From Patescibacteria group bacterium (GTDB taxonomy: Bacteria > Patescibacteriota > Minisyncoccia > Phycocordibacterales > UBA918), in NCBI GenBank assembly GCA_019750255.1, contig JAIEOU010000003.1, positions 19,350-83,349 of the forward strand: a stretch of DNA of 64,000 nucleotides, given 5' to 3'. Positions 1 to 64,000 of the stretch are shown here, piece by piece. The notes beneath the pieces were generated by a model, which saw only the letters and a list, made by a program, of their open reading frames with translations, was not told where the DNA came from and did no database searches. The position numbers were made by a program, and so were the translations under genes. Every line of letters starts with the position of its first letter. Position 1 is the first letter of the stretch.

Positions 1-1999
1 CGCTTCCGCCCACCTTGACCGCAGTGACCGACCGCGACTCTCCGCAAAAATGATTGTCCATCCTGAAAACGAAATCTTTAGCCTCATCAGTCTTGGTAGC
101 CACGTGGTAAAACACGACCCTGGGTTTCGACAACTACTCGCTGACAGCGCGGTTCCCGAACACACATTTCATAGTGCCTTGCGCTGGGTGGTGATTGGCC
201 ACCACCGCAGCAAGCAGCGCTCCCGCTGGTGGGGAAGAGACATGCTTTCAAAGAACCCACCACTTGGTAGCGACCTCGCATACGGCACCACCTATCTGCT
301 CTCGCGCTTTACCCGCGACATCCGCAGTAGTACCGTTTTTTCCACCATCGCCAGCACCAACACCTTTAGCGATGAAATCGTTGGGGAAGTTGAAACTGCC
401 CTCTCCCGTCTCTCGGCCGCGAACGTACTCTTACTTGGCGATAGCGGGGTAGGGAAAATGGACCTGCTGGTATACGTACAAAAACGTCTCGACCAAGGAA
501 AATCTCTTGGTTCCATTACTGGATACAATCTCCACGTCCTTGATACCGCACGACTCTTTACCACGAGCCCGGACAAGCACACCTTTACCAACACCTTTTT
601 GTCTGTACTCACGGAAGCCGCCAATGCGGGTAACGTCGTAATTATCATCGAGGGTATCAGCGTCTTTATCAAAGAAGCTGAAGCGCTAGGAGTATTTATT
701 CCCGAACTCCTTGACCCATACCTCGCTTCACCGTCACTTCATATTATTGCAACCGACACCCCGGGAGCATTTCATGCCACACTCGAAACGCGCGGTGGCT
801 TTACCAGACGATTTGCCGAAATCACCCTCGAGGCCACCAGCCATGAAGGCACCCTCCGGGTACTCGAAAGTGTCGCTGTTGTAAACGAATCAGTCTACAA
901 CGTCCTCTTTACCTACCCGGCGCTTGAAGCCATCGCGCTGGGAGCTGACCGCTACATAGTGGAGGGTGTAATGCCAGGCAAAGCAGTAGAGCTCCTTATC
1001 GACATCGCCGGTAAAGCGGCGCACAGCAATCAACCGCTTATCACTGCCGACTTTGTGTACAGCACTCTTGGTGAGCGGACCGGTATTCCGGCCGGACCGA
1101 TTGACGCCAAAGAACGCGACCGCCTCCTCAATCTTGAAACCATTCTTCATGAGCGCGTGATTGGTCAAGACGCAGCTCTCCAGGCCGTTGCACGCACCAT
1201 GCGTCGTGCTCGCGCGGGAGTTCAAACTAGTGAACGTCCGATTGGTTCATTTTTATTTCTCGGCCCGACCGGTGTCGGAAAAACCGAAACCGCCAAAGCG
1301 CTCGCGCACGTATTCTTTGGCAATGAACAAAACATGCACCGGTTTGATATGACCGAATACAGCGAAGCTGGTTCACTTGCACGCCTCATCGGCAGCGCCG
1401 AATCATCAGGCGGACTTTGTGATGCCCTGCGAGAAAAGCCCTACGCCGTTGTACTCCTCGATGAATTTGAAAAAGCACACAAGACCGTACATGACCTGAT
1501 GCTCCAAATCCTCGACGAGGGCCGTTTCACCGACGCCCGCGGGGAAGTGGTGAACGCCCGTAACACCATTGTGGTAGCGACCAGTAATGCCGGGAGTGAC
1601 CTCATCATGCGCACCGTCGCGCAGCGCGGCGAGCTCGCTACCCTCGAGGCTGAAATTATTGACCACATCATAAACAGCGGCCTCTTCCGTCCCGAGCTCA
1701 TCAATCGTTTTGATAGTACCGTCATCTTTGAGCCACTTAATAAAGGAGCCCAGACTGAAGTGGCGCAGCTCTTCCTCCGCGAACTCGCAGATCGCATGAA
1801 AGAAAAAGGCTACACCCTCGCGATTACTTCTGACCTTATTGACGTAGTAGTTAAGGAAGGTTATCACCCTCAGTTTGGTGCTCGCCCCATGCGCCGTGCG
1901 GTACAGGACGTGGTCGAAGAAGCCATCGCCACCCGTATCATTGCAGGCACCACGAAACCTGGCGACACCATCACTCTCACCAAAGCCGACTTTGCCTAG
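1..1999 (+). CDS. ClpC/ClpB-family AAA+ ATPase, probably 5'-partial; D1 domain degenerate, D2 canonical
   Basis: The reading frame is open from the window start, and the ORF track gives Met at 50. D2 Walker A is FLFLGPTGVGKTE and Walker B is VVLLDEFEKAH. D1 has a Walker A-like LLLGDSGVGKM but its Walker B is replaced by IIIEGIS. The C-terminal Clp D2-small domain is present. Confidence 0.75.
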   Translation, partial: ASAHLDRSDRPRLSAKMIVHPENEIFSLISLGSHVVKHDPGFRQLLADSAVPEHTFHSALRWVVIGHHRSKQRSRWWGRDMLSKNPPLGSDLAYGTTYLLSRFTRDIRSSTVFSTIASTNTFSDEIVGEVETALSRLSAANVLLLGDSGVGKMDLLVYVQKRLDQGKSLGSITGYNLHVLDTARLFTTSPDKHTFTNTFLSVLTEAANAGNVVIIIEGISVFIKEAEALGVFIPELLDPYLASPSLHIIATDTPGAFHATLETRGGFTRRFAEITLEATSHEGTLRVLESVAVVNESVYNVLFTYPALEAIALGADRYIVEGVMPGKAVELLIDIAGKAAHSNQPLITADFVYSTLGERTGIPAGPIDAKERDRLLNLETILHERVIGQDAALQAVARTMRRARAGVQTSERPIGSFLFLGPTGVGKTETAKALAHVFFGNEQNMHRFDMTEYSEAGSLARLIGSAESSGGLCDALREKPYAVVLLDEFEKAHKTVHDLMLQILDEGRFTDARGEVVNARNTIVVATSNAGSDLIMRTVAQRGELATLEAEIIDHIINSGLFRPELINRFDSTVIFEPLNKGAQTEVAQLFLRELADRMKEKGYTLAITSDLIDVVVKEGYHPQFGARPMRRAVQDVVEEAIATRIIAGTTKPGDTITLTKADFA

Positions 2000-2068
2000 G
2001 AGACTTGTGGTCATCCAAACCCTGTGGCACTATGGCCGACAGTAAACCCAAGCAGCAGAGAGGTAGAC

Positions 2069-2254
2069 ATGGGTAGTCGTGGTGCCACACGCCATCATAT
2101 CTGTTATGGTTGCGGAAATATGGTGTCTCCCCGCAAAACACATAAGTGTCCAGGGAGGCCAGCACCCCCTATGGTGTACGCCGCCCGGAGCGAGACAGAC
2201 CCCAGTGTTCGTTCTTCTGAACAATCCGCAGCAACCAACAACAGCACTGAGTGA
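2069..2254 (+). CDS. Small (61 aa) putative zinc-ribbon protein, Cys-x2-Cys...His-x-Cys
   Basis: Internal ATG of ORF 2024..2254 preceded by the SD-like sequence agagaggtagac. Carries the motif CYGCGNMV-x6-HKC. Paralogous to the next ORF. Confidence 0.35.
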   Translation: MGSRGATRHHICYGCGNMVSPRKTHKCPGRPAPPMVYAARSETDPSVRSSEQSAATNNSTE

Positions 2255-2267
2255 CGGGAGACAGGTG

Positions 2268-2459
2268 ATGGGAAAAAACCAACGGGTGAAATGTTTGGGG
2301 TGCAAGCAGATGGTGCGAAATTTTTCTTCACACCACTGCACAGGTTACGTGGAAAAAAAACTGACTCCTCGTGCAGTGCGTAATGCACGACCCGTGCCGA
2401 ACACGGGTAAGGCCGCACATCCAAACAACCAAAAGCGGGGCACGGAAGGTTTACGCTAA
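2268..2459 (+). CDS. Small (63 aa) putative zinc-ribbon protein, tandem paralog of 2069..2254
   Basis: ATG at 2268 preceded by ggagacaggtg. Carries the motif CLGCKQMV-x6-HHC, with the same spacing as the upstream paralog. Confidence 0.35.
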   Translation: MGKNQRVKCLGCKQMVRNFSSHHCTGYVEKKLTPRAVRNARPVPNTGKAAHPNNQKRGTEGLR

Positions 2460-2478
2460 ACTTCAATCAGTCCCAATC

Positions 2479-2516
2479 GGCGGCACACTCTGCACAGAGG
2501 TGCCGCCCTTTTATTT
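2479..2516 (+). terminator. Rho-independent terminator
   Basis: Stem ggcggcac/gtgccgcc followed by cttttattt. Confidence 0.5.
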
Positions 2517-2577
2517 ACCCGCAACAACTACCACCGTCTGCCGGTAATTAAATTCATCACCATCCGTCATAACCAAC

Positions 2578-3699
2578 ATGACTACCATAACCCATAATCT
2601 TCGTGGCGCCCTCCTCGCATTCATACTGTTGCTTAGTGTTTTTATTACCAGCCCAGCAGCGGAAGCAAAAAGCCTGCCGCCCGTTATTACCGACAGCACC
2701 GACCTGGTAATCGGAGACAGCGTCTCGTGTCCCAACCTCACCCGCAGCCTCTCTCGTGGCATGCGTGACGAGAGGCAGGTACGCGCTCTTCAATCATTTC
2801 TCGCTACCCACTACTCGTACCCCGAGGCCGATCTCATCACTGGTTACTTTGGCCCCACTACCGAAGGTCTCGTGCGCCGTTTTCAAAGTGAAGCGGGAGT
2901 CCCGACTCTTGGCATGGTCGGCCCGCTTACTCGGGCCGCAATTGGCAAAGCCTGTGGTGCGAGCGGACCCGGACTCACCCTCACTAGTCCAAAAGCCGAC
3001 ACCGTATATGGTCTTGGTGATGACATCACGGTGACCTGGAACACCACTTCAACAGTAGCCTCGACCACGGGCATGTTTGTGCAGCTCGTAGCTGTCGATA
3101 CCAAGGAAATTATGAAATCAGAATTTGTAGAATACGCGAGCGGCACAGCTACTCTCAGTACCGATGAGTTTTGTAACGGAAATTTCTCTGACGCCATCTT
3201 CGGCGGTTGTGAAAATATTAAAGAGGCGCTAAAGGAAGGGAAGCTGCCGTTTAGAATCTACGCCGCTCTCTATACCCCCAAGGACACGTGCTTTGGTTTC
3301 TGTGCCTCTACCAGCTCTGCCACCATCCTCACCAAAACGATGGGTAACACGTTCCACATCGTCGATAGCGGAAGCAAGGACTTCAGTATCAGGAGCGCGT
3401 CTGGCAGTACACCCTTTGCCGCCGAGTTTCTGATTGGCAAAGAGGGAGAATTCAGCCTCGACTTTGGTGACGGAAAGAAGGCGAGCGTGACCGTACCCGG
3501 TATCCGCTGTATCACCACTCCCTGCAACACACCGGTAAAATCAGTTCCACACACCTACACCCGCCCCGGCACCTACGCTGCCACCCTTACACAAATCGTA
3601 AAGAACACCTGCGAAGGCAGCGGCGACACAGTCTGCGCCGCCTGGTACTCCAGGGAAGAGATGATTGGCACCATCACGGTTGAAGTGAAGAAACGCTAA
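2578..3699 (+). CDS. Secreted Cys-rich protein with a putative peptidoglycan-binding (PG_binding_1-like) domain
   Basis: N-terminal signal peptide MTTITHNLRGALLAFILLLSVFITSPAAEA. The segment RALQSFLATHYSYPEADLITGYFGPTTEGLVRRFQ resembles PG-binding domains. The mature part contains many Cys residues. Confidence 0.55.
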   Translation: MTTITHNLRGALLAFILLLSVFITSPAAEAKSLPPVITDSTDLVIGDSVSCPNLTRSLSRGMRDERQVRALQSFLATHYSYPEADLITGYFGPTTEGLVRRFQSEAGVPTLGMVGPLTRAAIGKACGASGPGLTLTSPKADTVYGLGDDITVTWNTTSTVASTTGMFVQLVAVDTKEIMKSEFVEYASGTATLSTDEFCNGNFSDAIFGGCENIKEALKEGKLPFRIYAALYTPKDTCFGFCASTSSATILTKTMGNTFHIVDSGSKDFSIRSASGSTPFAAEFLIGKEGEFSLDFGDGKKASVTVPGIRCITTPCNTPVKSVPHTYTRPGTYAATLTQIVKNTCEGSGDTVCAAWYSREEMIGTITVEVKKR

Positions 3700-3726
3700 C
3701 GATCCAGTCATAGTCCCCATAGCGGA

Positions 3727-3765
3727 AACAACCGGCACATCCCTACGGGATGTGCCGGTTGTTTC
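3727..3765 (+). terminator. Strong hairpin terminator
   Basis: Arms aaacaaccggcacatccc and gggatgtgccggttgttt with an 18-bp stem. Confidence 0.55.
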
Positions 3766-3832
3766 ATGCCCGCTTCACCTCCCGCCGGCCAATTGAACCT
3801 CAACCGGTTTCCTGCTAGGCTTCATCATATAT

Positions 3833-6562
3833 ATGATAAGCCGCAACGAAATCCGTGTCCGGGCCAGGGAATTTTCAAAAGAATGGGAACGTGAGGTAGA
3901 CGAGGATGCTGAAGCTAAAAGTTTTTGGGACGCTTTCTTTATGGTGTTTGGTGTTTCCCGTCGCCGCGTTGCTGCCTTTGAACACTTCGTCCACAAACAA
4001 GACGGCGGGCAAGGGTTCATAGATGTGCTGTGGCCGGGAGTAATGCTCGCCGAGCACAAGAGCCGCGGCAAGAGTTTGGACCGCGCCTTTAGCCAAGCCA
4101 AGGATTATTTTCCTGGCCTCAAAGACGCCGAGCTCCCACGGTATGTGGTCGTATCTGACTTTGCCCTTATTCGGGTCTACGATTTGGATAACGATACGGA
4201 AGTTGAGTTCTCACTTTCCGACCTCGACAAACACATCGAACTCTTTGGATTTATATCCGGCTACGAAGTGCGTAAGTACGAAGCGGAAGAAGAGGCGAGT
4301 ATAAAAGCAGCAGAGCTCATGGCGAAACTTCACGAAGCGATTGAAGTGACCGGCTATAGCGGGCACGACCTCGAAGTGTTTCTCGTGCGTATACTCTTTT
4401 GTCTCTTTGCCGATGACACCGAGATATTTGAAAAGGGGAGTTTCAGGAGGTACATCGAGCAGCGCACGAGCGAAGAAGGGAGCGACCTTGGATTTCGCCT
4501 CCTTGAACTTTTTGACGTCCTCAACACTCCCGACGCAAAGCGCCAAACCACGCTTGATGAACAGCTGTCCGAGTTCCCCTACATCAACGGCGCAATCTTT
4601 GCTGAACGAATCGGGTCAATCACCCTCGACCACAAAGCACGAGCAACTCTTCTCACGTGTTGTGCCTTTAACTGGTCGGGTATATCAGCAGCTATTTTCG
4701 GCTCACTCTTCCAGGGGGTAATGAATAAGCAAGAGCGTCGTGAACTAGGTGCTCACTATACAAGCGAGATCAATATCATGAAGGTGATTCAACCCCTTTT
4801 CCTCGATGAGCTCTACAACGAATTCGATGCCGCAAAGAAAAGCGCAAAGGCCCTCGATTCCTTCCACCAAAAACTGGCGAGCCTTACCTTCCTCGATCCA
4901 GCCTGCGGCTGTGGCAACTTCCTCGTTACCACCTATCGCGAGCTTCGTCGTCTCGAAATTCAGGTACTGTTGAAAAAGCGGAAGCACAATACGAACACTC
5001 TCCTCGCCTTCGGAGCCGGTGAACTTTCGCGCCTTCATGTAAACCAGTTTTACGGAATTGAGATTGAGGAGTTTCCTGCACTCGTTGCTCGTACTGCCAT
5101 GTACCTGGCCGACCACCAAATGACGCGTGAACTGCAAAAAGAGTTCGGGCAAGAGAAGGCCCGTATCCCACTACAGGAGCCGGCAACCATTGTGCACGGG
5201 AACGCTCTTACCATTGAGTGGGCAGAAGTAATTGCTCCGGAGAAACTTTCGTATATTATCGGCAACCCACCGTTTCTGGGCCAGACCTATCAAAGCAAAC
5301 AGCAGAAAGAAGAAGTCGCAAAGGTACTGTCGGGAATAAAGAAAACAGGCACGCTCGATTTCGTATCTGCGTGGTATGGGAAAGCTGCCGATCTAATGAA
5401 GCAAAATCCTAAGATACAGACTGCACTAGTATCAACTAATTCCATCACCCAAGGTGAGCAGGTGGGTATTCTTTGGAAGTATCTACTGGAGAATGGGGTA
5501 AAAATTAACTTCGCTCACCAGACTTTCCGCTGGACGAACGACGCAAAGGGCAAGGCGGCGGTACACTGCGTCATTGTCGGTTTTGCACTTTTCGATAAAC
5601 CTACCAAATGGCTTTATCTATACTCGAATATAGACGGTGAGGGAACGGAGGTAGGGGTTAAAAACATAAATCCATATCTTGTTGATGGACCAAATATTCT
5701 TCTTGAGAGCCGAAGCAAGCCGGTTTGTAAAGCACCAAAAATGATTCGAGGCAGCCAACCAACGGACGGGGGCAACCTTTTACTCACACAAGAAGAAAAG
5801 GACACACTTGTCATGAATGACCCATTGGTTGCAAAATTCATACGACCATTCTTGATGGGTAACGAATTTATTAATAATATTAAACGTTACTGTCTATGGC
5901 TCAAAGATTGTTCGCCAAATGAACTCAAGGAAATGCCTGAAGTAATGAGACGAATAGAATCCGTTCGTAAAGTTAGACTAGCAAGTAAGAAAGCAGCGAC
6001 CCAAAAGTTAGCGTCTTTACCATTTCTTTTTGGAGAAATTAGAACATCTGAATCATGTTACCTTGCAGTACCAACTGTCTCATCAGAGAACAGAAGTTAT
6101 ATTCCAATCGGATTTTTGCCCCCAGATGTTATTGCGGGAAATAAAATATATTTCATACCCAACGCAAATATTTTTAACTTTGGAATCCTGACTTCAAAGA
6201 TGCACATGGTCTGGACTCGATACACATGTGGCCGGCTGAAAAGTGATTACAACTACTCTAATAAAATTGTCTACAACAACTTCCCGTGGCCAGGGTGTGG
6301 TGCAAATGTCACTGACCTAAGTGTAGAAGCGAAAGAAAAAATCGAAGCCGCAGCGCAAGCAGTACTCGATGCTCGTGCCCAGTTCCCAAACTCATCCCTC
6401 GCCGATCTCTACGATCCACGCACCATGCCACCAGTACTCGTAAAAGCTCACGCCGCCCTCGACCGTGCCGTCGATGCCGCCTACAGCTACCGCGACACTG
6501 GCCTCGACGCCGACCGCATTGCTTTCTTGTTTGAGCGTTACCAAAAAATTATTAATTCTTAA
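3833..6562 (+). CDS. MmeI-family type IIL restriction-modification enzyme (fused endonuclease, N6-adenine methyltransferase and target-recognition domain)
   Basis: The N-terminus matches MmeI (MISRNEIRVRAREFSKEWE...AKSFWDAFFMVFGV...). A PD-ExK-like motif GFIDVLWPGVMLAEHK is present. MTase motif I is FLDPACGCGNFL and motif IV is GNPPFLG. Length is 909 aa versus MmeI at about 919 aa. Confidence 0.85.
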   Translation: MISRNEIRVRAREFSKEWEREVDEDAEAKSFWDAFFMVFGVSRRRVAAFEHFVHKQDGGQGFIDVLWPGVMLAEHKSRGKSLDRAFSQAKDYFPGLKDAELPRYVVVSDFALIRVYDLDNDTEVEFSLSDLDKHIELFGFISGYEVRKYEAEEEASIKAAELMAKLHEAIEVTGYSGHDLEVFLVRILFCLFADDTEIFEKGSFRRYIEQRTSEEGSDLGFRLLELFDVLNTPDAKRQTTLDEQLSEFPYINGAIFAERIGSITLDHKARATLLTCCAFNWSGISAAIFGSLFQGVMNKQERRELGAHYTSEINIMKVIQPLFLDELYNEFDAAKKSAKALDSFHQKLASLTFLDPACGCGNFLVTTYRELRRLEIQVLLKKRKHNTNTLLAFGAGELSRLHVNQFYGIEIEEFPALVARTAMYLADHQMTRELQKEFGQEKARIPLQEPATIVHGNALTIEWAEVIAPEKLSYIIGNPPFLGQTYQSKQQKEEVAKVLSGIKKTGTLDFVSAWYGKAADLMKQNPKIQTALVSTNSITQGEQVGILWKYLLENGVKINFAHQTFRWTNDAKGKAAVHCVIVGFALFDKPTKWLYLYSNIDGEGTEVGVKNINPYLVDGPNILLESRSKPVCKAPKMIRGSQPTDGGNLLLTQEEKDTLVMNDPLVAKFIRPFLMGNEFINNIKRYCLWLKDCSPNELKEMPEVMRRIESVRKVRLASKKAATQKLASLPFLFGEIRTSESCYLAVPTVSSENRSYIPIGFLPPDVIAGNKIYFIPNANIFNFGILTSKMHMVWTRYTCGRLKSDYNYSNKIVYNNFPWPGCGANVTDLSVEAKEKIEAAAQAVLDARAQFPNSSLADLYDPRTMPPVLVKAHAALDRAVDAAYSYRDTGLDADRIAFLFERYQKIINS

Positions 6563-6574
6563 ACGCAAAAAATA

Positions 6575-6605
6575 AACCAGCCACCGTTCGGTGGTTGGTT
6601 TTAAT
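6575..6605 (+). terminator. Rho-independent terminator after the RM gene
   Basis: Stem aaccagccacc/ggtggttggtt followed by ttaatttt. Confidence 0.5.
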
Positions 6606-6660
6606 TTTAAGCCGGTAACTTTTTTTGTGTTGCCACCTGCATCAGGGATAAGCCGACGAC

Positions 6661-7419
6661 CTACTTTCGTAGCGACGCAATCAGGGCATCGAGCTTCTCG
6701 TTTAAGTCACGCTCTTTGCGATCACTCTCTGGCTGATTGATGGCGCTCGAGGCCACGCCGATAATAATGCTGAGGAGCACAAACACCGTGGTGACAATAA
6801 AGCCGATGAAGAATAGGCCGGCCCAGGGATACACACTCATGAGTGGGCGCACTACATCGCTCCACGCATCCAGGGTCATGATTTGAAAAAGTGTAAAGAG
6901 GGCGTTGTCGAGATCGGCGAAGTGTTCCGGTGAAGCCGCGCGAAAGAATTTTACCGACAGCACGGCACAAACATACAAAATCACCGACAGCACACACATC
7001 ACGGCAAAGCTGCCCATGAGCGCCCGACCAATACCAGAGAGCACATCTCGGAACGAGGGTACAACACTAAGGAGCCGAAGAATACGAACTGCTCGCAAAG
7101 CCGATACGTTACCAAGTCCCGCAATGCCAAGGAGGGGAAGAAGCGTCACGAACACTACAGAGAAATCAAACCAGTTCCAACCGCTGCGGAAAAAACTGAG
7201 GCGAAAAACACTGATACGAAGTACGAGCTCGCTCACAAAGACAGCGAGGAACAGTTTATCAATCACAAGTAATGTTGGGCCGATACTGGTCATGACGGCA
7301 GGGTAGGTCTCGAGCGCGAGCGTAATCGCATTAAGCACGATTGCGGTGATGATGAATCGCTCAAACCACACATTTGAAACCAACGCTTGGAAAAAAGATG
7401 TCTTATTCATGCCCGACAT
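6661..7419 (-). CDS. Ion-transport protein, voltage-gated cation channel family (NaChBac/CavBac-like 6-TM)
   Basis: S4-like segment LRAVRILRLLSVVPSFRDV with regularly spaced Arg. Pore loop FTLFQIMTLDAWSDV followed by an S6 helix. Multiple TM helices. Confidence 0.7.
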   Translation of the reverse strand: MSGMNKTSFFQALVSNVWFERFIITAIVLNAITLALETYPAVMTSIGPTLLVIDKLFLAVFVSELVLRISVFRLSFFRSGWNWFDFSVVFVTLLPLLGIAGLGNVSALRAVRILRLLSVVPSFRDVLSGIGRALMGSFAVMCVLSVILYVCAVLSVKFFRAASPEHFADLDNALFTLFQIMTLDAWSDVVRPLMSVYPWAGLFFIGFIVTTVFVLLSIIIGVASSAINQPESDRKERDLNEKLDALIASLRK

Positions 7420-8030
7420 GGTACGACACCAGGTGGAATTCGACTAGTGCGACGATATGGGAAATGGTATTCAGAGAGACCTCACTGTTTTCGTGTGTAA
7501 TGAAACGCGAATTCCGACAGCTGGGGGAAGGTGCCACGGGACCACAGTACGCATGTACCGTATGCGGCCGTTAGTTCATTTTGGTCTGAGAGCGTACCAC
7601 TCGTCCGCCGCTATGTGTTCCATGGCTTGCCGAAGTCTCCAGCATTAGCCCATTACATATATACGTATAGGCGCAAAAGCCCTGGTATCTAAGCGAAGTA
7701 ACGTGAGGCGTGCTCCAAGCCCAAGAAACGTCCGTTCACACAAACCGTTACCTAACGTGGTTACACACCAAGCGCTGGCCGTGGCCGCGGAACAGTGTTT
7801 CATGCGAATACCGGAACAGCACTCTGACCTGCGTAACCATGATGACCGCGGGGTCAAAACGAGGGGGTCTGTTGACAGGGTCGTCAGTATTGCGTGTGGC
7901 TTGCTTTTTTAAATAAAGTATGCTATAGTTCTTGCAACCTTCGCGGTTATTATTGGCACGTAGACCTCTGCTCCACTTGTGTGGGCGTATCTAATAGGAA
8001 AGCGTGCCGCGATCTCATTTACACACATAT

Positions 8031-8297
8031 ATGTTAACGAAACGAGTAAAAGAAAACGTGCTTAAAAACACTCGCCGTCACGATAGTGATACGGGTTCAC
8101 CAGAGGCACAAGTAGCCCTCCTCACTCGTCAGATTGAAGAGCTCTCTACCCACCTCAAAAAGCACAAGAAGGATTTCCACTCACGTCGTGGTCTCCTCCA
8201 GATCGTGGCCGACCGCCGCAAGCAGCTCAATTACCTCGAGAAGAAAGATGAAAAAGCCTACAAGGCACTGATCAAGAAGCTCGGTATCAAGCGCTAA
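8031..8297 (+). CDS. rpsO: 30S ribosomal protein S15
   Basis: MLTKRVKENVLKNTRRHDSDTGSPEAQVALLTRQIEELSTHLKKHKKDFHSRRGLL... at 88 aa (internal Met of ORF 8004..8297). A TTGACA...TGcTATAGT promoter lies at about 7865-7930. Confidence 0.9.
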   Translation: MLTKRVKENVLKNTRRHDSDTGSPEAQVALLTRQIEELSTHLKKHKKDFHSRRGLLQIVADRRKQLNYLEKKDEKAYKALIKKLGIKR

Positions 8298-8305
8298 CCA
8301 GCGAC

Positions 8306-8413
8306 CCTAAAGCCCCATCTACTTTGTTGCCTACGTCGCTCGTGCCGCTCACCGTATCATCACAGGTACGGCTCGGACACTCGCTCGTCGGCGCCTCGTA
8401 GCTGGGGCTTTAT
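8306..8413 (+). promoter_or_regulatory. Structured RNA element immediately 3' of rpsO (long-range stem plus inner hairpins); candidate RNase III/terminator/leader structure
   Basis: taaagccccatctac (8306-8320) pairs with gtagctggggcttta (8399-8413) in 14 of 15 positions. There is an inner hairpin ccgtatcatcacaggtacgg. Confidence 0.3.
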
Positions 8414-8517
8414 CGTACGCTTGTTTCTGCGACCTGGAGCAACGGAAACATTTGGAGTATAGTAAGTACGCAGCGGAGATTTTAATAAACGAAGGACGTA
8501 ATTTACATAATAACTAT

Positions 8518-9150
8518 ATGGGAGTCATCAGACACCCCGATCAACGTGTAGCGATTTTAATTGATACACAGAACCTCTACCACAGTGCGAAGAACCTCTA
8601 CAAGTCCAAAGTAAATTTTGGAGCAGTGGTGAAGCAAGCGCTCGGAGGTCGCAAACTTATTCGCGCCGTGTCGTACGTGGTGAATACCGAAAGTGGGGAA
8701 GAGCAACCATTCTTTGAAGCCCTCGAGAAAGTCGGCATTGAAATTAAAACGAAGGACCTCCAAATCTTTTACGGGGGTGCGAAGAAAGCCGACTGGGATG
8801 TTGGTCTCGCGGTTGACGCCATCAAGCTTGCGCAAAAAGTTGACGCTATTATCTTAGCCTCTGGCGATGGTGACTTTGTCCCGATGGTGGAATACGTAAA
8901 GAGCCAGGGCTGCCAAGTTGAAGCAATTTCGTTTGGTCGTTCCTCATCATCAAAGTTGCGTGAAGTTGTTGACGACTTCATCGATATGGATGAACACCCT
9001 AGTGACTTCCTCATCAGCTACAAAGGTGGCCCGCGCCGAGCTTCATTGGCAGGTCGCACCGAAGGCAGAGGTGAGGGGTCGAGCCGCGCCAAGAATGAGC
9101 TCCGCAACGAAATCCAAAAAGTAGTTGGAACGGACACCGATAATCTTTAG
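8518..9150 (+). CDS. NYN-domain (LabA/YacP-like PIN-fold) putative ribonuclease
   Basis: MGVIRHPDQRVAILIDTQNLYHSAKNLY...AIILASGDGDFVPMVEYVKSQGCQVEAISF is typical of NYN/LabA. The start is taken at an internal ATG of ORF 8452..9150. Confidence 0.6.
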   Translation: MGVIRHPDQRVAILIDTQNLYHSAKNLYKSKVNFGAVVKQALGGRKLIRAVSYVVNTESGEEQPFFEALEKVGIEIKTKDLQIFYGGAKKADWDVGLAVDAIKLAQKVDAIILASGDGDFVPMVEYVKSQGCQVEAISFGRSSSSKLREVVDDFIDMDEHPSDFLISYKGGPRRASLAGRTEGRGEGSSRAKNELRNEIQKVVGTDTDNL

Positions 9151-9232
9151 GAGCAAAAATTTAAAACCGCCGCTATGGTAGGCTTGTCGCGGACTGTTAC
9201 ATCCCTAAAACGCACATGAGAAGGAAGGTGTG

Positions 9233-10096
9233 ATGCCGTTAATTCCTCGACCTGCCTACCGCCTCACAAAAGAGATAACCATTGTCGGCCATGATTTATT
9301 TGGTCGTCGAGCCAGTGTCGAATTAATTCCACATGAACTTTCCGGTATATATGTGGATGTTGGTAAAGACGAGCCGGTTCTCGTTACCCCCGAGAATCTC
9401 ACCAGCAGTCGGTGCTCACTACACTTCACCTGTGATGGGTTCAAGATTCGAAACATCGGACCACTGCTCGCACTGCGCTGGTGGGTTGACGGCTTCACCA
9501 TCAGGACCGCAACCGGGTGGCTGCCATTCGATGGTACCGCCCAGGTGTTTCTCGGGGCAGTACACCAGAGTGCCGCAGTAGCCGAAGAAGGCACTCTGCT
9601 GCCATTCGGTCTGCCACAGCCCTGGTGCCTCGGCGAAGCCACGGTGCACGCATGGATATTCATTTCAGAATCGGCTGAGTCTGATACCGACCTCAAGCTT
9701 ACTGTCGGTTACGACCGACTTAGGCACGCACACGGGGCAATGGCCATAAGCCATGAAAGGAAATTTTCCCGCGATGACTTTCCCGACATCGCGTGCGCAC
9801 GAGGCTTTGGCTACCCCCAGTCTCTGCGTCCACTGAGTGCCCTGGCTGCACGCAGTGGCCTCTGGCGACATCACCACCACTTCCTCTGGACAGACGCGCA
9901 AAGAGACGCCACCACCTGGGAGCTCGTAGTGGACGAGGCTCTTCGGCACCGTGAGCTTAACCTCCTCGCATGCCTGGCCAGCGCACTACCGCCGGGATAC
10001 TTTCCCATCGGAACGGTCACGTCCCTCAACGGCAGTCTCGCCAAGGAACTCAATATGGCAGCTCTACTGCACCGGATGGGACGAGCCCGAACTTGA
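9233..10096 (+). CDS. LpxC-like (UDP-3-O-acyl-GlcNAc deacetylase fold) protein, probably non-canonical
   Basis: WLPFDGTAQVFLGAV matches the LpxC E(V/I)PIMDGSAxPF motif. The N-terminal ITIVGHDLFGRRASVELIP aligns with LpxC GVGLHTGKKVTLTLRP. The region is about 62% GC versus a local value of about 50%. A strong SD aaggaagg precedes the ATG. Confidence 0.4.
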   Translation: MPLIPRPAYRLTKEITIVGHDLFGRRASVELIPHELSGIYVDVGKDEPVLVTPENLTSSRCSLHFTCDGFKIRNIGPLLALRWWVDGFTIRTATGWLPFDGTAQVFLGAVHQSAAVAEEGTLLPFGLPQPWCLGEATVHAWIFISESAESDTDLKLTVGYDRLRHAHGAMAISHERKFSRDDFPDIACARGFGYPQSLRPLSALAARSGLWRHHHHFLWTDAQRDATTWELVVDEALRHRELNLLACLASALPPGYFPIGTVTSLNGSLAKELNMAALLHRMGRART

Positions 10097-10205
10097 TGGA
10101 CTCCACTCTCGCGAAACAACAGTACACCGCCTGCGTTGCCCGAGTGGCACTGCAGGCGGTCGTTTGTTATGCTCGTAGTGTTATTCATATTTTATTGTCG
10201 GGTGG

Positions 10206-10263
10206 CAGGTGCGCGCGTACAGAGAGCGCACAATAGTCTGGCGCTTTTAAACGCGCGCACCTG
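10206..10263 (+). promoter_or_regulatory. pnp 5'-leader long hairpin (candidate RNase III autoregulatory site)
   Basis: A 13-bp stem caggtgcgcgcgt/acgcgcgcacctg encloses an inner hairpin, about 20 nt upstream of the pnp ATG. Confidence 0.35.
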
Positions 10264-10280
10264 CACCGAACAAACGTTTC

Positions 10281-12395
10281 ATGCAGAAAAAAACCTACGA
10301 GATTGAAGTGGGCGGGAAGCTACTGACAGCTGAATTCAACGACCTAGCTCCACAGGCGAGCGGCTCAGTGATGCTGCGCTACGGCGAGACCGTGGTTCTC
10401 GTGACGGCAGTGATGGGGCAGAAGAATGTACCGATGCCTTACTTTCCTCTCTCGGTAGAGTTTGAAGAAAAGTTTTATGCTGCCGGTGCAATCTTGGGTA
10501 GTCGCTTTGTTCGTCGTGAAGGGAAGCCGAGCGACGAGGCGGTCTTGTCGGCCCGAATTGTCGACCGGACCATTAGACCATTGTTTCCCGCTCACCTCCG
10601 CAAAGAGGTACAGGTGGTGGTGATGGTGCTGGCCATTGGTGAGGAAGACCCCGATCTGCTTGGCATCATCGGTGCCTCGCTGGCGCTCGGTGTTTCGGAT
10701 ATTCCGTGGATTGGTCCGGTTGCGGCGGCCCGAGTGACCCGCGCGGTTCATAGCGACGTGCTGGAGATTAATGCAAACTACAGCAGCCGCACTGAAGGGG
10801 CGACCGATTTTGAAGTGCTGGCGTGTGGCCGCTCCGGCAGTATTAATATGATTGAAACTTCCGCACGGGAGATGGATGAAGCGACGATCATCGCCGCGCT
10901 TGAGGCCGCTGCACCGGTACATGCTGCGCTTGAGGCTTGGCAGAAAAGTATTATTGCCGAGCGTGGTGTACCAAAGCGAGCTCACGCCGAGCCGCAATTT
11001 CCCGAGTTGCTTACGGAACACTTCGCTACGGCATTTCACGACCGTCTTTACAGCACCCTATTCTCGGGCACTACCGGCAAGAGTCACCTCTACACACTGA
11101 AAGACGAATTTGTTGCCAGTTGCGCTACCTCCCTCGCCGACCTCACCCCCGCACTGTGCGCAGACTTCTTCGAACACCAGCTTGACCAACTCATCCACAA
11201 GGGGGCGGTGGAGGAAGGAAAACGTGCTGACGGTCGACCGCTCGATGCCGTGCGTGAGATTTTTGCACAAGCCGGCGGCGTTTCTCCGGTACTGCATGGA
11301 AGTGGAATTTTCTACCGCGGCGAAACGCACCTCTTTTCTGCTCTGACCCTCGGGGGACCTGATGCAGCGCAACTCGTCGACACCATGGAAGAGCGTGACG
11401 CTAAAAAACGCTTCATGCACCACTACAACTTCCCGCCTTTTTCGGTGGGAGAGGTGGGTAAGGTGGGTGGTCAAAACCGCCGCATGATTGGGCACGGCGC
11501 ACTGGCGGAGAAGGCACTTGCCCCAGTGATTCCAAAGGCAGCCGACTTTCCGTATACGATTCGACTGGTCTCGGAAACCCTCTCGAGTAACGGATCAAGT
11601 TCCATGGCTTCGGTCTGTGCCTCCACTCTCGCATTAATGGACGGCGGAGTCCCTATTACACGACCCGTTGCGGGTATCGCTTCGGGTGTCATGTTCCACA
11701 ATGGAAAGTATGCGCTCCTTACTGACATTCAAGGACCAGAAGACGAATATGGCGACATGGACTTCAAGGTTGCTGGAACCAGCAACGGTATCACCGCCAT
11801 GCAAATGGACGTAAAAATAGAGGGTGTTCCAATTGCCATCCTTGGTGAAGCGTTAGAGAAGGCCCGCCTAGCCCGGCTAGCAATTCTCGCGGCCATGACC
11901 ACGGCAATCGCTGCCCCACGACGAACCATCTCGCCCCGTGCCCCAGAGATTGTGACACTACAGATACTCCCTGAACAAATAGGTCTCGTGATTGGCGGGG
12001 GTGGTAAGACTATTAACAGTATAAAGGCTGATGCTGGTGTAGAAGAAATTACTATCGAAGAAGATGGCCAGATATTTATAACTGGACGACGTGGTACGGC
12101 CGGTATTGCCGCGGACCGCATCCGCGCCCTGACTCGTCGGTACACTGTCGGAGAGCGAGTGAGCGCCACCATAACTAAACTCGCACCGTTTGGGGCGTTT
12201 GCTAAGATTGATGCGTATAATGACGGACTCATCCATATATCGGAAATTGCCGACGTGCACGTTGACACCGTCGAGGGACTTCTCATCGTTGGCGAAACCC
12301 TCCCGGTGATTATTTCCAAGGTTGAAAATGGAAAGATTGGTCTTTCTATTAAGCAGGCAGATGCGCAGTTTTACACCACGCGCACCCAACCTTAG
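10281..12395 (+). CDS. pnp: Polyribonucleotide nucleotidyltransferase (PNPase)
   Basis: 704 aa with two RNase PH domains, a KH domain (GGGGKTINSIK) and a C-terminal S1 domain. Confidence 0.95.
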   Translation: MQKKTYEIEVGGKLLTAEFNDLAPQASGSVMLRYGETVVLVTAVMGQKNVPMPYFPLSVEFEEKFYAAGAILGSRFVRREGKPSDEAVLSARIVDRTIRPLFPAHLRKEVQVVVMVLAIGEEDPDLLGIIGASLALGVSDIPWIGPVAAARVTRAVHSDVLEINANYSSRTEGATDFEVLACGRSGSINMIETSAREMDEATIIAALEAAAPVHAALEAWQKSIIAERGVPKRAHAEPQFPELLTEHFATAFHDRLYSTLFSGTTGKSHLYTLKDEFVASCATSLADLTPALCADFFEHQLDQLIHKGAVEEGKRADGRPLDAVREIFAQAGGVSPVLHGSGIFYRGETHLFSALTLGGPDAAQLVDTMEERDAKKRFMHHYNFPPFSVGEVGKVGGQNRRMIGHGALAEKALAPVIPKAADFPYTIRLVSETLSSNGSSSMASVCASTLALMDGGVPITRPVAGIASGVMFHNGKYALLTDIQGPEDEYGDMDFKVAGTSNGITAMQMDVKIEGVPIAILGEALEKARLARLAILAAMTTAIAAPRRTISPRAPEIVTLQILPEQIGLVIGGGGKTINSIKADAGVEEITIEEDGQIFITGRRGTAGIAADRIRALTRRYTVGERVSATITKLAPFGAFAKIDAYNDGLIHISEIADVHVDTVEGLLIVGETLPVIISKVENGKIGLSIKQADAQFYTTRTQP

Positions 12396-12454
12396 CTTCC
12401 GATTATTAACCTGCGTACGCCCCGACCGAGCCAAAGCGTGCGATACTAGAAGCA

Positions 12455-14164
12455 ATGGCCGAGTCGAAACCAACGATGCTCCCGCGAGTTCGTACCTTTG
12501 CGAGCGATCTAGAAAATGAACGCAAAAAGCGCGGCCTTGCCGCGCCCGTTGACGATGCGGCCTCGAAACCAAGCGCACCCGCTGATCCGACAAAAGTCCC
12601 CGTGCCGACCCCCCGCAAAGTCCCTACTCCTGTCGCCATCCCACCAGTTAGAACGGCAGAAGCTGGACCAAAGCCAATCAGTCATATCGTAGCGGCCGCA
12701 CCACGACCCACGAGCGTATCAGCTGCAGTACTGGCCACTCGCGCCGACGAAATGAAGAAAGAATCTGATGCGCGGCCTACTTCAGTCCCCTCGTTTCATG
12801 AGCTAATGAAACGAAGTGGGAAACCCCACGCTTCGCCCTCAGTAACTCCCGAACGCGGGGGTGTCATGGGCATTACCATAACCAATGATGAAAGTGGCGC
12901 CACCATCATCACCGACACCAAGGCTGATCGCTTTAAAGTTGCTCCCAGTATTTTTATATCAATAAAAAAATGGTGGGCAAAAAACCAGGCTGACCGCAAG
13001 GCCCGTCGGGCTCCTAAGTACGTTGTGCCCGAAACAGATCGTCGAAAGGGTATCATCCAACAAGCTACCTCACATAGCGGAAAGGCGATTACAGATGACC
13101 GCGCCCAGCTGCGTGACCAGGTTCTCCGACGCAATACACAGAAGGAACACGAGCCCGACACCACGAAGACGGGAAGCACCGAGGCCGGGTCTCGCCCGAG
13201 CGCACCACCTGATGATGGGGGAGTCGTAAACGTACAGGTAACACCAAAGCAACGTGGTGAGGAACGGCCACGACCAGTGCTGCCGCCGGTTGAGGTTCCT
13301 GCAGTTGTTCGTGCACCACTACCTCCACCCCCGCCACTGTCCATCCCTGTCGCCGTACCGCCGCCGGTTGTCGCTGCTGCCCCTTTGCGACCGACCCAAG
13401 AAGCGACGCCTATCACTGAAAAAAAAGTAACCGCAACCAGTGCCCCGGTGATTGCAATGAGGCAAGAGGCAGTAGGGCCAGAGACTCAGCTGCGGCCAAG
13501 CGCACCAACTGGTCGCCTTACCACTAACCTTCTCTCTGGCAGCGTGGTCGCTTTGATTGTATTTATTGCGGTCGGTGGCGTTGGCGTATACCGCTTCCTG
13601 AACACACCACCACCCCCGCCACCACCGGTATATGAGGGAGTGCTACTGAGCGCCCCGACGCTAAAAATTTCACTTCCGATACTCGACCGAGCCGCATTCA
13701 TGCAGTCTCTCGCAATTGCGAGCGATACCCGGTCCGTACCGGTCATTGAACTCTTCTTCATTAACGACACGGTTGTGGTACCATCTGCCGACCTCTTGTC
13801 ACTTTTCAGTCCCACCATTAATCAGAACTTGGCTCAAAATGTACGTTCAGTGGTCTTTGGTTGGTACAACAAAGACATCCCCTTTATGGTGCTTGATATC
13901 GCCGACCGCTCGAGCGTCTGGGGCGGACTCCTTAAAGAAGAAGCCAGGCTGCAAAGCACCCTAGCTCCGTTCTTCACTTTCCCAACCCCGCTTGATGGGG
14001 GGTTCATCGATCGTAAAATTAGCATCTACGACATCCGCCTCCTCGTCGACAAAACTGGCAACGAGCACCTCGCCTACAGTTTCATAAATGACAACACGGT
14101 GATTATCACTAAAAATCACGAGACGCTCTTGTTACTAGCTACCCTCGCAGGTGCCGGGAAGTAG
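12455..14164 (+). CDS. Hypothetical proline-rich single-pass membrane protein
   Basis: Long Pro/Ala-rich N-terminal region, a TM helix LLSGSVVALIVFIAVGGVGVYRFL, then a PPPPPPP run and a C-terminal globular domain. A leaderless-type promoter (gatact 7 nt upstream of the ATG) precedes it. Confidence 0.4.
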   Translation: MAESKPTMLPRVRTFASDLENERKKRGLAAPVDDAASKPSAPADPTKVPVPTPRKVPTPVAIPPVRTAEAGPKPISHIVAAAPRPTSVSAAVLATRADEMKKESDARPTSVPSFHELMKRSGKPHASPSVTPERGGVMGITITNDESGATIITDTKADRFKVAPSIFISIKKWWAKNQADRKARRAPKYVVPETDRRKGIIQQATSHSGKAITDDRAQLRDQVLRRNTQKEHEPDTTKTGSTEAGSRPSAPPDDGGVVNVQVTPKQRGEERPRPVLPPVEVPAVVRAPLPPPPPLSIPVAVPPPVVAAAPLRPTQEATPITEKKVTATSAPVIAMRQEAVGPETQLRPSAPTGRLTTNLLSGSVVALIVFIAVGGVGVYRFLNTPPPPPPPVYEGVLLSAPTLKISLPILDRAAFMQSLAIASDTRSVPVIELFFINDTVVVPSADLLSLFSPTINQNLAQNVRSVVFGWYNKDIPFMVLDIADRSSVWGGLLKEEARLQSTLAPFFTFPTPLDGGFIDRKISIYDIRLLVDKTGNEHLAYSFINDNTVIITKNHETLLLLATLAGAGK

Positions 14165-14181
14165 CGCTATACTGTTGGCAT

Positions 14182-14556
14182 ATGTTAGATACCACCACCT
14201 TTAAGCACGACCTCGAAACTAAACTTACATCGATCAGAAGCGCACTGTCTGGCATCGCCACGCACAACCCTGAAACCGATGACTGGGAAGCGCTTCCGGT
14301 TGGAGCAGAGTCCCCAGAACCTGATGAGAACGATGAAGCCGATGTGGTAGAAGAATGGAATGAACGCCGCGCTACCGTTTCGGTACTTGAAACTGATTAT
14401 CGTAATCTGACGCGAGCACTAGCGAAGATTGCTGATGGTTCGTACGGGCTCTGTGAGGTGTCAGGAGAACCAATCGAAGAAGCACGCTTGCATGCCAATC
14501 CTGCTGCCCGAACCTGCATCGCGCACCGTGAAGATGAAGGGAATCTGTCGCTATAA
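14182..14556 (+). CDS. DksA/TraR-family C4-type zinc-finger protein
   Basis: C-terminal GSYGLCEVSGEPIEEARLHANPAARTCIAH fits the DksA/TraR zinc-finger region (partly degenerate) after an acidic coiled-coil N-terminus. Confidence 0.55.
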   Translation: MLDTTTFKHDLETKLTSIRSALSGIATHNPETDDWEALPVGAESPEPDENDEADVVEEWNERRATVSVLETDYRNLTRALAKIADGSYGLCEVSGEPIEEARLHANPAARTCIAHREDEGNLSL

Positions 14557-14565
14557 AGAAACACT

Positions 14566-16080
14566 ATGTCGACCATCGCTCGCACACATACGATTCAACC
14601 AAGTGTGCTCGCTGGTACCGTCATAAGCGTGGAGGCGGATATTGCTCCGGGCCTCCACGCTTTTTCTGTAGTTGGTCTTGCCGGCAAGGCTACACTTGAA
14701 GCACGCGACCGAGTAAGTGCTGCCCTTAAACACAGTGGCTTTCCATCACCAAAAAGTCAGAATCAGAAAATCACCATATCCTTATCGCCAGCTGATGTTA
14801 AAAAGGATGGGCCTCTATTTGATTTACCAATAGCCATTGCCTATCTTGAAGCGGCCGGTGAACTTCCCTCACAAAGAGTACCGAGCATTCTGGTCGGCGA
14901 GCTCGGGCTCGATGGGACACTGCGCCCCGTTCGGGGTGTTCTATCGGTGGCCAAAGCGGCACTCGATGCGGGGTACCGTGATGTAATTGTTCCGATGGAA
15001 AACGCCACCGAAGCAGCACTTGTCTCTGGACTCTGTGTGCGGGGTGCGGCCACCCTTACCGACGTGGTGGCCTACCTTAAAGACAGCGTGGCGTACCCGC
15101 TCCCCTTAACTCCAGAAACTGAGATTGCTGCCAACTGGCACGAGGCGCCCGTTTCGTTTGCTGATGTCCGCGGTCAAGAAAGCGCCAAACGTGGTCTCAT
15201 CATCGCCGCCGCAGGTAGACACAACGCCATCCTCGTCGGCCCACCGGGGACAGGGAAGACTATGCTTGCGCGAGCCCTTCGCGGAATTCTCCCTCCACTC
15301 TCACGACAAGAAGCGCTTGAGGTATTAGCAATCCATTCCCTCGCCGCACCACTTTTTGAAGTCACAAGCCTCGCTCCCTTTAGAAGCCCCCACCATACCG
15401 CGTCGCATACGGCACTAGTGGGTGGGGGCACTGTTCCGCGACCCGGAGAAGTTACCCTCGCTCACAATGGCGTTCTCTTTATGGATGAGTTTCCAGAATT
15501 TGAACGGCGCGCACTTGATGCACTGCGTCAACCCCTGGAAGACCGCGTTGTGTCAATTGCGCGCGTGGGCGGGACGGCAGTATTTCCCGCTGACTTCATT
15601 TTAATCGCGGCCCTTAATCCATACCGGGGAAGTGAAGACGGCACCACCGATTTGGCGCGCGCCATGCACGATACCTATAACGGCAAAATATCCGGCCCGA
15701 TCCTCGACCGCATTGATTTATGGTTACCTGTGCTCCACGTAGATCATGCGAGTCTGACTGAAGCCAATCACGATCAGACTCAAACTACCGAGTCGCTCCG
15801 AATGGAAGTGAAAAGGGCGCGCGCCCGGCAGAGCGCACGGCTCGGAGAGCGAGGTATAACAACCAATAGCGCGATGACCGTCCGCGATATCGAAGAGACA
15901 GTCCCTTTGACCCTCGAGGTAAAAAACCTGCTCATCAACTCCGCCCAGAAGCTAAACCTCTCACCACGCAGCTTCCATCGCGTAATCAAAGTTGCCCGCA
16001 CTATCGCCGACCTTGATGATAAAGACGAAGTAGAGGTACCCCACCTCCTTGAAGCGCTGCAGTACCGCGTACGCGTGTAA
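14566..16080 (+). CDS. comM: YifB/ComM-family Mg-chelatase-like AAA+ ATPase
   Basis: N-terminal Lon-protease-like domain, then Walker A LVGPPGTGKTMLA, then a C-terminal Mg-chelatase ChlI domain. 504 aa. Confidence 0.85.
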   Translation: MSTIARTHTIQPSVLAGTVISVEADIAPGLHAFSVVGLAGKATLEARDRVSAALKHSGFPSPKSQNQKITISLSPADVKKDGPLFDLPIAIAYLEAAGELPSQRVPSILVGELGLDGTLRPVRGVLSVAKAALDAGYRDVIVPMENATEAALVSGLCVRGAATLTDVVAYLKDSVAYPLPLTPETEIAANWHEAPVSFADVRGQESAKRGLIIAAAGRHNAILVGPPGTGKTMLARALRGILPPLSRQEALEVLAIHSLAAPLFEVTSLAPFRSPHHTASHTALVGGGTVPRPGEVTLAHNGVLFMDEFPEFERRALDALRQPLEDRVVSIARVGGTAVFPADFILIAALNPYRGSEDGTTDLARAMHDTYNGKISGPILDRIDLWLPVLHVDHASLTEANHDQTQTTESLRMEVKRARARQSARLGERGITTNSAMTVRDIEETVPLTLEVKNLLINSAQKLNLSPRSFHRVIKVARTIADLDDKDEVEVPHLLEALQYRVRV

Positions 16081-16105
16081 TCTTTACTAGAAAAAATTGG
16101 AACAA

Positions 16106-16140
16106 AAAAGCCGGGAGTCCTGAGCGGACGCCCGGCTTTT
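16106..16140. terminator. Bidirectional terminator between convergent comM and the M23 peptidase gene
   Basis: aaaagccggg...cccggctttt. Confidence 0.55.
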
Positions 16141-16151
16141 ATACCCAGTTA

Positions 16152-17180
16152 CTAGAAGGGGTTCTTCGCGCCGCGAACTTCAAAGTGCAGGTGACTACCG
16201 GTTGAACGGCCGGTGTTACCAACGTAGCCAATCACTTCACCAGCTGCTACGGCAGCACCAACTCCCACCGCATTACTGCTGTTATGAGCATACAATGTCT
16301 GGGTACCGTTACTATGGCGCACCACTATGTAATTACCATAACCACCATTCCAGCCTCCGGTCTTGGCAACAATGACTTCTCCGGCGGCGGCGGCGCGGAT
16401 TGGCGCTCCGACGGCGGCAGCGAGGTCGACCGCATTAAAGCCGTGTATACCCTGCGTACGAAGTGACCCCGGAAGAGGATGAATAAAGCCCGTAGCACCG
16501 CCGCCCGCGGCTGCGGTTTTGGTACCACTTGTGGTCGTACGCTTAGGAGCGGGGACTGTGCCGCCAGGAATAATGATGGTTATTCCGGATTGTAAATCAC
16601 TTTCTGAAAGTTGGTTATACGCAAGGATTTCTTCAGCCTCACCACCGTAGGTCTTGGCAATCGACGCAATAGTATCGCCCCTCTTAATCTTATATTGAAC
16701 ACCAGGAATCGGTAGGATAACCAGAGAGTCTCCAGGACGTATAGACTTGGCGCTCGTAAGATCGTTTGCCCACAAAATGGTATTGCTGGTAACGCCAAAC
16801 ATTTCGGCAATCATAGAAAGGGAATCGCCCTCGCGCACCGTATAAACACTAATCTCTCCGCTGGTAAGACTGAGACTTGATACATCGTCAGCGCCAATCG
16901 GACCAGATGATACGAGCGCACCTTCTCTCACGATAATTTCAGCTCCTCCGCGTGCCCCTTGCGGATTCGGGTTTCTTTGCGCGGAAAGAAGCGGGACGTC
17001 GATGGCGCTCGTAGTAGCGGCTTCTTGCGGGCGAGCCGGTAGCGTAGAGGCGCCCTCGCCGAACAGGGCAGTGAGCACACCGGCCTGTACCGTAAGCGGG
17101 AGAACGATACAGAACGCAAGTAGGGCAAACAGCACCCGACGAGGGTAATGAGCGAGTGCGTATATCATCTGACGTGCCAT
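16152..17180 (-). CDS. LysM-domain-containing M23 family metallopeptidase
   Basis: N-terminal TM helix, two LysM repeats (GDSLSMIAEMFGV..., GDTIASIAKTYGG...), and a C-terminal M23 domain with HxxxD and GSHLHFEV motifs. Confidence 0.85.
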   Translation of the reverse strand: MARQMIYALAHYPRRVLFALLAFCIVLPLTVQAGVLTALFGEGASTLPARPQEAATTSAIDVPLLSAQRNPNPQGARGGAEIIVREGALVSSGPIGADDVSSLSLTSGEISVYTVREGDSLSMIAEMFGVTSNTILWANDLTSAKSIRPGDSLVILPIPGVQYKIKRGDTIASIAKTYGGEAEEILAYNQLSESDLQSGITIIIPGGTVPAPKRTTTSGTKTAAAGGGATGFIHPLPGSLRTQGIHGFNAVDLAAAVGAPIRAAAAGEVIVAKTGGWNGGYGNYIVVRHSNGTQTLYAHNSSNAVGVGAAVAAGEVIGYVGNTGRSTGSHLHFEVRGAKNPF

Positions 17181-17517
17181 GGCATTTCGTAAGCCAGCGT
17201 CGGAATCTTGTGGGCTAAGTTGAATACGAGAAGAATTATGGACTCACCGCAATACAATCACTACAGGAAATTTCGGAAAGAAAACAGAGCATGGAAGCTC
17301 TCTTTGGATACCTTCTATCGGTACGGGGGTAATTTTACCGCATGCACCCGAGGTGGCAATTGACGAGGCCCGACTTTTCCACTGTGTCAAAATGCACCTC
17401 ATTTAACCCTTAGCCTTAAGGCTGCATTATCTCTTGACTTGTACGTAATTACATTGCACTTTGATTATTCGTTACAGTTCTCTTGCGATTGCATCAATAT
17501 GCTATAGTGACGCGACC

Positions 17518-19476
17518 ATGAATGACGCCCCCTACTTAGCTGGCCTCAACAGCGCCCAAAGAGACGCGGTTTTAGCAACGGCCGGGCCGGTTTTGGTTCT
17601 GGCAGGGGCCGGATCGGGAAAAACCCGGGTGATTACTCACCGAATTGTCCATCTCGTACACCAAGGAACGGCGCCTCATAATATTCTTGCGGTAACTTTT
17701 ACTAATAAGGCCGCCGGGGAAATGCGCGAGCGTGTTGGTGCACTCCTCCAGAAGTTTCCACCAAGCGAGCGTGCGGTCATTGACTCACTGCCCGTCGTTA
17801 CCACCTTCCACGCGTTTGGTGTGAGGATGTTGCGCGAGTTTCATGAGGTGATGGGTTTGCGTAAGCACTTCACCATTCTCGACCGCAGCGACAGCCTGCG
17901 CGCCATAAAGCAGGGCCTCACGGAAGCCCAATACGACCCAAAAGAATTCGAACCACGAAAGGTGCTCGGAATGATTTCAAGGGCAAAAGGCGACGGCATG
18001 ACCCCGCTGTCATACCGCGATGCCGCAAGCTCCTACCCAGAGGAAGTGGCAGCGACGGTGTGGGGGAAGTACGAAGCGATTCTCGCCAAAGAACAATCAC
18101 TCGACTTCGATGATTTACTCCAGAAAACCTACCGCCTCCTTTCTGAACATCCGACCGTCCGCACGGTGCTGCAACAGCGCTTTGCCTACATCCATGTGGA
18201 CGAATACCAAGACACTAACCGGTTACAGTTTGATATCGTAAAGTTACTTGCTGGGGACGATCATAATATATGTGTCGTGGGAGATATCGACCAAAATATT
18301 TACTCTTGGCGTGGCGCGGATATAAAAAATGTCCTTCAATTTGAACGGAGTTTTCCTGGTGCGCGCACGATTGTGCTCGCTGAGAACTACCGCTCGACAG
18401 GCACCATCATCAGTGCCAGCAATGAAATCATAGCCAAAAACAAGAACCGAATTGAAAAGGAAGTGTTCACGAGTAACGGGGTGGGTGACAAAATCAGCTT
18501 ATTTGCTGCCATGAGTGGCGGTGACGAGGCAGATTACATTGCCCGGACAGCAGCTGAGTTAATCAAGACAGGCACAGCACCTTCCGAGGTCGCGGTATTG
18601 TATCGAACTAACTTTCAGTCTCGCTCACTGGAAGAAGCATTTCTGCGAAACAACATTCCTTATCAGTTACTAGGGACAAAATTCTTTGAACGCAGGGAAG
18701 TAAAAGATATTCTGTCTTATCTGCGGCTAGCACTTAACCCGGACAGCCAGAGCGACCTTGCCCGAGTGGTAAATGAGCCTGCTCGGGGGATTGGGAAAGT
18801 AACTCTACTTAAGCTCATCGAAGGCAAACGTAGTGAACTTTCTGGGAAGGTACGAGAAAAAGTTGATGAGTTTTATGCCATCATGACCAGCATCACTGAG
18901 GCCGCAAGCATCTCGACTCCGTCAGATCTCATCAAATTCATCATGAAGCGCTCGGGCTACGAAGCCATGCTGAAAGAGCAGGGGACCGAAGAAGATCTGG
19001 AGCGCCTTGAAAACCTGCGCGAGCTCGTGTCGGTCGCCACCCGGTATGACGACCTGGCGCCCGAGGACGCCGTTACAGCCCTTCTTGAACGAGCGGCACT
19101 CGAGAGCGATCAAGATGAATTAAAAAACCGAGACGAACAAGACGCGGTGCGGCTCATGACCATTCATGCCGCGAAGGGACTGGAGTTTTCACAGGTATTC
19201 ATTAGCGGACTAGAGGAAGGTCTTTTTCCCCACGAACGTCTCGATGATGCCCGTATTGACCACGAAGAAGAGCGCCGCTTGTTTTATGTAGCACTAACAA
19301 GAGCAAAGCATAAACTGCACCTTACGTACGCTCATTTGCGCACCATTTACGGTACTCAGCGGGTAAATGTACCCTCGTCGTTTCTAAACGACATCAGCTC
19401 TACCCATATTGAAATTGACCAAGGTGGCCGGTGGACCAATGGGTCGGGCTACGAGACCACTATCTATTTGGACTAG
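17518..19476 (+). CDS. UvrD/PcrA/Rep-family ATP-dependent DNA helicase
   Basis: Walker A AGAGSGKTRV and helicase motifs (DEYQDTN, TIHAAKGLEF). The start is taken at the internal ATG at 17518, which follows a tgctatagt extended -10. Confidence 0.85.
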   Translation: MNDAPYLAGLNSAQRDAVLATAGPVLVLAGAGSGKTRVITHRIVHLVHQGTAPHNILAVTFTNKAAGEMRERVGALLQKFPPSERAVIDSLPVVTTFHAFGVRMLREFHEVMGLRKHFTILDRSDSLRAIKQGLTEAQYDPKEFEPRKVLGMISRAKGDGMTPLSYRDAASSYPEEVAATVWGKYEAILAKEQSLDFDDLLQKTYRLLSEHPTVRTVLQQRFAYIHVDEYQDTNRLQFDIVKLLAGDDHNICVVGDIDQNIYSWRGADIKNVLQFERSFPGARTIVLAENYRSTGTIISASNEIIAKNKNRIEKEVFTSNGVGDKISLFAAMSGGDEADYIARTAAELIKTGTAPSEVAVLYRTNFQSRSLEEAFLRNNIPYQLLGTKFFERREVKDILSYLRLALNPDSQSDLARVVNEPARGIGKVTLLKLIEGKRSELSGKVREKVDEFYAIMTSITEAASISTPSDLIKFIMKRSGYEAMLKEQGTEEDLERLENLRELVSVATRYDDLAPEDAVTALLERAALESDQDELKNRDEQDAVRLMTIHAAKGLEFSQVFISGLEEGLFPHERLDDARIDHEEERRLFYVALTRAKHKLHLTYAHLRTIYGTQRVNVPSSFLNDISSTHIEIDQGGRWTNGSGYETTIYLD

Positions 19477-19483
19477 TATTAAT

Positions 19484-20284
19484 ATGAATGACCGCTTTGT
19501 TCATAAAAAATCGCTAGGACAACACTTTCTTAATAGTCCGGTAATTCCTAGAAAGCTGTGCGACGCAGCCGACCTCATTCCGGGGGAAACGGTTGTAGAA
19601 ATTGGCCCTGGTACCGGTGCGCTCACCGCAGTATTGCTTGAGCGCGGGGTAAAGGTCATCGCTATCGAAACCGACGAAAGGGCTATTCTGCACCTCGAGG
19701 AACGCTTCGCGACAGAAATAATGGCTAAAATGCTAGTCATATCGGCACAAGACGCTCGCGAACTTGATCTCACTCAGTTAGGTCTTCACAATCAGGAGTA
19801 TAAAGTGGTAGCGAATATCCCTTACTACCTCTCGGGGTTTCTCTTTCGGACGTTCTTAGAAAACACGCTTCAGCCCTCAACTCTGGTTTTTTTGGTACAG
19901 AAAGAGGTGGCGGAGCGCATTGCTCGCGCTAAAAAAGCCTCGCTCCTATCTCTGTCGGTAGCCGTGTTTGGTAACCCTACATATATATGTACTGTAAAGC
20001 GGGGCAACTTCACCCCGGCTCCCAAAGTGGACTCGGCTATTATCGCCGTCCGTGACATTTCACGGGAACGCCTTATGGATATCGACCCTCGCCACTTTTT
20101 TTACTTACTTCACTTAGGCTTCGGGCAAAAACGTAAACAATTGCTTGGCAACCTAACCGCGGCCTATGAACGAACCACCCTCGAGCGTATTTTCAACGAG
20201 CAGAAATTGAATCTCAACATAAGGGCAGAGGACTTGTCTGTACCGCAGTGGGTTACTCTAGTCCACGCCTTACCACCACAATAA
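19484..20284 (+). CDS. rsmA: 16S rRNA (adenine1518/1519-N6)-dimethyltransferase
   Basis: MNDRFVHKKSLGQHFL... with the SAM-binding motif VVEIGPGTGALT, typical of KsgA. Confidence 0.85.
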   Translation: MNDRFVHKKSLGQHFLNSPVIPRKLCDAADLIPGETVVEIGPGTGALTAVLLERGVKVIAIETDERAILHLEERFATEIMAKMLVISAQDARELDLTQLGLHNQEYKVVANIPYYLSGFLFRTFLENTLQPSTLVFLVQKEVAERIARAKKASLLSLSVAVFGNPTYICTVKRGNFTPAPKVDSAIIAVRDISRERLMDIDPRHFFYLLHLGFGQKRKQLLGNLTAAYERTTLERIFNEQKLNLNIRAEDLSVPQWVTLVHALPPQ

Positions 20285-20397
20285 GCACCTCTTTATCCTC
20301 AGTTATTGCCCTATGTACACTAAGTTCTCCCCAGCTTAATCACATCTTGTTCGGTGTTCGTACACGGGAAGGGCTTCGACACTGCTATACTTTACGT

Positions 20398-21294
20398 ATG
20401 TTAGGTGGCATTAATCCCCGAGTGCTCGGATCGAGCTTTATTGGCTTAGCGCTCGTGTGTGGTGCTTGGGTTCTCAATTCCTTGCGGACGGCTCCCACCA
20501 CACCCCCCGAAGCCGCGGTGTACCTCGTTCAGGAAAATGCTCCAGTTCGGAACGCTCTTTCAACAGAAGACCAGAACACTGACGGCATCGAGGACTGGAA
20601 GGAGCCGTTCCTGACTGCTGCGCCAGTTATCTTAAACACCAGTTCCAGCTCAAATGAGCGAACAGGCACCCTCACCGAACAGGTAGGGATTAACCTCATG
20701 GAAAGCATGCTGATGGCGGAGAGCTTTGGTGCGGCCGGTGCGTCAAATGAGCAGCTCATCAAAAATTCGACCGAGCAGGCTTTTCTTGCAAATCGGGACC
20801 GCATCTATACCAGTAGCGACATCACGGTACTAACAAACCCTGAATTAGCGTCCATCCGCGACTACGCGAATGCGGTTGCTTTGATTCTCTCTACGAATGA
20901 TGTAAAGGGCTCAAAAAACGAGCTGCTTCTTTTTGACGAAGCGGTGCGCACTGGTAACCAGCAACTATTTGCTCAGATTACCCGCAAGGCAGACATGTAT
21001 AAGATCTATCGTGACGAGCTCCTCAAACTGCCCGTTCCACTAACCTTAACCCAGGAACACTTACGTCTTATTAATGTTTTTAATGTCATGGAGGCCAATA
21101 TCAGATCTATGACTGAACTTGACACCGACCCGCTAAAGACGCTCGTCCGACTGGAAAACTACCAAGATGACACCACCGAACTCGGTTTGGCATTGAATTA
21201 TTTTTATACTGGAATTTCTAAATTCCCTGACCTCTTCTCACCAAACGATCCAGCTCTTGCCTTTACCACCTTTGGTCAGTTGCAACAACAATAA
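20398..21294 (+). CDS. Hypothetical N-terminally membrane-anchored protein, first gene of the T4SS-like operon
   Basis: Internal Met followed by TM helix SSFIGLALVCGAWVL. An extended -10 tgctatact lies 6 nt upstream (leaderless). Confidence 0.4.
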   Translation: MLGGINPRVLGSSFIGLALVCGAWVLNSLRTAPTTPPEAAVYLVQENAPVRNALSTEDQNTDGIEDWKEPFLTAAPVILNTSSSSNERTGTLTEQVGINLMESMLMAESFGAAGASNEQLIKNSTEQAFLANRDRIYTSSDITVLTNPELASIRDYANAVALILSTNDVKGSKNELLLFDEAVRTGNQQLFAQITRKADMYKIYRDELLKLPVPLTLTQEHLRLINVFNVMEANIRSMTELDTDPLKTLVRLENYQDDTTELGLALNYFYTGISKFPDLFSPNDPALAFTTFGQLQQQ

Positions 21295-21304
21295 GTAATG
21301 TTCT

Positions 21305-23035
21305 ATGAAAACTCTTAACTTTCACTATTTCAATAAGCTCGTCTTTGGTTTTGTCTTCGTCCTGTTTGCGTTTACTACGGTATATATTCCACAGGACCAC
21401 ACACCGAGAGCGGAGGCACAAAACGTTGACCCCGCAGCGGTAGTCCAGCGAGAACGAGGGTGGTTCCAGTCACTCCTCGACTCTGTAAGCTTGACCGGAA
21501 CCTTTAAATCGGGCCTTGCTTCACTTGGTATTAACACCGCACAGTGGAGCGTGACGAGCATATTAAACGGTCTGGCCTGGGCCGCAGCCAAAAACATCCT
21601 TTCGATGATTCAGCGCGATATTGTGCGCTGGATTAATTCTGGTTTCCAAGGGAGTCCCGCGTTTATCCAAGATCTGGGAGGGTTTATCACCAACATAGCC
21701 GACGAAACGGCGGGGCAGTTGATTCAAGAAATCGGCGGGCCCTTATCGTTCGTATGTTCGCCGTTTCAGTTAGACGTACGAATTGCTGTTGCCTCCGCCT
21801 ATAACCGTACCCGCGATAAGAATGCTCGGCGATGTACCCTCACCGGCGCTCTGCAGAATATTCAAAACTTTATCGGCGGCGATATGAATCAAGGTGGCTG
21901 GGATTCATGGATTAGAATTGTGCACCAACCACAGTCTTACACTCCGCTCGGCTCTGCCCTCGATGCGAGCGCAGAGCTTGGTATCCGAATTCGTACCGCT
22001 CAAGGTCGCGAGGTAAACCTGCTTAACTGGGGCGGGGGATTCATGTCGAGCAAGGTTTGCGAAACAGTACCAGGCCCAAGTGGTGACGAGGAAAAATGCC
22101 GTGTTTCAACACCAGGTAATGTTATTGCCAACCAACTCAACCGGAGTTTAGGTCTTGGCGACGAATCGCTCATAGCCGCCGATCAGATTAACGAAATCAT
22201 TGGCGCTCTGATGCAACAGATGGTGAAGCAAGTACTAACCGGGGCAGGGGGGCTCCTCGGTGCGGGCGGTGGACAAGGCAGTAACTCCAAGTACACTGAT
22301 CCTAATTTCAACGTTGACCTCTTTACCGCAAAGACAGAGATTCAGGCAAATAGTAACGAGGGTCGGAAACTAATGATTGAAGCCTTTGCTGCTGAAAGTG
22401 AATTCTTAGATTTAGCGCAGAGCTTTATCGTTCGATACCAAAATGAGTACTCTGCTGATGGTGCGGTACAGGCAAGAGCAGCCGCCGCTTACAATGAGGC
22501 TCGTGAAGTCTTACCAAAGATACAAGACAATCTCACAAAGCTGCAAGCTATCCTTGCCAACTTTGACAGCGCGCCGAATTCTCAGGTGCAACAACAAGTT
22601 CTCCAGGACTTCACCGCCCAGTTTGCTTCGTTTAGCAACCAAATTCAGGTTGACGCAGCGCGCGAGCGGTGGATATCCGCCTTTATTGGCATGGGACCTC
22701 GACCAACGCCAGTAGCAGACAGCGTACTCGATAGTGCGGGTGAGGCGCTTTCAATCGAGGAGCTGTATCTGGATCTCGTTAATTCGGCTATTGACCAATA
22801 CGAAACACTGACAAACCCCAGTCCCGCAGAAAAGGTGGCGTACAATGAGGCTTTCGCTATCCTACCTGACATTCAACGTAACGTAATTGATCTACGAGAC
22901 ATCATTGACGCTCTTAAGGCCGGCGACAATGATGCCGAGGCGGACTTTACAGCCATTAAGCCTGACCTCCACACTGAAGTGGAGGTGACAAAAGCCCGCG
23001 TTGACTGGGAAGCGGCGCTCGGTACTTTACCGTAA
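21305..23035 (+). CDS. Hypothetical secreted protein (signal peptide; Gln/Ala-rich C-terminal half)
   Basis: Signal peptide MKTLNFHYFNKLVFGFVFVLFAFTTVYIP. 576 aa. Confidence 0.45.
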   Translation: MKTLNFHYFNKLVFGFVFVLFAFTTVYIPQDHTPRAEAQNVDPAAVVQRERGWFQSLLDSVSLTGTFKSGLASLGINTAQWSVTSILNGLAWAAAKNILSMIQRDIVRWINSGFQGSPAFIQDLGGFITNIADETAGQLIQEIGGPLSFVCSPFQLDVRIAVASAYNRTRDKNARRCTLTGALQNIQNFIGGDMNQGGWDSWIRIVHQPQSYTPLGSALDASAELGIRIRTAQGREVNLLNWGGGFMSSKVCETVPGPSGDEEKCRVSTPGNVIANQLNRSLGLGDESLIAADQINEIIGALMQQMVKQVLTGAGGLLGAGGGQGSNSKYTDPNFNVDLFTAKTEIQANSNEGRKLMIEAFAAESEFLDLAQSFIVRYQNEYSADGAVQARAAAAYNEAREVLPKIQDNLTKLQAILANFDSAPNSQVQQQVLQDFTAQFASFSNQIQVDAARERWISAFIGMGPRPTPVADSVLDSAGEALSIEELYLDLVNSAIDQYETLTNPSPAEKVAYNEAFAILPDIQRNVIDLRDIIDALKAGDNDAEADFTAIKPDLHTEVEVTKARVDWEAALGTLP

Positions 23036-23053
23036 CAGCCGCACATCTCTTAC

Positions 23054-25273
23054 ATGACACGCCTGCGCCAGCTCAATTTTCTCTACTGCCTATCACTCTG
23101 TCTTGTAGTGCTGGTTTTGGTACTGCCAACCCTCGTGTCGGCTCAGCAGGGTGGTGCTCCTGTTACCGCCTCAGAACAAAACACGCTTATGATGCGGGTG
23201 CTCTGGTGGATAGTCGCATCCGTCTTTGGCGGCCTTACCTGGGCTACTGGTTTACTCCTCGACTATAGTATTAGGGAGCTGGTAATTAATTTCGGTAGCC
23301 TCTACCAAACCTCAGGTTTAGGAGTAGCAGTAAACAACCTCTGGGGAGTGGTGCGCGATCTATTCAACCTCACGTTTATCTTCGGGCTCATTTATATTGG
23401 GTTCCGCATGATTATCAATAGCGATGACAGCGGGGCCAAGAAGGCGATCGTTAACCTGATTATCGCGGCACTGCTCGTTAACTTCAGTCTGTTTATCACG
23501 AAAACCGTCATCGATTTTTCCAATATTGCAGCGGTCCAGATCACCCAAGTAATATACCGGGGCGGAACCGCCACCAACCAATCCATCAGTGTAGCGTTTG
23601 GTGTCCAGATGGGACTCTCGAGTCTCTGGGGACAGACCCAAGAGCAAGCAAATACAGCACGTCTACAAACAGGGGGAGATCTGCCAGGACAAGGGGGGCT
23701 GCTCTATATATTTGGGGCGATGATCCTCTTTTTGATTGCAGCATTTTGTTTTGCGGCGGGAGCAATACTCCTCTTTGTCCGCTTTATTGCCCTGAATATC
23801 ATGATGATTCTTTCTCCCATCATGTTCCTTGGCCGAGTGTTTGAACCACTGCAGACCTATTCCTCTGCCTATTGGAAGAAGTTCCTGAGCTACTGCTTTT
23901 TTGCCCCAGCGTTTCTTTTAATGCTGTATTTCTCTCTCTATATCCTCGGTCAATTCACTGGCTCTATCCGCAATTCAAGTGGCCTCGCGGCCGAGCTTGG
24001 TCCAGGCGCCACTGGAGTTAACGCAATTGCAGCACTGCTGATGTCAGGCGGGTTCCTGATCGCCTCAGTGCTGGTCGCGCAAAAGATGAGTGGGGCAGCC
24101 GGAAGCATGACGGTTAAGGTGGGAAACAACCTGCGCGAGCGGGGACAGCGTATGATTGGTGCCTCAACGTTTGGAGCTGGCGCCTACGTCGGCCAAAGGA
24201 CTCTCGGTCGCGCCAGTGCCCGACTGTCTGACTCAGATACCATGAAGAACTGGGCATCGAGAAACCCAACAATGGGTAGAGCTGCGCTCAAGGTTACAAG
24301 TGCAGTAGGGGATGCATCATTTGATGGACGCGCCGCTCTCGCGGCAGCAGGTGTTAAAGGTCTTGGTAGTGCAACCAAGGGAGGCTATGAAACGCGCATG
24401 AAGGAAGCCGCTAAATCTGATAGGGAGTTTGCTGATACTCTCGGTGAGCAAAAGCTTGCTGACGCGGCGACACAAGCCGGAAGAACAGAACGAGCTTCAC
24501 AAATTGCTCCGGCAATAGCCACGATTAAGGCCGACTCAACAACCGAAGGTACCGCTGGCTACGAACTTAAGCAGACAGAGACTAAGCAGGCGAATGCACG
24601 AACAGTCACCTTAGCGGCTAATAATGAATTGTCTTCGATACAGCAAAACAGTAGAGCAGCCCAAGAGCCAGAACTCCAGAAGATTGCACTCTACCAAGAA
24701 CAGTTAGCCGCTGCGACAGACCCGACAGTGATAGCGAGCCTTAAGGATAAAATTAAAGCCAGCACCGACAAAGCTAAGGAGATTGAAGGAAATTTTGATA
24801 CTGCCACTAAAGCAGCGCAACAGAAAGTTACTGCTGCCCAGGCAGCCGAAAAAGGTATCGAGGCTCAGATTAAGTCAATCAATGACAAAATTGCCAAACA
24901 AGCGGAAGCGCGGTTTACCTATGCTCGCCAACTTACACTCATTGAGAGCCGAAAAAAGAGTCGCGATCGCTACACCGTAAAACTTCCTCGTGCCGTTAGT
25001 GGTGGAGCGGGCGCGGCCGGAGCGGCAGCCGCAGGGGCAGGTTTGTACGCAGCTGGGACTGCCGGGGCAGGGGCACTGGCTCTTGGTAGTGTCGTAAATT
25101 CGTATGGTGAAAGCTATGGCGCTCAAGTGGAAGCGTTAGAAAAAACCTACGGCAAAGACGGGACTAAGAAAATAAAAGCTTCGGAGCAAAAGAATAAAAT
25201 GAAAGAGCTCGGTGAAGTTTTGAAAGAAGAAGGGGTGATACCTAAAGAAAAGAAAGCTGATAAGGATGATTAA
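23054..25273 (+). CDS. VirB6/TrbL-like polytopic membrane protein with long C-terminal coiled-coil/Ala-rich tail
   Basis: Signal peptide followed by at least 6 TM helices, then a hydrophilic region of about 350 aa (KAKEIEGNFDTATKAAQQKV...). This architecture is typical of monoderm T4SS VirB6 homologs. Confidence 0.5.
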   Translation: MTRLRQLNFLYCLSLCLVVLVLVLPTLVSAQQGGAPVTASEQNTLMMRVLWWIVASVFGGLTWATGLLLDYSIRELVINFGSLYQTSGLGVAVNNLWGVVRDLFNLTFIFGLIYIGFRMIINSDDSGAKKAIVNLIIAALLVNFSLFITKTVIDFSNIAAVQITQVIYRGGTATNQSISVAFGVQMGLSSLWGQTQEQANTARLQTGGDLPGQGGLLYIFGAMILFLIAAFCFAAGAILLFVRFIALNIMMILSPIMFLGRVFEPLQTYSSAYWKKFLSYCFFAPAFLLMLYFSLYILGQFTGSIRNSSGLAAELGPGATGVNAIAALLMSGGFLIASVLVAQKMSGAAGSMTVKVGNNLRERGQRMIGASTFGAGAYVGQRTLGRASARLSDSDTMKNWASRNPTMGRAALKVTSAVGDASFDGRAALAAAGVKGLGSATKGGYETRMKEAAKSDREFADTLGEQKLADAATQAGRTERASQIAPAIATIKADSTTEGTAGYELKQTETKQANARTVTLAANNELSSIQQNSRAAQEPELQKIALYQEQLAAATDPTVIASLKDKIKASTDKAKEIEGNFDTATKAAQQKVTAAQAAEKGIEAQIKSINDKIAKQAEARFTYARQLTLIESRKKSRDRYTVKLPRAVSGGAGAAGAAAAGAGLYAAGTAGAGALALGSVVNSYGESYGAQVEALEKTYGKDGTKKIKASEQKNKMKELGEVLKEEGVIPKEKKADKDD

Positions 25274-25282
25274 TATTCACCT

Positions 25283-25816
25283 ATGAACCCAACTATTGCT
25301 GACGAACGCCTCTATCAAATCACCGACCCTGCCTATCGCGACTACATTTTAAGTGGCGACACGACTGACCTGGCTATTATTCTTGGCTCGACCCATAACT
25401 TAGACGAGCAGGCAGTGGGAGTACTTGAGAATGCGATTGATCTTTATCTTTTATGGCTCCTCGACGCCACCGGCCTGGCGACATTTATTAGTCGTCAATG
25501 CGACCTCTCATTAGATGATGCCGCGGTACTGGTTGCCGCTATAGACCTTGCCCTACCTGAAGACGTTCTCCAAGCACACGCACACCCAGAGGCGATGTTA
25601 CAGGCAGCTCCGTCACCAACTATTGCCACCGAAATTGCCGCCACCGAAGCCGCACTTGCGCACATCTCAACCGTGCGCACGATGGCGCGCGACATGGAGG
25701 ACCTAAAGAGCCAAGCACCGCAGGATAATGCTATCTATAAATCATCTCAAGATACCATTCGGCCCGACAGCACACAGGCCGACACCTCTCGGTGGGGTAG
25801 TGGTGCTCAAAAGTAA
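25283..25816 (+). CDS. Hypothetical acidic protein
   Basis: ORF in the operon with no recognisable motif. Confidence 0.35.
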   Translation: MNPTIADERLYQITDPAYRDYILSGDTTDLAIILGSTHNLDEQAVGVLENAIDLYLLWLLDATGLATFISRQCDLSLDDAAVLVAAIDLALPEDVLQAHAHPEAMLQAAPSPTIATEIAATEAALAHISTVRTMARDMEDLKSQAPQDNAIYKSSQDTIRPDSTQADTSRWGSGAQK

Positions 25817-25886
25817 CGAACACATGGGGATACCGGGAGCCGCTTCGTCATATAACGGAGCGGCTCCATGTATAATGAACTAATCT

Positions 25887-26309
25887 ATGCGTTTTGAGGT
25901 TCCTCAGTTTATCGAGATCGAAGACCGCATCATAGGTCCTTTTAGTTGGCGTCAGTTTTTGTATTTAGGCGGCGGTCTGGGCATGGGAGTAGTGCTCTTT
26001 TTAACGACGCCCTTTATCGTTTTTCTTCTCATCGGCCTTCCTCTCGCCGTTCTGGCGCTGGCACTGGCTTTTTATCCAATAAATAATCGACCTTTTTCTT
26101 TCTTCTTGGAGGCGATGTTTAACTACTTCTACAACCATCGTCTCTATCTGTGGCGCCGCAAAGAGCAGGTAATCTATAAAAAGGAACCGGCCCCAAGCAC
26201 CGTGGTCGATGATCTTACCACCACAAGTACACAGAAGCCCCGACATCAGTCCATTTCCTCCCTGTCTCGCCAACTCGAACTGCAAGCACTCCAAAAAAAA
26301 GATTTATAA
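25887..26309 (+). CDS. PrgI/VirB3-like small 2-TM membrane protein
   Basis: RQFLYLGGGLGMGVVLFLTTPFIVFLLIGLPLAVLALALAF gives two adjacent TM helices. It lies immediately upstream of VirB4, the conserved VirB3/PrgI position. Confidence 0.45.
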   Translation: MRFEVPQFIEIEDRIIGPFSWRQFLYLGGGLGMGVVLFLTTPFIVFLLIGLPLAVLALALAFYPINNRPFSFFLEAMFNYFYNHRLYLWRRKEQVIYKKEPAPSTVVDDLTTTSTQKPRHQSISSLSRQLELQALQKKDL

Positions 26310-26312
26310 CCT

Positions 26313-26948
26313 ATGCCCAAAGCCACTCCAGCCAGCCAAGAATTCGTTAGTATTCGCGACATCCGCGAGGGTGTTGTGATGTTAAAAGGGGGACAGACGT
26401 GCAGCGTTCTACTGGCTTCTTCCATAAATTTTGCCTTAAAGTCACAAGACGAACAGCGTGCAATCTTGCTCCAGTTCCAAAACTTTCTCAACACGTTAGA
26501 TTTTTCAATTCAAATCTATGTACAATCTCGCCGCATGAACATCGAGCCCTACCTAGAGCTCTTACGAACACGAGAGGGGGATCAGGACAATGACCTGATG
26601 CGCGTACAGCTACGGGAATACATGGAGTTCGTCCGTACTTTTACCACCGAAGTCGACGTCATGACCAAAAGCTTCTTTGTTATAGTGCCTTACACACCAG
26701 CGCCACTTAATCTTTCAAAAAACCTGGGGTCATTCTTGGCGCAAGGCAAGTCAGCCCCCGCAACGACAGAGACGCGCTTCGAAGAACAGCGTGTTGCGCT
26801 TGAGCAGCGCATTGCGATTGTGAAGCAAGGACTCGATCGTATCGGCGTTCGCACGATTGCCCTTGGCAATGACGAGCTCGTTGAATTTTATTACCACATA
26901 TACAACCCCGGTGATCCTACCTCAAGCGCGCCCTCAGCCGACGTCTAA
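26313..26948 (+). CDS. VirB4/TrbE/CagE-family ATPase, N-terminal domain (separated from the ATPase domain by an in-frame TAA)
   Basis: IRDIREGVVMLKGGQTCSVLLASSINFALKSQDEQRAILLQFQNFLNTLDFSIQIYVQS matches the CagE_TrbE_VirB N-terminal pattern. It is in the same frame as 26958..28754. Confidence 0.55.
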   Translation: MPKATPASQEFVSIRDIREGVVMLKGGQTCSVLLASSINFALKSQDEQRAILLQFQNFLNTLDFSIQIYVQSRRMNIEPYLELLRTREGDQDNDLMRVQLREYMEFVRTFTTEVDVMTKSFFVIVPYTPAPLNLSKNLGSFLAQGKSAPATTETRFEEQRVALEQRIAIVKQGLDRIGVRTIALGNDELVEFYYHIYNPGDPTSSAPSADV

Positions 26949-26957
26949 TTAATAATT

Positions 26958-28754
26958 ATGGGTATTTTTGATATTTTAAAACCGTCACAGAAGAACGATA
27001 CCGTCACCGATTTGGCAGACCACCTCCTCACCATCACTGATGTGATTGCACCATCGGCGGTACAAATTGGACCTCGTAGCATCAGTATTGGTGGGGTAAA
27101 CGCGCGGGTTTTTTACGCCGTTGCCTACCCACGCTATCTGACCGACGGCTGGCTCCAGCCGGTGACAAACCTCGAGCGAGAACTCGATATATCTATTTTC
27201 ATTCACCCGGTCAACACGGCTGATATGTTGAAGAAGTTCCAGAAGAAAGTAGCCGAGGTACAGAGCCAGATTCACATGAAAGCCGACAAGGGTGAGGTGC
27301 GCGATCCTCAACTCGAAGCCGCCTACCAAAACCTTGAAGATTTGCGCGACAAGCTCCAGCAATCAGAAGAGCGCCTCTTTGATGTAGGCTTCTATATCAG
27401 TGTCTACGGCCAAGATGAAGCCGCGCTCAACAAGGCTGAAAATGAAATTAAAGGCCTTCTTGATTCTCGCCTTATATACATAAAGCCGGGTTACTTCCAG
27501 CAAGAGCCGGGAATGAAGAGTATTGTGCCGGTAGCACAAGACGAACTACTCGTTCATAGTAAATTTAACTCTTCACCGCTCTCTAGTTTTTTCCCGTTCA
27601 CGTCTTTCGATTTAACATCCGATAACGGCATCCTCTATGGCATCAATCGCCACAATTCCTCCTTGGTACTGTTTGACCGCTTTAGCCTTACAAACTACAA
27701 CTCGGTCACCTTTGCCACCTCTGGAGCAGGGAAGTCCTATGCACTGAAGCTGGAAATCTTACGATCGCTGATGTTCGGAACCGAAGTAATTGTGCTCGAC
27801 CCAGAACGCGAGTACGAATACCTGGCCGAAGCCACTGGTGGGCGCTTTTTCAACATCTCCCTTTCGTCTGACCACCACATCAATCCCTTTGACCTACCCG
27901 CCCCGCAAGAAGACGAAAACCCCCAAGACATCTTACGCAGTCACGTGGTTGAACTCATTGGTCTCTTTCGGTTGATGTTGGGCGGTCTCGCTCCTGAAGA
28001 AGAAACCATTATTGACCTCGCCATCCATGAAACCTACGCGCTTAAAGATATCTCTGGTGACACTGATTTTTCAAACCAAGAACCCCCACTTCTCTCTGAC
28101 TTTGAAATGGTACTTGCTGGCATGGACGGCAGCGCTTCCTTGATTACCCGCCTACAGAAGTACACATCGGGTACTTGGTCAGGCTTCATGAACAAAGCTA
28201 CCAATGTTGATATCAACCAGAAGTTTGTGGTGTTTTCACTACGTGATATGGAGGATGAACTCAAAACCATCGCGATGTACATTGTGACCAACTTCATTTG
28301 GAGTGCCGTTCGTCGCCGCCTGACCAAGCGCCTCCTTGTTATCGACGAGGCTTGGTGGATGATGAAGTCAGAAGATACGGCTTCATTCCTCTTTAGTCTA
28401 GCCAAACGAGGTCGTAAGTACTATTTGGGAATCGCGACAATTACCCAGGATGTCGATGACTTTCTTCGCTCTCCGTACGGAGTACCGATGATTACGAACT
28501 CTTCTATTCAGCTGCTCATGAAGCAATCACCAACAGCCATTGACAACATTCAGCGCACCTTCAATCTTACTGATGAAGAAAAGTTCTTACTTTTGGAGTC
28601 GGGGGTAGGGGAGGGAATATTCTTTGCCGGACTCAAGCACGTAGCCATAAAAATTATCGCCTCCTACACAGAAGATCAAATCATCACGTCTGACCCATCA
28701 CAATTACTACAAATTAAGCGTGCCCGTGCCGAGCTTCGTGCTGCTCGACCGTAG
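26958..28754 (+). CDS. VirB4/TrbE/CagE-family T4SS ATPase, C-terminal ATPase domain
   Basis: Walker A TFATSGAGKSYALK and Walker B LLVIDEAWWMM. C-terminal ITQDVDDF and other VirB4 motifs. 598 aa. Confidence 0.8.
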   Translation: MGIFDILKPSQKNDTVTDLADHLLTITDVIAPSAVQIGPRSISIGGVNARVFYAVAYPRYLTDGWLQPVTNLERELDISIFIHPVNTADMLKKFQKKVAEVQSQIHMKADKGEVRDPQLEAAYQNLEDLRDKLQQSEERLFDVGFYISVYGQDEAALNKAENEIKGLLDSRLIYIKPGYFQQEPGMKSIVPVAQDELLVHSKFNSSPLSSFFPFTSFDLTSDNGILYGINRHNSSLVLFDRFSLTNYNSVTFATSGAGKSYALKLEILRSLMFGTEVIVLDPEREYEYLAEATGGRFFNISLSSDHHINPFDLPAPQEDENPQDILRSHVVELIGLFRLMLGGLAPEEETIIDLAIHETYALKDISGDTDFSNQEPPLLSDFEMVLAGMDGSASLITRLQKYTSGTWSGFMNKATNVDINQKFVVFSLRDMEDELKTIAMYIVTNFIWSAVRRRLTKRLLVIDEAWWMMKSEDTASFLFSLAKRGRKYYLGIATITQDVDDFLRSPYGVPMITNSSIQLLMKQSPTAIDNIQRTFNLTDEEKFLLLESGVGEGIFFAGLKHVAIKIIASYTEDQIITSDPSQLLQIKRARAELRAARP

Positions 28755-28768
28755 TACAATAAGCGAAC

Positions 28769-29518
28769 ATGGCTGATCGCCGCCTGCAAGCCTCCCTAGA
28801 CCGCGCCCGCACTGGTCGACAGACCACAGACGAGCTTTTTAATGATGAATATGCTCGATCTGGTCTACAACCAACCAATGTGGTCGTCGATCGTAGATCG
28901 CCCCGCGCTCCTAATCGAACAGAGTCAGAAAAGTTAGACGAGGAGAAGGCTCTACAGGAGATGGCGGCGTTCGAACGAGCAGAGAAGACTCAACAATTGC
29001 GCCAACGATTTACTCAGCAGCCAACACAAACCAACGTCGGCCAGGCAGAGGAGGCAATCGACACCGCCGTAGCGTTACGTAGCCGAAGTGTTTTTGTATG
29101 GATGATGGGTTGGCACTGGTGGCAGTGGACCACCCTTCAATTATCAATCGGACTACTTTCGATTATGTTTCTCGGATTAGCGTACGGTCTTGAGAGTAGC
29201 TGGCTCGGAAGGGTCGTGGGTCGAGTGGCTGGTGCAGTTAATGCTGTCACTTCGTTTGTCGGGTTTGATTTTTCCCTGTTTAGCCCCGAAAATATGTTCT
29301 GGGTGCTCTATATATTCCTTCTGGGCATGATGTGGCTCAGTCTGTTCGCTACAGTAGTTACTTATATGTGTGTCCAGCATCGAGCCTTATCGGGGAAGAG
29401 AACTGGTCTAAAGTATGGCACGGTAGCCCTCGCGCTTATCGGGTACGCAGTACCAATTGCTAACTTATTTCCCTGGGTTGTGTTCTATATTTTGGTCATG
29501 ACTCGCTACCCACGGTAG
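28769..29518 (+). CDS. Hypothetical membrane protein (basic cytoplasmic N-terminus, about 4 TM)
   Basis: Hydrophobic helices from about aa 110 onward. Lies in the operon. Confidence 0.4.
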   Translation: MADRRLQASLDRARTGRQTTDELFNDEYARSGLQPTNVVVDRRSPRAPNRTESEKLDEEKALQEMAAFERAEKTQQLRQRFTQQPTQTNVGQAEEAIDTAVALRSRSVFVWMMGWHWWQWTTLQLSIGLLSIMFLGLAYGLESSWLGRVVGRVAGAVNAVTSFVGFDFSLFSPENMFWVLYIFLLGMMWLSLFATVVTYMCVQHRALSGKRTGLKYGTVALALIGYAVPIANLFPWVVFYILVMTRYPR

Positions 29519-29583
29519 CTGCCTCTGGTATTCGCAGCCCTCTGCCGTGTTCAAAAATAACATTTCTGAGCGGTCGTACTGGT

Positions 29584-30552
29584 ATGATTGATGGTATGAA
29601 GATTGTTGCTTTGGTTTTATTTTTCTTAAGTTTTTTCACCGCCCCGGTGGCATATGCTCAAGTTTCTGCAACCCCTTTCCTTAACCAGCTACAAATTGTT
29701 ACCGACCCACTATATCCCTCTCCACAGAGTGAGATAGGGGTAAATCTCAATGACTACGGATTAGCTGGCGCCGGCGGGACTATTGAATGGGTGGTCGACG
29801 GGGTTCGTCGTAGTGATTTGCACAATAAAAGATCTTTTACGATAACAACTGGCGCTACAGGCGTGCCGATGGTACTTGAAGCCATGATTACCCCCGCAAA
29901 CGGACCGCGCATGACCGCTCGCAACACTATTTCTCCGACCTATCTTGATCTAATTATCGAAGCCCAGACTCGTGTGCCGGGTTTTTATCTCGGTCGGGCT
30001 CTCCCTAGTATCGGTAGCGCCGTTAATGTGACCGCCCTCATAAATGGTACAGCTGTTTCACCGCGCGATTTACTATTTAGATGGCAAATGAACGAAACCG
30101 CCCTCCTCGGTGGACCTGTACAAGGACAGAACCAAGTTACCTTTACCATGCCACAAGGGGGAGCTACTCTAGGAGTCGTAGTAGAGAGGGTAGGTGGTGG
30201 TGTGATTGCGAGCAAAAATATATTTCTCCAGAATGCAGAACAGACGGTTCGTTTTTATGAGGTAAATAGTCTCTACGGGATGGCTAAGCGGTCGGCAGAG
30301 CGCCTATCTCTCATTGGTAACAGCACTACCGTAAGGGCGGAGCCGTTTCATCTCGATATCCGTACCTACAACAACCCCGACATCGCCACCTGGTCAAGCT
30401 CCGCAATTACTCTTTCTCAAGGCACAAACCCATATGAAGCGACCATCGTCCGGCAAGCTGGTTTAACTGGAGTTGGGGCGGTCGGTTTCCATGTACGCAA
30501 CGAAAATCAAATCCTACAAGGTAGCCAAGCAAGCCTCCAGGTGAGCTACTAA
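29584..30552 (+). CDS. Hypothetical secreted protein
   Basis: Signal peptide MIDGMKIVALVLFFLSFFTAPVAYAQ. Confidence 0.4.
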   Translation: MIDGMKIVALVLFFLSFFTAPVAYAQVSATPFLNQLQIVTDPLYPSPQSEIGVNLNDYGLAGAGGTIEWVVDGVRRSDLHNKRSFTITTGATGVPMVLEAMITPANGPRMTARNTISPTYLDLIIEAQTRVPGFYLGRALPSIGSAVNVTALINGTAVSPRDLLFRWQMNETALLGGPVQGQNQVTFTMPQGGATLGVVVERVGGGVIASKNIFLQNAEQTVRFYEVNSLYGMAKRSAERLSLIGNSTTVRAEPFHLDIRTYNNPDIATWSSSAITLSQGTNPYEATIVRQAGLTGVGAVGFHVRNENQILQGSQASLQVSY

Positions 30553-30556
30553 ACTT

Positions 30557-31753
30557 ATGAAAAAAACTTTTATTATCGCTGGCGCTGTCATTCTCGTACT
30601 CATGCTCGCGGGACTATGGATCTACATGATGTTTTTTGGTACACCACGGACGGTTGAGGAAGTTCTTCCCGACTTCGCGCTCTGGGGGGAGGATGGGATG
30701 CCGGTACAAATACCGGTGATAGCCCCCACCACTACCGCTCCTCTACCGATGGTAAATGTCAATGAAAAAGCTTTACGCCAACTGACGACACGGCCAGTGG
30801 CCGGCTACCGCGAAGTACTGAAGAGCGCTTCGTCCACTCCCGAGCTCTACTACGCTGAGGTGGGTACCGGTCACATCTACAGCATCAACCTCGAGACCGG
30901 TGCCGAGGTGCGCGTATCTGGCACCACCATTCCTGAGGCGGTACGCGCGGATTTTAGCAGTGACGGACGACATGTTGTGATTGCTTCTGGGTTTAGCCAG
31001 GGACACACCGCCACTATCGGGGAATTAGACGCAAGCACGGGAGCGCTTACTGAAGTACCGTTTACCGACACCTTAGGGGACTTCAGGATTACTGAGGGCG
31101 GGGACTTACTGTACACTCACCCCTCTAACACCCTGACAGGTAAAACATTCTCTCTTTCTAACCGAACCACCCGTACACTATTTACTCTACCGTTCCGTGA
31201 CGCCACCATATCTTGGGGCGAACGCGTTACCGACACCCATTTTGTTTACCCTCGTCCCACGATGGAACTAGAAGGGTTTGGCTATGCCATAAACAATGGC
31301 GGACTGACACGCCTGCCATTGTCTGGTTTTGGTTTTTCACTGTTCGGCAATGAGAGCTTGGTTGGTGCGAACTTTCTTGATAAGAACGATTTCGTATCTG
31401 TGTTCTATAACCGCTCGACCCGGAACCTTATTTCATCACCGGTCCGTCTCCTGCCAGAAAAGTGCACATTTGGAACTAAAAATAAAACCATAGTATGGTG
31501 TGGTGCTAGTTTACAAGCCACCGGCTTCGGCTTCCCTGACACCTGGTATACCGGGGAAGTGGGCTTCAGTGATGACATTTATGAAATTTCGCTTACATCG
31601 ACATCTAGTTCGCTGACACTAATTACAGATACTTTAATTGAAACCGGACGTGAAGTAGATATTGTTGACCTTCGCGTAAATCCGACTGAAACGCAACTGT
31701 ACTTTATTAACAAAAACGATTCATCACTCTGGGCCTATGATCTCTCGCGCTAG
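30557..31753 (+). CDS. Hypothetical bitopic membrane protein with beta-rich extracytoplasmic domain
   Basis: N-terminal TM helix IIAGAVILVLMLAGLWIYMMFF, followed by repeated beta-strand-like segments. Confidence 0.4.
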   Translation: MKKTFIIAGAVILVLMLAGLWIYMMFFGTPRTVEEVLPDFALWGEDGMPVQIPVIAPTTTAPLPMVNVNEKALRQLTTRPVAGYREVLKSASSTPELYYAEVGTGHIYSINLETGAEVRVSGTTIPEAVRADFSSDGRHVVIASGFSQGHTATIGELDASTGALTEVPFTDTLGDFRITEGGDLLYTHPSNTLTGKTFSLSNRTTRTLFTLPFRDATISWGERVTDTHFVYPRPTMELEGFGYAINNGGLTRLPLSGFGFSLFGNESLVGANFLDKNDFVSVFYNRSTRNLISSPVRLLPEKCTFGTKNKTIVWCGASLQATGFGFPDTWYTGEVGFSDDIYEISLTSTSSSLTLITDTLIETGREVDIVDLRVNPTETQLYFINKNDSSLWAYDLSR

Positions 31754-32486
31754 TTTCTTCTTAATTCCTTCTGCGCTTTTTATTGTCTTGTTGGTGACTC
31801 CTTTTTTGGGACTTGCTCAGTCCTTGACGTATCAGCCACTAGTGGGGATTCCCGGCATTAACAACACGGCCACTGACTTTAATCTTTATATAAATCAACT
31901 CTACTTCCTATCTATCAGCCTAGCCGCGCTTTTAGCGGTAATTAAAATTATTATTGGCGGAGTAAAGTGGATGCTATCCGACGGCCCTTCGGGTAAGTCT
32001 GGCGCAAAGGATGATATTCGTAGCGCTCTCCTTGGATTACTCCTCATTGTGTCGGCTGTTCTTATCCTTGGAACGATTAACCCCCAACTGCGTGACCTCA
32101 ACGTACTTGGTGGGGCACCAGCACTAAATCCGCTACCAAGCGCTGGGTCGCGATCAGTAGCCAATCCTACAAATCAGGCAGTTACTACTGAGCAGCAGAA
32201 TCTTTCTCAGAGTCCTGATAATCAGCAAGCGGTGGAGCAGGCCCTTGGTGTTAATCGCAATCAAGTTCAAACCGGAACCGATCGGGCTGGCTCTAACACT
32301 TTTTCTTACATAGTCGCAGATGCACCTCGAGAGGTAAAGAATGGTTTCATAAATGCCTGCATGAATGTGACGCAGGGCGGTGTAGGTACGACCAACACCA
32401 TCCGCACCGAATCGTTTAACGGGTTACAAATAATGTCTTGCTATCGCCAGGGCCCAAACAATACCCAATATCGAATCCAACTATAG
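31737..32486 (+). CDS. Pilin-like (VirB2/TrbC-like) protein with Gln-rich C-terminal extension
   Basis: Signal peptide, then two hydrophobic helices separated by a short loop (LYFLSISLAALLAVIKIIIGGVKW...ALLGLLLIVSAVLILGTI). Overlaps the upstream gene by 17 nt. Confidence 0.35.
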   Translation: MISRASFFLIPSALFIVLLVTPFLGLAQSLTYQPLVGIPGINNTATDFNLYINQLYFLSISLAALLAVIKIIIGGVKWMLSDGPSGKSGAKDDIRSALLGLLLIVSAVLILGTINPQLRDLNVLGGAPALNPLPSAGSRSVANPTNQAVTTEQQNLSQSPDNQQAVEQALGVNRNQVQTGTDRAGSNTFSYIVADAPREVKNGFINACMNVTQGGVGTTNTIRTESFNGLQIMSCYRQGPNNTQYRIQL

Positions 32487-32541
32487 CGTCTGCCAGCAGG
32501 TCTCTTCTACTCCTCTTTTTTCCTTTCTCAAACTTAAAGTG

Positions 32542-33270
32542 CTACCGGTGTTTCTTTACAACCAGCTCTTGGAGGACTGCCACCACGTTACTGACTACAA
32601 AGTAGAGAGCAATGGCGGCTGAGGTGGTGTAGCCCACGAAGAATATGAGCGGGGGGAGAATATACTTCATCTGCACCTGCATCATGCGCGCAATATCGTC
32701 CTTCATATCGGGGGTTTGACCAGGTTCTAGCGGGGGGAGGGGAGGCATAGCAAGTTTGACTTGAAAATACTGCGTTATGCCGGCCATAAGCGCGAGGATG
32801 AAACTGGCTTTTGTAATGTCTAAAATTCCGAGGAAATTCATGTTTACGATGTCTGGCACCGGAATAAATCCGTAAAGAAGAGCCGTATTGATCGTAGGCA
32901 GAGCCACACCGCCGCCACTATAAACTGAAAAGTAGAGTGCAATGAGAATTGGAATCTGGAGTAACATCACTGCGATGCCAGCAAACGGGTTCAGGCCAGC
33001 GTCTTTGTAGATAGCCATCATTGCCCGGGCCTGCTCTTCACGTTTATCTTTATACTCTTCTTTAAGCGCGTTGAGCTTTGGGGTAATCTCCCGCATGATG
33101 CGTTGAGTTTTAACCGCCTTTATAGAAAGTGGTAAAAGAATCGTCTTTACCACAATCACAAGCGCAATAATAGCCAAACCCACGTCACCACGGGGAAGAA
33201 TGTCAATAAATAAAACCAGTCCGTTATAGACCGGGTCAAAGAAAATCGTGTGCCAAATATAACTAAACAT
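32542..33270 (-). CDS. yidC: Membrane protein insertase YidC (short monoderm form)
   Basis: 242 aa with about 5 TM helices and a conserved YidC/Oxa1 core. Lies in the rpmH-rnpA-yidC arrangement. Confidence 0.85.
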   Translation of the reverse strand: MFSYIWHTIFFDPVYNGLVLFIDILPRGDVGLAIIALVIVVKTILLPLSIKAVKTQRIMREITPKLNALKEEYKDKREEQARAMMAIYKDAGLNPFAGIAVMLLQIPILIALYFSVYSGGGVALPTINTALLYGFIPVPDIVNMNFLGILDITKASFILALMAGITQYFQVKLAMPPLPPLEPGQTPDMKDDIARMMQVQMKYILPPLIFFVGYTTSAAIALYFVVSNVVAVLQELVVKKHR

Positions 33271-33284
33271 AAATATCGCCTATT

Positions 33285-33617
33285 CTACCGCTCTTTCAGG
33301 TAGCGTGAAAGGACCACATCGACGCTCGCATGCTGTTCAAGACGGGGAATACGCGCGAGTGGGGGCTTGGCTACCAAAATAACGACCCCTACGAGCCCCC
33401 GCTCCTTACCGAGACGCTCAAGGGCGGCGTAGAGTCGGCGCCGAATAGTGTTGCGTTCATGGGCTTTTTTGGCCACCTTTTTACTTACCACCACCGCACC
33501 CCGCAACCGGGCATGGGGAGTATACACAGCAGTCAACACGTCCGAGTGTTGTCGAGAGCCGCTTTTGAAATACTCGGAAAATTCAGGCCGGGAAAGGCGG
33601 TCTTGTTTAGACAACAT
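33285..33617 (-). CDS. rnpA: Ribonuclease P protein component
   Basis: 110 aa basic protein (SKKVAKKAHERNTIRRRL). Located between rpmH and yidC. Confidence 0.8.
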   Translation of the reverse strand: MLSKQDRLSRPEFSEYFKSGSRQHSDVLTAVYTPHARLRGAVVVSKKVAKKAHERNTIRRRLYAALERLGKERGLVGVVILVAKPPLARIPRLEQHASVDVVLSRYLKER

Positions 33618-33737
33618 AGGTCGAGGTCAGTATACAAGGATATATAATGAATACATAGTGCGAATGTATTTTCTTTGTATATCTGGTCGTAGCCGCAGGC
33701 TACAAAAAAGGCCCCTAAGGGCCCTTTTTGTTCTTCA

Positions 33738-33899
33738 TTATAACTTCGACTTCACCTTAGACTTCACGGTAAGCTGAGCGCGACCCTTGCGGCGACGGGC
33801 CTTAATGACCTTACTGCCGGCAGTGGTAGCACTACGCACGAGAAAACCGTGGGTGGTGGCGCGCTTTTGCTTCTTTGGTTGATAGGTTCGCTTTGACAT
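33738..33899 (-). CDS. rpmH: 50S ribosomal protein L34
   Basis: Manual translation of the minus strand gives [53 protein letters not shown]. This gene is absent from the ORF track, which reports a wrong-frame ORF 33764..33958. Confidence 0.8.
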
Positions 33900-34139
33900 A
33901 CTAGGCTGTGATTAGGTCGCACCACTATACATGAATATAAGAATAATTCAAATACCACCTATGTGGCCGCCCCGAAAGCGCGGTGGTGGGGGAGGTGACG
34001 TTTTCTGTTATACACAACTTATACACAGTTGCGAATTAATACAAAAAAACAGAGTCGCCGCATTTTATAAAATAACAATAAGTTTACAGTTACCCTCGGG
34101 AGCGTATAATGCTCTGTACTTGCCTTTACTTGTGCGTCT
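33900..34139. promoter_or_regulatory. Candidate oriC segment and dnaA promoter region
   Basis: Two tandem TTATACACA sequences at about 33996-34018 (1 mismatch to the DnaA box TTATCCACA) and a TATAAT box at about 34108. Bounded by rpmH and dnaA. Confidence 0.4.
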
Positions 34140-35525
34140 ATGAATCCACTTTCACATCCTTCACCAACCAACAGTATTGTTCGCACTGAACATATTGATG
34201 TGAAGAAATTGTGGGATGACGCCCTCGTCAAAATTGAACTGTCGATTACACCCGCAAATTTTAAAACCTGGTTTCGGGATACCCACATTGTCACGATCGA
34301 AGACAGCACCGTTACCCTCGGTGTTCCGAGCGTGTTTGTACGCGACTGGTTGTCGGATAAATTCCAGTCAATGATCCTCAAAACACTCCGAGACCTTTCA
34401 CCTTTTGTGCGGAGTGTAGAGTATGCCGTCGTTCAGCGTAGCGAACGCAAAAACGAAGGTTCAAAAACCCAAACCGTTAATGCCGCCCTCCCACTTGAGG
34501 ATTACTACATAAACAAAAGCGACAATTTAAACCCCCGGTACTCATTTGATACCTTTGTCGTTGGGCCATACAACGCTCTGGCACATGCTGCGGCAAAAAC
34601 CGTGGCCGACCGGCCTGGTATCGCCTATAATCCACTCTTCATATATGGTAAGACTGGTCACGGTAAGACTCATCTCATCCAAGCGGTGGGGAACCATATC
34701 AAAAAGACCGGAAAGAAAGTATTTTATGTGACAAGTGAACGCTTTGCGGTTGATTACTTTAACTCTCTTCAAAGCGGTTCCGCCAATAGCTTTAAGGATA
34801 AATACCGTCAATATGACGTTCTTATCATGGACGATGTGCAGTTCTTAGCAACTAAGGAAAAGACTCAGGAGGAGCTCTTCCATCTTTTTAACACCCTCCA
34901 CGACACCAATAAGCAAATTGTCTTCTCGAGCGATCAGCACCCAGCCCTACTCTCCGGTCTAGAAGAGCGGCTTAAGTCACGCTTTGTGCAGGGAATGATT
35001 GTTGATATTCCCACACCCGACCCGGAGTCACGCGTGGCTATTTTGCGCGCCAAGGCTGCTCAGAACAGCATTACTCTGTCTGATGACGTAGTTGAACACC
35101 TTGCTCACACTATTGAAGGCAATATTCGCGAACTTGAAGGGGCCTTAAATACGATTATGTGTCAGTCACAGCTCCTGGGGCGCATGGTATCGCTCGACGA
35201 GGTGAAGGCCATCATCAAGAACAATTCACGCCCACGCAAAACCCTAGCTATCACTGATGTGGTTGATAAAGTAGCTCGTTACTTTGATATTGATCAGGCC
35301 AGCATCTACGAAAAAACGCGTCGAAAGGAGGTGGTTCGGCCGCGCCAAATTATTATGTACATTTTGCGTGAAGATTTTCAGGTGTCATATCCCGCAATTG
35401 GGAAGAAACTAGGCGGTCGCGACCACACGACGGTAATCCACTCTTGCGAGAAGATAAAGGGGGAACTAAAAGAGAACCCTGACCTCGAAGAGGAAATATC
35501 CCAGATTCGATTACTTTTAAAATAA
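34140..35525 (+). CDS. dnaA: Chromosomal replication initiator protein DnaA
   Basis: AAA+ Walker A GKTGHGKTHL, DnaA box-binding C-terminal domain. 461 aa. Confidence 0.95.
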   Translation: MNPLSHPSPTNSIVRTEHIDVKKLWDDALVKIELSITPANFKTWFRDTHIVTIEDSTVTLGVPSVFVRDWLSDKFQSMILKTLRDLSPFVRSVEYAVVQRSERKNEGSKTQTVNAALPLEDYYINKSDNLNPRYSFDTFVVGPYNALAHAAAKTVADRPGIAYNPLFIYGKTGHGKTHLIQAVGNHIKKTGKKVFYVTSERFAVDYFNSLQSGSANSFKDKYRQYDVLIMDDVQFLATKEKTQEELFHLFNTLHDTNKQIVFSSDQHPALLSGLEERLKSRFVQGMIVDIPTPDPESRVAILRAKAAQNSITLSDDVVEHLAHTIEGNIRELEGALNTIMCQSQLLGRMVSLDEVKAIIKNNSRPRKTLAITDVVDKVARYFDIDQASIYEKTRRKEVVRPRQIIMYILREDFQVSYPAIGKKLGGRDHTTVIHSCEKIKGELKENPDLEEEISQIRLLLK

Positions 35526-35819
35526 CGCTTCCTTCTGGTAGCGTTATTTTATACCCAAACCCTGGGGATAAACGCCACATAAATCCTTTAATAGCTCTGT
35601 AGAAGTCTCCTAATTACTCAAAAAAATGCCTCTCTTCTGCCTTAGTTTTCCCCAGACGATAGCCAACAAAATATTTCTCCCCAGACACAAAAACACAATC
35701 ACCAGCTCCACCAACACTATACACAAGAATGCTCACTCATTTGCGCCTTAAAGTACAACATATAATCGAGATATGCACACTTCCACAGCCCTAATAATAG
35801 AGAGTAAAATACTTTTAAA
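35526..35819. promoter_or_regulatory. AT-rich dnaA-dnaN intergenic region with DnaA-box-like motifs (candidate DUE/oriC part)
   Basis: ctggggataaac and ctatacacaag approximate DnaA boxes. The region is low-GC. Confidence 0.3.
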
Positions 35820-36914
35820 ATGAAAATAACTACTCCTTATCCCACTCTTGTTCAAGCGCTCGATATCATTAGTCGGATTAGCACCAAACATGTTACGTTG
35901 CCGGTACTTCAGTGTGTCCTTATAAGTGTAGTTGATAAAAAGATTACCCTCAGAGCTACTAATCTTGAGATTAGTGTTGAGCTTACCCTTGATGGCGTGG
36001 TCGAAGACGATGGGATAATTGCCGTGCCGGCCCAGACACTACAGCAGAGTGTCCAGTTTTTAAATGAAAAGGATGTCACCTTGCGAGTGGAGGAAGGTGT
36101 GCTTGTTATTGAAGGGGCGCACACGCAGACCTCAATTAAATCAATTCCCCATGATGAGTTTCCAAATATCCATAAAATCGACACTGCGGGGGTAGTAGTG
36201 AATGCTGAAATGTTTGCGTATGGAATTAAAACCGTAGCGTTTGCGGCTTCACAGACCTCAATTAAACCAGAGCTCGGAAGTGTGTTTGTTCAACAGAAGC
36301 GCGAACATTCTCTTACGTTCGTTGCGACTGATTCATTTCGATTGATGGAAAAATCAGTTCCTCAAAAAGGGGTGGTACTGGCTCAGTCGTTCTTGTTGCC
36401 GCAGAAGAACGCTCTTGAGTTAGCACGTGTATGCGAAATTGTTGGTGGTACACCAACGTTAATCATTAACGAAAACCAGTGTAGTCTCGTTTTTGCTTCT
36501 GGGGTGTATATAAGCTCGCGTTTGGTTACTGGATCGTTTCCTGATTATGAACAAATCATACCGAAAGAATATGTGACCACCGTGACTATTCTTAAAGAAG
36601 ATCTGCAACGCGCGTTTAAGAAAACTAATATATTTCTTAATAAGTTTTTGCAGGTAGCTATTACACTTACTGAGAGACACCTCACGGTTTCAGCTACTAA
36701 CAGCGAGGTGGGTCACACTACCGATACGCTAAAGGCTCAGGTGGAGGGGCAAGAACTTAATCTTAGTTTCAATCAGCAGTACGTCATTGACCCGCTCTCC
36801 CATATTCAAGATGAGAGTCTGATTCTAAAGTTTGCTGGTATCGGTCGGCCACTCGTACTCCATGGCGTTACTGATCCAAGTTTGCGTTATCTAGTAATGC
36901 CGATGAATAAATAA
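35820..36914 (+). CDS. dnaN: DNA polymerase III beta sliding clamp
   Basis: 364 aa with three-domain beta-clamp pattern, immediately downstream of dnaA. Confidence 0.9.
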   Translation: MKITTPYPTLVQALDIISRISTKHVTLPVLQCVLISVVDKKITLRATNLEISVELTLDGVVEDDGIIAVPAQTLQQSVQFLNEKDVTLRVEEGVLVIEGAHTQTSIKSIPHDEFPNIHKIDTAGVVVNAEMFAYGIKTVAFAASQTSIKPELGSVFVQQKREHSLTFVATDSFRLMEKSVPQKGVVLAQSFLLPQKNALELARVCEIVGGTPTLIINENQCSLVFASGVYISSRLVTGSFPDYEQIIPKEYVTTVTILKEDLQRAFKKTNIFLNKFLQVAITLTERHLTVSATNSEVGHTTDTLKAQVEGQELNLSFNQQYVIDPLSHIQDESLILKFAGIGRPLVLHGVTDPSLRYLVMPMNK

Positions 36915-36917
36915 AGT

Positions 36918-37205
36918 ATGAAGCCGCGGCGAGGAGAGTTGGTAAAGGTGGGGAGTTTATTTGAGAAATATGCAAAGACGCTAAGGCCGCCCCAGCGTTC
37001 AGTAGAGAAGATGGCTTGTGAGGCCATACATGCGATTGTAGGCTGCGAACTAGCCGATGAGCAGGTTTCGTACACTGTAGCCACGAGAACGCTGTATATC
37101 AAAGCCCCGGCCCTTTTGCGGAGTGAGATTAAGCTACACAGTACTGAGATTTTGTCGGTACTGCGAGATCGCTTACCAAAGGAGCCACCACAAGTGTTGT
37201 TATAA
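36918..37205 (+). CDS. DUF721/DciA-like small protein downstream of dnaN
   Basis: 95 aa (VATRTLYIKAPALLRSEIKLHSTEIL). DUF721 is conserved next to dnaN. Confidence 0.4.
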   Translation: MKPRRGELVKVGSLFEKYAKTLRPPQRSVEKMACEAIHAIVGCELADEQVSYTVATRTLYIKAPALLRSEIKLHSTEILSVLRDRLPKEPPQVLL

Positions 37206-37231
37206 AAATCACCCCCTAAAGGGGTGATTTT
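37205..37231. terminator. Bidirectional terminator (convergent with PBP1A gene)
   Basis: aaaatcacccc ctaaa ggggtgatttt. Confidence 0.55.
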
Positions 37232-37232
37232 A

Positions 37233-39524
37233 TTAATCGTTATTATTTCGGCGATTGCGGCGAGGTGGATCTTCCTCCTCTTCCTCAGCGGCTGGTTCTT
37301 CCTCAGGGGTTACCTCGGGTGGCTTCATCTCACCGAAGGTGGCCACCTTCCAAGCTTGTACTGCCCACTCCCAATTTTCATAATGTGAGTCGTTACCAGG
37401 ATTGGTGGGGTAGGGGCCGTGGGGATCATTCTTGTTGACGTAGTGAAGGATAGAGTGAATGTTGTCATAGATGAGAGAGAGGTCAAGGTTATCGTTGCCA
37501 GAAGCAGCCAGAGATTCTTGGAGGGTGCTCAGGTTGACGTACTGTCCTGCAATGATTGGTTTTACTCCGGTTAGGTTTATTTCTGGTTGGGCAAACGTAT
37601 CTTTGTTTTCAGGATCAAGCTTTTTAAGTGCAATATCCATAAACTCTCGCCACATCGGAGTCACGATAAGACCAGAAAGACCTCCTCCCATGGGCTTATT
37701 GTCGTTATTTCCTACCCATATGCCGACAGCAATTGAAGGAGAATAGCCCATGAGCCAGGCGTCGCGGAGATTGTTGGTACTACCGGTTTTAGACGCTACG
37801 GCCTTGCCCGGGAAGTTTACGAGCGAGTTGGCACCCCAGAGTGGCGTACGAGCGACATTGTCAGAGAGTACGTCACTAATCATGAGGGTAACGTTTCTAT
37901 CCATTACTCGACTACTTTCAATCTGTGTTTCTTCAATCACAAGGCCACGATTATCTTCGATGCGGAGAATGCTGCGTGGTTTTGCTTTAACCCCTTCATT
38001 TCCAAAGACGCCGTAGGCGTAGGTCATATCAACAAGCTTTACTTCACCACCACCAAGCACCAGGGTTAGGCCATACCGCTCTGGATCGTTTAGGGTAGTA
38101 AGACCCATGTCGGCCGCGAGCTTAAGTGTGTCGCGAACCCCGGCGAGGTAAAGCACCTTTACCGCCGGAATGTTAAGAGACTGAGCGAGAGCATTTCGCA
38201 AACTAATCGGACCCAAGAATTTATTGTTGTAGTTATTGGGTGAGTAACAGGGAGATTCTGAACTTGTACTATCCGGAGGACAGTTTGGGGAGAATTGTGT
38301 GCGCACGTCGTACACGATGGTGTTTGGCAGATATCCTTTACTGAAGGCTGCGGCGTACGCAAATGGTTTAATGGCTGAACCTGGCTGCCGTTCGGCTGTC
38401 GCGATATTGAAGTTACCATCAATATCTTCGGCAAAGTAATCACGGGAACCGACCATGACGAGCAGGTCGCCTGTTTTAGGGTCGGTCGCCACTAGGCCGG
38501 CGTTGTTTGCCTTAAACCGATCAATATTAATTTCCCCTTTCTCGGCAACAATCCGCTCTGCTTCCTTCTGCAACTCCCAGTCCAGGGTAGTAATAACCCG
38601 CAGACCGCGTCCAGTGAGTGCCTCTTCGCCAAATTTTTCAACCAGCTGCTCGCGAATAAACATCACAAAGTGAGGGGCGCGAATGCCGGTTACTGCTTGG
38701 GGCTGAAATTCAGTTGTGGTAGAAACTGCCTCGTTATACTCCTCGTCGGTAATAAAACCGTTTATTTTCATCCTTTCAAGCACTAGCTTCTGTCGAGAAT
38801 CAAGCGCTTCGCGATGGCTGCCGTAGGGAGAAAGGTAGGTGGGGGCTTGGGGAAGGGCAGCCAGGTAGGCGGCTTCACCAAGGGTAACTTCGCTGGCTTT
38901 TTTAGCAAAGAATGCTTGAGCAGCTTCTTCTACTCCATAAATAGTGCCTCCGTAAGGTGACTCGTTTAGGTAGATGGATAGGATTTCATCTTTGGTGAGT
39001 ACGCGCTCAATTTTAACAGCGAGAATCGCTTCTTTAATTTTTCGCGTCAGGGTCTTTTCACTCTGTAGTACGGAGTTTTTAATGACCTGCTGAGTGATTG
39101 TTGATCCACCCTGGCCACCAAGCAGGTCGCCCTGACTAAAGTTAGCCAAACCGGCGCGCAAAATCGCGCGCGGCCGTATACCATGGTGATTATAGAACTG
39201 ATCGTCTTCAATTGCGATGGAGGCGTTCTTTAGATAGTGAGAAATTTCATTGAACGGAACAATGGTTCGACGCACATCCTGGCCGAGGTCATAGAGAACA
39301 ATTTCACCGGTACGGTCATAGATTTTGGTTGACTGGAGCACTCTGCGCTCCTCAAAGGCGGACAGGTCGGGGATGTCGAGGGTTGAAATCCAAACAAATA
39401 CTCCGGCTACCGTGAGGATGCTGAGCGCAAATACGAGAATTGCCCCGTCTATGATGATTTCTTTCCAATGAAGCCGACGGATTCGGCTGATGATACGGTG
39501 CGATAGCTTCATAAATATGGCCAC
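37233..39524 (-). CDS. Class A penicillin-binding protein (PBP1A-type glycosyltransferase/transpeptidase)
   Basis: N-terminal TM, a GT51 domain (EDDQFYNHHGI...), a transpeptidase SxxK motif (SAIKPF) and KTGS/T (KTGSTNN). 763 aa. Confidence 0.9.
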   Translation of the reverse strand: MAIFMKLSHRIISRIRRLHWKEIIIDGAILVFALSILTVAGVFVWISTLDIPDLSAFEERRVLQSTKIYDRTGEIVLYDLGQDVRRTIVPFNEISHYLKNASIAIEDDQFYNHHGIRPRAILRAGLANFSQGDLLGGQGGSTITQQVIKNSVLQSEKTLTRKIKEAILAVKIERVLTKDEILSIYLNESPYGGTIYGVEEAAQAFFAKKASEVTLGEAAYLAALPQAPTYLSPYGSHREALDSRQKLVLERMKINGFITDEEYNEAVSTTTEFQPQAVTGIRAPHFVMFIREQLVEKFGEEALTGRGLRVITTLDWELQKEAERIVAEKGEINIDRFKANNAGLVATDPKTGDLLVMVGSRDYFAEDIDGNFNIATAERQPGSAIKPFAYAAAFSKGYLPNTIVYDVRTQFSPNCPPDSTSSESPCYSPNNYNNKFLGPISLRNALAQSLNIPAVKVLYLAGVRDTLKLAADMGLTTLNDPERYGLTLVLGGGEVKLVDMTYAYGVFGNEGVKAKPRSILRIEDNRGLVIEETQIESSRVMDRNVTLMISDVLSDNVARTPLWGANSLVNFPGKAVASKTGSTNNLRDAWLMGYSPSIAVGIWVGNNDNKPMGGGLSGLIVTPMWREFMDIALKKLDPENKDTFAQPEINLTGVKPIIAGQYVNLSTLQESLAASGNDNLDLSLIYDNIHSILHYVNKNDPHGPYPTNPGNDSHYENWEWAVQAWKVATFGEMKPPEVTPEEEPAAEEEEEDPPRRNRRNNND

Positions 39525-39598
39525 ATATTAGCTCTATGGGCCAATGGTAGCATGAATTGTCTAGTCTCTTAACTACGCAGGTGTGCTAGAGTTATTTC

Positions 39599-40837
39599 AT
39601 GAAATTGTCAGAAGAACTCGCGCTCCGGGGCTTTATTCATCAGTTCTCGACGGAAACCTTAGCCGAGGTGTTCGATGGAGAGAAGCGGACAATTTATCAC
39701 GGGATTGACCCGAGCGCTGACTCGGCGCACGCCGGTAATTTTGTAAACTGGATGTTGCTTAAGCATCTCGCAGCAGCCGGACATAAGGTTGTCTTTTTGG
39801 TTGGGGGTGGTACGGGTATGATTGGGGACCCTAAGCCCGATGTTGAACGGCCGCTCTCTGCTCCCGAGGAAGTGGCCGCGCGCGTGATAAAAATTAAAGC
39901 CCAAGCCCAGCGACTACTTGGTAGTGAGATTGCGTTTGTAAATAATGACGACTGGCTATGCGAGCTCGGTTTGATTAGTTTTTTGCGCGACATCGGAAAA
40001 TACTTCACCGTTAACGAACTTATAAAAAAAGACGCGATTGCGACCCGACTGAGTTCTGAAACCGGTCTTTCGTACACTGAATTCGCGTACCCGCTATTGC
40101 AGGCGTACGACTTCCTGATGCTCTACCGCAGTCACGGAGCAACTGTTCAGGTTGGAGGGTCTGATCAGTGGGGCAATATTATTGCGGGGGTAGATTTGAT
40201 ACGGCGACTGGAGCGTGTAACTGCCTATGCTGTAACCGTCCCGCTTATTGTCGATAAGACGACTGGAAAGAAGTTTGGTAAAAGTGAAGGAAACGCCGTC
40301 TGGCTTGATGCTGAAAAAACCCCACCGTATGCCTTTTACCAATTTTGGTACAATGTAGCAGACGAGAACGTAATTGATTACCTTAAATTATTTACCTTCT
40401 TACCGCTTGAACAGATAGATGAAATTACACAAACACTCCTCAATAATCCTGGTGCACGAGCAGCTCAGCAAATTCTTGCGCATGAAATAACACGCTTTGT
40501 TCATGGCGAGGATGTGTCAATCGCAGTGGCGCGAGCGTCGGCATCTCTTTTTGGTGAGGTGGCAATTGCTGATTTGTCAGCCGATGAGCAAGTAGTTTTA
40601 CTTGCGAATGCTCCGGTCACTGCGCAGATTAGTGGAGTACTTCTCGTTGAGGCGCTCGTAGCTGCTGGGTTAGCTACCAGTAAGCGTGAGGCGCGTACAT
40701 TTATTGAAAGTGGCGCCATCGTTGTTAACGGACAAAAGGCCACCCAGGTAGAGGAGGTGCTTACGAAAGAAGCCTGTGGTGAGCTCGTCCATATTCGTCG
40801 TGGTAAGAAACAAGTGTCCCTCATTAAGCTCTCTTAA
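39599..40837 (+). CDS. tyrS: Tyrosine--tRNA ligase
   Basis: HIGH-type motif (GIDPSADSAHAGN), KMSKS-like KFGKSEG, and a C-terminal S4-like domain. 412 aa. Confidence 0.9.
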   Translation: MKLSEELALRGFIHQFSTETLAEVFDGEKRTIYHGIDPSADSAHAGNFVNWMLLKHLAAAGHKVVFLVGGGTGMIGDPKPDVERPLSAPEEVAARVIKIKAQAQRLLGSEIAFVNNDDWLCELGLISFLRDIGKYFTVNELIKKDAIATRLSSETGLSYTEFAYPLLQAYDFLMLYRSHGATVQVGGSDQWGNIIAGVDLIRRLERVTAYAVTVPLIVDKTTGKKFGKSEGNAVWLDAEKTPPYAFYQFWYNVADENVIDYLKLFTFLPLEQIDEITQTLLNNPGARAAQQILAHEITRFVHGEDVSIAVARASASLFGEVAIADLSADEQVVLLANAPVTAQISGVLLVEALVAAGLATSKREARTFIESGAIVVNGQKATQVEEVLTKEACGELVHIRRGKKQVSLIKLS

Positions 40838-40885
40838 ACATGACGAGCTACTCTCGTAAAGATTAGTCGTACTGAAGCACGAGAC

Positions 40886-40926
40886 AAAAAGCAGCGCGGC
40901 ACCGTTAGGTGCCGCGCTGCTTTTTA
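40886..40926. terminator. Bidirectional terminator between tyrS and the acidic-protein gene
   Basis: aaaaagcagcgcggcacc gttag ggtgccgcgctgcttttt, an 18-bp stem. Confidence 0.6.
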
Positions 40927-40929
40927 TTT

Positions 40930-41235
40930 TTAGAGCTCGTCTACGTCGTCAAAGGTGTCAAAATCGACATCCTCTGCATCCTCCTCGAGCGGCACGCCTT
41001 CTTCCGCCTTCTCCTCGTCGGTCTCTTCTTCCTCTTCCGCTACGGCCTCTTCGGTAATGTGTCCAAAGCCTTCAATATCTTCTGGTACTTCTTCTTCATC
41101 AACACCCACTTCGTCTAGAAGATCATCAGCTAATGTGGCTTCTTCATCGTCCATTTCTTCATCCGGAGCTAACTCATCATCGAATTGAAATAACATAGGT
41201 GTCTCTGTTTGGTTGTTATGGGTGAGTTTTAACAA
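40930..41235 (-). CDS. Highly acidic small protein (Asp/Glu-rich; possible DNA-mimic-like)
   Basis: 101 aa, about 45% D+E. Coding-like composition and its own terminator. Confidence 0.45.
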   Translation of the reverse strand: MLKLTHNNQTETPMLFQFDDELAPDEEMDDEEATLADDLLDEVGVDEEEVPEDIEGFGHITEEAVAEEEEETDEEKAEEGVPLEEDAEDVDFDTFDDVDEL

Positions 41236-41325
41236 AAAATACGCGACTCATCAAGTGACTTTCGTGTGGTTGGGTGTTTTGGTGCATTCGTTTACGAAGT
41301 GTGTATCCGTTTGCTGCCGGGTAGT

Positions 41326-41805
41326 TTACCTACCGGAAGCCAGGTGTGCAAGGCAGGTAATCCCAACGGCAATTGCGTCGTATTCGTCATCGTGGGCTTT
41401 TTCCGGAGCGTTCGCAATCAAGCGCTTCACCATACTAAATACGGCAGTTTTATCACTCGCGCCATAGCCTGTGACGGCCACTTTTACCTGCTGTGGGCTG
41501 TACTCGTGAACCAAGCAGCCATTACTCTGGCCGAGATAGAGCACCATACCGCGAGCCTGGGCAACATCAATAGCCGTCTTTACATTTTTATTAAAAAAGA
41601 GAGTTTCAATTGCAAGGTCCGTCGGTTCGTGCGCTTTTATAATGGTACTCAGTTCGTTTCCGAGCATCCCTAGACGCTCGGGGAGTGGGGTGCCTCGGGT
41701 ACTCGTGAGGCAGGTTGAGAAGACTAGGGTTTCTTTGCCAGCCACCCGATCAATAATAGCGACACCTAATCGATCAAAACCAGGATCAATAGCGAGGACA
41801 CGCAT
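41326..41805 (-). CDS. ruvC: Crossover junction endodeoxyribonuclease RuvC
   Basis: MRVLAIDPGFDRLGVAI... with a C-terminal catalytic Asp cluster. 159 aa. Confidence 0.85.
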   Translation of the reverse strand: MRVLAIDPGFDRLGVAIIDRVAGKETLVFSTCLTSTRGTPLPERLGMLGNELSTIIKAHEPTDLAIETLFFNKNVKTAIDVAQARGMVLYLGQSNGCLVHEYSPQQVKVAVTGYGASDKTAVFSMVKRLIANAPEKAHDDEYDAIAVGITCLAHLASGR

Positions 41806-41807
41806 AT

Positions 41808-42344
41808 TTACTCTCCGTCAGCAGTAGTATAGATATCTTGCACATCATCGAGCTCTTCCAGGGTTTCAACAAGATTGCCCAATGCCTCACCGTCACTGTC
41901 AGATAGGGTAAGGGGCGTCGTAGGGTAGTAACCCGAGGCACTTTTAGCGAATGCCCACACTGCTGAGCCGGGAGCGCCCAGTTGGTATCCCGCCTTCGTA
42001 AGTGCGTGGCGCACTTCCTGACTAGTGCGGTTGTTGTTGTCCGTCACTGCTGTAATAAGAAGAGCCGTACCACCTGGCCCAAAGGCTTCAAACAATACTT
42101 CGGTAAGGTTCGCGCCATCAGCTCCTTTGCCTTTAGCAACGGCACGGTCAATGTTTTCTTTGGGCATCGAATCTGCCTTAGCGCGCACAATCACGGCCGC
42201 GAGCCCGGGGGAGTTTACGTCACCCCCAGCCTTACGTGACTCCATGGTAATAAGCGCAGAGTGCTTGGAAAAGATTTTACTCTTCTGCGAATCACTCGCG
42301 GCTTTTTTGTGCTTAATCTTTGACCACTTGTTGTGTCCAGACAT
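41808..42344 (-). CDS. YebC/PmpR-family transcriptional regulator (short form)
   Basis: MSGHNKWSKIKHKKAASDSQKSKIF is the hallmark YebC N-terminus. Confidence 0.75.
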   Translation of the reverse strand: MSGHNKWSKIKHKKAASDSQKSKIFSKHSALITMESRKAGGDVNSPGLAAVIVRAKADSMPKENIDRAVAKGKGADGANLTEVLFEAFGPGGTALLITAVTDNNNRTSQEVRHALTKAGYQLGAPGSAVWAFAKSASGYYPTTPLTLSDSDGEALGNLVETLEELDDVQDIYTTADGE

Positions 42345-42346
42345 AG

Positions 42347-43348
42347 TTACATGCTGCCAAGGTGACTATACGCGGTGGCGCTGGCAATGCGACCGCGCGG
42401 GGTACGTTCAAGCAGGCCCTGGCGAATGAGATAGGGTTCAATCACGTCTTCAATCGTAGATTGTTCTTCACCGGTCGCTGCGGCGATGGTATTGAGACCA
42501 ACCGGTCCGCCCCCAAACTTATTAATGATAGCGTCAAGAACGGCGCGGTCGGGTGCGCCAAGACCAAGGGTATCAACTTCCAGTAGGGCAAAGGTACGGG
42601 CGACGATGTCAGAAGAGAGGTCTCCGCCTTCCAACTGGGCCATGTCACGGCAGCGCTTAAGTAAGTAGTTCGCGGTACGTGGCGTGGCGCGGCAGCGGGT
42701 GGCGATGTTGCGTACAACGTCGGGTGAAGCAGTAATACCCAACAGGCCGGCTGAGCGGGATAGGATCTGACCAATTTCATTCTCTGCATAAAACTCGAGG
42801 CGGAAGGTGCCTCCGGAAAAGCGTGATCGAAGTGGCGCCGAAAGAAGGGATATGCGGGTAGTGGCTGCTACTAAAGTAAACGGCGGCAGGTCGAGCTGCA
42901 CGGTGCGGGCTGACGGGCCTTTGCCGATAATAATGTCGAGGACGCCTGACTCCATGGCCGGGTAGAGGACTTCCTCGATGCTTTTAGATAGGCGGTGAAT
43001 TTCGTCGATAAATAACACATCACCAGGAGATAGGTTGGTTAAAATAGCCGCGAGGTCACCGACGCGCTCGATAGCTGGGCCGGAAGTGGTGCGCATGTTG
43101 GTGCCGAGGGTTTTTGCAATCAGGTGGGCGAGGGTGGTTTTACCAAGTCCTGGAGGGCCGTAGAGCAGGACGTGTTCAGCGGCATGGCCACGTTCGCGTG
43201 CGGCTGTAAGCAGGATACGAAGGTTTTCTTTTATTTTTGTCTGACCAACGTACTCTTCCCAGGTTTCAGGCCGAAGGGTGCGGTCGAGGCTGCCGCTGTC
43301 ATCACGGGTAATTGATTTGGCGGGGGAAGTGGTTGGTTTTGAGTCCAT
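42347..43348 (-). CDS. ruvB: Holliday junction branch migration ATPase RuvB
   Basis: Walker [15 protein letters not shown], sensor motifs and a winged-helix C-terminus. The start is taken at internal MDSKPTT; the ORF track extends to 43462 with a GTG. Confidence 0.85.
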
Positions 43349-43518
43349 AGTGAGTTTAGTATAACAAAAAACCACCCCAGAAGAGCAGCGAGAGTGTCGT
43401 ACTTGACATAGTGAATAGAGTATGCTAGTATAGCAATTAATTAGTTCTCGCGGTGTAGCCACACTCTAGTGGAAATACCGCTTTTTTATTGAGTGAGGAA
43501 TCCCTCACTTGATGATGT

Positions 43519-43662
43519 GTTCCAGACGATAACTCTCTAAGCAACGCGAGTGCGTTGCGAGGGGTCGGTGGCGCTCACTACGAGTGAGAGTGCGACCTAC
43601 TTTCTTAGCGCGGCATTCACTTTCAATGCGGAAGTTTTGCTTAGAGAGTTATATTCTGGAAC
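43519..43662. repeat. About 144-bp element bounded by 26-bp near-perfect inverted repeats (MITE-like, or a structured ncRNA)
   Basis: gttccagacgataactctctaagcaa ... ttgcttagagagttatattctggaac (24 of 26 complementary), enclosing about 90 nt of GC-rich hairpin-forming sequence. Confidence 0.35.
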
Positions 43663-43743
43663 GAACAATTGGTTACTAGCCGACTATAGCATATGGGTCA
43701 TCACTGTCGCCTTGACCGTAAAGTAATTATGTCACCAAAGTAA

Positions 43744-43784
43744 GAAAATCGCCGCAGTCACTATTGTGACTGCGGCGATTTTCT
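43744..43784 (-). terminator. pilB terminator
   Basis: gaaaatcgccgcagtcac tattg gtgactgcggcgattttc, an 18-bp stem just 3' of pilB. Confidence 0.6.
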
Positions 43785-43789
43785 TACGT

Positions 43790-45481
43790 TTATGTTTTTT
43801 GTACGTCGGTGGTCGCTCGCGGAAATTCGACCACGCGTTCGAGTTCATCAAACGACGTATCGCCACGCAGGACTTTTGCCATCCCGTCTTGCGTCATCGA
43901 TGGGATTTTCTGTTCCCGGGCGGCTTCAAGAATAACGTGCTCACGCGGATCACGCAGCAGGGCGGCCTCGACTGCGTCAGTCATTTGTATTGCTTCAAAA
44001 ATGCCGACCCGCCCCTTGTAACCCGTAAGTCCACAGTGGGCACAGCCAGGACCGGCCTCGTAAATACTAATCGGACGCACCATAGCTGGTGGTTCGGGAT
44101 GGTCGATCATTACACGCTCAATAATAGTGATTTCGTTAGCGGTCGCGGGGCGTTGTCTTTTACATTCGCTGCAAAGCAAGCGGACGAGGCGCTGCCCGAG
44201 CATTATGTTAATAGCACTTTTAAACGAACGGGGGTCCGCTCCGAGGTTGATAAGGCGAGGGAAGCCACCAACAGCATTGTTGGTATGGAGGGTGGTAAAT
44301 ACGAGGTGTCCTGTCTGTGCTGCCTGAAGCGCCGTCTCGGCCACCTCGCGGTCGCGGATTTCTCCAACCATAATGACATCGGGGTCTTGCCGCAAAATGG
44401 CACGCAGGCCAGAAGCGAAGGTGTAATCGTCACCTGTTTGTGTCTGTACAATTCCTTCCAGTCTGTATTCTACTGGGTTTTCAATGGTTATAATTTTACT
44501 AGCGCTCTCGTGCACCTCGCGCAAGAATGCATAGAGAGCGGTGGTCTTTCCTGAACCGGTAGGACCAGTGGTCACTATCATGCCGGTTTTTTTCCTGAGC
44601 TCAATTGCCATGATGCGGCTAATCGTGTCGTTGAGTTGAAGTTTATCTATATTGAAGCTCGCCACTGACGGATCAAGTAGACGCATCACAATAGACTCCC
44701 CAAGGGCGGCCGGAATCACTGAAACACGCACTTCAATCTCTCGCTCGCGGATGCTGAAGGTGAAACGCCCGTCCTGAGCACCAAGCTTTTTATTGAGTGT
44801 CATACCAGCTAGGAGCTTGAGGCGTGACATCAAGCGACCGTAGATGTAATTATCAATATCAAGGATATCGTGCAGTACACCGTCAAGTCGGTAGCGCATC
44901 CTGATGCCGGCTTCTTCTGGTTCAATGTGGATATCGGAGGCATCAAGGGCTAGCGCGCCGGCAAAAGCAAGCTCCAGCGTTTCGGTAATGCGCCGGGCAT
45001 TGCTGACCGCTCCTACTGTCCTCATTGTGCTCTGCACATCTTCTATTTGTCGGATATTGGCAGAAAGTTGGGCGATATCCTCCTCATCGAAATCAAAGGT
45101 TCCCTTCTTTTTTGCGGTCGTGGCATTAACATCTTTGTATCGTTCCCAGGCATGGTTGAGACTGTGCGAAGAACACATATATACCTGCGGGGTGAGTTTG
45201 CGTGCGGTAAGTGAATCAAGCACCATGGTAACCTCCGGCTGGTTCGGTGTACGGACGGCTATTTTTATCGTATTGCCATGGCGGTCGAAGACGACTAGAT
45301 TGGCTTTGCGGGCTACCGCTTCTGGTAGTTCGCCGAGTGCATTTGGGTTAAGAGTGTAGCCACGCAGGTTGATGTACTCGTACCCATATTGAGCGGCGAG
45401 CGTTTCGATGAGGCGCTCCTCCTCGGTGATGCGCAGGTCGGCAATGCGTGCATTTGTAAATGTGTCATTAAATTGTGGCAT
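43790..45481 (-). CDS. pilB: Type IV pilus assembly ATPase PilB (GspE family)
   Basis: Walker A TGPTGSGKTT and a tetracysteine motif CxxC...CxxC. 563 aa with an N-terminal GspII-like domain. Confidence 0.9.
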   Translation of the reverse strand: MPQFNDTFTNARIADLRITEEERLIETLAAQYGYEYINLRGYTLNPNALGELPEAVARKANLVVFDRHGNTIKIAVRTPNQPEVTMVLDSLTARKLTPQVYMCSSHSLNHAWERYKDVNATTAKKKGTFDFDEEDIAQLSANIRQIEDVQSTMRTVGAVSNARRITETLELAFAGALALDASDIHIEPEEAGIRMRYRLDGVLHDILDIDNYIYGRLMSRLKLLAGMTLNKKLGAQDGRFTFSIREREIEVRVSVIPAALGESIVMRLLDPSVASFNIDKLQLNDTISRIMAIELRKKTGMIVTTGPTGSGKTTALYAFLREVHESASKIITIENPVEYRLEGIVQTQTGDDYTFASGLRAILRQDPDVIMVGEIRDREVAETALQAAQTGHLVFTTLHTNNAVGGFPRLINLGADPRSFKSAINIMLGQRLVRLLCSECKRQRPATANEITIIERVMIDHPEPPAMVRPISIYEAGPGCAHCGLTGYKGRVGIFEAIQMTDAVEAALLRDPREHVILEAAREQKIPSMTQDGMAKVLRGDTSFDELERVVEFPRATTDVQKT

Positions 45482-45600
45482 GGGCGATATACAAAAATTG
45501 TAGCACGCGCCCCCTCTAGTTCGGCTTTGTTTACAAAATATAAATAAGGTTGTATAGTAAATTTTAGACCAGGTTCCCCTTGGTCAAATGACAGAAGGAG

Positions 45601-46041
45601 ATGACTCTAATGAAAGGTAGTACAGCGTTAAAGGCCCTCGGCCTGATTGGCCTCGGGCTTCAGCTGAGCGGTTGCGCAGCTTTGCCACTCGCTGTGGCGA
45701 TTGGCAGCAATGCGTTCTTGGCAGCCGGTGCAATTTCGGGAATGAACGCCCAAGAGCGTGCCTGCGCCAGCATGACTCCGGCCGAACGCCAACAGGCTTC
45801 GGTTCAGGACCGAATCGGTTGCGAGCGGGTATGGGCTCAGACCTCGGGATCAACAGCTCCTGATTGCGAGCGGGCTGATCGCCGGATCGCCGACTGGCGC
45901 CGCCAGTGGCGAGCGGACCCGAGTGCGCGGTTCGGGTACAATGCGAATGATGTCGGTTGCCCGTCGGTACAGCAGGCCTTTCGAGATCGGGGCATGACCC
46001 CACCGGGTGGGTTCACGTACGTCTCTACACCCCGACGCTAG
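45601..46041 (+). CDS. Hypothetical lipoprotein (GC-rich, probably foreign)
   Basis: Lipobox LQLSGC. A strong SD gaaggag lies 5 nt upstream. About 62% GC. Confidence 0.5.
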   Translation: MTLMKGSTALKALGLIGLGLQLSGCAALPLAVAIGSNAFLAAGAISGMNAQERACASMTPAERQQASVQDRIGCERVWAQTSGSTAPDCERADRRIADWRRQWRADPSARFGYNANDVGCPSVQQAFRDRGMTPPGGFTYVSTPRR

Positions 46042-46064
46042 CTGGTTTATGACGTATTCTAAAA

Positions 46065-46133
46065 CAGCAACTGAGCCGCCGCGATACAGAGCTCTGCCCA
46101 ATGGGTAACTCAATAATCGCGGCGGCTCGCCCT
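46065..46133 (+). terminator. Long hairpin downstream of the lipoprotein gene
   Basis: tgagccgccgcgata...atcgcggcggctcg with a 14-bp stem and large loop, followed by ccctattttta. Confidence 0.35.
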
Positions 46134-46158
46134 ATTTTTAATACATTCAAAATTTATT

Positions 46159-46590
46159 ATGACCACCATTTCTTCACTATCAGACCTCGAAAATGTTGCT
46201 ACTGATTTTCTCTCGAAGCTGACGGCTACAGAGAATGCAGCCACAGTAGTCGGTCTTGTGGGTGATCTTGGAGCAGGGAAGACTACGTTTGTGCAGATGC
46301 TGGCGCGGGAGCTCGGTGTGGTGGGTGCGGTAACGAGTCCGACCTATCTCATCATGCGTGAATACGAAACGGCACATCCGGTGTTCAAATACCTCGTGCA
46401 TATGGACGCTTATCGAATTGAGGACTTGAGTGAACTTGGGCCGCTACGGTTTGCTGAGGTGCTCGCTCGATCGGGGACACTCATCTGTATTGAGTGGGTG
46501 GACCGTATTAAAGACGCCCTTCCTGCAGATCTTTCCACTCTTACGTTTACCCTCAACTCCGATACTACCCGGACCATTGCGAGCTCGTAG
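46159..46590 (+). CDS. tsaE: tRNA threonylcarbamoyladenosine biosynthesis protein TsaE
   Basis: Walker A GDLGAGKTTFVQ, TSPTYLI and VHMDAYR motifs. 143 aa. Confidence 0.8.
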   Translation: MTTISSLSDLENVATDFLSKLTATENAATVVGLVGDLGAGKTTFVQMLARELGVVGAVTSPTYLIMREYETAHPVFKYLVHMDAYRIEDLSELGPLRFAEVLARSGTLICIEWVDRIKDALPADLSTLTFTLNSDTTRTIASS

Positions 46591-46719
46591 TGACAAGCCG
46601 ACAAAATACGAGCGATGCCGTATATTCGGCTAGACAGAAGTAGGTATGCACCACCTACCCACAACATTGATGTAATTGGTCAAGAATAGTAGGTGTGTCT
46701 AACGGGGTATACTGATGCT

Positions 46720-49107
46720 ATGAAGAAAGCTTCCGACACCCCGACTCTGGTCCTCCTCGACGCGCACGCGATCTTGCACCGAGCCTTTCACGCTCTTCCG
46801 GATTTCACCTCTCCGACCGGCGACCCGACCGGCGCCCTTTATGGTGTCGTTACCATGCTCTTGCGCATTATCGAAGAGTTCAAGCCCGAGTACATTGCTG
46901 CCTGTTACGACCTGCCCGAACCGACCTATCGCCATACCGCCTTTGCTGGCTACAAAGCCAAGCGGGAAAAGACTGACGATACCCTCGTGGCTCAAATTAA
47001 CCGTTCGCGCGATATTTTTGCAGCGTTTGGCATTCCTATCTATGAGGTGCCGGGCTTTGAAGCCGACGACATGCTAGGCACTATCGCGTATCAAACGAAG
47101 GGCGATAAAAACCTCAAGGTAATAATCGCTTCCGGGGACATGGACACCCTACAGTGTGTCGAAAAAAAACGCGTCCAGGTCTATACCCTAAAGAAGGGTA
47201 TTAAAGACACTATTTTATATGATGAAGCGACCGTAAAGGATCGCTTTGGTTTTCCGCCTACTCAGGTGCCGGACTACAAGGGTCTCCGTGGCGACACAAG
47301 CGACAATATTCCGGGCATCGTCGGTATTGGCGAGAAGACAGCGACCGAGCTTTTGGTTCAGTTTGGTGATCTCGACAGTATTTATAAAAAGCTTAAAAAA
47401 GACGAAGCCCAATTTCTAAAAGCCGGAGTAAAGGCACGCATGGTGGAGCTCTTAAAAAACGGGGAGGAAGAGGCCCGTTTTTCAAAAATGCTTGCCAGCA
47501 TCAGGACTGACGCACCAATCACGTTCGTGCTCGACGGTACCAACTGGCGCGTGCATGCTGTCCCCGAATCGATCCTCAAACTCTTTAGTGAGCTCGGCTT
47601 CCGCTCACTCACGGGTCGGGTTAAGACATTGTTCGACGTAACCGAGGAAGTTGCGGCGCGACCACTGCGTGGGGACGGTGATCCCGAGCTCGTAAGGAGG
47701 GCCGACATACTTTTATGGCTCCTTGAAAGCGAGCGAACGAATTCTTCCTTTGAAGACATTGCCGAGTACGGCCGAGCATTTTTTGAAACAACCGACCTTG
47801 CCGTTATTATGCAAAAACTCGAGGAACGGGTAGAGAAGGCGGGGTTGATGCCGATTTTTTCCACAATTGAACTGCCGCTGATGACAGTCCTTCGGCATAT
47901 GGAAGCAAATGGTATTTTGCTTGATGTTGATTACCTGAAAACGCTGTCGGTCACAATGCATACCGAACTGACGGAACTGGAGACTGCCATCTACGGCTTC
48001 GCTGGGGTGGTCTTCAATTTAAATTCACCAAAACAACTCGGTGACATCCTTTTTGATACTCTGGGTCTTAAGCCAAAAAATCAAAAGAAGACGGCCGGTG
48101 GTCAGCGCTCCACTAAGGAGTCAGAGCTTGAAAAGTTAGCGGGAGAGCACCCAATTATTGAAAAGATTTTGCGCTATCGAGAACTGCAGAAATTAGTTTC
48201 GACCTACGTCGATAGTTTACCTGGTTACGTCGCTAGCGATGGTCGACTCCATACGACCTTTATCCAGACTGGTGCAGCCACTGGTCGTATGGCCACCCAA
48301 AACCCGGGCCTCCAAAACATCCCGATTCGTACCATTGAGAGCAAGGCGATTCGTAAAGCGTTTGTGGCCGCGCCCGGATACAAAATAGTTTCCATCGACT
48401 ATTCCCAAATTGAACTGCGCATCGCTTCAATTCTCGCGCACGACCCTAGTCTCATTGATATTTTTCGACGCGGTGAGGATGTTCATACCGGGGTAGCTGT
48501 TCGTGTTTTTAAGGTCGACGCAACCGAGGTTACTAGTGAAATGCGGCGCAAGGCCAAGGTCATTAACTTCGGTATACTTTACGGCATGGGGGTAAACGCC
48601 CTGCGGGGAAATCTCGGTGAGGGTACAAGCCGGGAGGAAGCCCAAGAGTTCCTTAATGCCTACTTCCACACCTTCACGCGCCTGGCTGAGTATCTTGAAG
48701 AGACTAAAGAGTTCGCCCGCAAGCACGGCTATACCGAGACTCTCTTTGGCCGCCGCCGGCAGTTCCCGGGCATTACCTCGAGCGCACCCTTCCTGCGCGC
48801 GGCTGCCGAACGTATGGCCATCAACGCCCCGGTACAGGGTACGGCAGCGGACGTGATGCGCGTAGCGATGAATGAGGTCTATGACTATCTTGAAAAAGGG
48901 CAGAAGACTGGTGTGGTGCGGATGCTCCTCCAGGTCCACGACGAACTCCTTTTTGAGGTTAAAGAAGAGCTGCTCGATGCCGAACTGCCAAAACTTGCGG
49001 CGGTTATGGAGAACATCATGCGCGATAAGGAGACCTATGGGGTGCCACTCAAAGTCGATGTAGCGGTGGGACCGAATTGGTCGGAGTTAGAGGATTGGCA
49101 TAAATAG
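46720..49107 (+). CDS. polA: DNA polymerase I (5'-3' exonuclease plus polymerase; reduced 3'-5' exo region)
   Basis: N-terminal FEN-like domain, Pol A motifs (DYSQIELR, KxxxFGxxYG, VHDE). About 795 aa from the internal ATG of ORF 46693. Confidence 0.9.
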   Translation: MKKASDTPTLVLLDAHAILHRAFHALPDFTSPTGDPTGALYGVVTMLLRIIEEFKPEYIAACYDLPEPTYRHTAFAGYKAKREKTDDTLVAQINRSRDIFAAFGIPIYEVPGFEADDMLGTIAYQTKGDKNLKVIIASGDMDTLQCVEKKRVQVYTLKKGIKDTILYDEATVKDRFGFPPTQVPDYKGLRGDTSDNIPGIVGIGEKTATELLVQFGDLDSIYKKLKKDEAQFLKAGVKARMVELLKNGEEEARFSKMLASIRTDAPITFVLDGTNWRVHAVPESILKLFSELGFRSLTGRVKTLFDVTEEVAARPLRGDGDPELVRRADILLWLLESERTNSSFEDIAEYGRAFFETTDLAVIMQKLEERVEKAGLMPIFSTIELPLMTVLRHMEANGILLDVDYLKTLSVTMHTELTELETAIYGFAGVVFNLNSPKQLGDILFDTLGLKPKNQKKTAGGQRSTKESELEKLAGEHPIIEKILRYRELQKLVSTYVDSLPGYVASDGRLHTTFIQTGAATGRMATQNPGLQNIPIRTIESKAIRKAFVAAPGYKIVSIDYSQIELRIASILAHDPSLIDIFRRGEDVHTGVAVRVFKVDATEVTSEMRRKAKVINFGILYGMGVNALRGNLGEGTSREEAQEFLNAYFHTFTRLAEYLEETKEFARKHGYTETLFGRRRQFPGITSSAPFLRAAAERMAINAPVQGTAADVMRVAMNEVYDYLEKGQKTGVVRMLLQVHDELLFEVKEELLDAELPKLAAVMENIMRDKETYGVPLKVDVAVGPNWSELEDWHK

Positions 49108-49330
49108 TAAAAAGGCCCGACTCATTAGAGAAGGACCTTTCGTCGCCGATTGTCGAACCCCACAGGCGGCGGTTTCCTGTGGGGCGGAGGGCTTCCGTAG
49201 ATGCTCCGAGCCTCCCTAGGTCTCGTAGTCTGCACCCAGCGCTCCCACAACTGTGAAAACGGGACCACACGACTACATTAATACATTTTTTTATTCTGTC
49301 AATAGACAGGTTTTCTGCTAAAATAAACCC

Positions 49331-50041
49331 ATGCTTCACGTATTTTGCGGTAGTGACACAGTGGCCGTGCGCGTTAAGGCACTAGCTAAGCTCGCTCCTT
49401 TCGAAGAGGAAGGGATTGTGCCCGTGCGACTCGAGAGTGAGCAGTTTGAACCTGGAGTGCTTGAGCACCTGCTTGGGGGTGTTTCTCTTTTTGGTGAGGC
49501 GACGGTGTGTGTGCTTGATACTCCGTCGGAGGACGAACTGTTTCTGGAAACCGTTACCAAGAATTTGGCCGAACTCGCTACTTCCGCACACACCTTTGTG
49601 CTTATTGACACAGCTCCTCTGGCCGACTACCGCCGCGCTCTCCAAAAATCAGCTACCTCCTACACCGAAATTAAGGCCGAGGCGAAAGAGAAGAAAGACA
49701 CATTTGCCCTTGGAAACGCCTTTTCCCTTCGAGATAAAAAGGCATTATGGATTGTGCTTACGAAAGAGTTACGGAGCGGCACCCCGGTCGAAATGTTGGT
49801 CGGTTCACTGTGGTGGCAGCTTAAGTCTATGCGTTTGGCTGCATGCACGAACAATTTTGAAGAGGCGGGAATGAGTAAGTTCCCCTACGAAAAAGCTAAG
49901 GCGGCGCTCCGAAAATATTCACTACCTGAAGTAGAGCGGATGTCGCTTGCGTTGTTGAAGCTGTACCAGGCCGGACATGCTGAGAATAAAGAAAAAAAGG
50001 ATATGGCGGTAGGGTTGGAGAAGTGGGTGCTCAGGGTGTAA
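49331..50041 (+). CDS. holA: DNA polymerase III delta subunit-like protein (short)
   Basis: SLFGE and LWWQLK/LLKLYQAG helical pattern resembles HolA. It follows polA. The assignment is tentative. Confidence 0.4.
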   Translation: MLHVFCGSDTVAVRVKALAKLAPFEEEGIVPVRLESEQFEPGVLEHLLGGVSLFGEATVCVLDTPSEDELFLETVTKNLAELATSAHTFVLIDTAPLADYRRALQKSATSYTEIKAEAKEKKDTFALGNAFSLRDKKALWIVLTKELRSGTPVEMLVGSLWWQLKSMRLAACTNNFEEAGMSKFPYEKAKAALRKYSLPEVERMSLALLKLYQAGHAENKEKKDMAVGLEKWVLRV

Positions 50042-50089
50042 AAATGTTCCTGTGGAAAAATGAAAACCACCCCGTAAGGGTGCTTGTCT

Positions 50090-50500
50090 GTCGTCACGAG
50101 TCACTAAATATAATTGTTCGCTACGCTCCAAGTCTATTAAGTGCTCGCAGTTTGGCAGGAATCGACACGAGTTTCAAAGTTCGCTACGCTCTCTAAGAAC
50201 TCGTCGTCACGGCTCACCTGTTTCCTGCTCTGGGAAAGGAGCAGAAAACATGGCTCCGCTGTTCGATTAGAGCACGCACCTGCCGCAGGGCAGGTGCTCG
50301 AGCGGACTGTCCACACGAATCACTAAGTATATTTTACGCTTCGCTTAAATCTACTAAGTGTTCGCGACCCCGCCTCGCGGTTGCTGGCCCTGAGAAGGGG
50401 CCAGCAACATCGCTGCGGCTCGGACAAGCGCCGCACCTGCCATTGGGCAGGTGCTAAGAAAACAACCACACCAAATTTGGTGTGGTTGTTTTCTTGCGCT
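50090..50500. repeat. Repeat-rich tRNA-flanking region (family A 65-bp repeats, partial tRNA-Lys 3'-end copies, paired hairpins)
   Basis: cgaatcactaagtatattttacgcttcgcttaaatctactaagtgttcgcgacc (50306-50368) recurs at 54915-54975. A diverged copy lies at 50101-50155. gcacctgcc..ggcaggtgc hairpins occur twice. Confidence 0.5.
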
Positions 50501-50502
50501 TG

Positions 50503-50575
50503 TCCGCTCGGTTGGAATCGAACCAACGACCGTCTCCTTAAAAGGGAGCTGCTCTACCGACTGAGCTACGAGCGG
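50503..50575 (-). tRNA. tRNA-Lys (anticodon UUU)
   Basis: Manual fold: acceptor CCGCTCG/CGAGCGG, D-arm GCTCAGTCGGTAGAGC, anticodon loop CTTTTAA, T-arm GTTGGTTCGATTCCAAC. No encoded CCA. Confidence 0.7.
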
Positions 50576-50607
50576 ATACTCAAGTGAGTGCGATGACTAT
50601 ACCGCTT

Positions 50608-51006
50608 TTAAATCGGTAAATCAATCGCTAGGACCCCAGCGCCCGTGATGAAGAGCGAGAGTCCACACCCGAGAAGGAGAAGGTACATAAGCCGTGAGGG
50701 AATGCTCGGATGGGCAAAACGATCCCGCCATAGGAGCATCTTTACAGCGAGGGAGATTAAAATGAGAGCACCCAGTTGCGTGTAGGCACCAAGAGTGATC
50801 AGCGCGCCCGCAACCAGTTCGGCTAAAATCAGTAAGGCCACCGCAATCTTTGGAAAAGGGAATAGGGGAGCGTTAGTCACTAAGGCAATTTCTTGCCGCA
50901 GCCGTAGGTGGCGAATCCCAAGGATAATAAGGACGGCCCCAACAGTGACGCGTAAAATTGCGTAAGCAAAGAGGGCGAGCCATTGAATAGCAAAAAGGTT
51001 CAGCAT
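50608..51006 (-). CDS. DoxX-family membrane protein
   Basis: 132 aa with 4 TM helices in a DoxX-like pattern. Confidence 0.55.
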   Translation of the reverse strand: MLNLFAIQWLALFAYAILRVTVGAVLIILGIRHLRLRQEIALVTNAPLFPFPKIAVALLILAELVAGALITLGAYTQLGALILISLAVKMLLWRDRFAHPSIPSRLMYLLLLGCGLSLFITGAGVLAIDLPI

Positions 51007-51043
51007 GGATATGGAAGCAATTCTCTGCTAGTCTACCATCACA

Positions 51044-51529
51044 ATGATGCCGAATCGCTTTGTCATCCTCCACAATGTTCGCAGCGCGCACAATGTCGGG
51101 GCGATTTTTCGGACTGCCGATGCTGCGGGGGTTAGTGCCGTGTATCTGTGCGGCTACACCCCGACGCCGATTGATCGCTTTGGAAGACCAAATGAGAAGC
51201 TCGCTAAAACGGCCCTGGGTGCTGCTACCACCATGACATGGGAACACCACACCGAAACCACGGCTTTGGTCACTAAACTAAGAAGTGAGGGGGTGTACGT
51301 GGTCGCTGTAGAGCAAACCGAACAATCTGTCTCGCTGTTTAAAGCGACTATTCCAAACGACCGACCGGTAGCGTTTGTGCTCGGAAATGAAGTGCTGGGT
51401 GTACCCACGGAGGTCTGTGCGGCGGTAGATAGGGTTGTTGAGCTCCCTATGCTGGGTGAGAAGGAGTCGCTCAACGTGGCCGTCACTACCGGTATTGTTT
51501 TGTACCACGACCTGGAGCATCGCGTCTAA
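51044..51529 (+). CDS. SpoU/TrmH-family RNA 2'-O-methyltransferase (TrmL-like minimal SPOUT)
   Basis: HNVGAIFRTADAAG and LGNEVLGV...ESLNVAVTTGIVLY motifs. 161 aa. Confidence 0.75.
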   Translation: MMPNRFVILHNVRSAHNVGAIFRTADAAGVSAVYLCGYTPTPIDRFGRPNEKLAKTALGAATTMTWEHHTETTALVTKLRSEGVYVVAVEQTEQSVSLFKATIPNDRPVAFVLGNEVLGVPTEVCAAVDRVVELPMLGEKESLNVAVTTGIVLYHDLEHRV

Positions 51530-52797
51530 AGTCGGGCCAGTTCCTGCTGTACCACCTCAGCGTCACTCCATGGTTCCTTGGTATTATCGGGCCCCATGAT
51601 ATAGGGGTCGGTACCTTTGCCGCTAATGAGGACATGACCACCGTCGGCGCAGGCTTCAAGCGCGCTGCGGATAGCGGCGCGGCGGTCCATAATAATTTCG
51701 AGCTTCTGTTTATTCAGAATCCCTTTTTCCATGTCGTTAACAATCTTGCGCGGGTCCTCGTCGTAGGGATCTTCGTTCGTAAGGATAATACGCTCACAGT
51801 AGCGGTCGGCAATGCCGCCCATTTCCGGGCGCTTCCAGGTGTCGCGCCCACCACCAGTGTTGCCAAGGACACACACTTTCGGGGAATCTTTAAATGCTTG
51901 GTAGAGTTTCTCCAGAGAGTCGGGAGTGTGGGCGTAATCAACAACGGCAGTGACCCGTTTGCCCTCGCGGGTGGTGGTAGAAAACTGTTCAACCCGTCCG
52001 GCAATCGGCGGGGTGTCGTGGAGGGCGCGCTCAATGATTGAGAGCGAGACCCCAAGAGCACGAGTAAGGGTGATAGCAGCGAGCACATTGTAGACATTGA
52101 AGAGACCAATGAGCGGTACGCGCAGAGTAGTGTTGCCAATCACGAGGCTTGAGCCGTCCTTATGGAGGGTGTAGAGCGAGAGGTCGCGAAGAGAATAGGA
52201 AAGCGGGTGCTCAATTGGGAACTTAAGAAAGTCAGCCCCGTGCTCGTCGTCGACGTTCGCGACAATGTAGCGCGGTCGCTTGCTGCCGGTGGCCACGCGC
52301 GCTGCGATTGAGAGTTTGGCATTTTTGTAGTTTTCAAACGAACCGTGGGATTCGATGTGTTCGGGGGAGAGGTTGGTAAATACGAGGGCGTCGATATCCA
52401 GAAACCGGTGACGGTACTGCTTGGCTCCTTCAGAGGTCATCTCGACCACGGCGTGAGTACAGCCAGCGGCGACCGCGCGCGCGAGAAAGTGCTGGACGAA
52501 GAAGCGACCAGGCATGGTCATCTTAAACAGGTTGCGCTCAATCGTGTCACCAATCTTAAACTGGATGGTGGAGAGGGACGCCACCTTCTTTCCGTCTGCT
52601 TCAAGGATGCGGGCGATGATTTCGGTGGTCGATGATTTACCTTTGGTTCCGGTAACACCGATGAGTATGAGTCTGCGGCTCGGGTGACGAAAGCGTACGG
52701 CGGCCACATAAGCCATCACGTAATGGTAGTAGGGTTGAATAGCGGTAAAAATACGGCGCGGTAAAAATTTTCTCACAGCGTACAAAAGGTGTTCCAT
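51526..52797 (-). CDS. Mur ligase family protein (MurE-like, lacking the N-terminal domain)
   Basis: Walker-like GVTGTKGKSSTT, NVYNVLAA, and DYAHTPDSL in the C-terminal domain. 423 aa. Confidence 0.6.
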   Translation of the reverse strand: MEHLLYAVRKFLPRRIFTAIQPYYHYVMAYVAAVRFRHPSRRLILIGVTGTKGKSSTTEIIARILEADGKKVASLSTIQFKIGDTIERNLFKMTMPGRFFVQHFLARAVAAGCTHAVVEMTSEGAKQYRHRFLDIDALVFTNLSPEHIESHGSFENYKNAKLSIAARVATGSKRPRYIVANVDDEHGADFLKFPIEHPLSYSLRDLSLYTLHKDGSSLVIGNTTLRVPLIGLFNVYNVLAAITLTRALGVSLSIIERALHDTPPIAGRVEQFSTTTREGKRVTAVVDYAHTPDSLEKLYQAFKDSPKVCVLGNTGGGRDTWKRPEMGGIADRYCERIILTNEDPYDEDPRKIVNDMEKGILNKQKLEIIMDRRAAIRSALEACADGGHVLISGKGTDPYIMGPDNTKEPWSDAEVVQQELARL

Positions 52798-52870
52798 TCG
52801 ACTATTATAAGGGGAGGCGACACCCCCTGACCACTTACTGTGCGTACACCAGTGTTATGTGATGTTCAGT

Positions 52871-53434
52871 CTAGTTGGCGAGCTGGCGCAGGGCCTGCTT
52901 CACTAGATCGGTCGTATCGGTGTGGGTTGCGACGGCACGCACTGCACTCCGCGCGTCGGTGGGGCTGTAGCCAAGGGAAATGAGCACATCGATAGCATCA
53001 CTTTGCATACGATCTTGTGGGTCTAGCGGGGTCGCTACATGCTCGAGTTTGTCGTGGAGGAACTGCACAATATTTTCGGCGGTCTTCTTGCCAATTCCCG
53101 AGAGTTTGTGAAGCATCGTTGCGTCCTTCATTCTGATGGCCTCTGTCAAAATACTAATCTCAGCCTGGCTAAGGATTTGGAGTGCAGATTTCGGCCCAAT
53201 CTTGGGGATGGTGAGGAGGAGCTGGAAGAATTCAAGTTCGTGCGCGGTAGGGAAGCCGTAGAGATCGAGGGCAGTTTCGCGGACTGCCAGATAGGTGTGG
53301 AGATGGAGCGTGTCGCCCACATCGTACCCTGCCTTAAACGCATTCATATATATAAGATAGCCTACACCGTTAACATTAAGGACCAGATGAGTAATGCTAG
53401 TGCTTTCAACGGTGCCATGGAGCGAGCGAATCAT
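52871..53434 (-). CDS. ruvA: Holliday junction DNA helicase RuvA
   Basis: MIRSLHGTVE... with an OB domain, two HhH motifs (IPKIGPKSA, GIGKKTAENI) and a C-terminal domain. Confidence 0.85.
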   Translation of the reverse strand: MIRSLHGTVESTSITHLVLNVNGVGYLIYMNAFKAGYDVGDTLHLHTYLAVRETALDLYGFPTAHELEFFQLLLTIPKIGPKSALQILSQAEISILTEAIRMKDATMLHKLSGIGKKTAENIVQFLHDKLEHVATPLDPQDRMQSDAIDVLISLGYSPTDARSAVRAVATHTDTTDLVKQALRQLAN

Positions 53435-53528
53435 GCCCACTATTGTACCTCAAGAGCCAAGCGAGCGCTCTTCTGTCTTGCTTTTTTATGGATGGTGCGG
53501 TACAGTTCCATCACTTAAATCAATCAAT

Positions 53529-53792
53529 ATGCCAATTACCCGTGGAGCAAAGAAGGCCGTTCGTCAGCAAGCGCGCAAGCGTATCTTCAACATTCGTCGC
53601 AAGAATGTCTTGACTGACAGTGTGAAGGATGTACAGAAAGCTATCACTGCCGGTGATGGCGCAAAGGCAAAAGACCTATTGAGTAAGGCCTACCAGGCTA
53701 TCGATAAGGCCGAAAAGCGTGGTGTTATAAAGAAGAACACCGCAGCCCGCAAGAAGTCTCGTCTTACCGCCCGCGTCAAGGCAGCGAAGTAA
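53529..53792 (+). CDS. rpsT: 30S ribosomal protein S20
   Basis: MPITRGAKKAVRQQARKRIFNIRRKN... at 87 aa (internal ATG of ORF 53394..53792). Confidence 0.9.
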   Translation: MPITRGAKKAVRQQARKRIFNIRRKNVLTDSVKDVQKAITAGDGAKAKDLLSKAYQAIDKAEKRGVIKKNTAARKKSRLTARVKAAK

Positions 53793-53893
53793 AGACTAAG
53801 AACAAACATACAAAAGCAGCGGCACCTACGGTGCCGCTGCTTTTGTTAGGCACAATAAAACGAACGCCGCCGGGGTGAGCCGGCGGCGAATTT

Positions 53894-54304
53894 TTAAGGG
53901 CGAGTTTCAGAGCGGGAGGAGCAGCCGAGATGGAAGAGACCGATCAATTTCCCGGTTTCATCTTCAATGCGGACTCTGCCACCAATTTTGTACATGCTCT
54001 CTGGTACTTGTATTGTCGTCTCTGGCGCCAGCATACGAAACCAGTGTTGTTCATCCCCGCCCCGGCGACCAGGAAGTAGTCCCACAAACCGTGCTGTGAG
54101 AGTGACGGACGTGTTACGAATAGTAACGACGTTTGGGGTGCCGCTAGCGATGCACCCCCGCACCGTTATGTGCTCAGCGGGTGTCTCAAGCTGGAATGTT
54201 GTGTTGGCGAGGACCTGATGTCGTTCTTCCTGTCCTGCGTCACTGATGCAGCTGTAGATGTTACCCACGAATGCGAGGATAACAAGTAATACGACGATGC
54301 GCAT
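53894..54304 (-). CDS. Hypothetical secreted/lipoprotein
   Basis: Signal peptide MRIVVLLVILAFVGNIYSC. Confidence 0.35.
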   Translation of the reverse strand: MRIVVLLVILAFVGNIYSCISDAGQEERHQVLANTTFQLETPAEHITVRGCIASGTPNVVTIRNTSVTLTARFVGLLPGRRGGDEQHWFRMLAPETTIQVPESMYKIGGRVRIEDETGKLIGLFHLGCSSRSETRP

Positions 54305-54478
54305 GGGGACCTCCCGAGGTTGTTGTCCGTCTACGGCCTATCCTATGTCCATAAGGAATCGTTGTAAATAGGGCATTTTATGGAGACTTAATTGACCCGT
54401 GGTATAGATTGCTTCAATAGGATAAACGGCAGATGTCACAAGGGTGGATGTAAACCCAATGCCGAGCGGTAAAAATAG

Positions 54479-54814
54479 TTATTTTTTCCTATACGAAGTC
54501 CATAAGCAATCGAGCGCATCAGTTGCCATATGAAAAAGCAAACCCACTGCAATCATCTGAATGTAAACATTGGGAACAAATAGAAGTCCACCGTAAATAC
54601 AGATTGCAACATAGGAATGAAGCGGGTGAAACCCAATGCTGCAGCGATTGGGGTCAAAAATTGGTCTGGCAAGTAAATGGTCAAGATCAACCAACATAGT
54701 GGCAATCATTATGGTCCAGGCAATATGCCATTGTTCGTTAAAAAGAACCCAGGCTAGAAGACCGGGCGCGACAAAATGTAAGCTGTAGTGGATGACGGCT
54801 TGGAGCTTTGGCAT
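54479..54814 (-). CDS. Membrane-bound metal-dependent hydrolase-like protein (YdjM/DUF457-like)
   Basis: His/Asp-containing TM helices (LDHLL, HPLHS, HMATD). The start is taken at internal MPKLQ. Confidence 0.35.
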   Translation of the reverse strand: MPKLQAVIHYSLHFVAPGLLAWVLFNEQWHIAWTIMIATMLVDLDHLLARPIFDPNRCSIGFHPLHSYVAICIYGGLLFVPNVYIQMIAVGLLFHMATDALDCLWTSYRKK

Positions 54815-54889
54815 AAATTCACTATAGCAGGGGAGAGGCCTAGTAATCTTATTTTCGTTACTTAGGGATGCGGTCACGCATACAGAAAT

Positions 54890-55440
54890 TTAAAATGGAT
54901 GTGGATTCGGTCACGAATCACTAACTATATTTCATCGCTCCGCTTGAAATCTAGTAAGTGTTCTCGACCCCAGATCACTCGCCTCCGGCATCGCTGCGCT
55001 TTTCGAATCACAACATAAGACGCATTAAATCTGTGGATTCGGTCACTCTCATGGATACTTTGTTTCGCTTAGGCTCACAAATTATCTCATTCGCTCGACC
55101 CCCACTCGAGTCGCCCAACTTTCGCTTCGCTTCAGTCGGGTCCCCGCCGCTTCGGTTCGAATCCCACATCCCCGCGCTCGCACAAACAAAAAGAACCCTG
55201 CCGGGTTCTTTTTGGTGCTCGCGGAGGATGTGGGATTCGAAACTTACAGTTTCAGTACACCTTGTCACTATTTTGTTTCCTCTCCTCACAAAATAGTTGG
55301 CAAGGTCTTCGAATCCTTGCAACGCTTTTCTTTCAGAAAAGCTGCAACACATCCTTCTTGCCTCACTTCGTTCGTCTGCGGAGGATGTGGGATGACGTTC
55401 GGCTAGTGATAATAGGTCAGGGAGACTACTAAATTACGAA
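54890..55440. repeat. Repeat-rich region holding family A and family B repeat copies, two inverted tRNA-Ser 3'-end copies forming a palindrome (55148-55245), and a third partial copy at 55375
   Basis: ggattcggtcac...attcgctcgacccc (55031-55100) is similar to 57354-57425. gcggaggatgtgggattcgaa (55220-55240) is identical to the 3' end of tRNA-Ser at 57083-57105. Confidence 0.55.
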
Positions 55441-55444
55441 ATGA

Positions 55445-56308
55445 TTACGGATTACACCACTGACACTCTCCAGGTTCAGCCGAGTTTTTATTTTCTATGG
55501 GTTGGGTTTCTTGATAACTACATTTTTTACAACAACGTACTGTTTCTTTTACCAAATCGGTGGCTAACCCACAGCCATTACAAGGCAATCCCTTAACTAC
55601 ATCAGTAATAACAAAACCAGGAGTAGTGCATTTTGGGCATATACTTTTGCAGTTTTTTATGAGGTCAAGGGTAGCTTGCTTGATACCGTCCATTCGCTTT
55701 GGGCAACGGTGGGCTCGCATATCTGTTTCGATAAAAACAGACTTGGTGCTCCATTTTAATAAAAGCTTTTCAGACATTGTCCGCAAGTCGTCCTCTGTAG
55801 TAATTTCCTTGTAGATGTGTCTACTGCTCGTTTCTGACTGCCTCAAAATAACTCCTTGTTTTGGAAAACCCCACGAGCAAGCGACATCCACAGCTTCTTC
55901 GGGAGTATGTACAATTTGACTTCGAACTTGTGAGTTACTGTTACGGAAATGCCCGACAATTTCCAAATCATTTTTGATATCAATTAACACTACAATTTCA
56001 AGGTTACTTTGGACAAAAGGAATTGTAGGATGATTGCCGAAGCTGCCTTCGCTAGAAAACCCTAAATCCATCCCTGTTAGCATCATTGCTGCTTGAGCTT
56101 TTTTTCGAGCAGCTTCAAGTTGATTACCCGCCCGCTTTATATCTCTTGTAAACGTACCAAAGCGGTCAGTATTAAAATCGTGAGGAACTGTAATGGTAAT
56201 ACCGAGTCCCTCTTTTAATATAGGGGAAATAACACTTTCCTTATTATGCATTGTAGCCAGAACACCCGTTCTTTTTTCCCAATCCCCAATAATGTCCGTT
56301 GATGGCAT
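55445..56308 (-). CDS. Hypothetical protein with C-terminal Cys-rich (multi-CxxC) region, carried on the islet
   Basis: 287 aa. The C-terminal 80 aa contain CPKRM, CKSICPKC, CNGC, CCKKC and CQWC. AT-rich codon usage. Confidence 0.45.
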   Translation of the reverse strand: MPSTDIIGDWEKRTGVLATMHNKESVISPILKEGLGITITVPHDFNTDRFGTFTRDIKRAGNQLEAARKKAQAAMMLTGMDLGFSSEGSFGNHPTIPFVQSNLEIVVLIDIKNDLEIVGHFRNSNSQVRSQIVHTPEEAVDVACSWGFPKQGVILRQSETSSRHIYKEITTEDDLRTMSEKLLLKWSTKSVFIETDMRAHRCPKRMDGIKQATLDLIKNCKSICPKCTTPGFVITDVVKGLPCNGCGLATDLVKETVRCCKKCSYQETQPIENKNSAEPGECQWCNP

Positions 56309-56398
56309 TTATTGATTATAATGCTTGATTGCTTTCTGGACACCCTCTATTGTGTCTTATAAAAATATGATGAGCATAGCTACTTATTTGCGATAAAT

Positions 56399-56683
56399 TT
56401 AAAAATCAAACAATTCTCCTAGCATTGACTTATGTTTCTGTGTACCACCTCGGTTGTAATTATTATCATCGTCATCATCACGGTCATATTGCCGGCCATT
56501 CGTAGTATTGCTTTGAGGGTTACGGACTTGTTCTTGAGCTGGTTGTTGGGCACTGGTTTTCTCAATCAACTTATCTAGCTCCCCACGGTCTAACCAAACC
56601 CCACGACACTGCGGACAGTAATCGATTTCAACACCCTGTCGTTCAGATAGTAATAGCTGAGTATTATCATTTGGGCAGTTCAT
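56399..56683 (-). CDS. TFIIB-type zinc-ribbon domain protein with acidic/Gly-Arg tail
   Basis: MNCPNDNTQL...YCPQCRGVWLDRGELDKLIE is the zf-TFIIB-like pattern. The C-terminus is DDDDDNNYNRGG. Confidence 0.55.
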   Translation of the reverse strand: MNCPNDNTQLLLSERQGVEIDYCPQCRGVWLDRGELDKLIEKTSAQQPAQEQVRNPQSNTTNGRQYDRDDDDDNNYNRGGTQKHKSMLGELFDF

Positions 56684-57082
56684 ATTTTTTAAATTAATTT
56701 ACAAGACTAAACCAATAACAGAATTTAAAATTGATTGTATCAAGTCTAAAATCATAATTATAATTGCTTCTATTTGGTCAAAAATTGATGCGATTTGTTC
56801 CATACTTTATGCATTGATAATAACATGACAGATTTAAAAATAATAATTCTGTAAATTTACCCTTGAAATTACTCTAACTGCAATTTTAATACGCTTCATA
56901 ACAGTATCTATTCCAGCTAGCTTGCTATTGTAGTATTCGTATTTACATTCTGAGTTCCCACTCTAGGATTCGGACACGTCTCGCGTGCACTAGACCCTTT
57001 ACAAAGTTTCCGTGTCGCAGACGGGTACGGAAATCTTAAAAATTTTATGGCTTTAAATAAAGCTCTTCGTGCTAGCACGACT

Positions 57083-57172
57083 TGGCGGAGGATGTGGGAT
57101 TCGAACCCACGAGACCTTTTACAGTCTGGCGGTTTAGTAAACCGCTGCTTTCAACCACTCAGCCAATCCTCC
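57083..57172 (-). tRNA. tRNA-Ser-type (long variable arm, encoded CCA) with apparent anticodon ACU
   Basis: Manual fold: acceptor GGAGGAT/ATCCTCC, anticodon stem GCGGT/ACCGC, loop TTACTAA, 18-nt variable arm, T-arm GTGGGTTCGAATCCCAC, and 3' GCCA. Confidence 0.6.
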
Positions 57173-57289
57173 GAAGTTCGCCCGTTCAAAAGAACGGGGC
57201 GACCACTAGTATAGGGGTAAAAGGCGAAACTGTTAACAGGGGAGGGGAAAATGATAGAGGCAGAGTGTTTCGGTTACTCTGACGGATTT

Positions 57290-57480
57290 ATTCTACTTCG
57301 CTAGCGCTTCTTAGGGATTCGGTCCTTACTGGAGCAGTACTCCAATTTATAAAATAAGGATTCGGTCACGCTTATGGATATTTAGTTTCGCTTCGCTCAC
57401 AAAATAGCATTCGCTCGAACCCGCAGAGGGACTCTCTCCTTACAGGAGCAGTACCCCAATTGGCTCGTTTATTTCGCTAG
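57290..57480. repeat. Family B dispersed repeat copies between the two tRNA-Ser genes
   Basis: ggattcggtcacgcttatggatatttagtttcgcttcgctcacaaaatagcattcgctcgaaccc matches 55031-55100. A partial copy lies at 57310. Confidence 0.5.
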
Positions 57481-57594
57481 CTCATAAACGAGCTCAATCG
57501 GGCTTCGGATCCCTCCCGTGAGTGACTTTGAGTCACTCACTTCTCTCCGCGAACAAAAATGGCACCCAAGGGAGGGTGCTAATTTTTGTATTCG

Positions 57595-57681
57595 CGGAGA
57601 GAGAGGGATTCGAACCCTCGAAGAGCTTACACCCTTAACAGTTTTCAAGACTGCCGCCTTCAACCACTCAGCCATCTCTCC
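57595..57681 (-). tRNA. tRNA-Ser (anticodon UGA)
   Basis: Manual fold: acceptor GGAGAGA/TCTCTCC, anticodon stem GCAGT/ACTGT, loop CTTGAAA, long variable arm, T-arm GAGGGTTCGAATCCCTC. Confidence 0.7.
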
Positions 57682-57790
57682 AGATATGTTGTTGTCCGTA
57701 CTCTACTGCAGAGCTGCGCTCTACATTAGCAACAGATACTAGCAAAAACCACCTAAAAAGTACACCTGCCATATGCTACAATCTTTTTAA

Positions 57791-58258
57791 ATGGATACCC
57801 CGCGTGCTGTAAGTTGGGAAGCTCCCGAGTTTCACTACACCGAGAAAAAAGGTGACTGGTATTTTGCGGTCGCACTTATCGCTGCTGGTTGTGTGGTTGC
57901 GGCCCTTCTGTTGGGGAATACACTCTTTGCTTTACTGTCTGTCATCTCTGGCATTGCCCTCGCCATTGCAGCCGGCAAGCGGCCGCAGATTGTACCGTTT
58001 GCGGTAACTGTGCGAGGGGTGCGTATAGGTAGTGAGCTATACCCCTTTGGGCATCTCGCGGCGTACCATATTGATGAGGAAGATCCACGCGGCCCTCAAA
58101 TGATACTGCTCGCGAAGCGCAAGTTTATGCCCCTCCTTACCATGCCGCTCCCGGCTCAATATCTTGATGATATCGAGGACATCATGAAGGGTAAAATAGA
58201 AGAAAGATACCTCGAAGAGCCCTTCCTGCTAAAGGTACTGGAATATTTCGGATTTTAA
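57791..58258 (+). CDS. Hypothetical membrane protein
   Basis: Two TM helices near the N-terminus. 155 aa. Confidence 0.4.
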   Translation: MDTPRAVSWEAPEFHYTEKKGDWYFAVALIAAGCVVAALLLGNTLFALLSVISGIALAIAAGKRPQIVPFAVTVRGVRIGSELYPFGHLAAYHIDEEDPRGPQMILLAKRKFMPLLTMPLPAQYLDDIEDIMKGKIEERYLEEPFLLKVLEYFGF

Positions 58259-58299
58259 GGTATTATCGTGCTCACGTTGCATCTGTAGCGTGAAGAATC

Positions 58300-58372
58300 G
58301 CTCCCATAGTTTAATGGATAGAATGCAGGTTTGCGGTATCTGCGATCCAGGTTCGATTCCTGGTGGGAGCAC
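58300..58372 (+). tRNA. tRNA-Arg-like with apparent anticodon GCG
   Basis: Manual fold: acceptor GCTCCCA/TGGGAGC, anticodon stem CAGGT/ATCTG, loop TTGCGGT, T-arm CCAGGTTCGATTCCTGG. Highly similar to the tRNA-Arg(UCU) at 62374. Confidence 0.6.
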
Positions 58373-58615
58373 AAATCAGCCGACCCAAATGCGAATGCAT
58401 TTGGGTCGTTGCTGTTTGTAGCTCCCACCAGGAATCGAAAGACGCAAGCCGGGGACCCTTTGGGCCGGCGCGTCGGGGTCGAGAGTGCTTAGATTTTTAT
58501 GAGCAAAGCGAAATAAAAAGCTTAGTAACTCGTGACCGAATTTCCTCGTGGGTGTTACGTTATGTTGCTTGCATGTTCTAGCTCCATAACCTACCTATGT
58601 GCTATTCTTCCCGTC

Positions 58616-58996
58616 ATGAGAAGTATGGGTATAGATTACGGTACCAAGCGCGTCGGCGTTGCTTTAACCGACGAGTCGGGGCTTATGGGCTTTCCTCATG
58701 GGGTCCTGCCAAACGATGGGAAGCTTCTCGCGAGCCTCGTGGCACTTATAGAAACAAAAAAAGTTGGGCAGGTGGTGCTTGGGCATTCGGTAGGGAAGGA
58801 CGGTCAGCCCAATAAAGTGCAGGCAGCCATTGATGAATTGATAACCGACCTTACCCTAGCTGTCGGCATACCCATTCACCTTGAGCCCGAGCATTACTCG
58901 ACTCAGGCCGCGCTCAGACTGCAGGGAAGAAACGATGCAACGGATGCCGCCGCCGCGACCTTGCTGCTTAATAGCTTTTTGGAGCGAACCAACTAA
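58616..58996 (+). CDS. yqgF: Putative pre-16S rRNA nuclease / Holliday junction resolvase-like YqgF (RuvX)
   Basis: MGIDYGTKRVGVALTDE... and RuvC-like fold motifs. Confidence 0.8.
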   Translation: MRSMGIDYGTKRVGVALTDESGLMGFPHGVLPNDGKLLASLVALIETKKVGQVVLGHSVGKDGQPNKVQAAIDELITDLTLAVGIPIHLEPEHYSTQAALRLQGRNDATDAAAATLLLNSFLERTN

Positions 58997-59006
58997 CTTC
59001 CTCATT

Positions 59007-59339
59007 ATGGATACAATTTCATACGAACAATTTTCCGCCCTGGATATAAAAATCGGTCGTATCATAGCGGTCGAGGTGGTGCCCGAGGCCGACAAGCTTT
59101 TAAAACTCACTGTGGATGTGGGGGAAGAAACTGCTCGTCAGGTTGTCTCCGGTATCCGAAATTTTTTTGAAGACCCGCAGGTACTTGTGGGGAGGCAGTG
59201 TCCGTTTTTGGTAAACTTAGCCCCTCGGGTGATTAGAGGTCTTGAAAGTCAGGGAATGATCTTGGCAGCCGGCGATGGGGAATGCTTTGCACTGCTCCAT
59301 CCTCATCAAGATGTGCCTGTCGGCACCACGGTGCGGTAA
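59007..59339 (+). CDS. tRNA-binding domain protein (CsaA/Trbp111/EMAP-like OB fold)
   Basis: FSALDIKIGRIIAVEVVPEADKLLKLTVDVGEE..RQVVSGI matches the tRNA-binding OB domain. Internal ATG of ORF 58881. Confidence 0.7.
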   Translation: MDTISYEQFSALDIKIGRIIAVEVVPEADKLLKLTVDVGEETARQVVSGIRNFFEDPQVLVGRQCPFLVNLAPRVIRGLESQGMILAAGDGECFALLHPHQDVPVGTTVR

Positions 59340-59423
59340 GGGTGGGCACATTAAACGAAACGAGATGTGGGTTCAAGCCCTCGGTTGCGGTTAGAAGGAC
59401 GTATACTAAAGGCACATTCTCGT

Positions 59424-60518
59424 ATGAGCGTTCTTTCTTTTTTGTCGACATGTATTCCGCCTCCGCGCAGCCTTGCTTTGCCAAGTGTGGGTGTTGATAT
59501 TTCTGATACATCGATGAAGTACGTTGCTTTTGACGGTAGGCTCCGACCAGGGGCGAAGCAACAGCTACGATTTTGGGGTGACATCGATATCCCTGCCGAT
59601 GTACTGAGTCGTGGAGAAGTTAACGATGTGGCTAAACTGACGGCGGTACTCGCTGAATTTAAGGCTAAAACTGGGGCCGAATTTGTGCGCGTATCACTGC
59701 CGGAAGAGCGGGCGTATCTGTTTGAGACTGAAATTAAGCGCGACATACCGCTCGCTGAAATTCGAAATACCTTAGAGTTTCGACTAGAAGAAAACGTACC
59801 GATTCCATCACGCGAAGTATTTTTTGATTATGAAGTACTGCCTCACCATAGTAATGAACGGTCAGTGCAGGTTGTGGTAGCCGCCTATGCGCGAGACACT
59901 ATTTTGAAGTACCACGAGGCTTGTTTGGTTGCTGGATTAACGCCACTCTCGTTTGAAGTTGAGGCGCAAGCGATGGCTCATGCTGTAGTAGATAATAATG
60001 ACAAGGGGACAGTCATGATTGTCGACTTTGGAAAGACCCGAACTGGGGTGGGGATTGTGACAAACGGGACATTGATGTACACATCGACCATTGATATTGG
60101 TGGCGGAAATCTTTCGCAAGCGATGCGTAAAGTGCTTGGTGACCGTCCCGAAGAAGAACTTACCCAGATAAAAAATACGGAAGGACTGATCAGGGGCACC
60201 GATGATTCGCGCACACACGATGCCGTAATCACTACCGTGTCGGTGATTAAAGATGAGATTGCTGCTCGTATGCAGTACTGGCACGTAAAAGAAACACCGC
60301 ACCCTGCAAGGCGGATCAATACCATTATCTTATGCGGGGGAAGCGTTAACCTAAAAGGTCTGCCTGAGTACCTTAGTGAAACCCTCGGGGTTCCGTGCGA
60401 AAGAGCTAATGTGTGGCGCAACGTTTTTTCATTTGACGAAGAAGTGCCTCCAATAGAACGACGGTTTTCGTATGGCTTTGCCACCGCCATCGGGTTAGCA
60501 CTCCAGCGTGTCACCTAA
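59424..60518 (+). CDS. pilM: Type IV pilus assembly protein PilM (actin-like ATPase fold)
   Basis: GVDISDTSMKYVAF... and MIVDFGKTRTGVGIV pattern. Followed by pilN and pilO. The exact start is uncertain. Confidence 0.65.
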   Translation: MSVLSFLSTCIPPPRSLALPSVGVDISDTSMKYVAFDGRLRPGAKQQLRFWGDIDIPADVLSRGEVNDVAKLTAVLAEFKAKTGAEFVRVSLPEERAYLFETEIKRDIPLAEIRNTLEFRLEENVPIPSREVFFDYEVLPHHSNERSVQVVVAAYARDTILKYHEACLVAGLTPLSFEVEAQAMAHAVVDNNDKGTVMIVDFGKTRTGVGIVTNGTLMYTSTIDIGGGNLSQAMRKVLGDRPEEELTQIKNTEGLIRGTDDSRTHDAVITTVSVIKDEIAARMQYWHVKETPHPARRINTIILCGGSVNLKGLPEYLSETLGVPCERANVWRNVFSFDEEVPPIERRFSYGFATAIGLALQRVT

Positions 60519-60523
60519 TTACT

Positions 60524-61072
60524 ATGATAAATCTCATTCCTCCAGAAGCGCGGTCACGCATCCTTGTCGAATATTGGGTTCGAGTGGTGACGGCATGGCT
60601 CTCTCTCCTCGCGATTGCTGCAACGGTAGTAGGGGCGCTTTTGTTTCCAGCGTATGTACTTGTAACCTCGCAGGTAAAGAGCTCTGCCGCTGAAGCTGAT
60701 AAAGTTCGCGCACGAGTGGCTGAACTTGATACTACTACCAAGGTGCTCGATTCGGCTACTGAAGAGGCGCGAATGATTGTCGCCGCCGCACAAGAGCCCG
60801 TCCTTACGGAGGTCGTAGCGATTGTGGAAGGCTTGCTTCCGACCGGAGTTGAGGTTTCTGCGTATTCGCTCGCGCGACTGGGAGCTGGGGTTGCTCCTGT
60901 GGTTGTGCGCGGCACAGCGACTACTCGATCCGCCCTGGCAAGTTTTCGCGAAGGGTTGGTGAACCACCCGAAGATCGTAAAGGTTGATTTGCCAATCTCA
61001 AACTTTGCCAAAGACCGCGACCTTATTTTTACTGTTACTCTAACTATGAGTAGCACCACACCAGCACTATGA
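60524..61072 (+). CDS. pilN: Type IV pilus assembly protein PilN
   Basis: MINLIPPEAR N-terminus, then a single TM helix. 182 aa. Confidence 0.7.
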   Translation: MINLIPPEARSRILVEYWVRVVTAWLSLLAIAATVVGALLFPAYVLVTSQVKSSAAEADKVRARVAELDTTTKVLDSATEEARMIVAAAQEPVLTEVVAIVEGLLPTGVEVSAYSLARLGAGVAPVVVRGTATTRSALASFREGLVNHPKIVKVDLPISNFAKDRDLIFTVTLTMSSTTPAL

Positions 61073-61599
61073 CCCTCACACCCCGCACAAAACAATATTT
61101 CGTCTTAGCGCTACTGGTAGCAGCGACCGCTGTGCTCGCTGCACTTTATTTGCTTGTCCAGATTCGGGGGCAGGGAGCACGGCTCGAGGCGAATAGTATT
61201 GTGATTAATGAAAGTTCGGCACAGCTTGAAGCTACGACACGCTCGAAGCGCTTGATTGATGAAACCGAAGAAGAGCGGGCTATGCTCCGGCGGTCATTTT
61301 TCAAAGAGTCCTCAGACAGTCTTGATTTCTTGACGCAGCTCGAAACCCTGGCTCCGCAATTTGACCTTGAGCTCACCGAAATTATCCTTGAGGAGATAAG
61401 TAATCCGGCCACTCCAGGGAAAAGCGAAATGCTTTTTAGGTTTGGATATCGTGGGAGTAAATCAGCCGTGTTCGATTTCACTAAACTACTTGAGGTGTTG
61501 CCATATCACAGTCGTCTTCAATCCGTCACGCTCGAGTCAAAAAGTGACGAGGAGTGGGAGGGCCGGCTTGAGGTGCGTGTAACGGTCAAAACCTTATGA
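61069..61599 (+). CDS. pilO: Type IV pilus assembly protein PilO-like
   Basis: N-terminal TM helix plus coiled coil. Overlaps pilN by 4 nt. Confidence 0.55.
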   Translation: MTLTPRTKQYFVLALLVAATAVLAALYLLVQIRGQGARLEANSIVINESSAQLEATTRSKRLIDETEEERAMLRRSFFKESSDSLDFLTQLETLAPQFDLELTEIILEEISNPATPGKSEMLFRFGYRGSKSAVFDFTKLLEVLPYHSRLQSVTLESKSDEEWEGRLEVRVTVKTL

Positions 61600-62120
61600 A
61601 AATAACCCAAAAGAAAATCCTTCAAATGACGCGCAGCGTACTCCGGGGTGAGAAGTACTACGGTGAACATCTATTGCTGCACCCAACCCGGGAGTGGTCG
61701 CTTGGTATGCTGTGCTTCGTAGTGCTGTGTTTGGGCGGTTCCTGGTGGGCAGCTACTGTATATGTGCGCTATGTCGATGTGTCGACCCTTTTTGGTGAGG
61801 GAACCATAACGGAGGGGACAAAGTACCGCAGTGCCCAGGTAACACAAGCGCTCGAGGTCCTTGATTCTCGTGCTGTTCAGTATCAACAAATTTTGGGGCG
61901 CTACACCACCATGCCTGCACCGAGTGAGTCCGATGACCTAGGAGACAAGAGCGCGGCGACCGCTACGACAACCGAAAATGTTTCCGCTCCATCCGTGACC
62001 ACCACGGCTGATGTTCCAGCCTTAGATGACGAAATGGAAATTGTAGAGCCTGTAGTAGAAGAGGTGATACCTGTACCTGAAGAGGGTGTCGAACCAGGAG
62101 TTTCTACTTTGGTGTTTTAG
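61596..62120 (+). CDS. Hypothetical membrane protein, pilus-operon associated (PilP-like position)
   Basis: TM helix LGMLCFVVLCLGGSWWAATVYV and an acidic C-terminus. Overlaps pilO by 4 nt. Confidence 0.35.
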   Translation: MKITQKKILQMTRSVLRGEKYYGEHLLLHPTREWSLGMLCFVVLCLGGSWWAATVYVRYVDVSTLFGEGTITEGTKYRSAQVTQALEVLDSRAVQYQQILGRYTTMPAPSESDDLGDKSAATATTTENVSAPSVTTTADVPALDDEMEIVEPVVEEVIPVPEEGVEPGVSTLVF

Positions 62121-62373
62121 TTATCTCCACGAGGAGTGTCGACCCTTACAAGGTCGGCTGTGCGAGCAAGTGTGGCGCAGGTTACTAAGTGTCCTCACTA
62201 GCGTTGCTAGCTGCGAGCACTAAGTACCTGCTGCCCCAGCTCGACTATTTTTCTCGCTAGTAAGGGCGAGAAAAATAAGTCTGCGCTTCACTCCCGAGCA
62301 CGGAAGCAAAGCAGTTTGCTTCCTAAACAAAAGACACCCTTCTCCCGAAGGGTGTCTTTTGTTTACTCGTGTG

Positions 62374-62445
62374 TGCCTCCACCAGGAATCGAACCTAGAA
62401 TAACGGCTTAGAAGTCCGCAGTTATATCCATTTAACTATGGAGGC
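62374..62445 (-). tRNA. tRNA-Arg (anticodon UCU)
   Basis: Manual fold: acceptor GCCTCCA/TGGAGGC, anticodon loop CTTCTAA, T-arm CTAGGTTCGATTCCTGG. Hairpin terminators lie downstream. Confidence 0.65.
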
Positions 62446-62755
62446 GTAAGTGAAGCATAGCAAAAAGTAGTGATAAAGAGAAAGGGTGATGAGGGCCTTG
62501 TCTCGGGGTCACAAATTCGCATGCGCTCATAAGTGCCCGTGGACGCAGCTCGCGGCTAAGCACGCTTTGAAGGCGTGCTTAGCAACGCTCCGCTGTTGAC
62601 CAATGTTCAAGGAGCAAAGCGACTATGAAAATGTAAGGTGAATTGCGAAGCAAGAGAAGATGTCCTGGGGTAGAAATACTCTTGTGGTGCATGTCCCTCA
62701 TCGCTCCAGAAAACGCAACGACGCCGACACTCGCGTGTCGGCGTCGACGTTTCTG

Positions 62756-62828
62756 TGGGCGATGAGGGACTTGAACCCCCGACCTTTTCAGTGTAAATGA
62801 ATTGCTCTACCAGCTGAGCTAATCGCCC
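62756..62828 (-). tRNA. tRNA-Val (anticodon UAC)
   Basis: Manual fold: acceptor GGGCGAT/ATCGCCC, D-arm GCTCAGCTGGTAGAGC, anticodon loop TTTACAC, T-arm GGGGGTTCAAGTCCCTC. Confidence 0.7.
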
Positions 62829-62913
62829 GGAATCGGTGCTTCTGGTAGGGAGTATAGTACCTGTTTTTCAAATAATTTCAAATCGTCTCAGTTGCGCGTA
62901 TACTGTCACCCAT

Positions 62914-63186
62914 ATGATGGAGCTGTATTGTATTGTTTCCGGTCAGGTACAGGGTGTGCGTTACCGCACGTACCTTGAAAATGCGGCGACCGAGCTTAAG
63001 CTGTCAGGGTTCGTTCGTAATCTCGGAGACGGGACTGTAGAGGTGTGTGCACAAGGAGAAATGGACGTGCTTAAATCATTTATTGAGTACATCAATGAAG
63101 GATCCCTACAGGCGCGAGTCGATGGAGTGGACGCTACTTGGCGAACCCCGCGCACAACCTATTATGAATTCTCGGTGTTACACTAA
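62914..63186 (+). CDS. acyP: Acylphosphatase
   Basis: VSGQVQGVRYR...GFVRNLGDGTVEV...G is the classic acylphosphatase signature. 90 aa. Confidence 0.8.
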   Translation: MMELYCIVSGQVQGVRYRTYLENAATELKLSGFVRNLGDGTVEVCAQGEMDVLKSFIEYINEGSLQARVDGVDATWRTPRTTYYEFSVLH

Positions 63187-63204
63187 TCAACTACTTTCAT
63201 ACCT

Positions 63205-63885
63205 ATGACGCTCCCGACTTGTATTGGTTTTATTATGGATGGCAACCGTCGCTGGGCAGAGGCTCAGGGTAAAGAGCGTCTCGAGGGACACGCTGCTGGG
63301 GTGACGACGTTTGAAGAAGTGGTGCGCATGGTGGTTGAGAAAAAAATACCACACGCGGTCTTTTATGCGTTTTCCACGGAGAACTGGAAGCGCAGTCAGG
63401 TGGAAGTAGAGCATTTGCTCGGACTCTTTGAGCGTGGAATACAGCAGCTTAAAGCTAAGGTTCAAAATGACCTTGATCAGGTACGTGTCCGGTTCCTCGG
63501 ACGGCGAAGTGATTTTGGTGCGACACTGCAACGGCTTATGACGGAACTCGAAACCGAAAGTGCCCACCTGGCGGGAACAACCATATGGGTGGCCCTTTCT
63601 TATGGGGGGCAGGCCGAATTGCTCGCCGCCGTGAACGCAGCTATTGTAGAAGGGAAGCCTGTCGACGAAGAAGCCTTTAAACGTCATTTGTGGGGAGCGG
63701 AATTACCCGATGTAGATCTCCTTATTAGAACGAGTGGTGAGCACCGCCTGTCCAATTTCTTGCCGTGGCAGACAGCGTACAGCGAGCTGTTTTTCACCCC
63801 TACCCATTGGCCGGCGTTTACTAAAGACGAATTTGAGCGTATCCTCACACAGTACGCCGAGCGGCAGCGTCGCCTCGGTGCCTAA
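63205..63885 (+). CDS. uppS: Isoprenyl transferase (undecaprenyl diphosphate synthase)
   Basis: IMDGNRRWA, YAFSTENWKR and the C-terminal LIRTSGEHRLSNFLPWQTAYSELFF motifs. Confidence 0.9.
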   Translation: MTLPTCIGFIMDGNRRWAEAQGKERLEGHAAGVTTFEEVVRMVVEKKIPHAVFYAFSTENWKRSQVEVEHLLGLFERGIQQLKAKVQNDLDQVRVRFLGRRSDFGATLQRLMTELETESAHLAGTTIWVALSYGGQAELLAAVNAAIVEGKPVDEEAFKRHLWGAELPDVDLLIRTSGEHRLSNFLPWQTAYSELFFTPTHWPAFTKDEFERILTQYAERQRRLGA

Positions 63886-63892
63886 TGACTCT

Positions 63893-64000
63893 ATGGAACC
63901 CATCATAATTTTTGAAAATAACGACATCGTCGTGGTAAATAAATCAGCTGGTCTCTTGGTGCACGAGGATGGTTTTGACGATACACAGCCCACGCTCGTT
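63893..64000 (+). CDS. RluA-family pseudouridine synthase (3'-partial)
   Basis: MEPIIIFENNDIVVVNKSAGLLVHE. The gene runs off the window end. Confidence 0.55.
   Translation, partial: MEPIIIFENNDIVVVNKSAGLLVHEDGFDDTQPTLV

Follow-up and report, generated by a model that had tools for sequence, protein, structure and literature searches.

How did a block of AT-rich DNA come to lie against the 3' end of a tRNA-Ser gene in the genome of this uncultured Patescibacteria bacterium, and do the direct repeats that bound it record its insertion? The 64-kb window, i.e., the whole stretch of DNA that was analysed, contains two exact copies of GCGGAGGATGTGGGATTCGAA, at 55221-55241 and 57085-57105, and none of 100 dinucleotide-preserving shuffles contained a match to this 21-mer, even with up to 3 mismatches allowed. 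The pair of 21-bp direct repeats described in an earlier note on this DNA is real, with its left copy shifted from 55220-55240 to 55221-55241. A third copy of 16 nt, GCGGAGGATGTGGGAT, was found in direct orientation at 55378-55393, and repeats of this kind are not expected by chance. Between the 21-mers (55242-57084), the GC content was 0.384-0.388, compared to 0.504 for the whole window and 0.50-0.52 in the 5-kb flanks, and the description of the islet as AT-rich was borne out by the measured value of 0.388. The tRNA gene and the three copies of its 3' end are as follows:

57083-57172, minus strand: intact tRNA-Ser gene, anticodon ACT (ACU), predicted by ARAGORN and scoring 59.2 bits with the Rfam tRNA model.
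57085-57105, no strand assigned: proximal 21-bp repeat, covering the T-loop, the 3' strand of the T-stem, the 3' strand of the acceptor stem, G73, and C.
55378-55393, no strand assigned: 16-nt direct copy found by repeat search, reading ATCCCACATCCTCCGC in tRNA orientation, without encoded CCA.
55221-55241, no strand assigned: distal 21-bp repeat, an exact match that is a unit-end copy of the tRNA 3' end, with native trailer directly after it.

The anticodon ACT of the tRNA-Ser at 57083-57172 is unusual and has the rare A34, and a literature search for bacterial tRNA-Ser(ACU) returned no paper. The gene is conserved in the lineage; it is 93% identical to the tRNA-Ser(ACT) gene of a metagenomic relative, L159, and a promoter-like site (TTAACA-17-TATACT) lies close to it at 57236-57208. 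Its last 16-21 nt, together with the CA of CCA, come from the insert side, and the first 16 nt of the proximal 21-mer (57085-57100) are the 16-nt copy again. The 16-nt copy lacks CCA, as does the neighbouring native tRNA-Ser(UGA), and is followed by AGACGAACGAAGTGAGGCAAG and an inverted acceptor copy, as are the true 3' ends of the tRNAs in L014 (Ser), L029 (Lys), and L039 (Lys). It is located 157 nt, end to end, upstream of the distal 21-mer, inside the length range of the trailer units described below. The third copy had been recorded earlier as a shorter one at 55376-55391; it exists, at the corrected coordinates, but is not incidental, since it occupies the tRNA-3'-end position of a trailer unit. 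Because it sits where the tRNA 3' end sits in such a unit, we read it, from its sequence context, as the displaced original 3' end of tRNA-Ser(ACU). The tRNA 3' end also has an inverted copy of 18 nt, at 55154-55171, which had been overlooked. It is ambiguous which displaced copy, the 16-nt or the 21-nt one, marks the insertion event.

The insert consists of a gene cassette and two non-coding ends:

56869-57084, minus strand: tRNA-proximal non-coding arm, GC 0.403, which supplies the CA that finishes the encoded CCA.
56699-56803, minus strand: orf34, a small hydrophobic 34-aa ORF (MEQIASIFDQIEAIIIMILDLIQSILNSVIGLVL), first gene of the cassette.
56399-56683, minus strand: 94-aa Zn_ribbon_TFIIB protein (PF13453, Pfam E 1.1e-19) with a poly-Asp/RGG C-terminal tail.
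55445-56308, minus strand: 287-aa DUF6671 protein (Pfam PF20376, E 9e-59) with an N-terminal alpha/beta enzyme-like domain and two Cys4 zinc ribbons.
55394-55444, minus strand: distal non-coding end of the insert (...CACTAGCCGAACGTC), delimited by alignment of the window with L003, L004, and L001.

Three co-oriented minus-strand genes (orf34, the TFIIB-type zinc-ribbon gene, and the DUF6671 gene) thus make up what had been described as a two-gene cassette, the conserved 34-aa ORF having been missed. This ORF also precedes the zinc-ribbon gene of both L004 and L205, and it differs from its L004 counterpart by 5 synonymous and 1 non-synonymous codons (94% identity, against 77% in the flanking intergenic DNA). 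The DUF6671 gene differs from that of L004 by 37 synonymous and 23 non-synonymous codons and, judged by these comparisons, the cassette genes (DUF6671 and orf34) are under constraint. The zinc-ribbon protein covers positions 1-41 of the 41 in its profile with 69.9 bits (gathering cut-off 22) and is 87% identical at the amino acid level to the product of the neighbour gene in L004, and it is the partner of DUF6671 in L205 as well. The DUF6671 protein covers positions 1-217 of 217 with 199.3 bits (cut-off 23.8), so that the window encodes full-length, high-scoring members of both families. The earlier identification of a 94-aa zf-TFIIB-like protein with a poly-Asp/RGG tail was confirmed by Pfam, and neither of the two Pfam families has a known function. 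The grouping of the three genes was observed only in the closest clade (at least 78% amino acid identity to the DUF6671 of the window), whereas more distant DUF6671 genes are solitary. The DUF6671 gene also has a GC content about 0.05 below that of its own locus in two of four further genomes, and part of the GC contrast is thus intrinsic to the gene.

The tRNA-proximal arm contains a palindromic hairpin, TCGTGCTAGCACGA, at 57067-57080 with a T-rich run after it and, according to motif scans, a decayed 'GTGTCCGAATCC' module at 56966-56977. This arm (56869-57084) is absent from L003, L004, and L205, and the homology with L004 ends at 56868. The motif GCCGAAC(G/T)TC, beside tRNA-3'-like sequence, recurs after the cassette in L003. 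Two Logan contigs, L001 and L002, which are 99.75% identical, independently join the cassette, the 16-nt copy, and trailer unit 1, and end at 55236 and 55238, respectively, both inside the distal 21-mer. No independent contig was found across the tRNA-proximal junction (57084/57085). Exact look-ups of three host proteins (h155, DUF6122, and the Mur ligase) returned nothing on record and thus yielded no independent assembly of the host locus.

A comparison with relatives for an empty site, as proposed in the earlier note, did reveal one, though in a distant genome. L159 (GC 0.44, other neighbouring genes, without trailer unit 1) has a tRNA-Ser(ACT) with an identical 21-nt 3' end joined directly to the matching trailer, in the order tRNA, terminator hairpin, inverted copy, and distal trailer. 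Once the islet is removed, the window aligns colinearly with L159: the L159 base after the tRNA 3' end matches window position 55220 and those below, and window positions 55026-54897 are 77% identical to L159 positions 1190-1324. Six relatives sharing the h155/tRNA-Ser(tga) neighbourhood all lack DUF6671. The closest relative in the genome collection, L007 (Mur ligase 83% identical at the amino acid level), ends 275 bp past the S20 gene, short of the site.

The cassette itself was found elsewhere. Its DNA (55431-56868) is 90.5% identical to that of L003 and L004, where the flanks are unrelated; both contigs are from a lower-GC Paceibacteria, and their own GC content (0.40-0.44) fits that of the cassette. 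Between L003 and the window, DUF6671 shows 92% amino acid identity and the PilM-family proteins 23%, a comparison limited by the fact that orthology of the latter is not established. In a syntenic relative, L205, a 79.6% identical copy with the three co-oriented genes lies beside tRNA-Ser(UGA), 55 nt past the unit-end copy of this tRNA, and, relative to the hairpin-plus-copy module, the cassette is on one side in the window and on the other in L205. The cassette thus adjoins tRNA-Ser-derived sequences in at least one other genome and probably in a second. Taken together, these alignments provide clear evidence for a foreign, horizontal origin of the islet DNA. Cyanobacterial contamination was considered as its source and rejected, as the nearest homologues are from Patescibacteria.

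The repeats have a wider distribution than the islet. A copy of the tRNA's own 3' end is present 119-192 nt downstream of 25 of the 159 tRNA genes in the lineage, compared to 1 of 166 upstream and 3 of 172 in other phyla, and these 25 genes carry no cargo. Each such trailer unit, of 136-209 nt end to end, is composed, in order, of a split inverted copy of the own tRNA 3' end, hairpins with variable stems, a covarying 6-bp hairpin with a UGUAA loop, and the direct 3'-end copy. The units occur downstream of Arg, Lys, and Ser tRNA genes, are kept between genera for the same tRNA, and each fits the acceptor sequence of its own tRNA. Around the islet, they are represented as follows:

55242-55377, minus strand: body of trailer unit 1, with the same architecture as other units, GC 0.419, RNA fold z = -3.1.
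55154-55220, minus strand: start of trailer unit 2, native and orthologous to the L159 unit, recognised from inverted repeats and the L159 alignment.
54866-55110, minus strand: remaining native trailer, with degenerate 'GTGACCGAATCC...' copies of the tRNA 3' end at 54866-54877, 54903-54914, and 55035-55046.
57313-57681, minus strand: tRNA-Ser(UGA) (57594-57681) with its own trailer unit, the comparator inside the window.

In unit 1, an inverted acceptor-like copy, a hairpin, an inverted T-loop (GGATTCGAAG), a second hairpin, and the arm GGTGTACTGAAACTGTAAGT follow one another, and the covarying hairpin is located at about 55238-55254 (tRNA orientation). An identical arm is present in L021 and L029, where it belongs to Arg and Lys tRNAs in genomes without the cassette. 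Unit 2 has a terminator-like hairpin at about 55186-55214, ahead of the 18-nt inverted copy; a weak Rfam match there to a retroviral primer-binding site was discarded, as it reflects complementarity to the tRNA 3' end. An 80-bp segment of the native trailer (55032-55110) is repeated at 57355-57425. The unit of tRNA-Ser(UGA), orthologous to those of L205 and L016, has an inverted copy at 57542-57559, a hairpin at 57521-57538, and, in its arm, hairpins at 57439-57454 and 57325-57340 accompanied by decayed copies of the 3' end.

The earlier note took the repeats for att duplications. Insertion at the tRNA-Ser 3' end is retained from that proposal, but the distal 21-mer and the hairpin that precedes it belong to a trailer repeat spread over the lineage (25 of 159 tRNAs), and this 21-mer is not necessarily the scar of the islet insertion. 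The objection foreseen in that note, a general family of tRNA-trailer repeats in place of att duplications, thus applies by half. We think it probable, with moderate confidence, that 1.7-1.85 kb of low-GC DNA from another Paceibacteria lineage was inserted in the 3' end of tRNA-Ser(ACU) and displaced the original end. The insert would have brought along a tRNA 3' end of its own and thereby regenerated the tRNA, which is now followed by the encoded CCA and an insert-borne hairpin. The original 3' end would have been pushed downstream, where it may survive as the copy at 55378-55393 on its canonical trailer unit, the displaced unit ending in a hairpin and a second tRNA-3'-end copy, the distal 21-mer. 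A circular intermediate may have been inserted in the manner of Campbell through the shared tRNA 3'-end sequence, the reaction being catalysed by a tyrosine-type integrase that is encoded elsewhere or has been lost in the meantime, or resulting from short-homology recombination. The repeats, the empty site, the foreign composition, the near-identical cassettes in other contexts, and the lack of a recombinase gene are observed, whereas how the DNA recombined, in which order the steps took place, and what the cargo may do are what we infer. Of the earlier alternatives, a decayed integrated element or a cargo-only islet, a foreign insert at tRNA-Ser without an integrase stands, while the 21-mers are not simple att scars.

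The whole 1843 bp between the 21-mers could instead, in line with the earlier note, be a single element that integrated at the tRNA 3' end through a 21-bp core, with the 16-nt copy and unit 1 as internal baggage, for example a displaced tRNA end and trailer from a previous host. Both 21-mers are perfect and exceed the 16-mer in length, L159 passes from the tRNA straight to the unit that follows the distal 21-mer, and L001 and L002 hold the cassette and unit 1 together. The GC content of unit 1 is also nearer to that of the insert than to that of the host trailers (0.475-0.50) and, as L159 is devoid of unit 1, positions 55242-57084 may have come in one piece. We nevertheless regard this course as rather unlikely: a hairpin and 3'-end copy at 119-192 nt are the normal unit end at the 25 cargo-free tRNA genes, so that the distal 21-mer is explicable without insertion, the 16-nt copy falls precisely where a canonical unit has the tRNA end, and the arm beside the 21-mer is the one shared with Arg and Lys tRNAs in cassette-free genomes. 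It is similarly doubtful that no site-specific recombinase took part and that homologous or short-homology recombination brought the segment in from a related Paceibacteria, for instance following DNA uptake, with tRNA-Ser and trailer copies as anchors. A length of 16-21 nt is short for RecA-dependent exchange, and an anchor duplicated in direct orientation is the hallmark of a Campbell single crossover on a circle, not of allelic replacement. Such an exchange is in line with the position of the cassette, which adjoins tRNA-Ser or tRNA-3'-like copies both in the window and in L205, and probably also in L003, always amid conserved tRNA-derived repeats that could provide homology. It is also in line with the decayed trailer-type module of the proximal arm, which resembles a donor tRNA trailer, with the failure to find an integrase, and with ORFs resembling type IV pilus PilM/N/O at 59367-61599, for which only PilM was compared; a donor with the exact arrangement was not seen.

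Two further explanations were weighed. A fragment from a low-GC co-occurring organism may have been stitched in during assembly via the shared 16-21-mer of the tRNA-Ser 3' end: the sequence is that of a metagenome-type Patescibacteria genome, the repeats are just as long as a smallest k-mer in common use (21), L001 and L002 end within the 21-mer, and short Logan contigs are the only records of the exact DUF6671 protein, with the three host proteins not on record at all. Such an artefact is very unlikely, considering that the foreign fragment would need the repeat on both sides, which amounts to the same biological structure in another genome, that L001 and L002 independently link the cassette, the 16-nt copy, and unit 1, that the tRNA is complete with a normal score, and that removal of the islet yields a product colinear with L159. 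Even less credible is vertical inheritance of a native cassette, with a low GC content intrinsic to the genes and ordinary trailer repeats around it. Patescibacteria chromosomes do commonly carry DUF6671 in ordinary contexts, trailer repeats are a general feature of the lineage, and the syntenic L205 has the cassette in the same neighbourhood and orientation. However, the cassette DNA is 90.5% identical to that of a genome whose PilM-family protein (not established as an orthologue) is so divergent, it is missing from the six syntenic relatives, the GC gap amounts to 0.10-0.12, the tRNA 3' end is duplicated around the cassette, and the 3' flank has changed from CCA-less to CCA-encoding.

In agreement with the earlier note, no integrase was found in the islet: orf34, the zinc-ribbon gene, and the DUF6671 gene are its only credible genes, searches of Pfam, NCBIfam, PADLOC, and PHROGs gave no recombinase family for either the zinc-ribbon or the DUF6671 protein, and no other islet ORF was recombinase-like. 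No integrase was detected in the 64-kb window either by phmmer with a single actinobacterial prophage integrase as query and Pfam on a few ORFs, which is a weak test. An intact, integrase-bearing relative of the element was not found. Two low-GC regions were rejected as integrase-bearing islands, as that at 34-37 kb holds dnaA/dnaN and that at 5-7 kb an MmeI-type enzyme and an ion channel.

The possible phage-related or defence function put forward earlier found no support. The BLAST comparison suggested at that time gave no match in blastn of the islet against 50,697 phage records, and against plasmids only matches of 74-89 bp to the zinc-ribbon domain of unrelated bacteria. The three cassette proteins matched no family of the PADLOC-DB v2 defence models at E <= 1, PHROGs gave only matches with E >= 0.012, and NCBIfam nothing significant. 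In IMG/VR, DUF6671 was absent from the contigs and the insert-end 24-mer had no match, while a zinc-ribbon homologue with 47% identity occurs in one viral contig. Given the lack of PADLOC, significant PHROG, and viral-contig DUF6671 matches and the ordinary chromosomal contexts of DUF6671, a phage or defence role is thus unsupported. The 21-mer was found in IMG/VR only in phage tRNA arrays with tRNA-Ser(UGA) and at one high-GC prophage att site beside an integrase (L088), which is irrelevant beyond showing the same target.

CIMEs are att-flanked remnants of ICEs, and IMEX elements use the host XerCD at dif; both have copies of the recombination site as flanks, lack a recombinase of their own, and can build up in tandem where the site has been regenerated. 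The islet, a putative counterpart, is likewise flanked by site-like copies without its own recombinase, but it targets a tRNA 3' end in place of dif or the att site of an ICE.

When DNA integrates at a tRNA gene, the gene is restored, and a fragment of it is left displaced, marking where the island ends (PMC4383910, PMC9897764). As in the tRNA islands catalogued by Islander (PMC4383910), the islet is inserted in the 3' part of a tRNA that is regenerated, with a displaced fragment in direct orientation at the far end, and it shows atypical composition, absence from a relative, and nested copies that suggest tandem accretion. There is a complete tRNA gene at one end, where the 3' flank turns to CCA and a foreign hairpin, both displaced fragments of the same tRNA at the other, an atypical composition with evidence of horizontal origin, and an empty site in a distant relative. 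The islet differs from that description in lacking an integrase gene, the tyrosine recombinase expected inside such an island, in its very small size, in its Patescibacteria host, and in having one att-like repeat in a conserved trailer element that is also present at island-free tRNA genes. Displaced tRNA gene fragments left by integrated elements (PMC9897764) are similarly partial 3' copies beside a complete tRNA gene, but many of the copies found here come after a covarying hairpin, keep a constant spacing of about 160 nt, and have been conserved from one genus to another. Such a hairpin, spacing, and conservation are not expected of decaying scars.

Taken alone, the islet is an integrase-less tRNA islet produced by an ordinary kind of event, the routine horizontal transfer of genes into a tRNA locus; as a lead, the family of trailer units is of greater interest. 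The islet nonetheless documents recent gene flow between Patescibacteria lineages of differing GC content via tRNA-Ser loci, with no recombinase carried, and gene acquisition by these reduced genomes is little understood. No Rfam 15 family was found for the units (window 53500-58800, L205, L159, and L139), only tRNA and sub-threshold chance matches. T-box, tmRNA, retron ncRNA, and integron attC were rejected as identities, in view of a different architecture and no support from Rfam, a reverse transcriptase, or IntI, and serve as analogies only. These conserved covarying units after Arg, Lys, and Ser tRNAs could be a processed tRNA-trailer RNA family or folded single-strand recombination sites like attC or CTX-phage attP, and thereby a new RNA class or type of recombination site; alternatively, they could be miniature integrative elements without an integrase. 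It is possible, although on balance doubtful, that the repeats bounding the islet represent an undescribed lineage-wide class of structured tRNA-attached elements in Paceibacteria, of which the islet would be a cargo-carrying instance. If so, the units would be marked as landing pads for gene cassettes in genomes with few known mobile elements.

The DUF6671 protein was analysed as well. The multi-CxxC module noticed earlier at its C-terminus corresponds to two Cys4 ribbons (C224/227/243/246 and C260/263/282/285), and many polar residues of the N-terminal domain are in invariant alignment columns. Among 2497 homologues, the nearest named ones are from Patescibacteria. A literature search for DUF6671 found nothing, and sequence searches of the PDB returned zinc-ribbon noise only and no related solved structure. 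An AlphaFold2 model, a prediction suggested in the earlier note, reached a pLDDT of 92.8, providing the family with a confident structural model. Its best fold match was YjjX (1u5w, E 6e-4, probability 1.0), followed by Ham1/ITPA and viral ITPases, all weak with TM-scores of 0.28-0.35 of the query. Compared to the ITPase-like fold (YjjX, Ham1/RdgB/ITPA, and Maf), DUF6671 has the two Cys4 zinc ribbons in addition. Our guess from the model, which is testable biochemically, is that DUF6671 may be a nucleotide-binding or nucleotide-hydrolysing enzyme with an ITPase-like fold and a zinc-ribbon module. Its N-terminal 'VLATMHNKE' presumably resembles the 'ATGNxGKxxE' motif of Ham1/RdgB, which we take as a lead only.

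The low-GC islet at the 3' end of tRNA-Ser(ACU) is foreign DNA, flanked by copies of the tRNA end. An exact search for the 21-mer GCGGAGGATGTGGGATTCGAA returned two copies in the 64 kb, and no match was found in any of 100 dinucleotide-preserving shuffles, even with up to three mismatches permitted. The 21-bp direct repeats and the third, shorter copy described in the earlier note are thus present, with a left coordinate that was off by one for the former, and an inverted copy had been overlooked.

55154-55171, inverted copy of the tRNA 3' end, 18 nt
55221-55241, distal copy of the 21-mer
55378-55393, third copy of the repeat, 16 nt
57083-57172, minus strand, intact tRNA-Ser (Rfam, 59.2 bits)
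57085-57105, right copy of the 21-mer, formed by the T-loop, T-stem and acceptor 3' strand of tRNA-Ser

The GC content between the 21-mers is 0.388, compared with 0.504 in the window and 0.50-0.52 in the flanks, in agreement with the low-GC islet initially reported. The tRNA-Ser(ACU) of the window ends in ...CCGCCA followed by a palindrome, whereas the sequence after the neighbouring tRNA-Ser(UGA), and likewise after the distal 21-mer and the 16-nt copy, is non-CCA; incoming DNA has therefore replaced the 3' tip of this tRNA.

When metagenomes were scanned for the anticodon arm of the window tRNA-Ser, a distant relative with an empty site was retrieved (L159), an empty-site comparison having been suggested previously for close relatives. 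Its tRNA-Ser(ACT), 93% identical to that of the window and with an identical 21-nt 3' end, joins its trailer without an islet, being directly followed by a terminator hairpin, an inverted acceptor-end copy and a distal trailer that is 77% identical to window 55026-54897. Taking out the islet and one repeat makes the window and L159 colinear over the junction. Window 55431-56868 shares 90.5% DNA identity with two Paceibacteria contigs from other samples (L003 and L004), whose flanks are unrelated to the window and whose own GC content (0.40-0.44) matches that of the cassette. Between L003 and the window, the DUF6671 proteins are 92% identical and the PilM-family proteins, perhaps not an orthologous pair, only 23%. 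DUF6671 was absent from six relatives sharing the h155/tRNA-Ser(tga) neighbourhood.

The islet carries three genes in the same orientation, and not two as described earlier; the two proteins already noted were both real and could be assigned to Pfam families, and a third gene, orf34, had been missed.

287 aa, DUF6671 protein (Pfam DUF6671, E 9e-59)
94 aa, zinc-ribbon protein (Pfam Zn_ribbon_TFIIB, E 1e-19)
56699-56803, minus strand, orf34, a hydrophobic 34-aa ORF upstream of the zinc-ribbon gene

Judged by its conservation, orf34 is a real gene, since it is kept in L004 and in L205, a syntenic relative that carries the cassette, differs from its L004 counterpart by five synonymous codons and one non-synonymous codon, and is 94% identical to it when the adjoining intergenic DNA is 77% identical. 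It likely encodes a small membrane peptide belonging to the cassette. The trio was seen only in the closest clade (window, L004, and L205). DUF6671 has about 2,500 homologues, the nearest named ones in Patescibacteria, and those at ≤76% amino acid identity are stand-alone genes in ordinary chromosomal settings, without the zinc-ribbon partner and next to PadR, TrmB, glyoxalase, EamA, or opposite-strand pyrimidine genes. An alignment of 54 homologues showed eight invariant cysteines forming four CxxC pairs, and invariant polar residues T19, H21, K23, D48, R59, K70, S86-E87-G88, E104, D110, E116, E194, D196, R198, H200, and R205. The AlphaFold2 model was confident (pLDDT 92.8, pTM 0.88), and its Foldseek matches were weak throughout, the most consistent being to an ITPase-like fold (YjjX, E 6e-4; Ham1/ITPA; viral ITPases; TM-scores 0.24-0.35 of the query), which we regard as a lead for this predicted structure and not as an assignment. 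The phage-related or defence function proposed earlier found no support, as DUF6671 had zero matches in PADLOC, NCBIfam, PDB sequences, and viral contigs, and nothing significant in PHROGs. Upstream of the L004 cassette, an uncalled ORF (L004 440-745) has 56% amino acid similarity to the DUF6122 protein of the window (54479-54877), and a 72% homologue of DUF6122 lies close to RuvA in L026, another comparator; by these matches, DUF6122 seems recurrent in the variable neighbourhood of the islet.

The repeats themselves were compared with those of relatives. L205 shares sequence identity with the window in tRNA-Arg (89%), h155 (51%, aa), tRNA-Ser(UGA) and its trailer (72%, nt), and the cassette (79.6%, nt). 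Downstream of its tRNA-Ser(UGA), a structured block of 151 nt leads through GGGGTACTGAAACTGTAAGT into 21 nt that repeat the 3' end of this tRNA exactly, with a sequence other than that of the window 21-mer, and the cassette comes only after this copy; GGTGTACTGAAACTGTAAGT precedes the distal 21-mer of the window as it does the L205 copy. We scanned 167 tRNA genes from 93 Paceibacteria loci for a 17-nt copy of the tRNA's own 3' end (≤2 mismatches, within 800 nt). A downstream copy was found for 25 of 159 tRNAs, many of them non-independent orthologous loci and all from loci picked by synteny with the window, versus 1 of 166 in the upstream control (Fisher p = 1e-7) and 3 of 172 downstream of tRNAs in other phyla and phage arrays (Fisher p = 4e-6). 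The first copy started 119-192 nt past the tRNA end in 20 of the 25, and the tRNAs concerned were Arg-gcg, Lys-ttt, and Ser-tga/gct/act.

These trailer units are all built alike. After the tRNA 3' end comes either a terminator hairpin or ACGAACGAAGTGA, then the acceptor 3' strand in inverted copy, a variable-sequence hairpin, the T-loop in inverted form (GGATTCGAAG), a further hairpin, an arm, and the direct copy of the tRNA 3' end; in each unit, the inverted copy of the tRNA's own end is split. The arm reads (TATCCA.. or GACAAC..)GTAC-TG-NNN-CTGTAAG-N'N'N'-CG, with GTGAC-CGAATCC as a hairpin-less variant, and folds, immediately ahead of the direct copy, into a 6-bp hairpin that covaries and has UGUAA as its loop. 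Among 23 arms chosen by flanking motifs and not by complementarity, 95.7% of cells were paired (65.3 ± 2.8 in shuffles) and 35 double-sided changes were counted (9.7 ± 2.2 in shuffles), while slid registers paired in 24-48% of cells. Five Ser-type units, in which a split inverted copy pairs with the tRNA 3' end, showed compensatory changes in 22 of 54 consensus pairs, and fold z-scores were -13.9 for the L205 unit and -3.1 for unit 1 of the window. Across genera, orthology is recognisable between units that follow the same tRNA, those at different tRNAs of one genome are dissimilar, and every unit agrees with its own tRNA in the acceptor sequence. No Rfam family covered the units in window 53500-58800, L205, L159, or L139. 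This structural and conservation evidence indicates that trailer units are conserved structured elements and not random decaying scars.

Trailer-unit sites:
window 57313-57593
window 54866-55377
L014, L016, L021, L029, L039, L050, L080, L082, L086, L139, L159, L205, and others (comparator loci)

Units also occur in tandem, with two in L014 and three in L080. In the window, the 3' end of tRNA-Arg(gcg) (58300-58372, plus strand) recurs in inverted form (TAGCTCCCACCAGGAAT) 46 nt downstream but not as a direct copy, and this flank looks, from its sequence, like a partial trailer unit. The units may act at the RNA level, for instance during the maturation of tRNA precursors or as trailer RNAs that persist as stable species, or else as DNA that folds into recombination sites. 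A tentative and rather doubtful proposal is that the repeats around the islet constitute a new class of elements, structured or mobile, that are tied to tRNA genes and offer cassettes a landing pad. As for the att signature previously read into the 21-mers, the duplication of the tRNA end around foreign DNA stands, but the distal 21-mer fits the lineage-wide repeats of trailer units.

The 16-nt copy continues into AGACGAACGAAGTGAGGCAAG and an inverted acceptor copy, as do the genuine 3' ends of the L014 tRNA-Ser and of the tRNA-Lys in L029 and L039; in the window, this is followed by a hairpin, the T-loop in inverted form, another hairpin, and the arm, which leads to the 21-mer, 157 nt end to end. 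By this layout, the 16-nt copy, the next 136 bp, and the 21-mer are one canonical trailer unit (unit 1), and a second, terminator-type unit orthologous to that of L159 (unit 2) lies beyond. In the simplest reading, tRNA-Ser(ACU) would formerly have been trailed by units 1 and 2, a 1691-bp insert (55394-57084) would then have gone into the tRNA 3' end, duplicating 16 nt, and the distal 21-mer would be an ordinary unit-end copy. Alternatively, the entire 1843 bp, unit 1 included, may have arrived together, in agreement with the lower GC of unit 1 (0.419 versus 0.475-0.50 in host trailers) and with its absence from L159. On either reading, the locus shows nested direct tRNA-end repeats around foreign DNA; directly seen are copies of the tRNA 3' end on both sides of the insert and a tRNA regenerated by insert sequence. 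An assembly chimera is unlikely; two Logan contigs, 99.75% identical to each other (L001 and L002), join the cassette, the 16-nt copy, and the next 136 bp in an independent assembly. These contigs (DRR851322 and DRR851323) both begin at window 56431 and stop at 55236 and 55238, inside the 21-mer, which suggests graph branching and other cassette contexts in those samples, where the exact host proteins tested gave no record.

Regarding the mechanism, a circular molecule carrying a copy of the tRNA-Ser 3' end would have inserted by a single crossover of the Campbell type, through an integrase that was supplied in trans or whose gene has since been deleted. Campbell-type insertion by integrases is the established route for tRNA islands (PMC4383910; PMC9897764). 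The islet genes contained no recombinase according to Pfam, NCBIfam, PADLOC, and PHROGs, as initially claimed; a weak test (phmmer with one actinobacterial integrase, Pfam on a few ORFs) found no integrase in the window, and searches including IMG/VR found no intact relative of the element. Short-homology recombination between relatives is a serious rival to integrase-driven insertion. Repeats derived from tRNA surround the cassette in both the window and L205, as they probably do in L003, and the proximal 216 bp of the insert hold a decayed trailer-type module, like the tRNA trailer of a donor. Moreover, GCCGAACTTCATCCCTCATGCCGCCGC after the L003 cassette resembles GCCGAACGTCATCCCACATCCTCCGC of the window, and the ComF-like and PilM genes that come next in L003 follow tRNA-Ser(ACT) in L159.

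The islet shows four of the five defining features of a tRNA-integrated genomic islet, the exception being the integrase. It fits best into this class as a decayed or trans-mobilisable member that has no integrase, comparable by analogy to CIMEs or IMEX elements. The earlier observation was confirmed; its interpretation held for a foreign, integrase-less islet at tRNA-Ser, but not for simple att repeats or a phage or defence role. Such islets are poorly documented in this phylum, to which the window adds one, and the trailer-unit family and a conserved tRNA-Ser(ACU) were unexpected by-products of the analysis. In a high-GC provirus contig (L088), the identical 21-mer occurs att-like at 7271-7291, beside a 471-aa integrase-like ORF, which suggests that a tRNA-Ser 3' end of this sequence is an integration target in unrelated bacteria.

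A34 was found in 12 of 80 metagenome loci matched by the anticodon-arm pattern.

A34 tRNA-Ser(ACT) loci:
window 57083-57172, minus strand
L092, L114, L122, L131, L139, L142, L153, L159, L160, L165, L166, L169 (metagenome loci)

The Patescibacteria-type T-arm was the same in 11 of the 12 and variant in one, GC content ranged from 0.39 to 0.57, and a separate tRNA-Ser(GCU) was present on the same locus in seven. Going by this distribution, tRNA-Ser(ACU) is a conserved gene of the lineage and not a one-off mutation; a literature search found no paper on a bacterial tRNA-Ser(ACU).

Among the proteins encoded in the window are PolA, RuvA, S20, YqgF, PilM/N/O-like proteins, DnaA, DnaN, and a Mur ligase, which shares 83% identity with its counterpart in a Candidatus Nomurabacteria MAG and 60-70% with those of many Paceibacteria/Kaiserbacteria MAGs. 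The order PilM, YqgF, tRNA-Arg(gcg), h155 (155 aa), tRNA-Ser(tga), variable stretch, S20, RuvA, Mur ligase is common to relatives, in which the variable stretch between tRNA-Ser(tga) and S20 spans 1.4-8 kb; the islet falls inside it. At 34140-36914, dnaA and dnaN coincide with a GC content of 0.44 and the cumulative GC-skew minimum, and this segment is probably the replication origin region rather than an island. A full-length MmeI-family type IIL restriction-modification enzyme of 909 aa is encoded at 3833-6562 (plus strand), in a stretch of slightly low GC, and the recombinase scan of low-GC stretches also met a 232-aa NYN-domain protein at 8452-9150 (plus strand).
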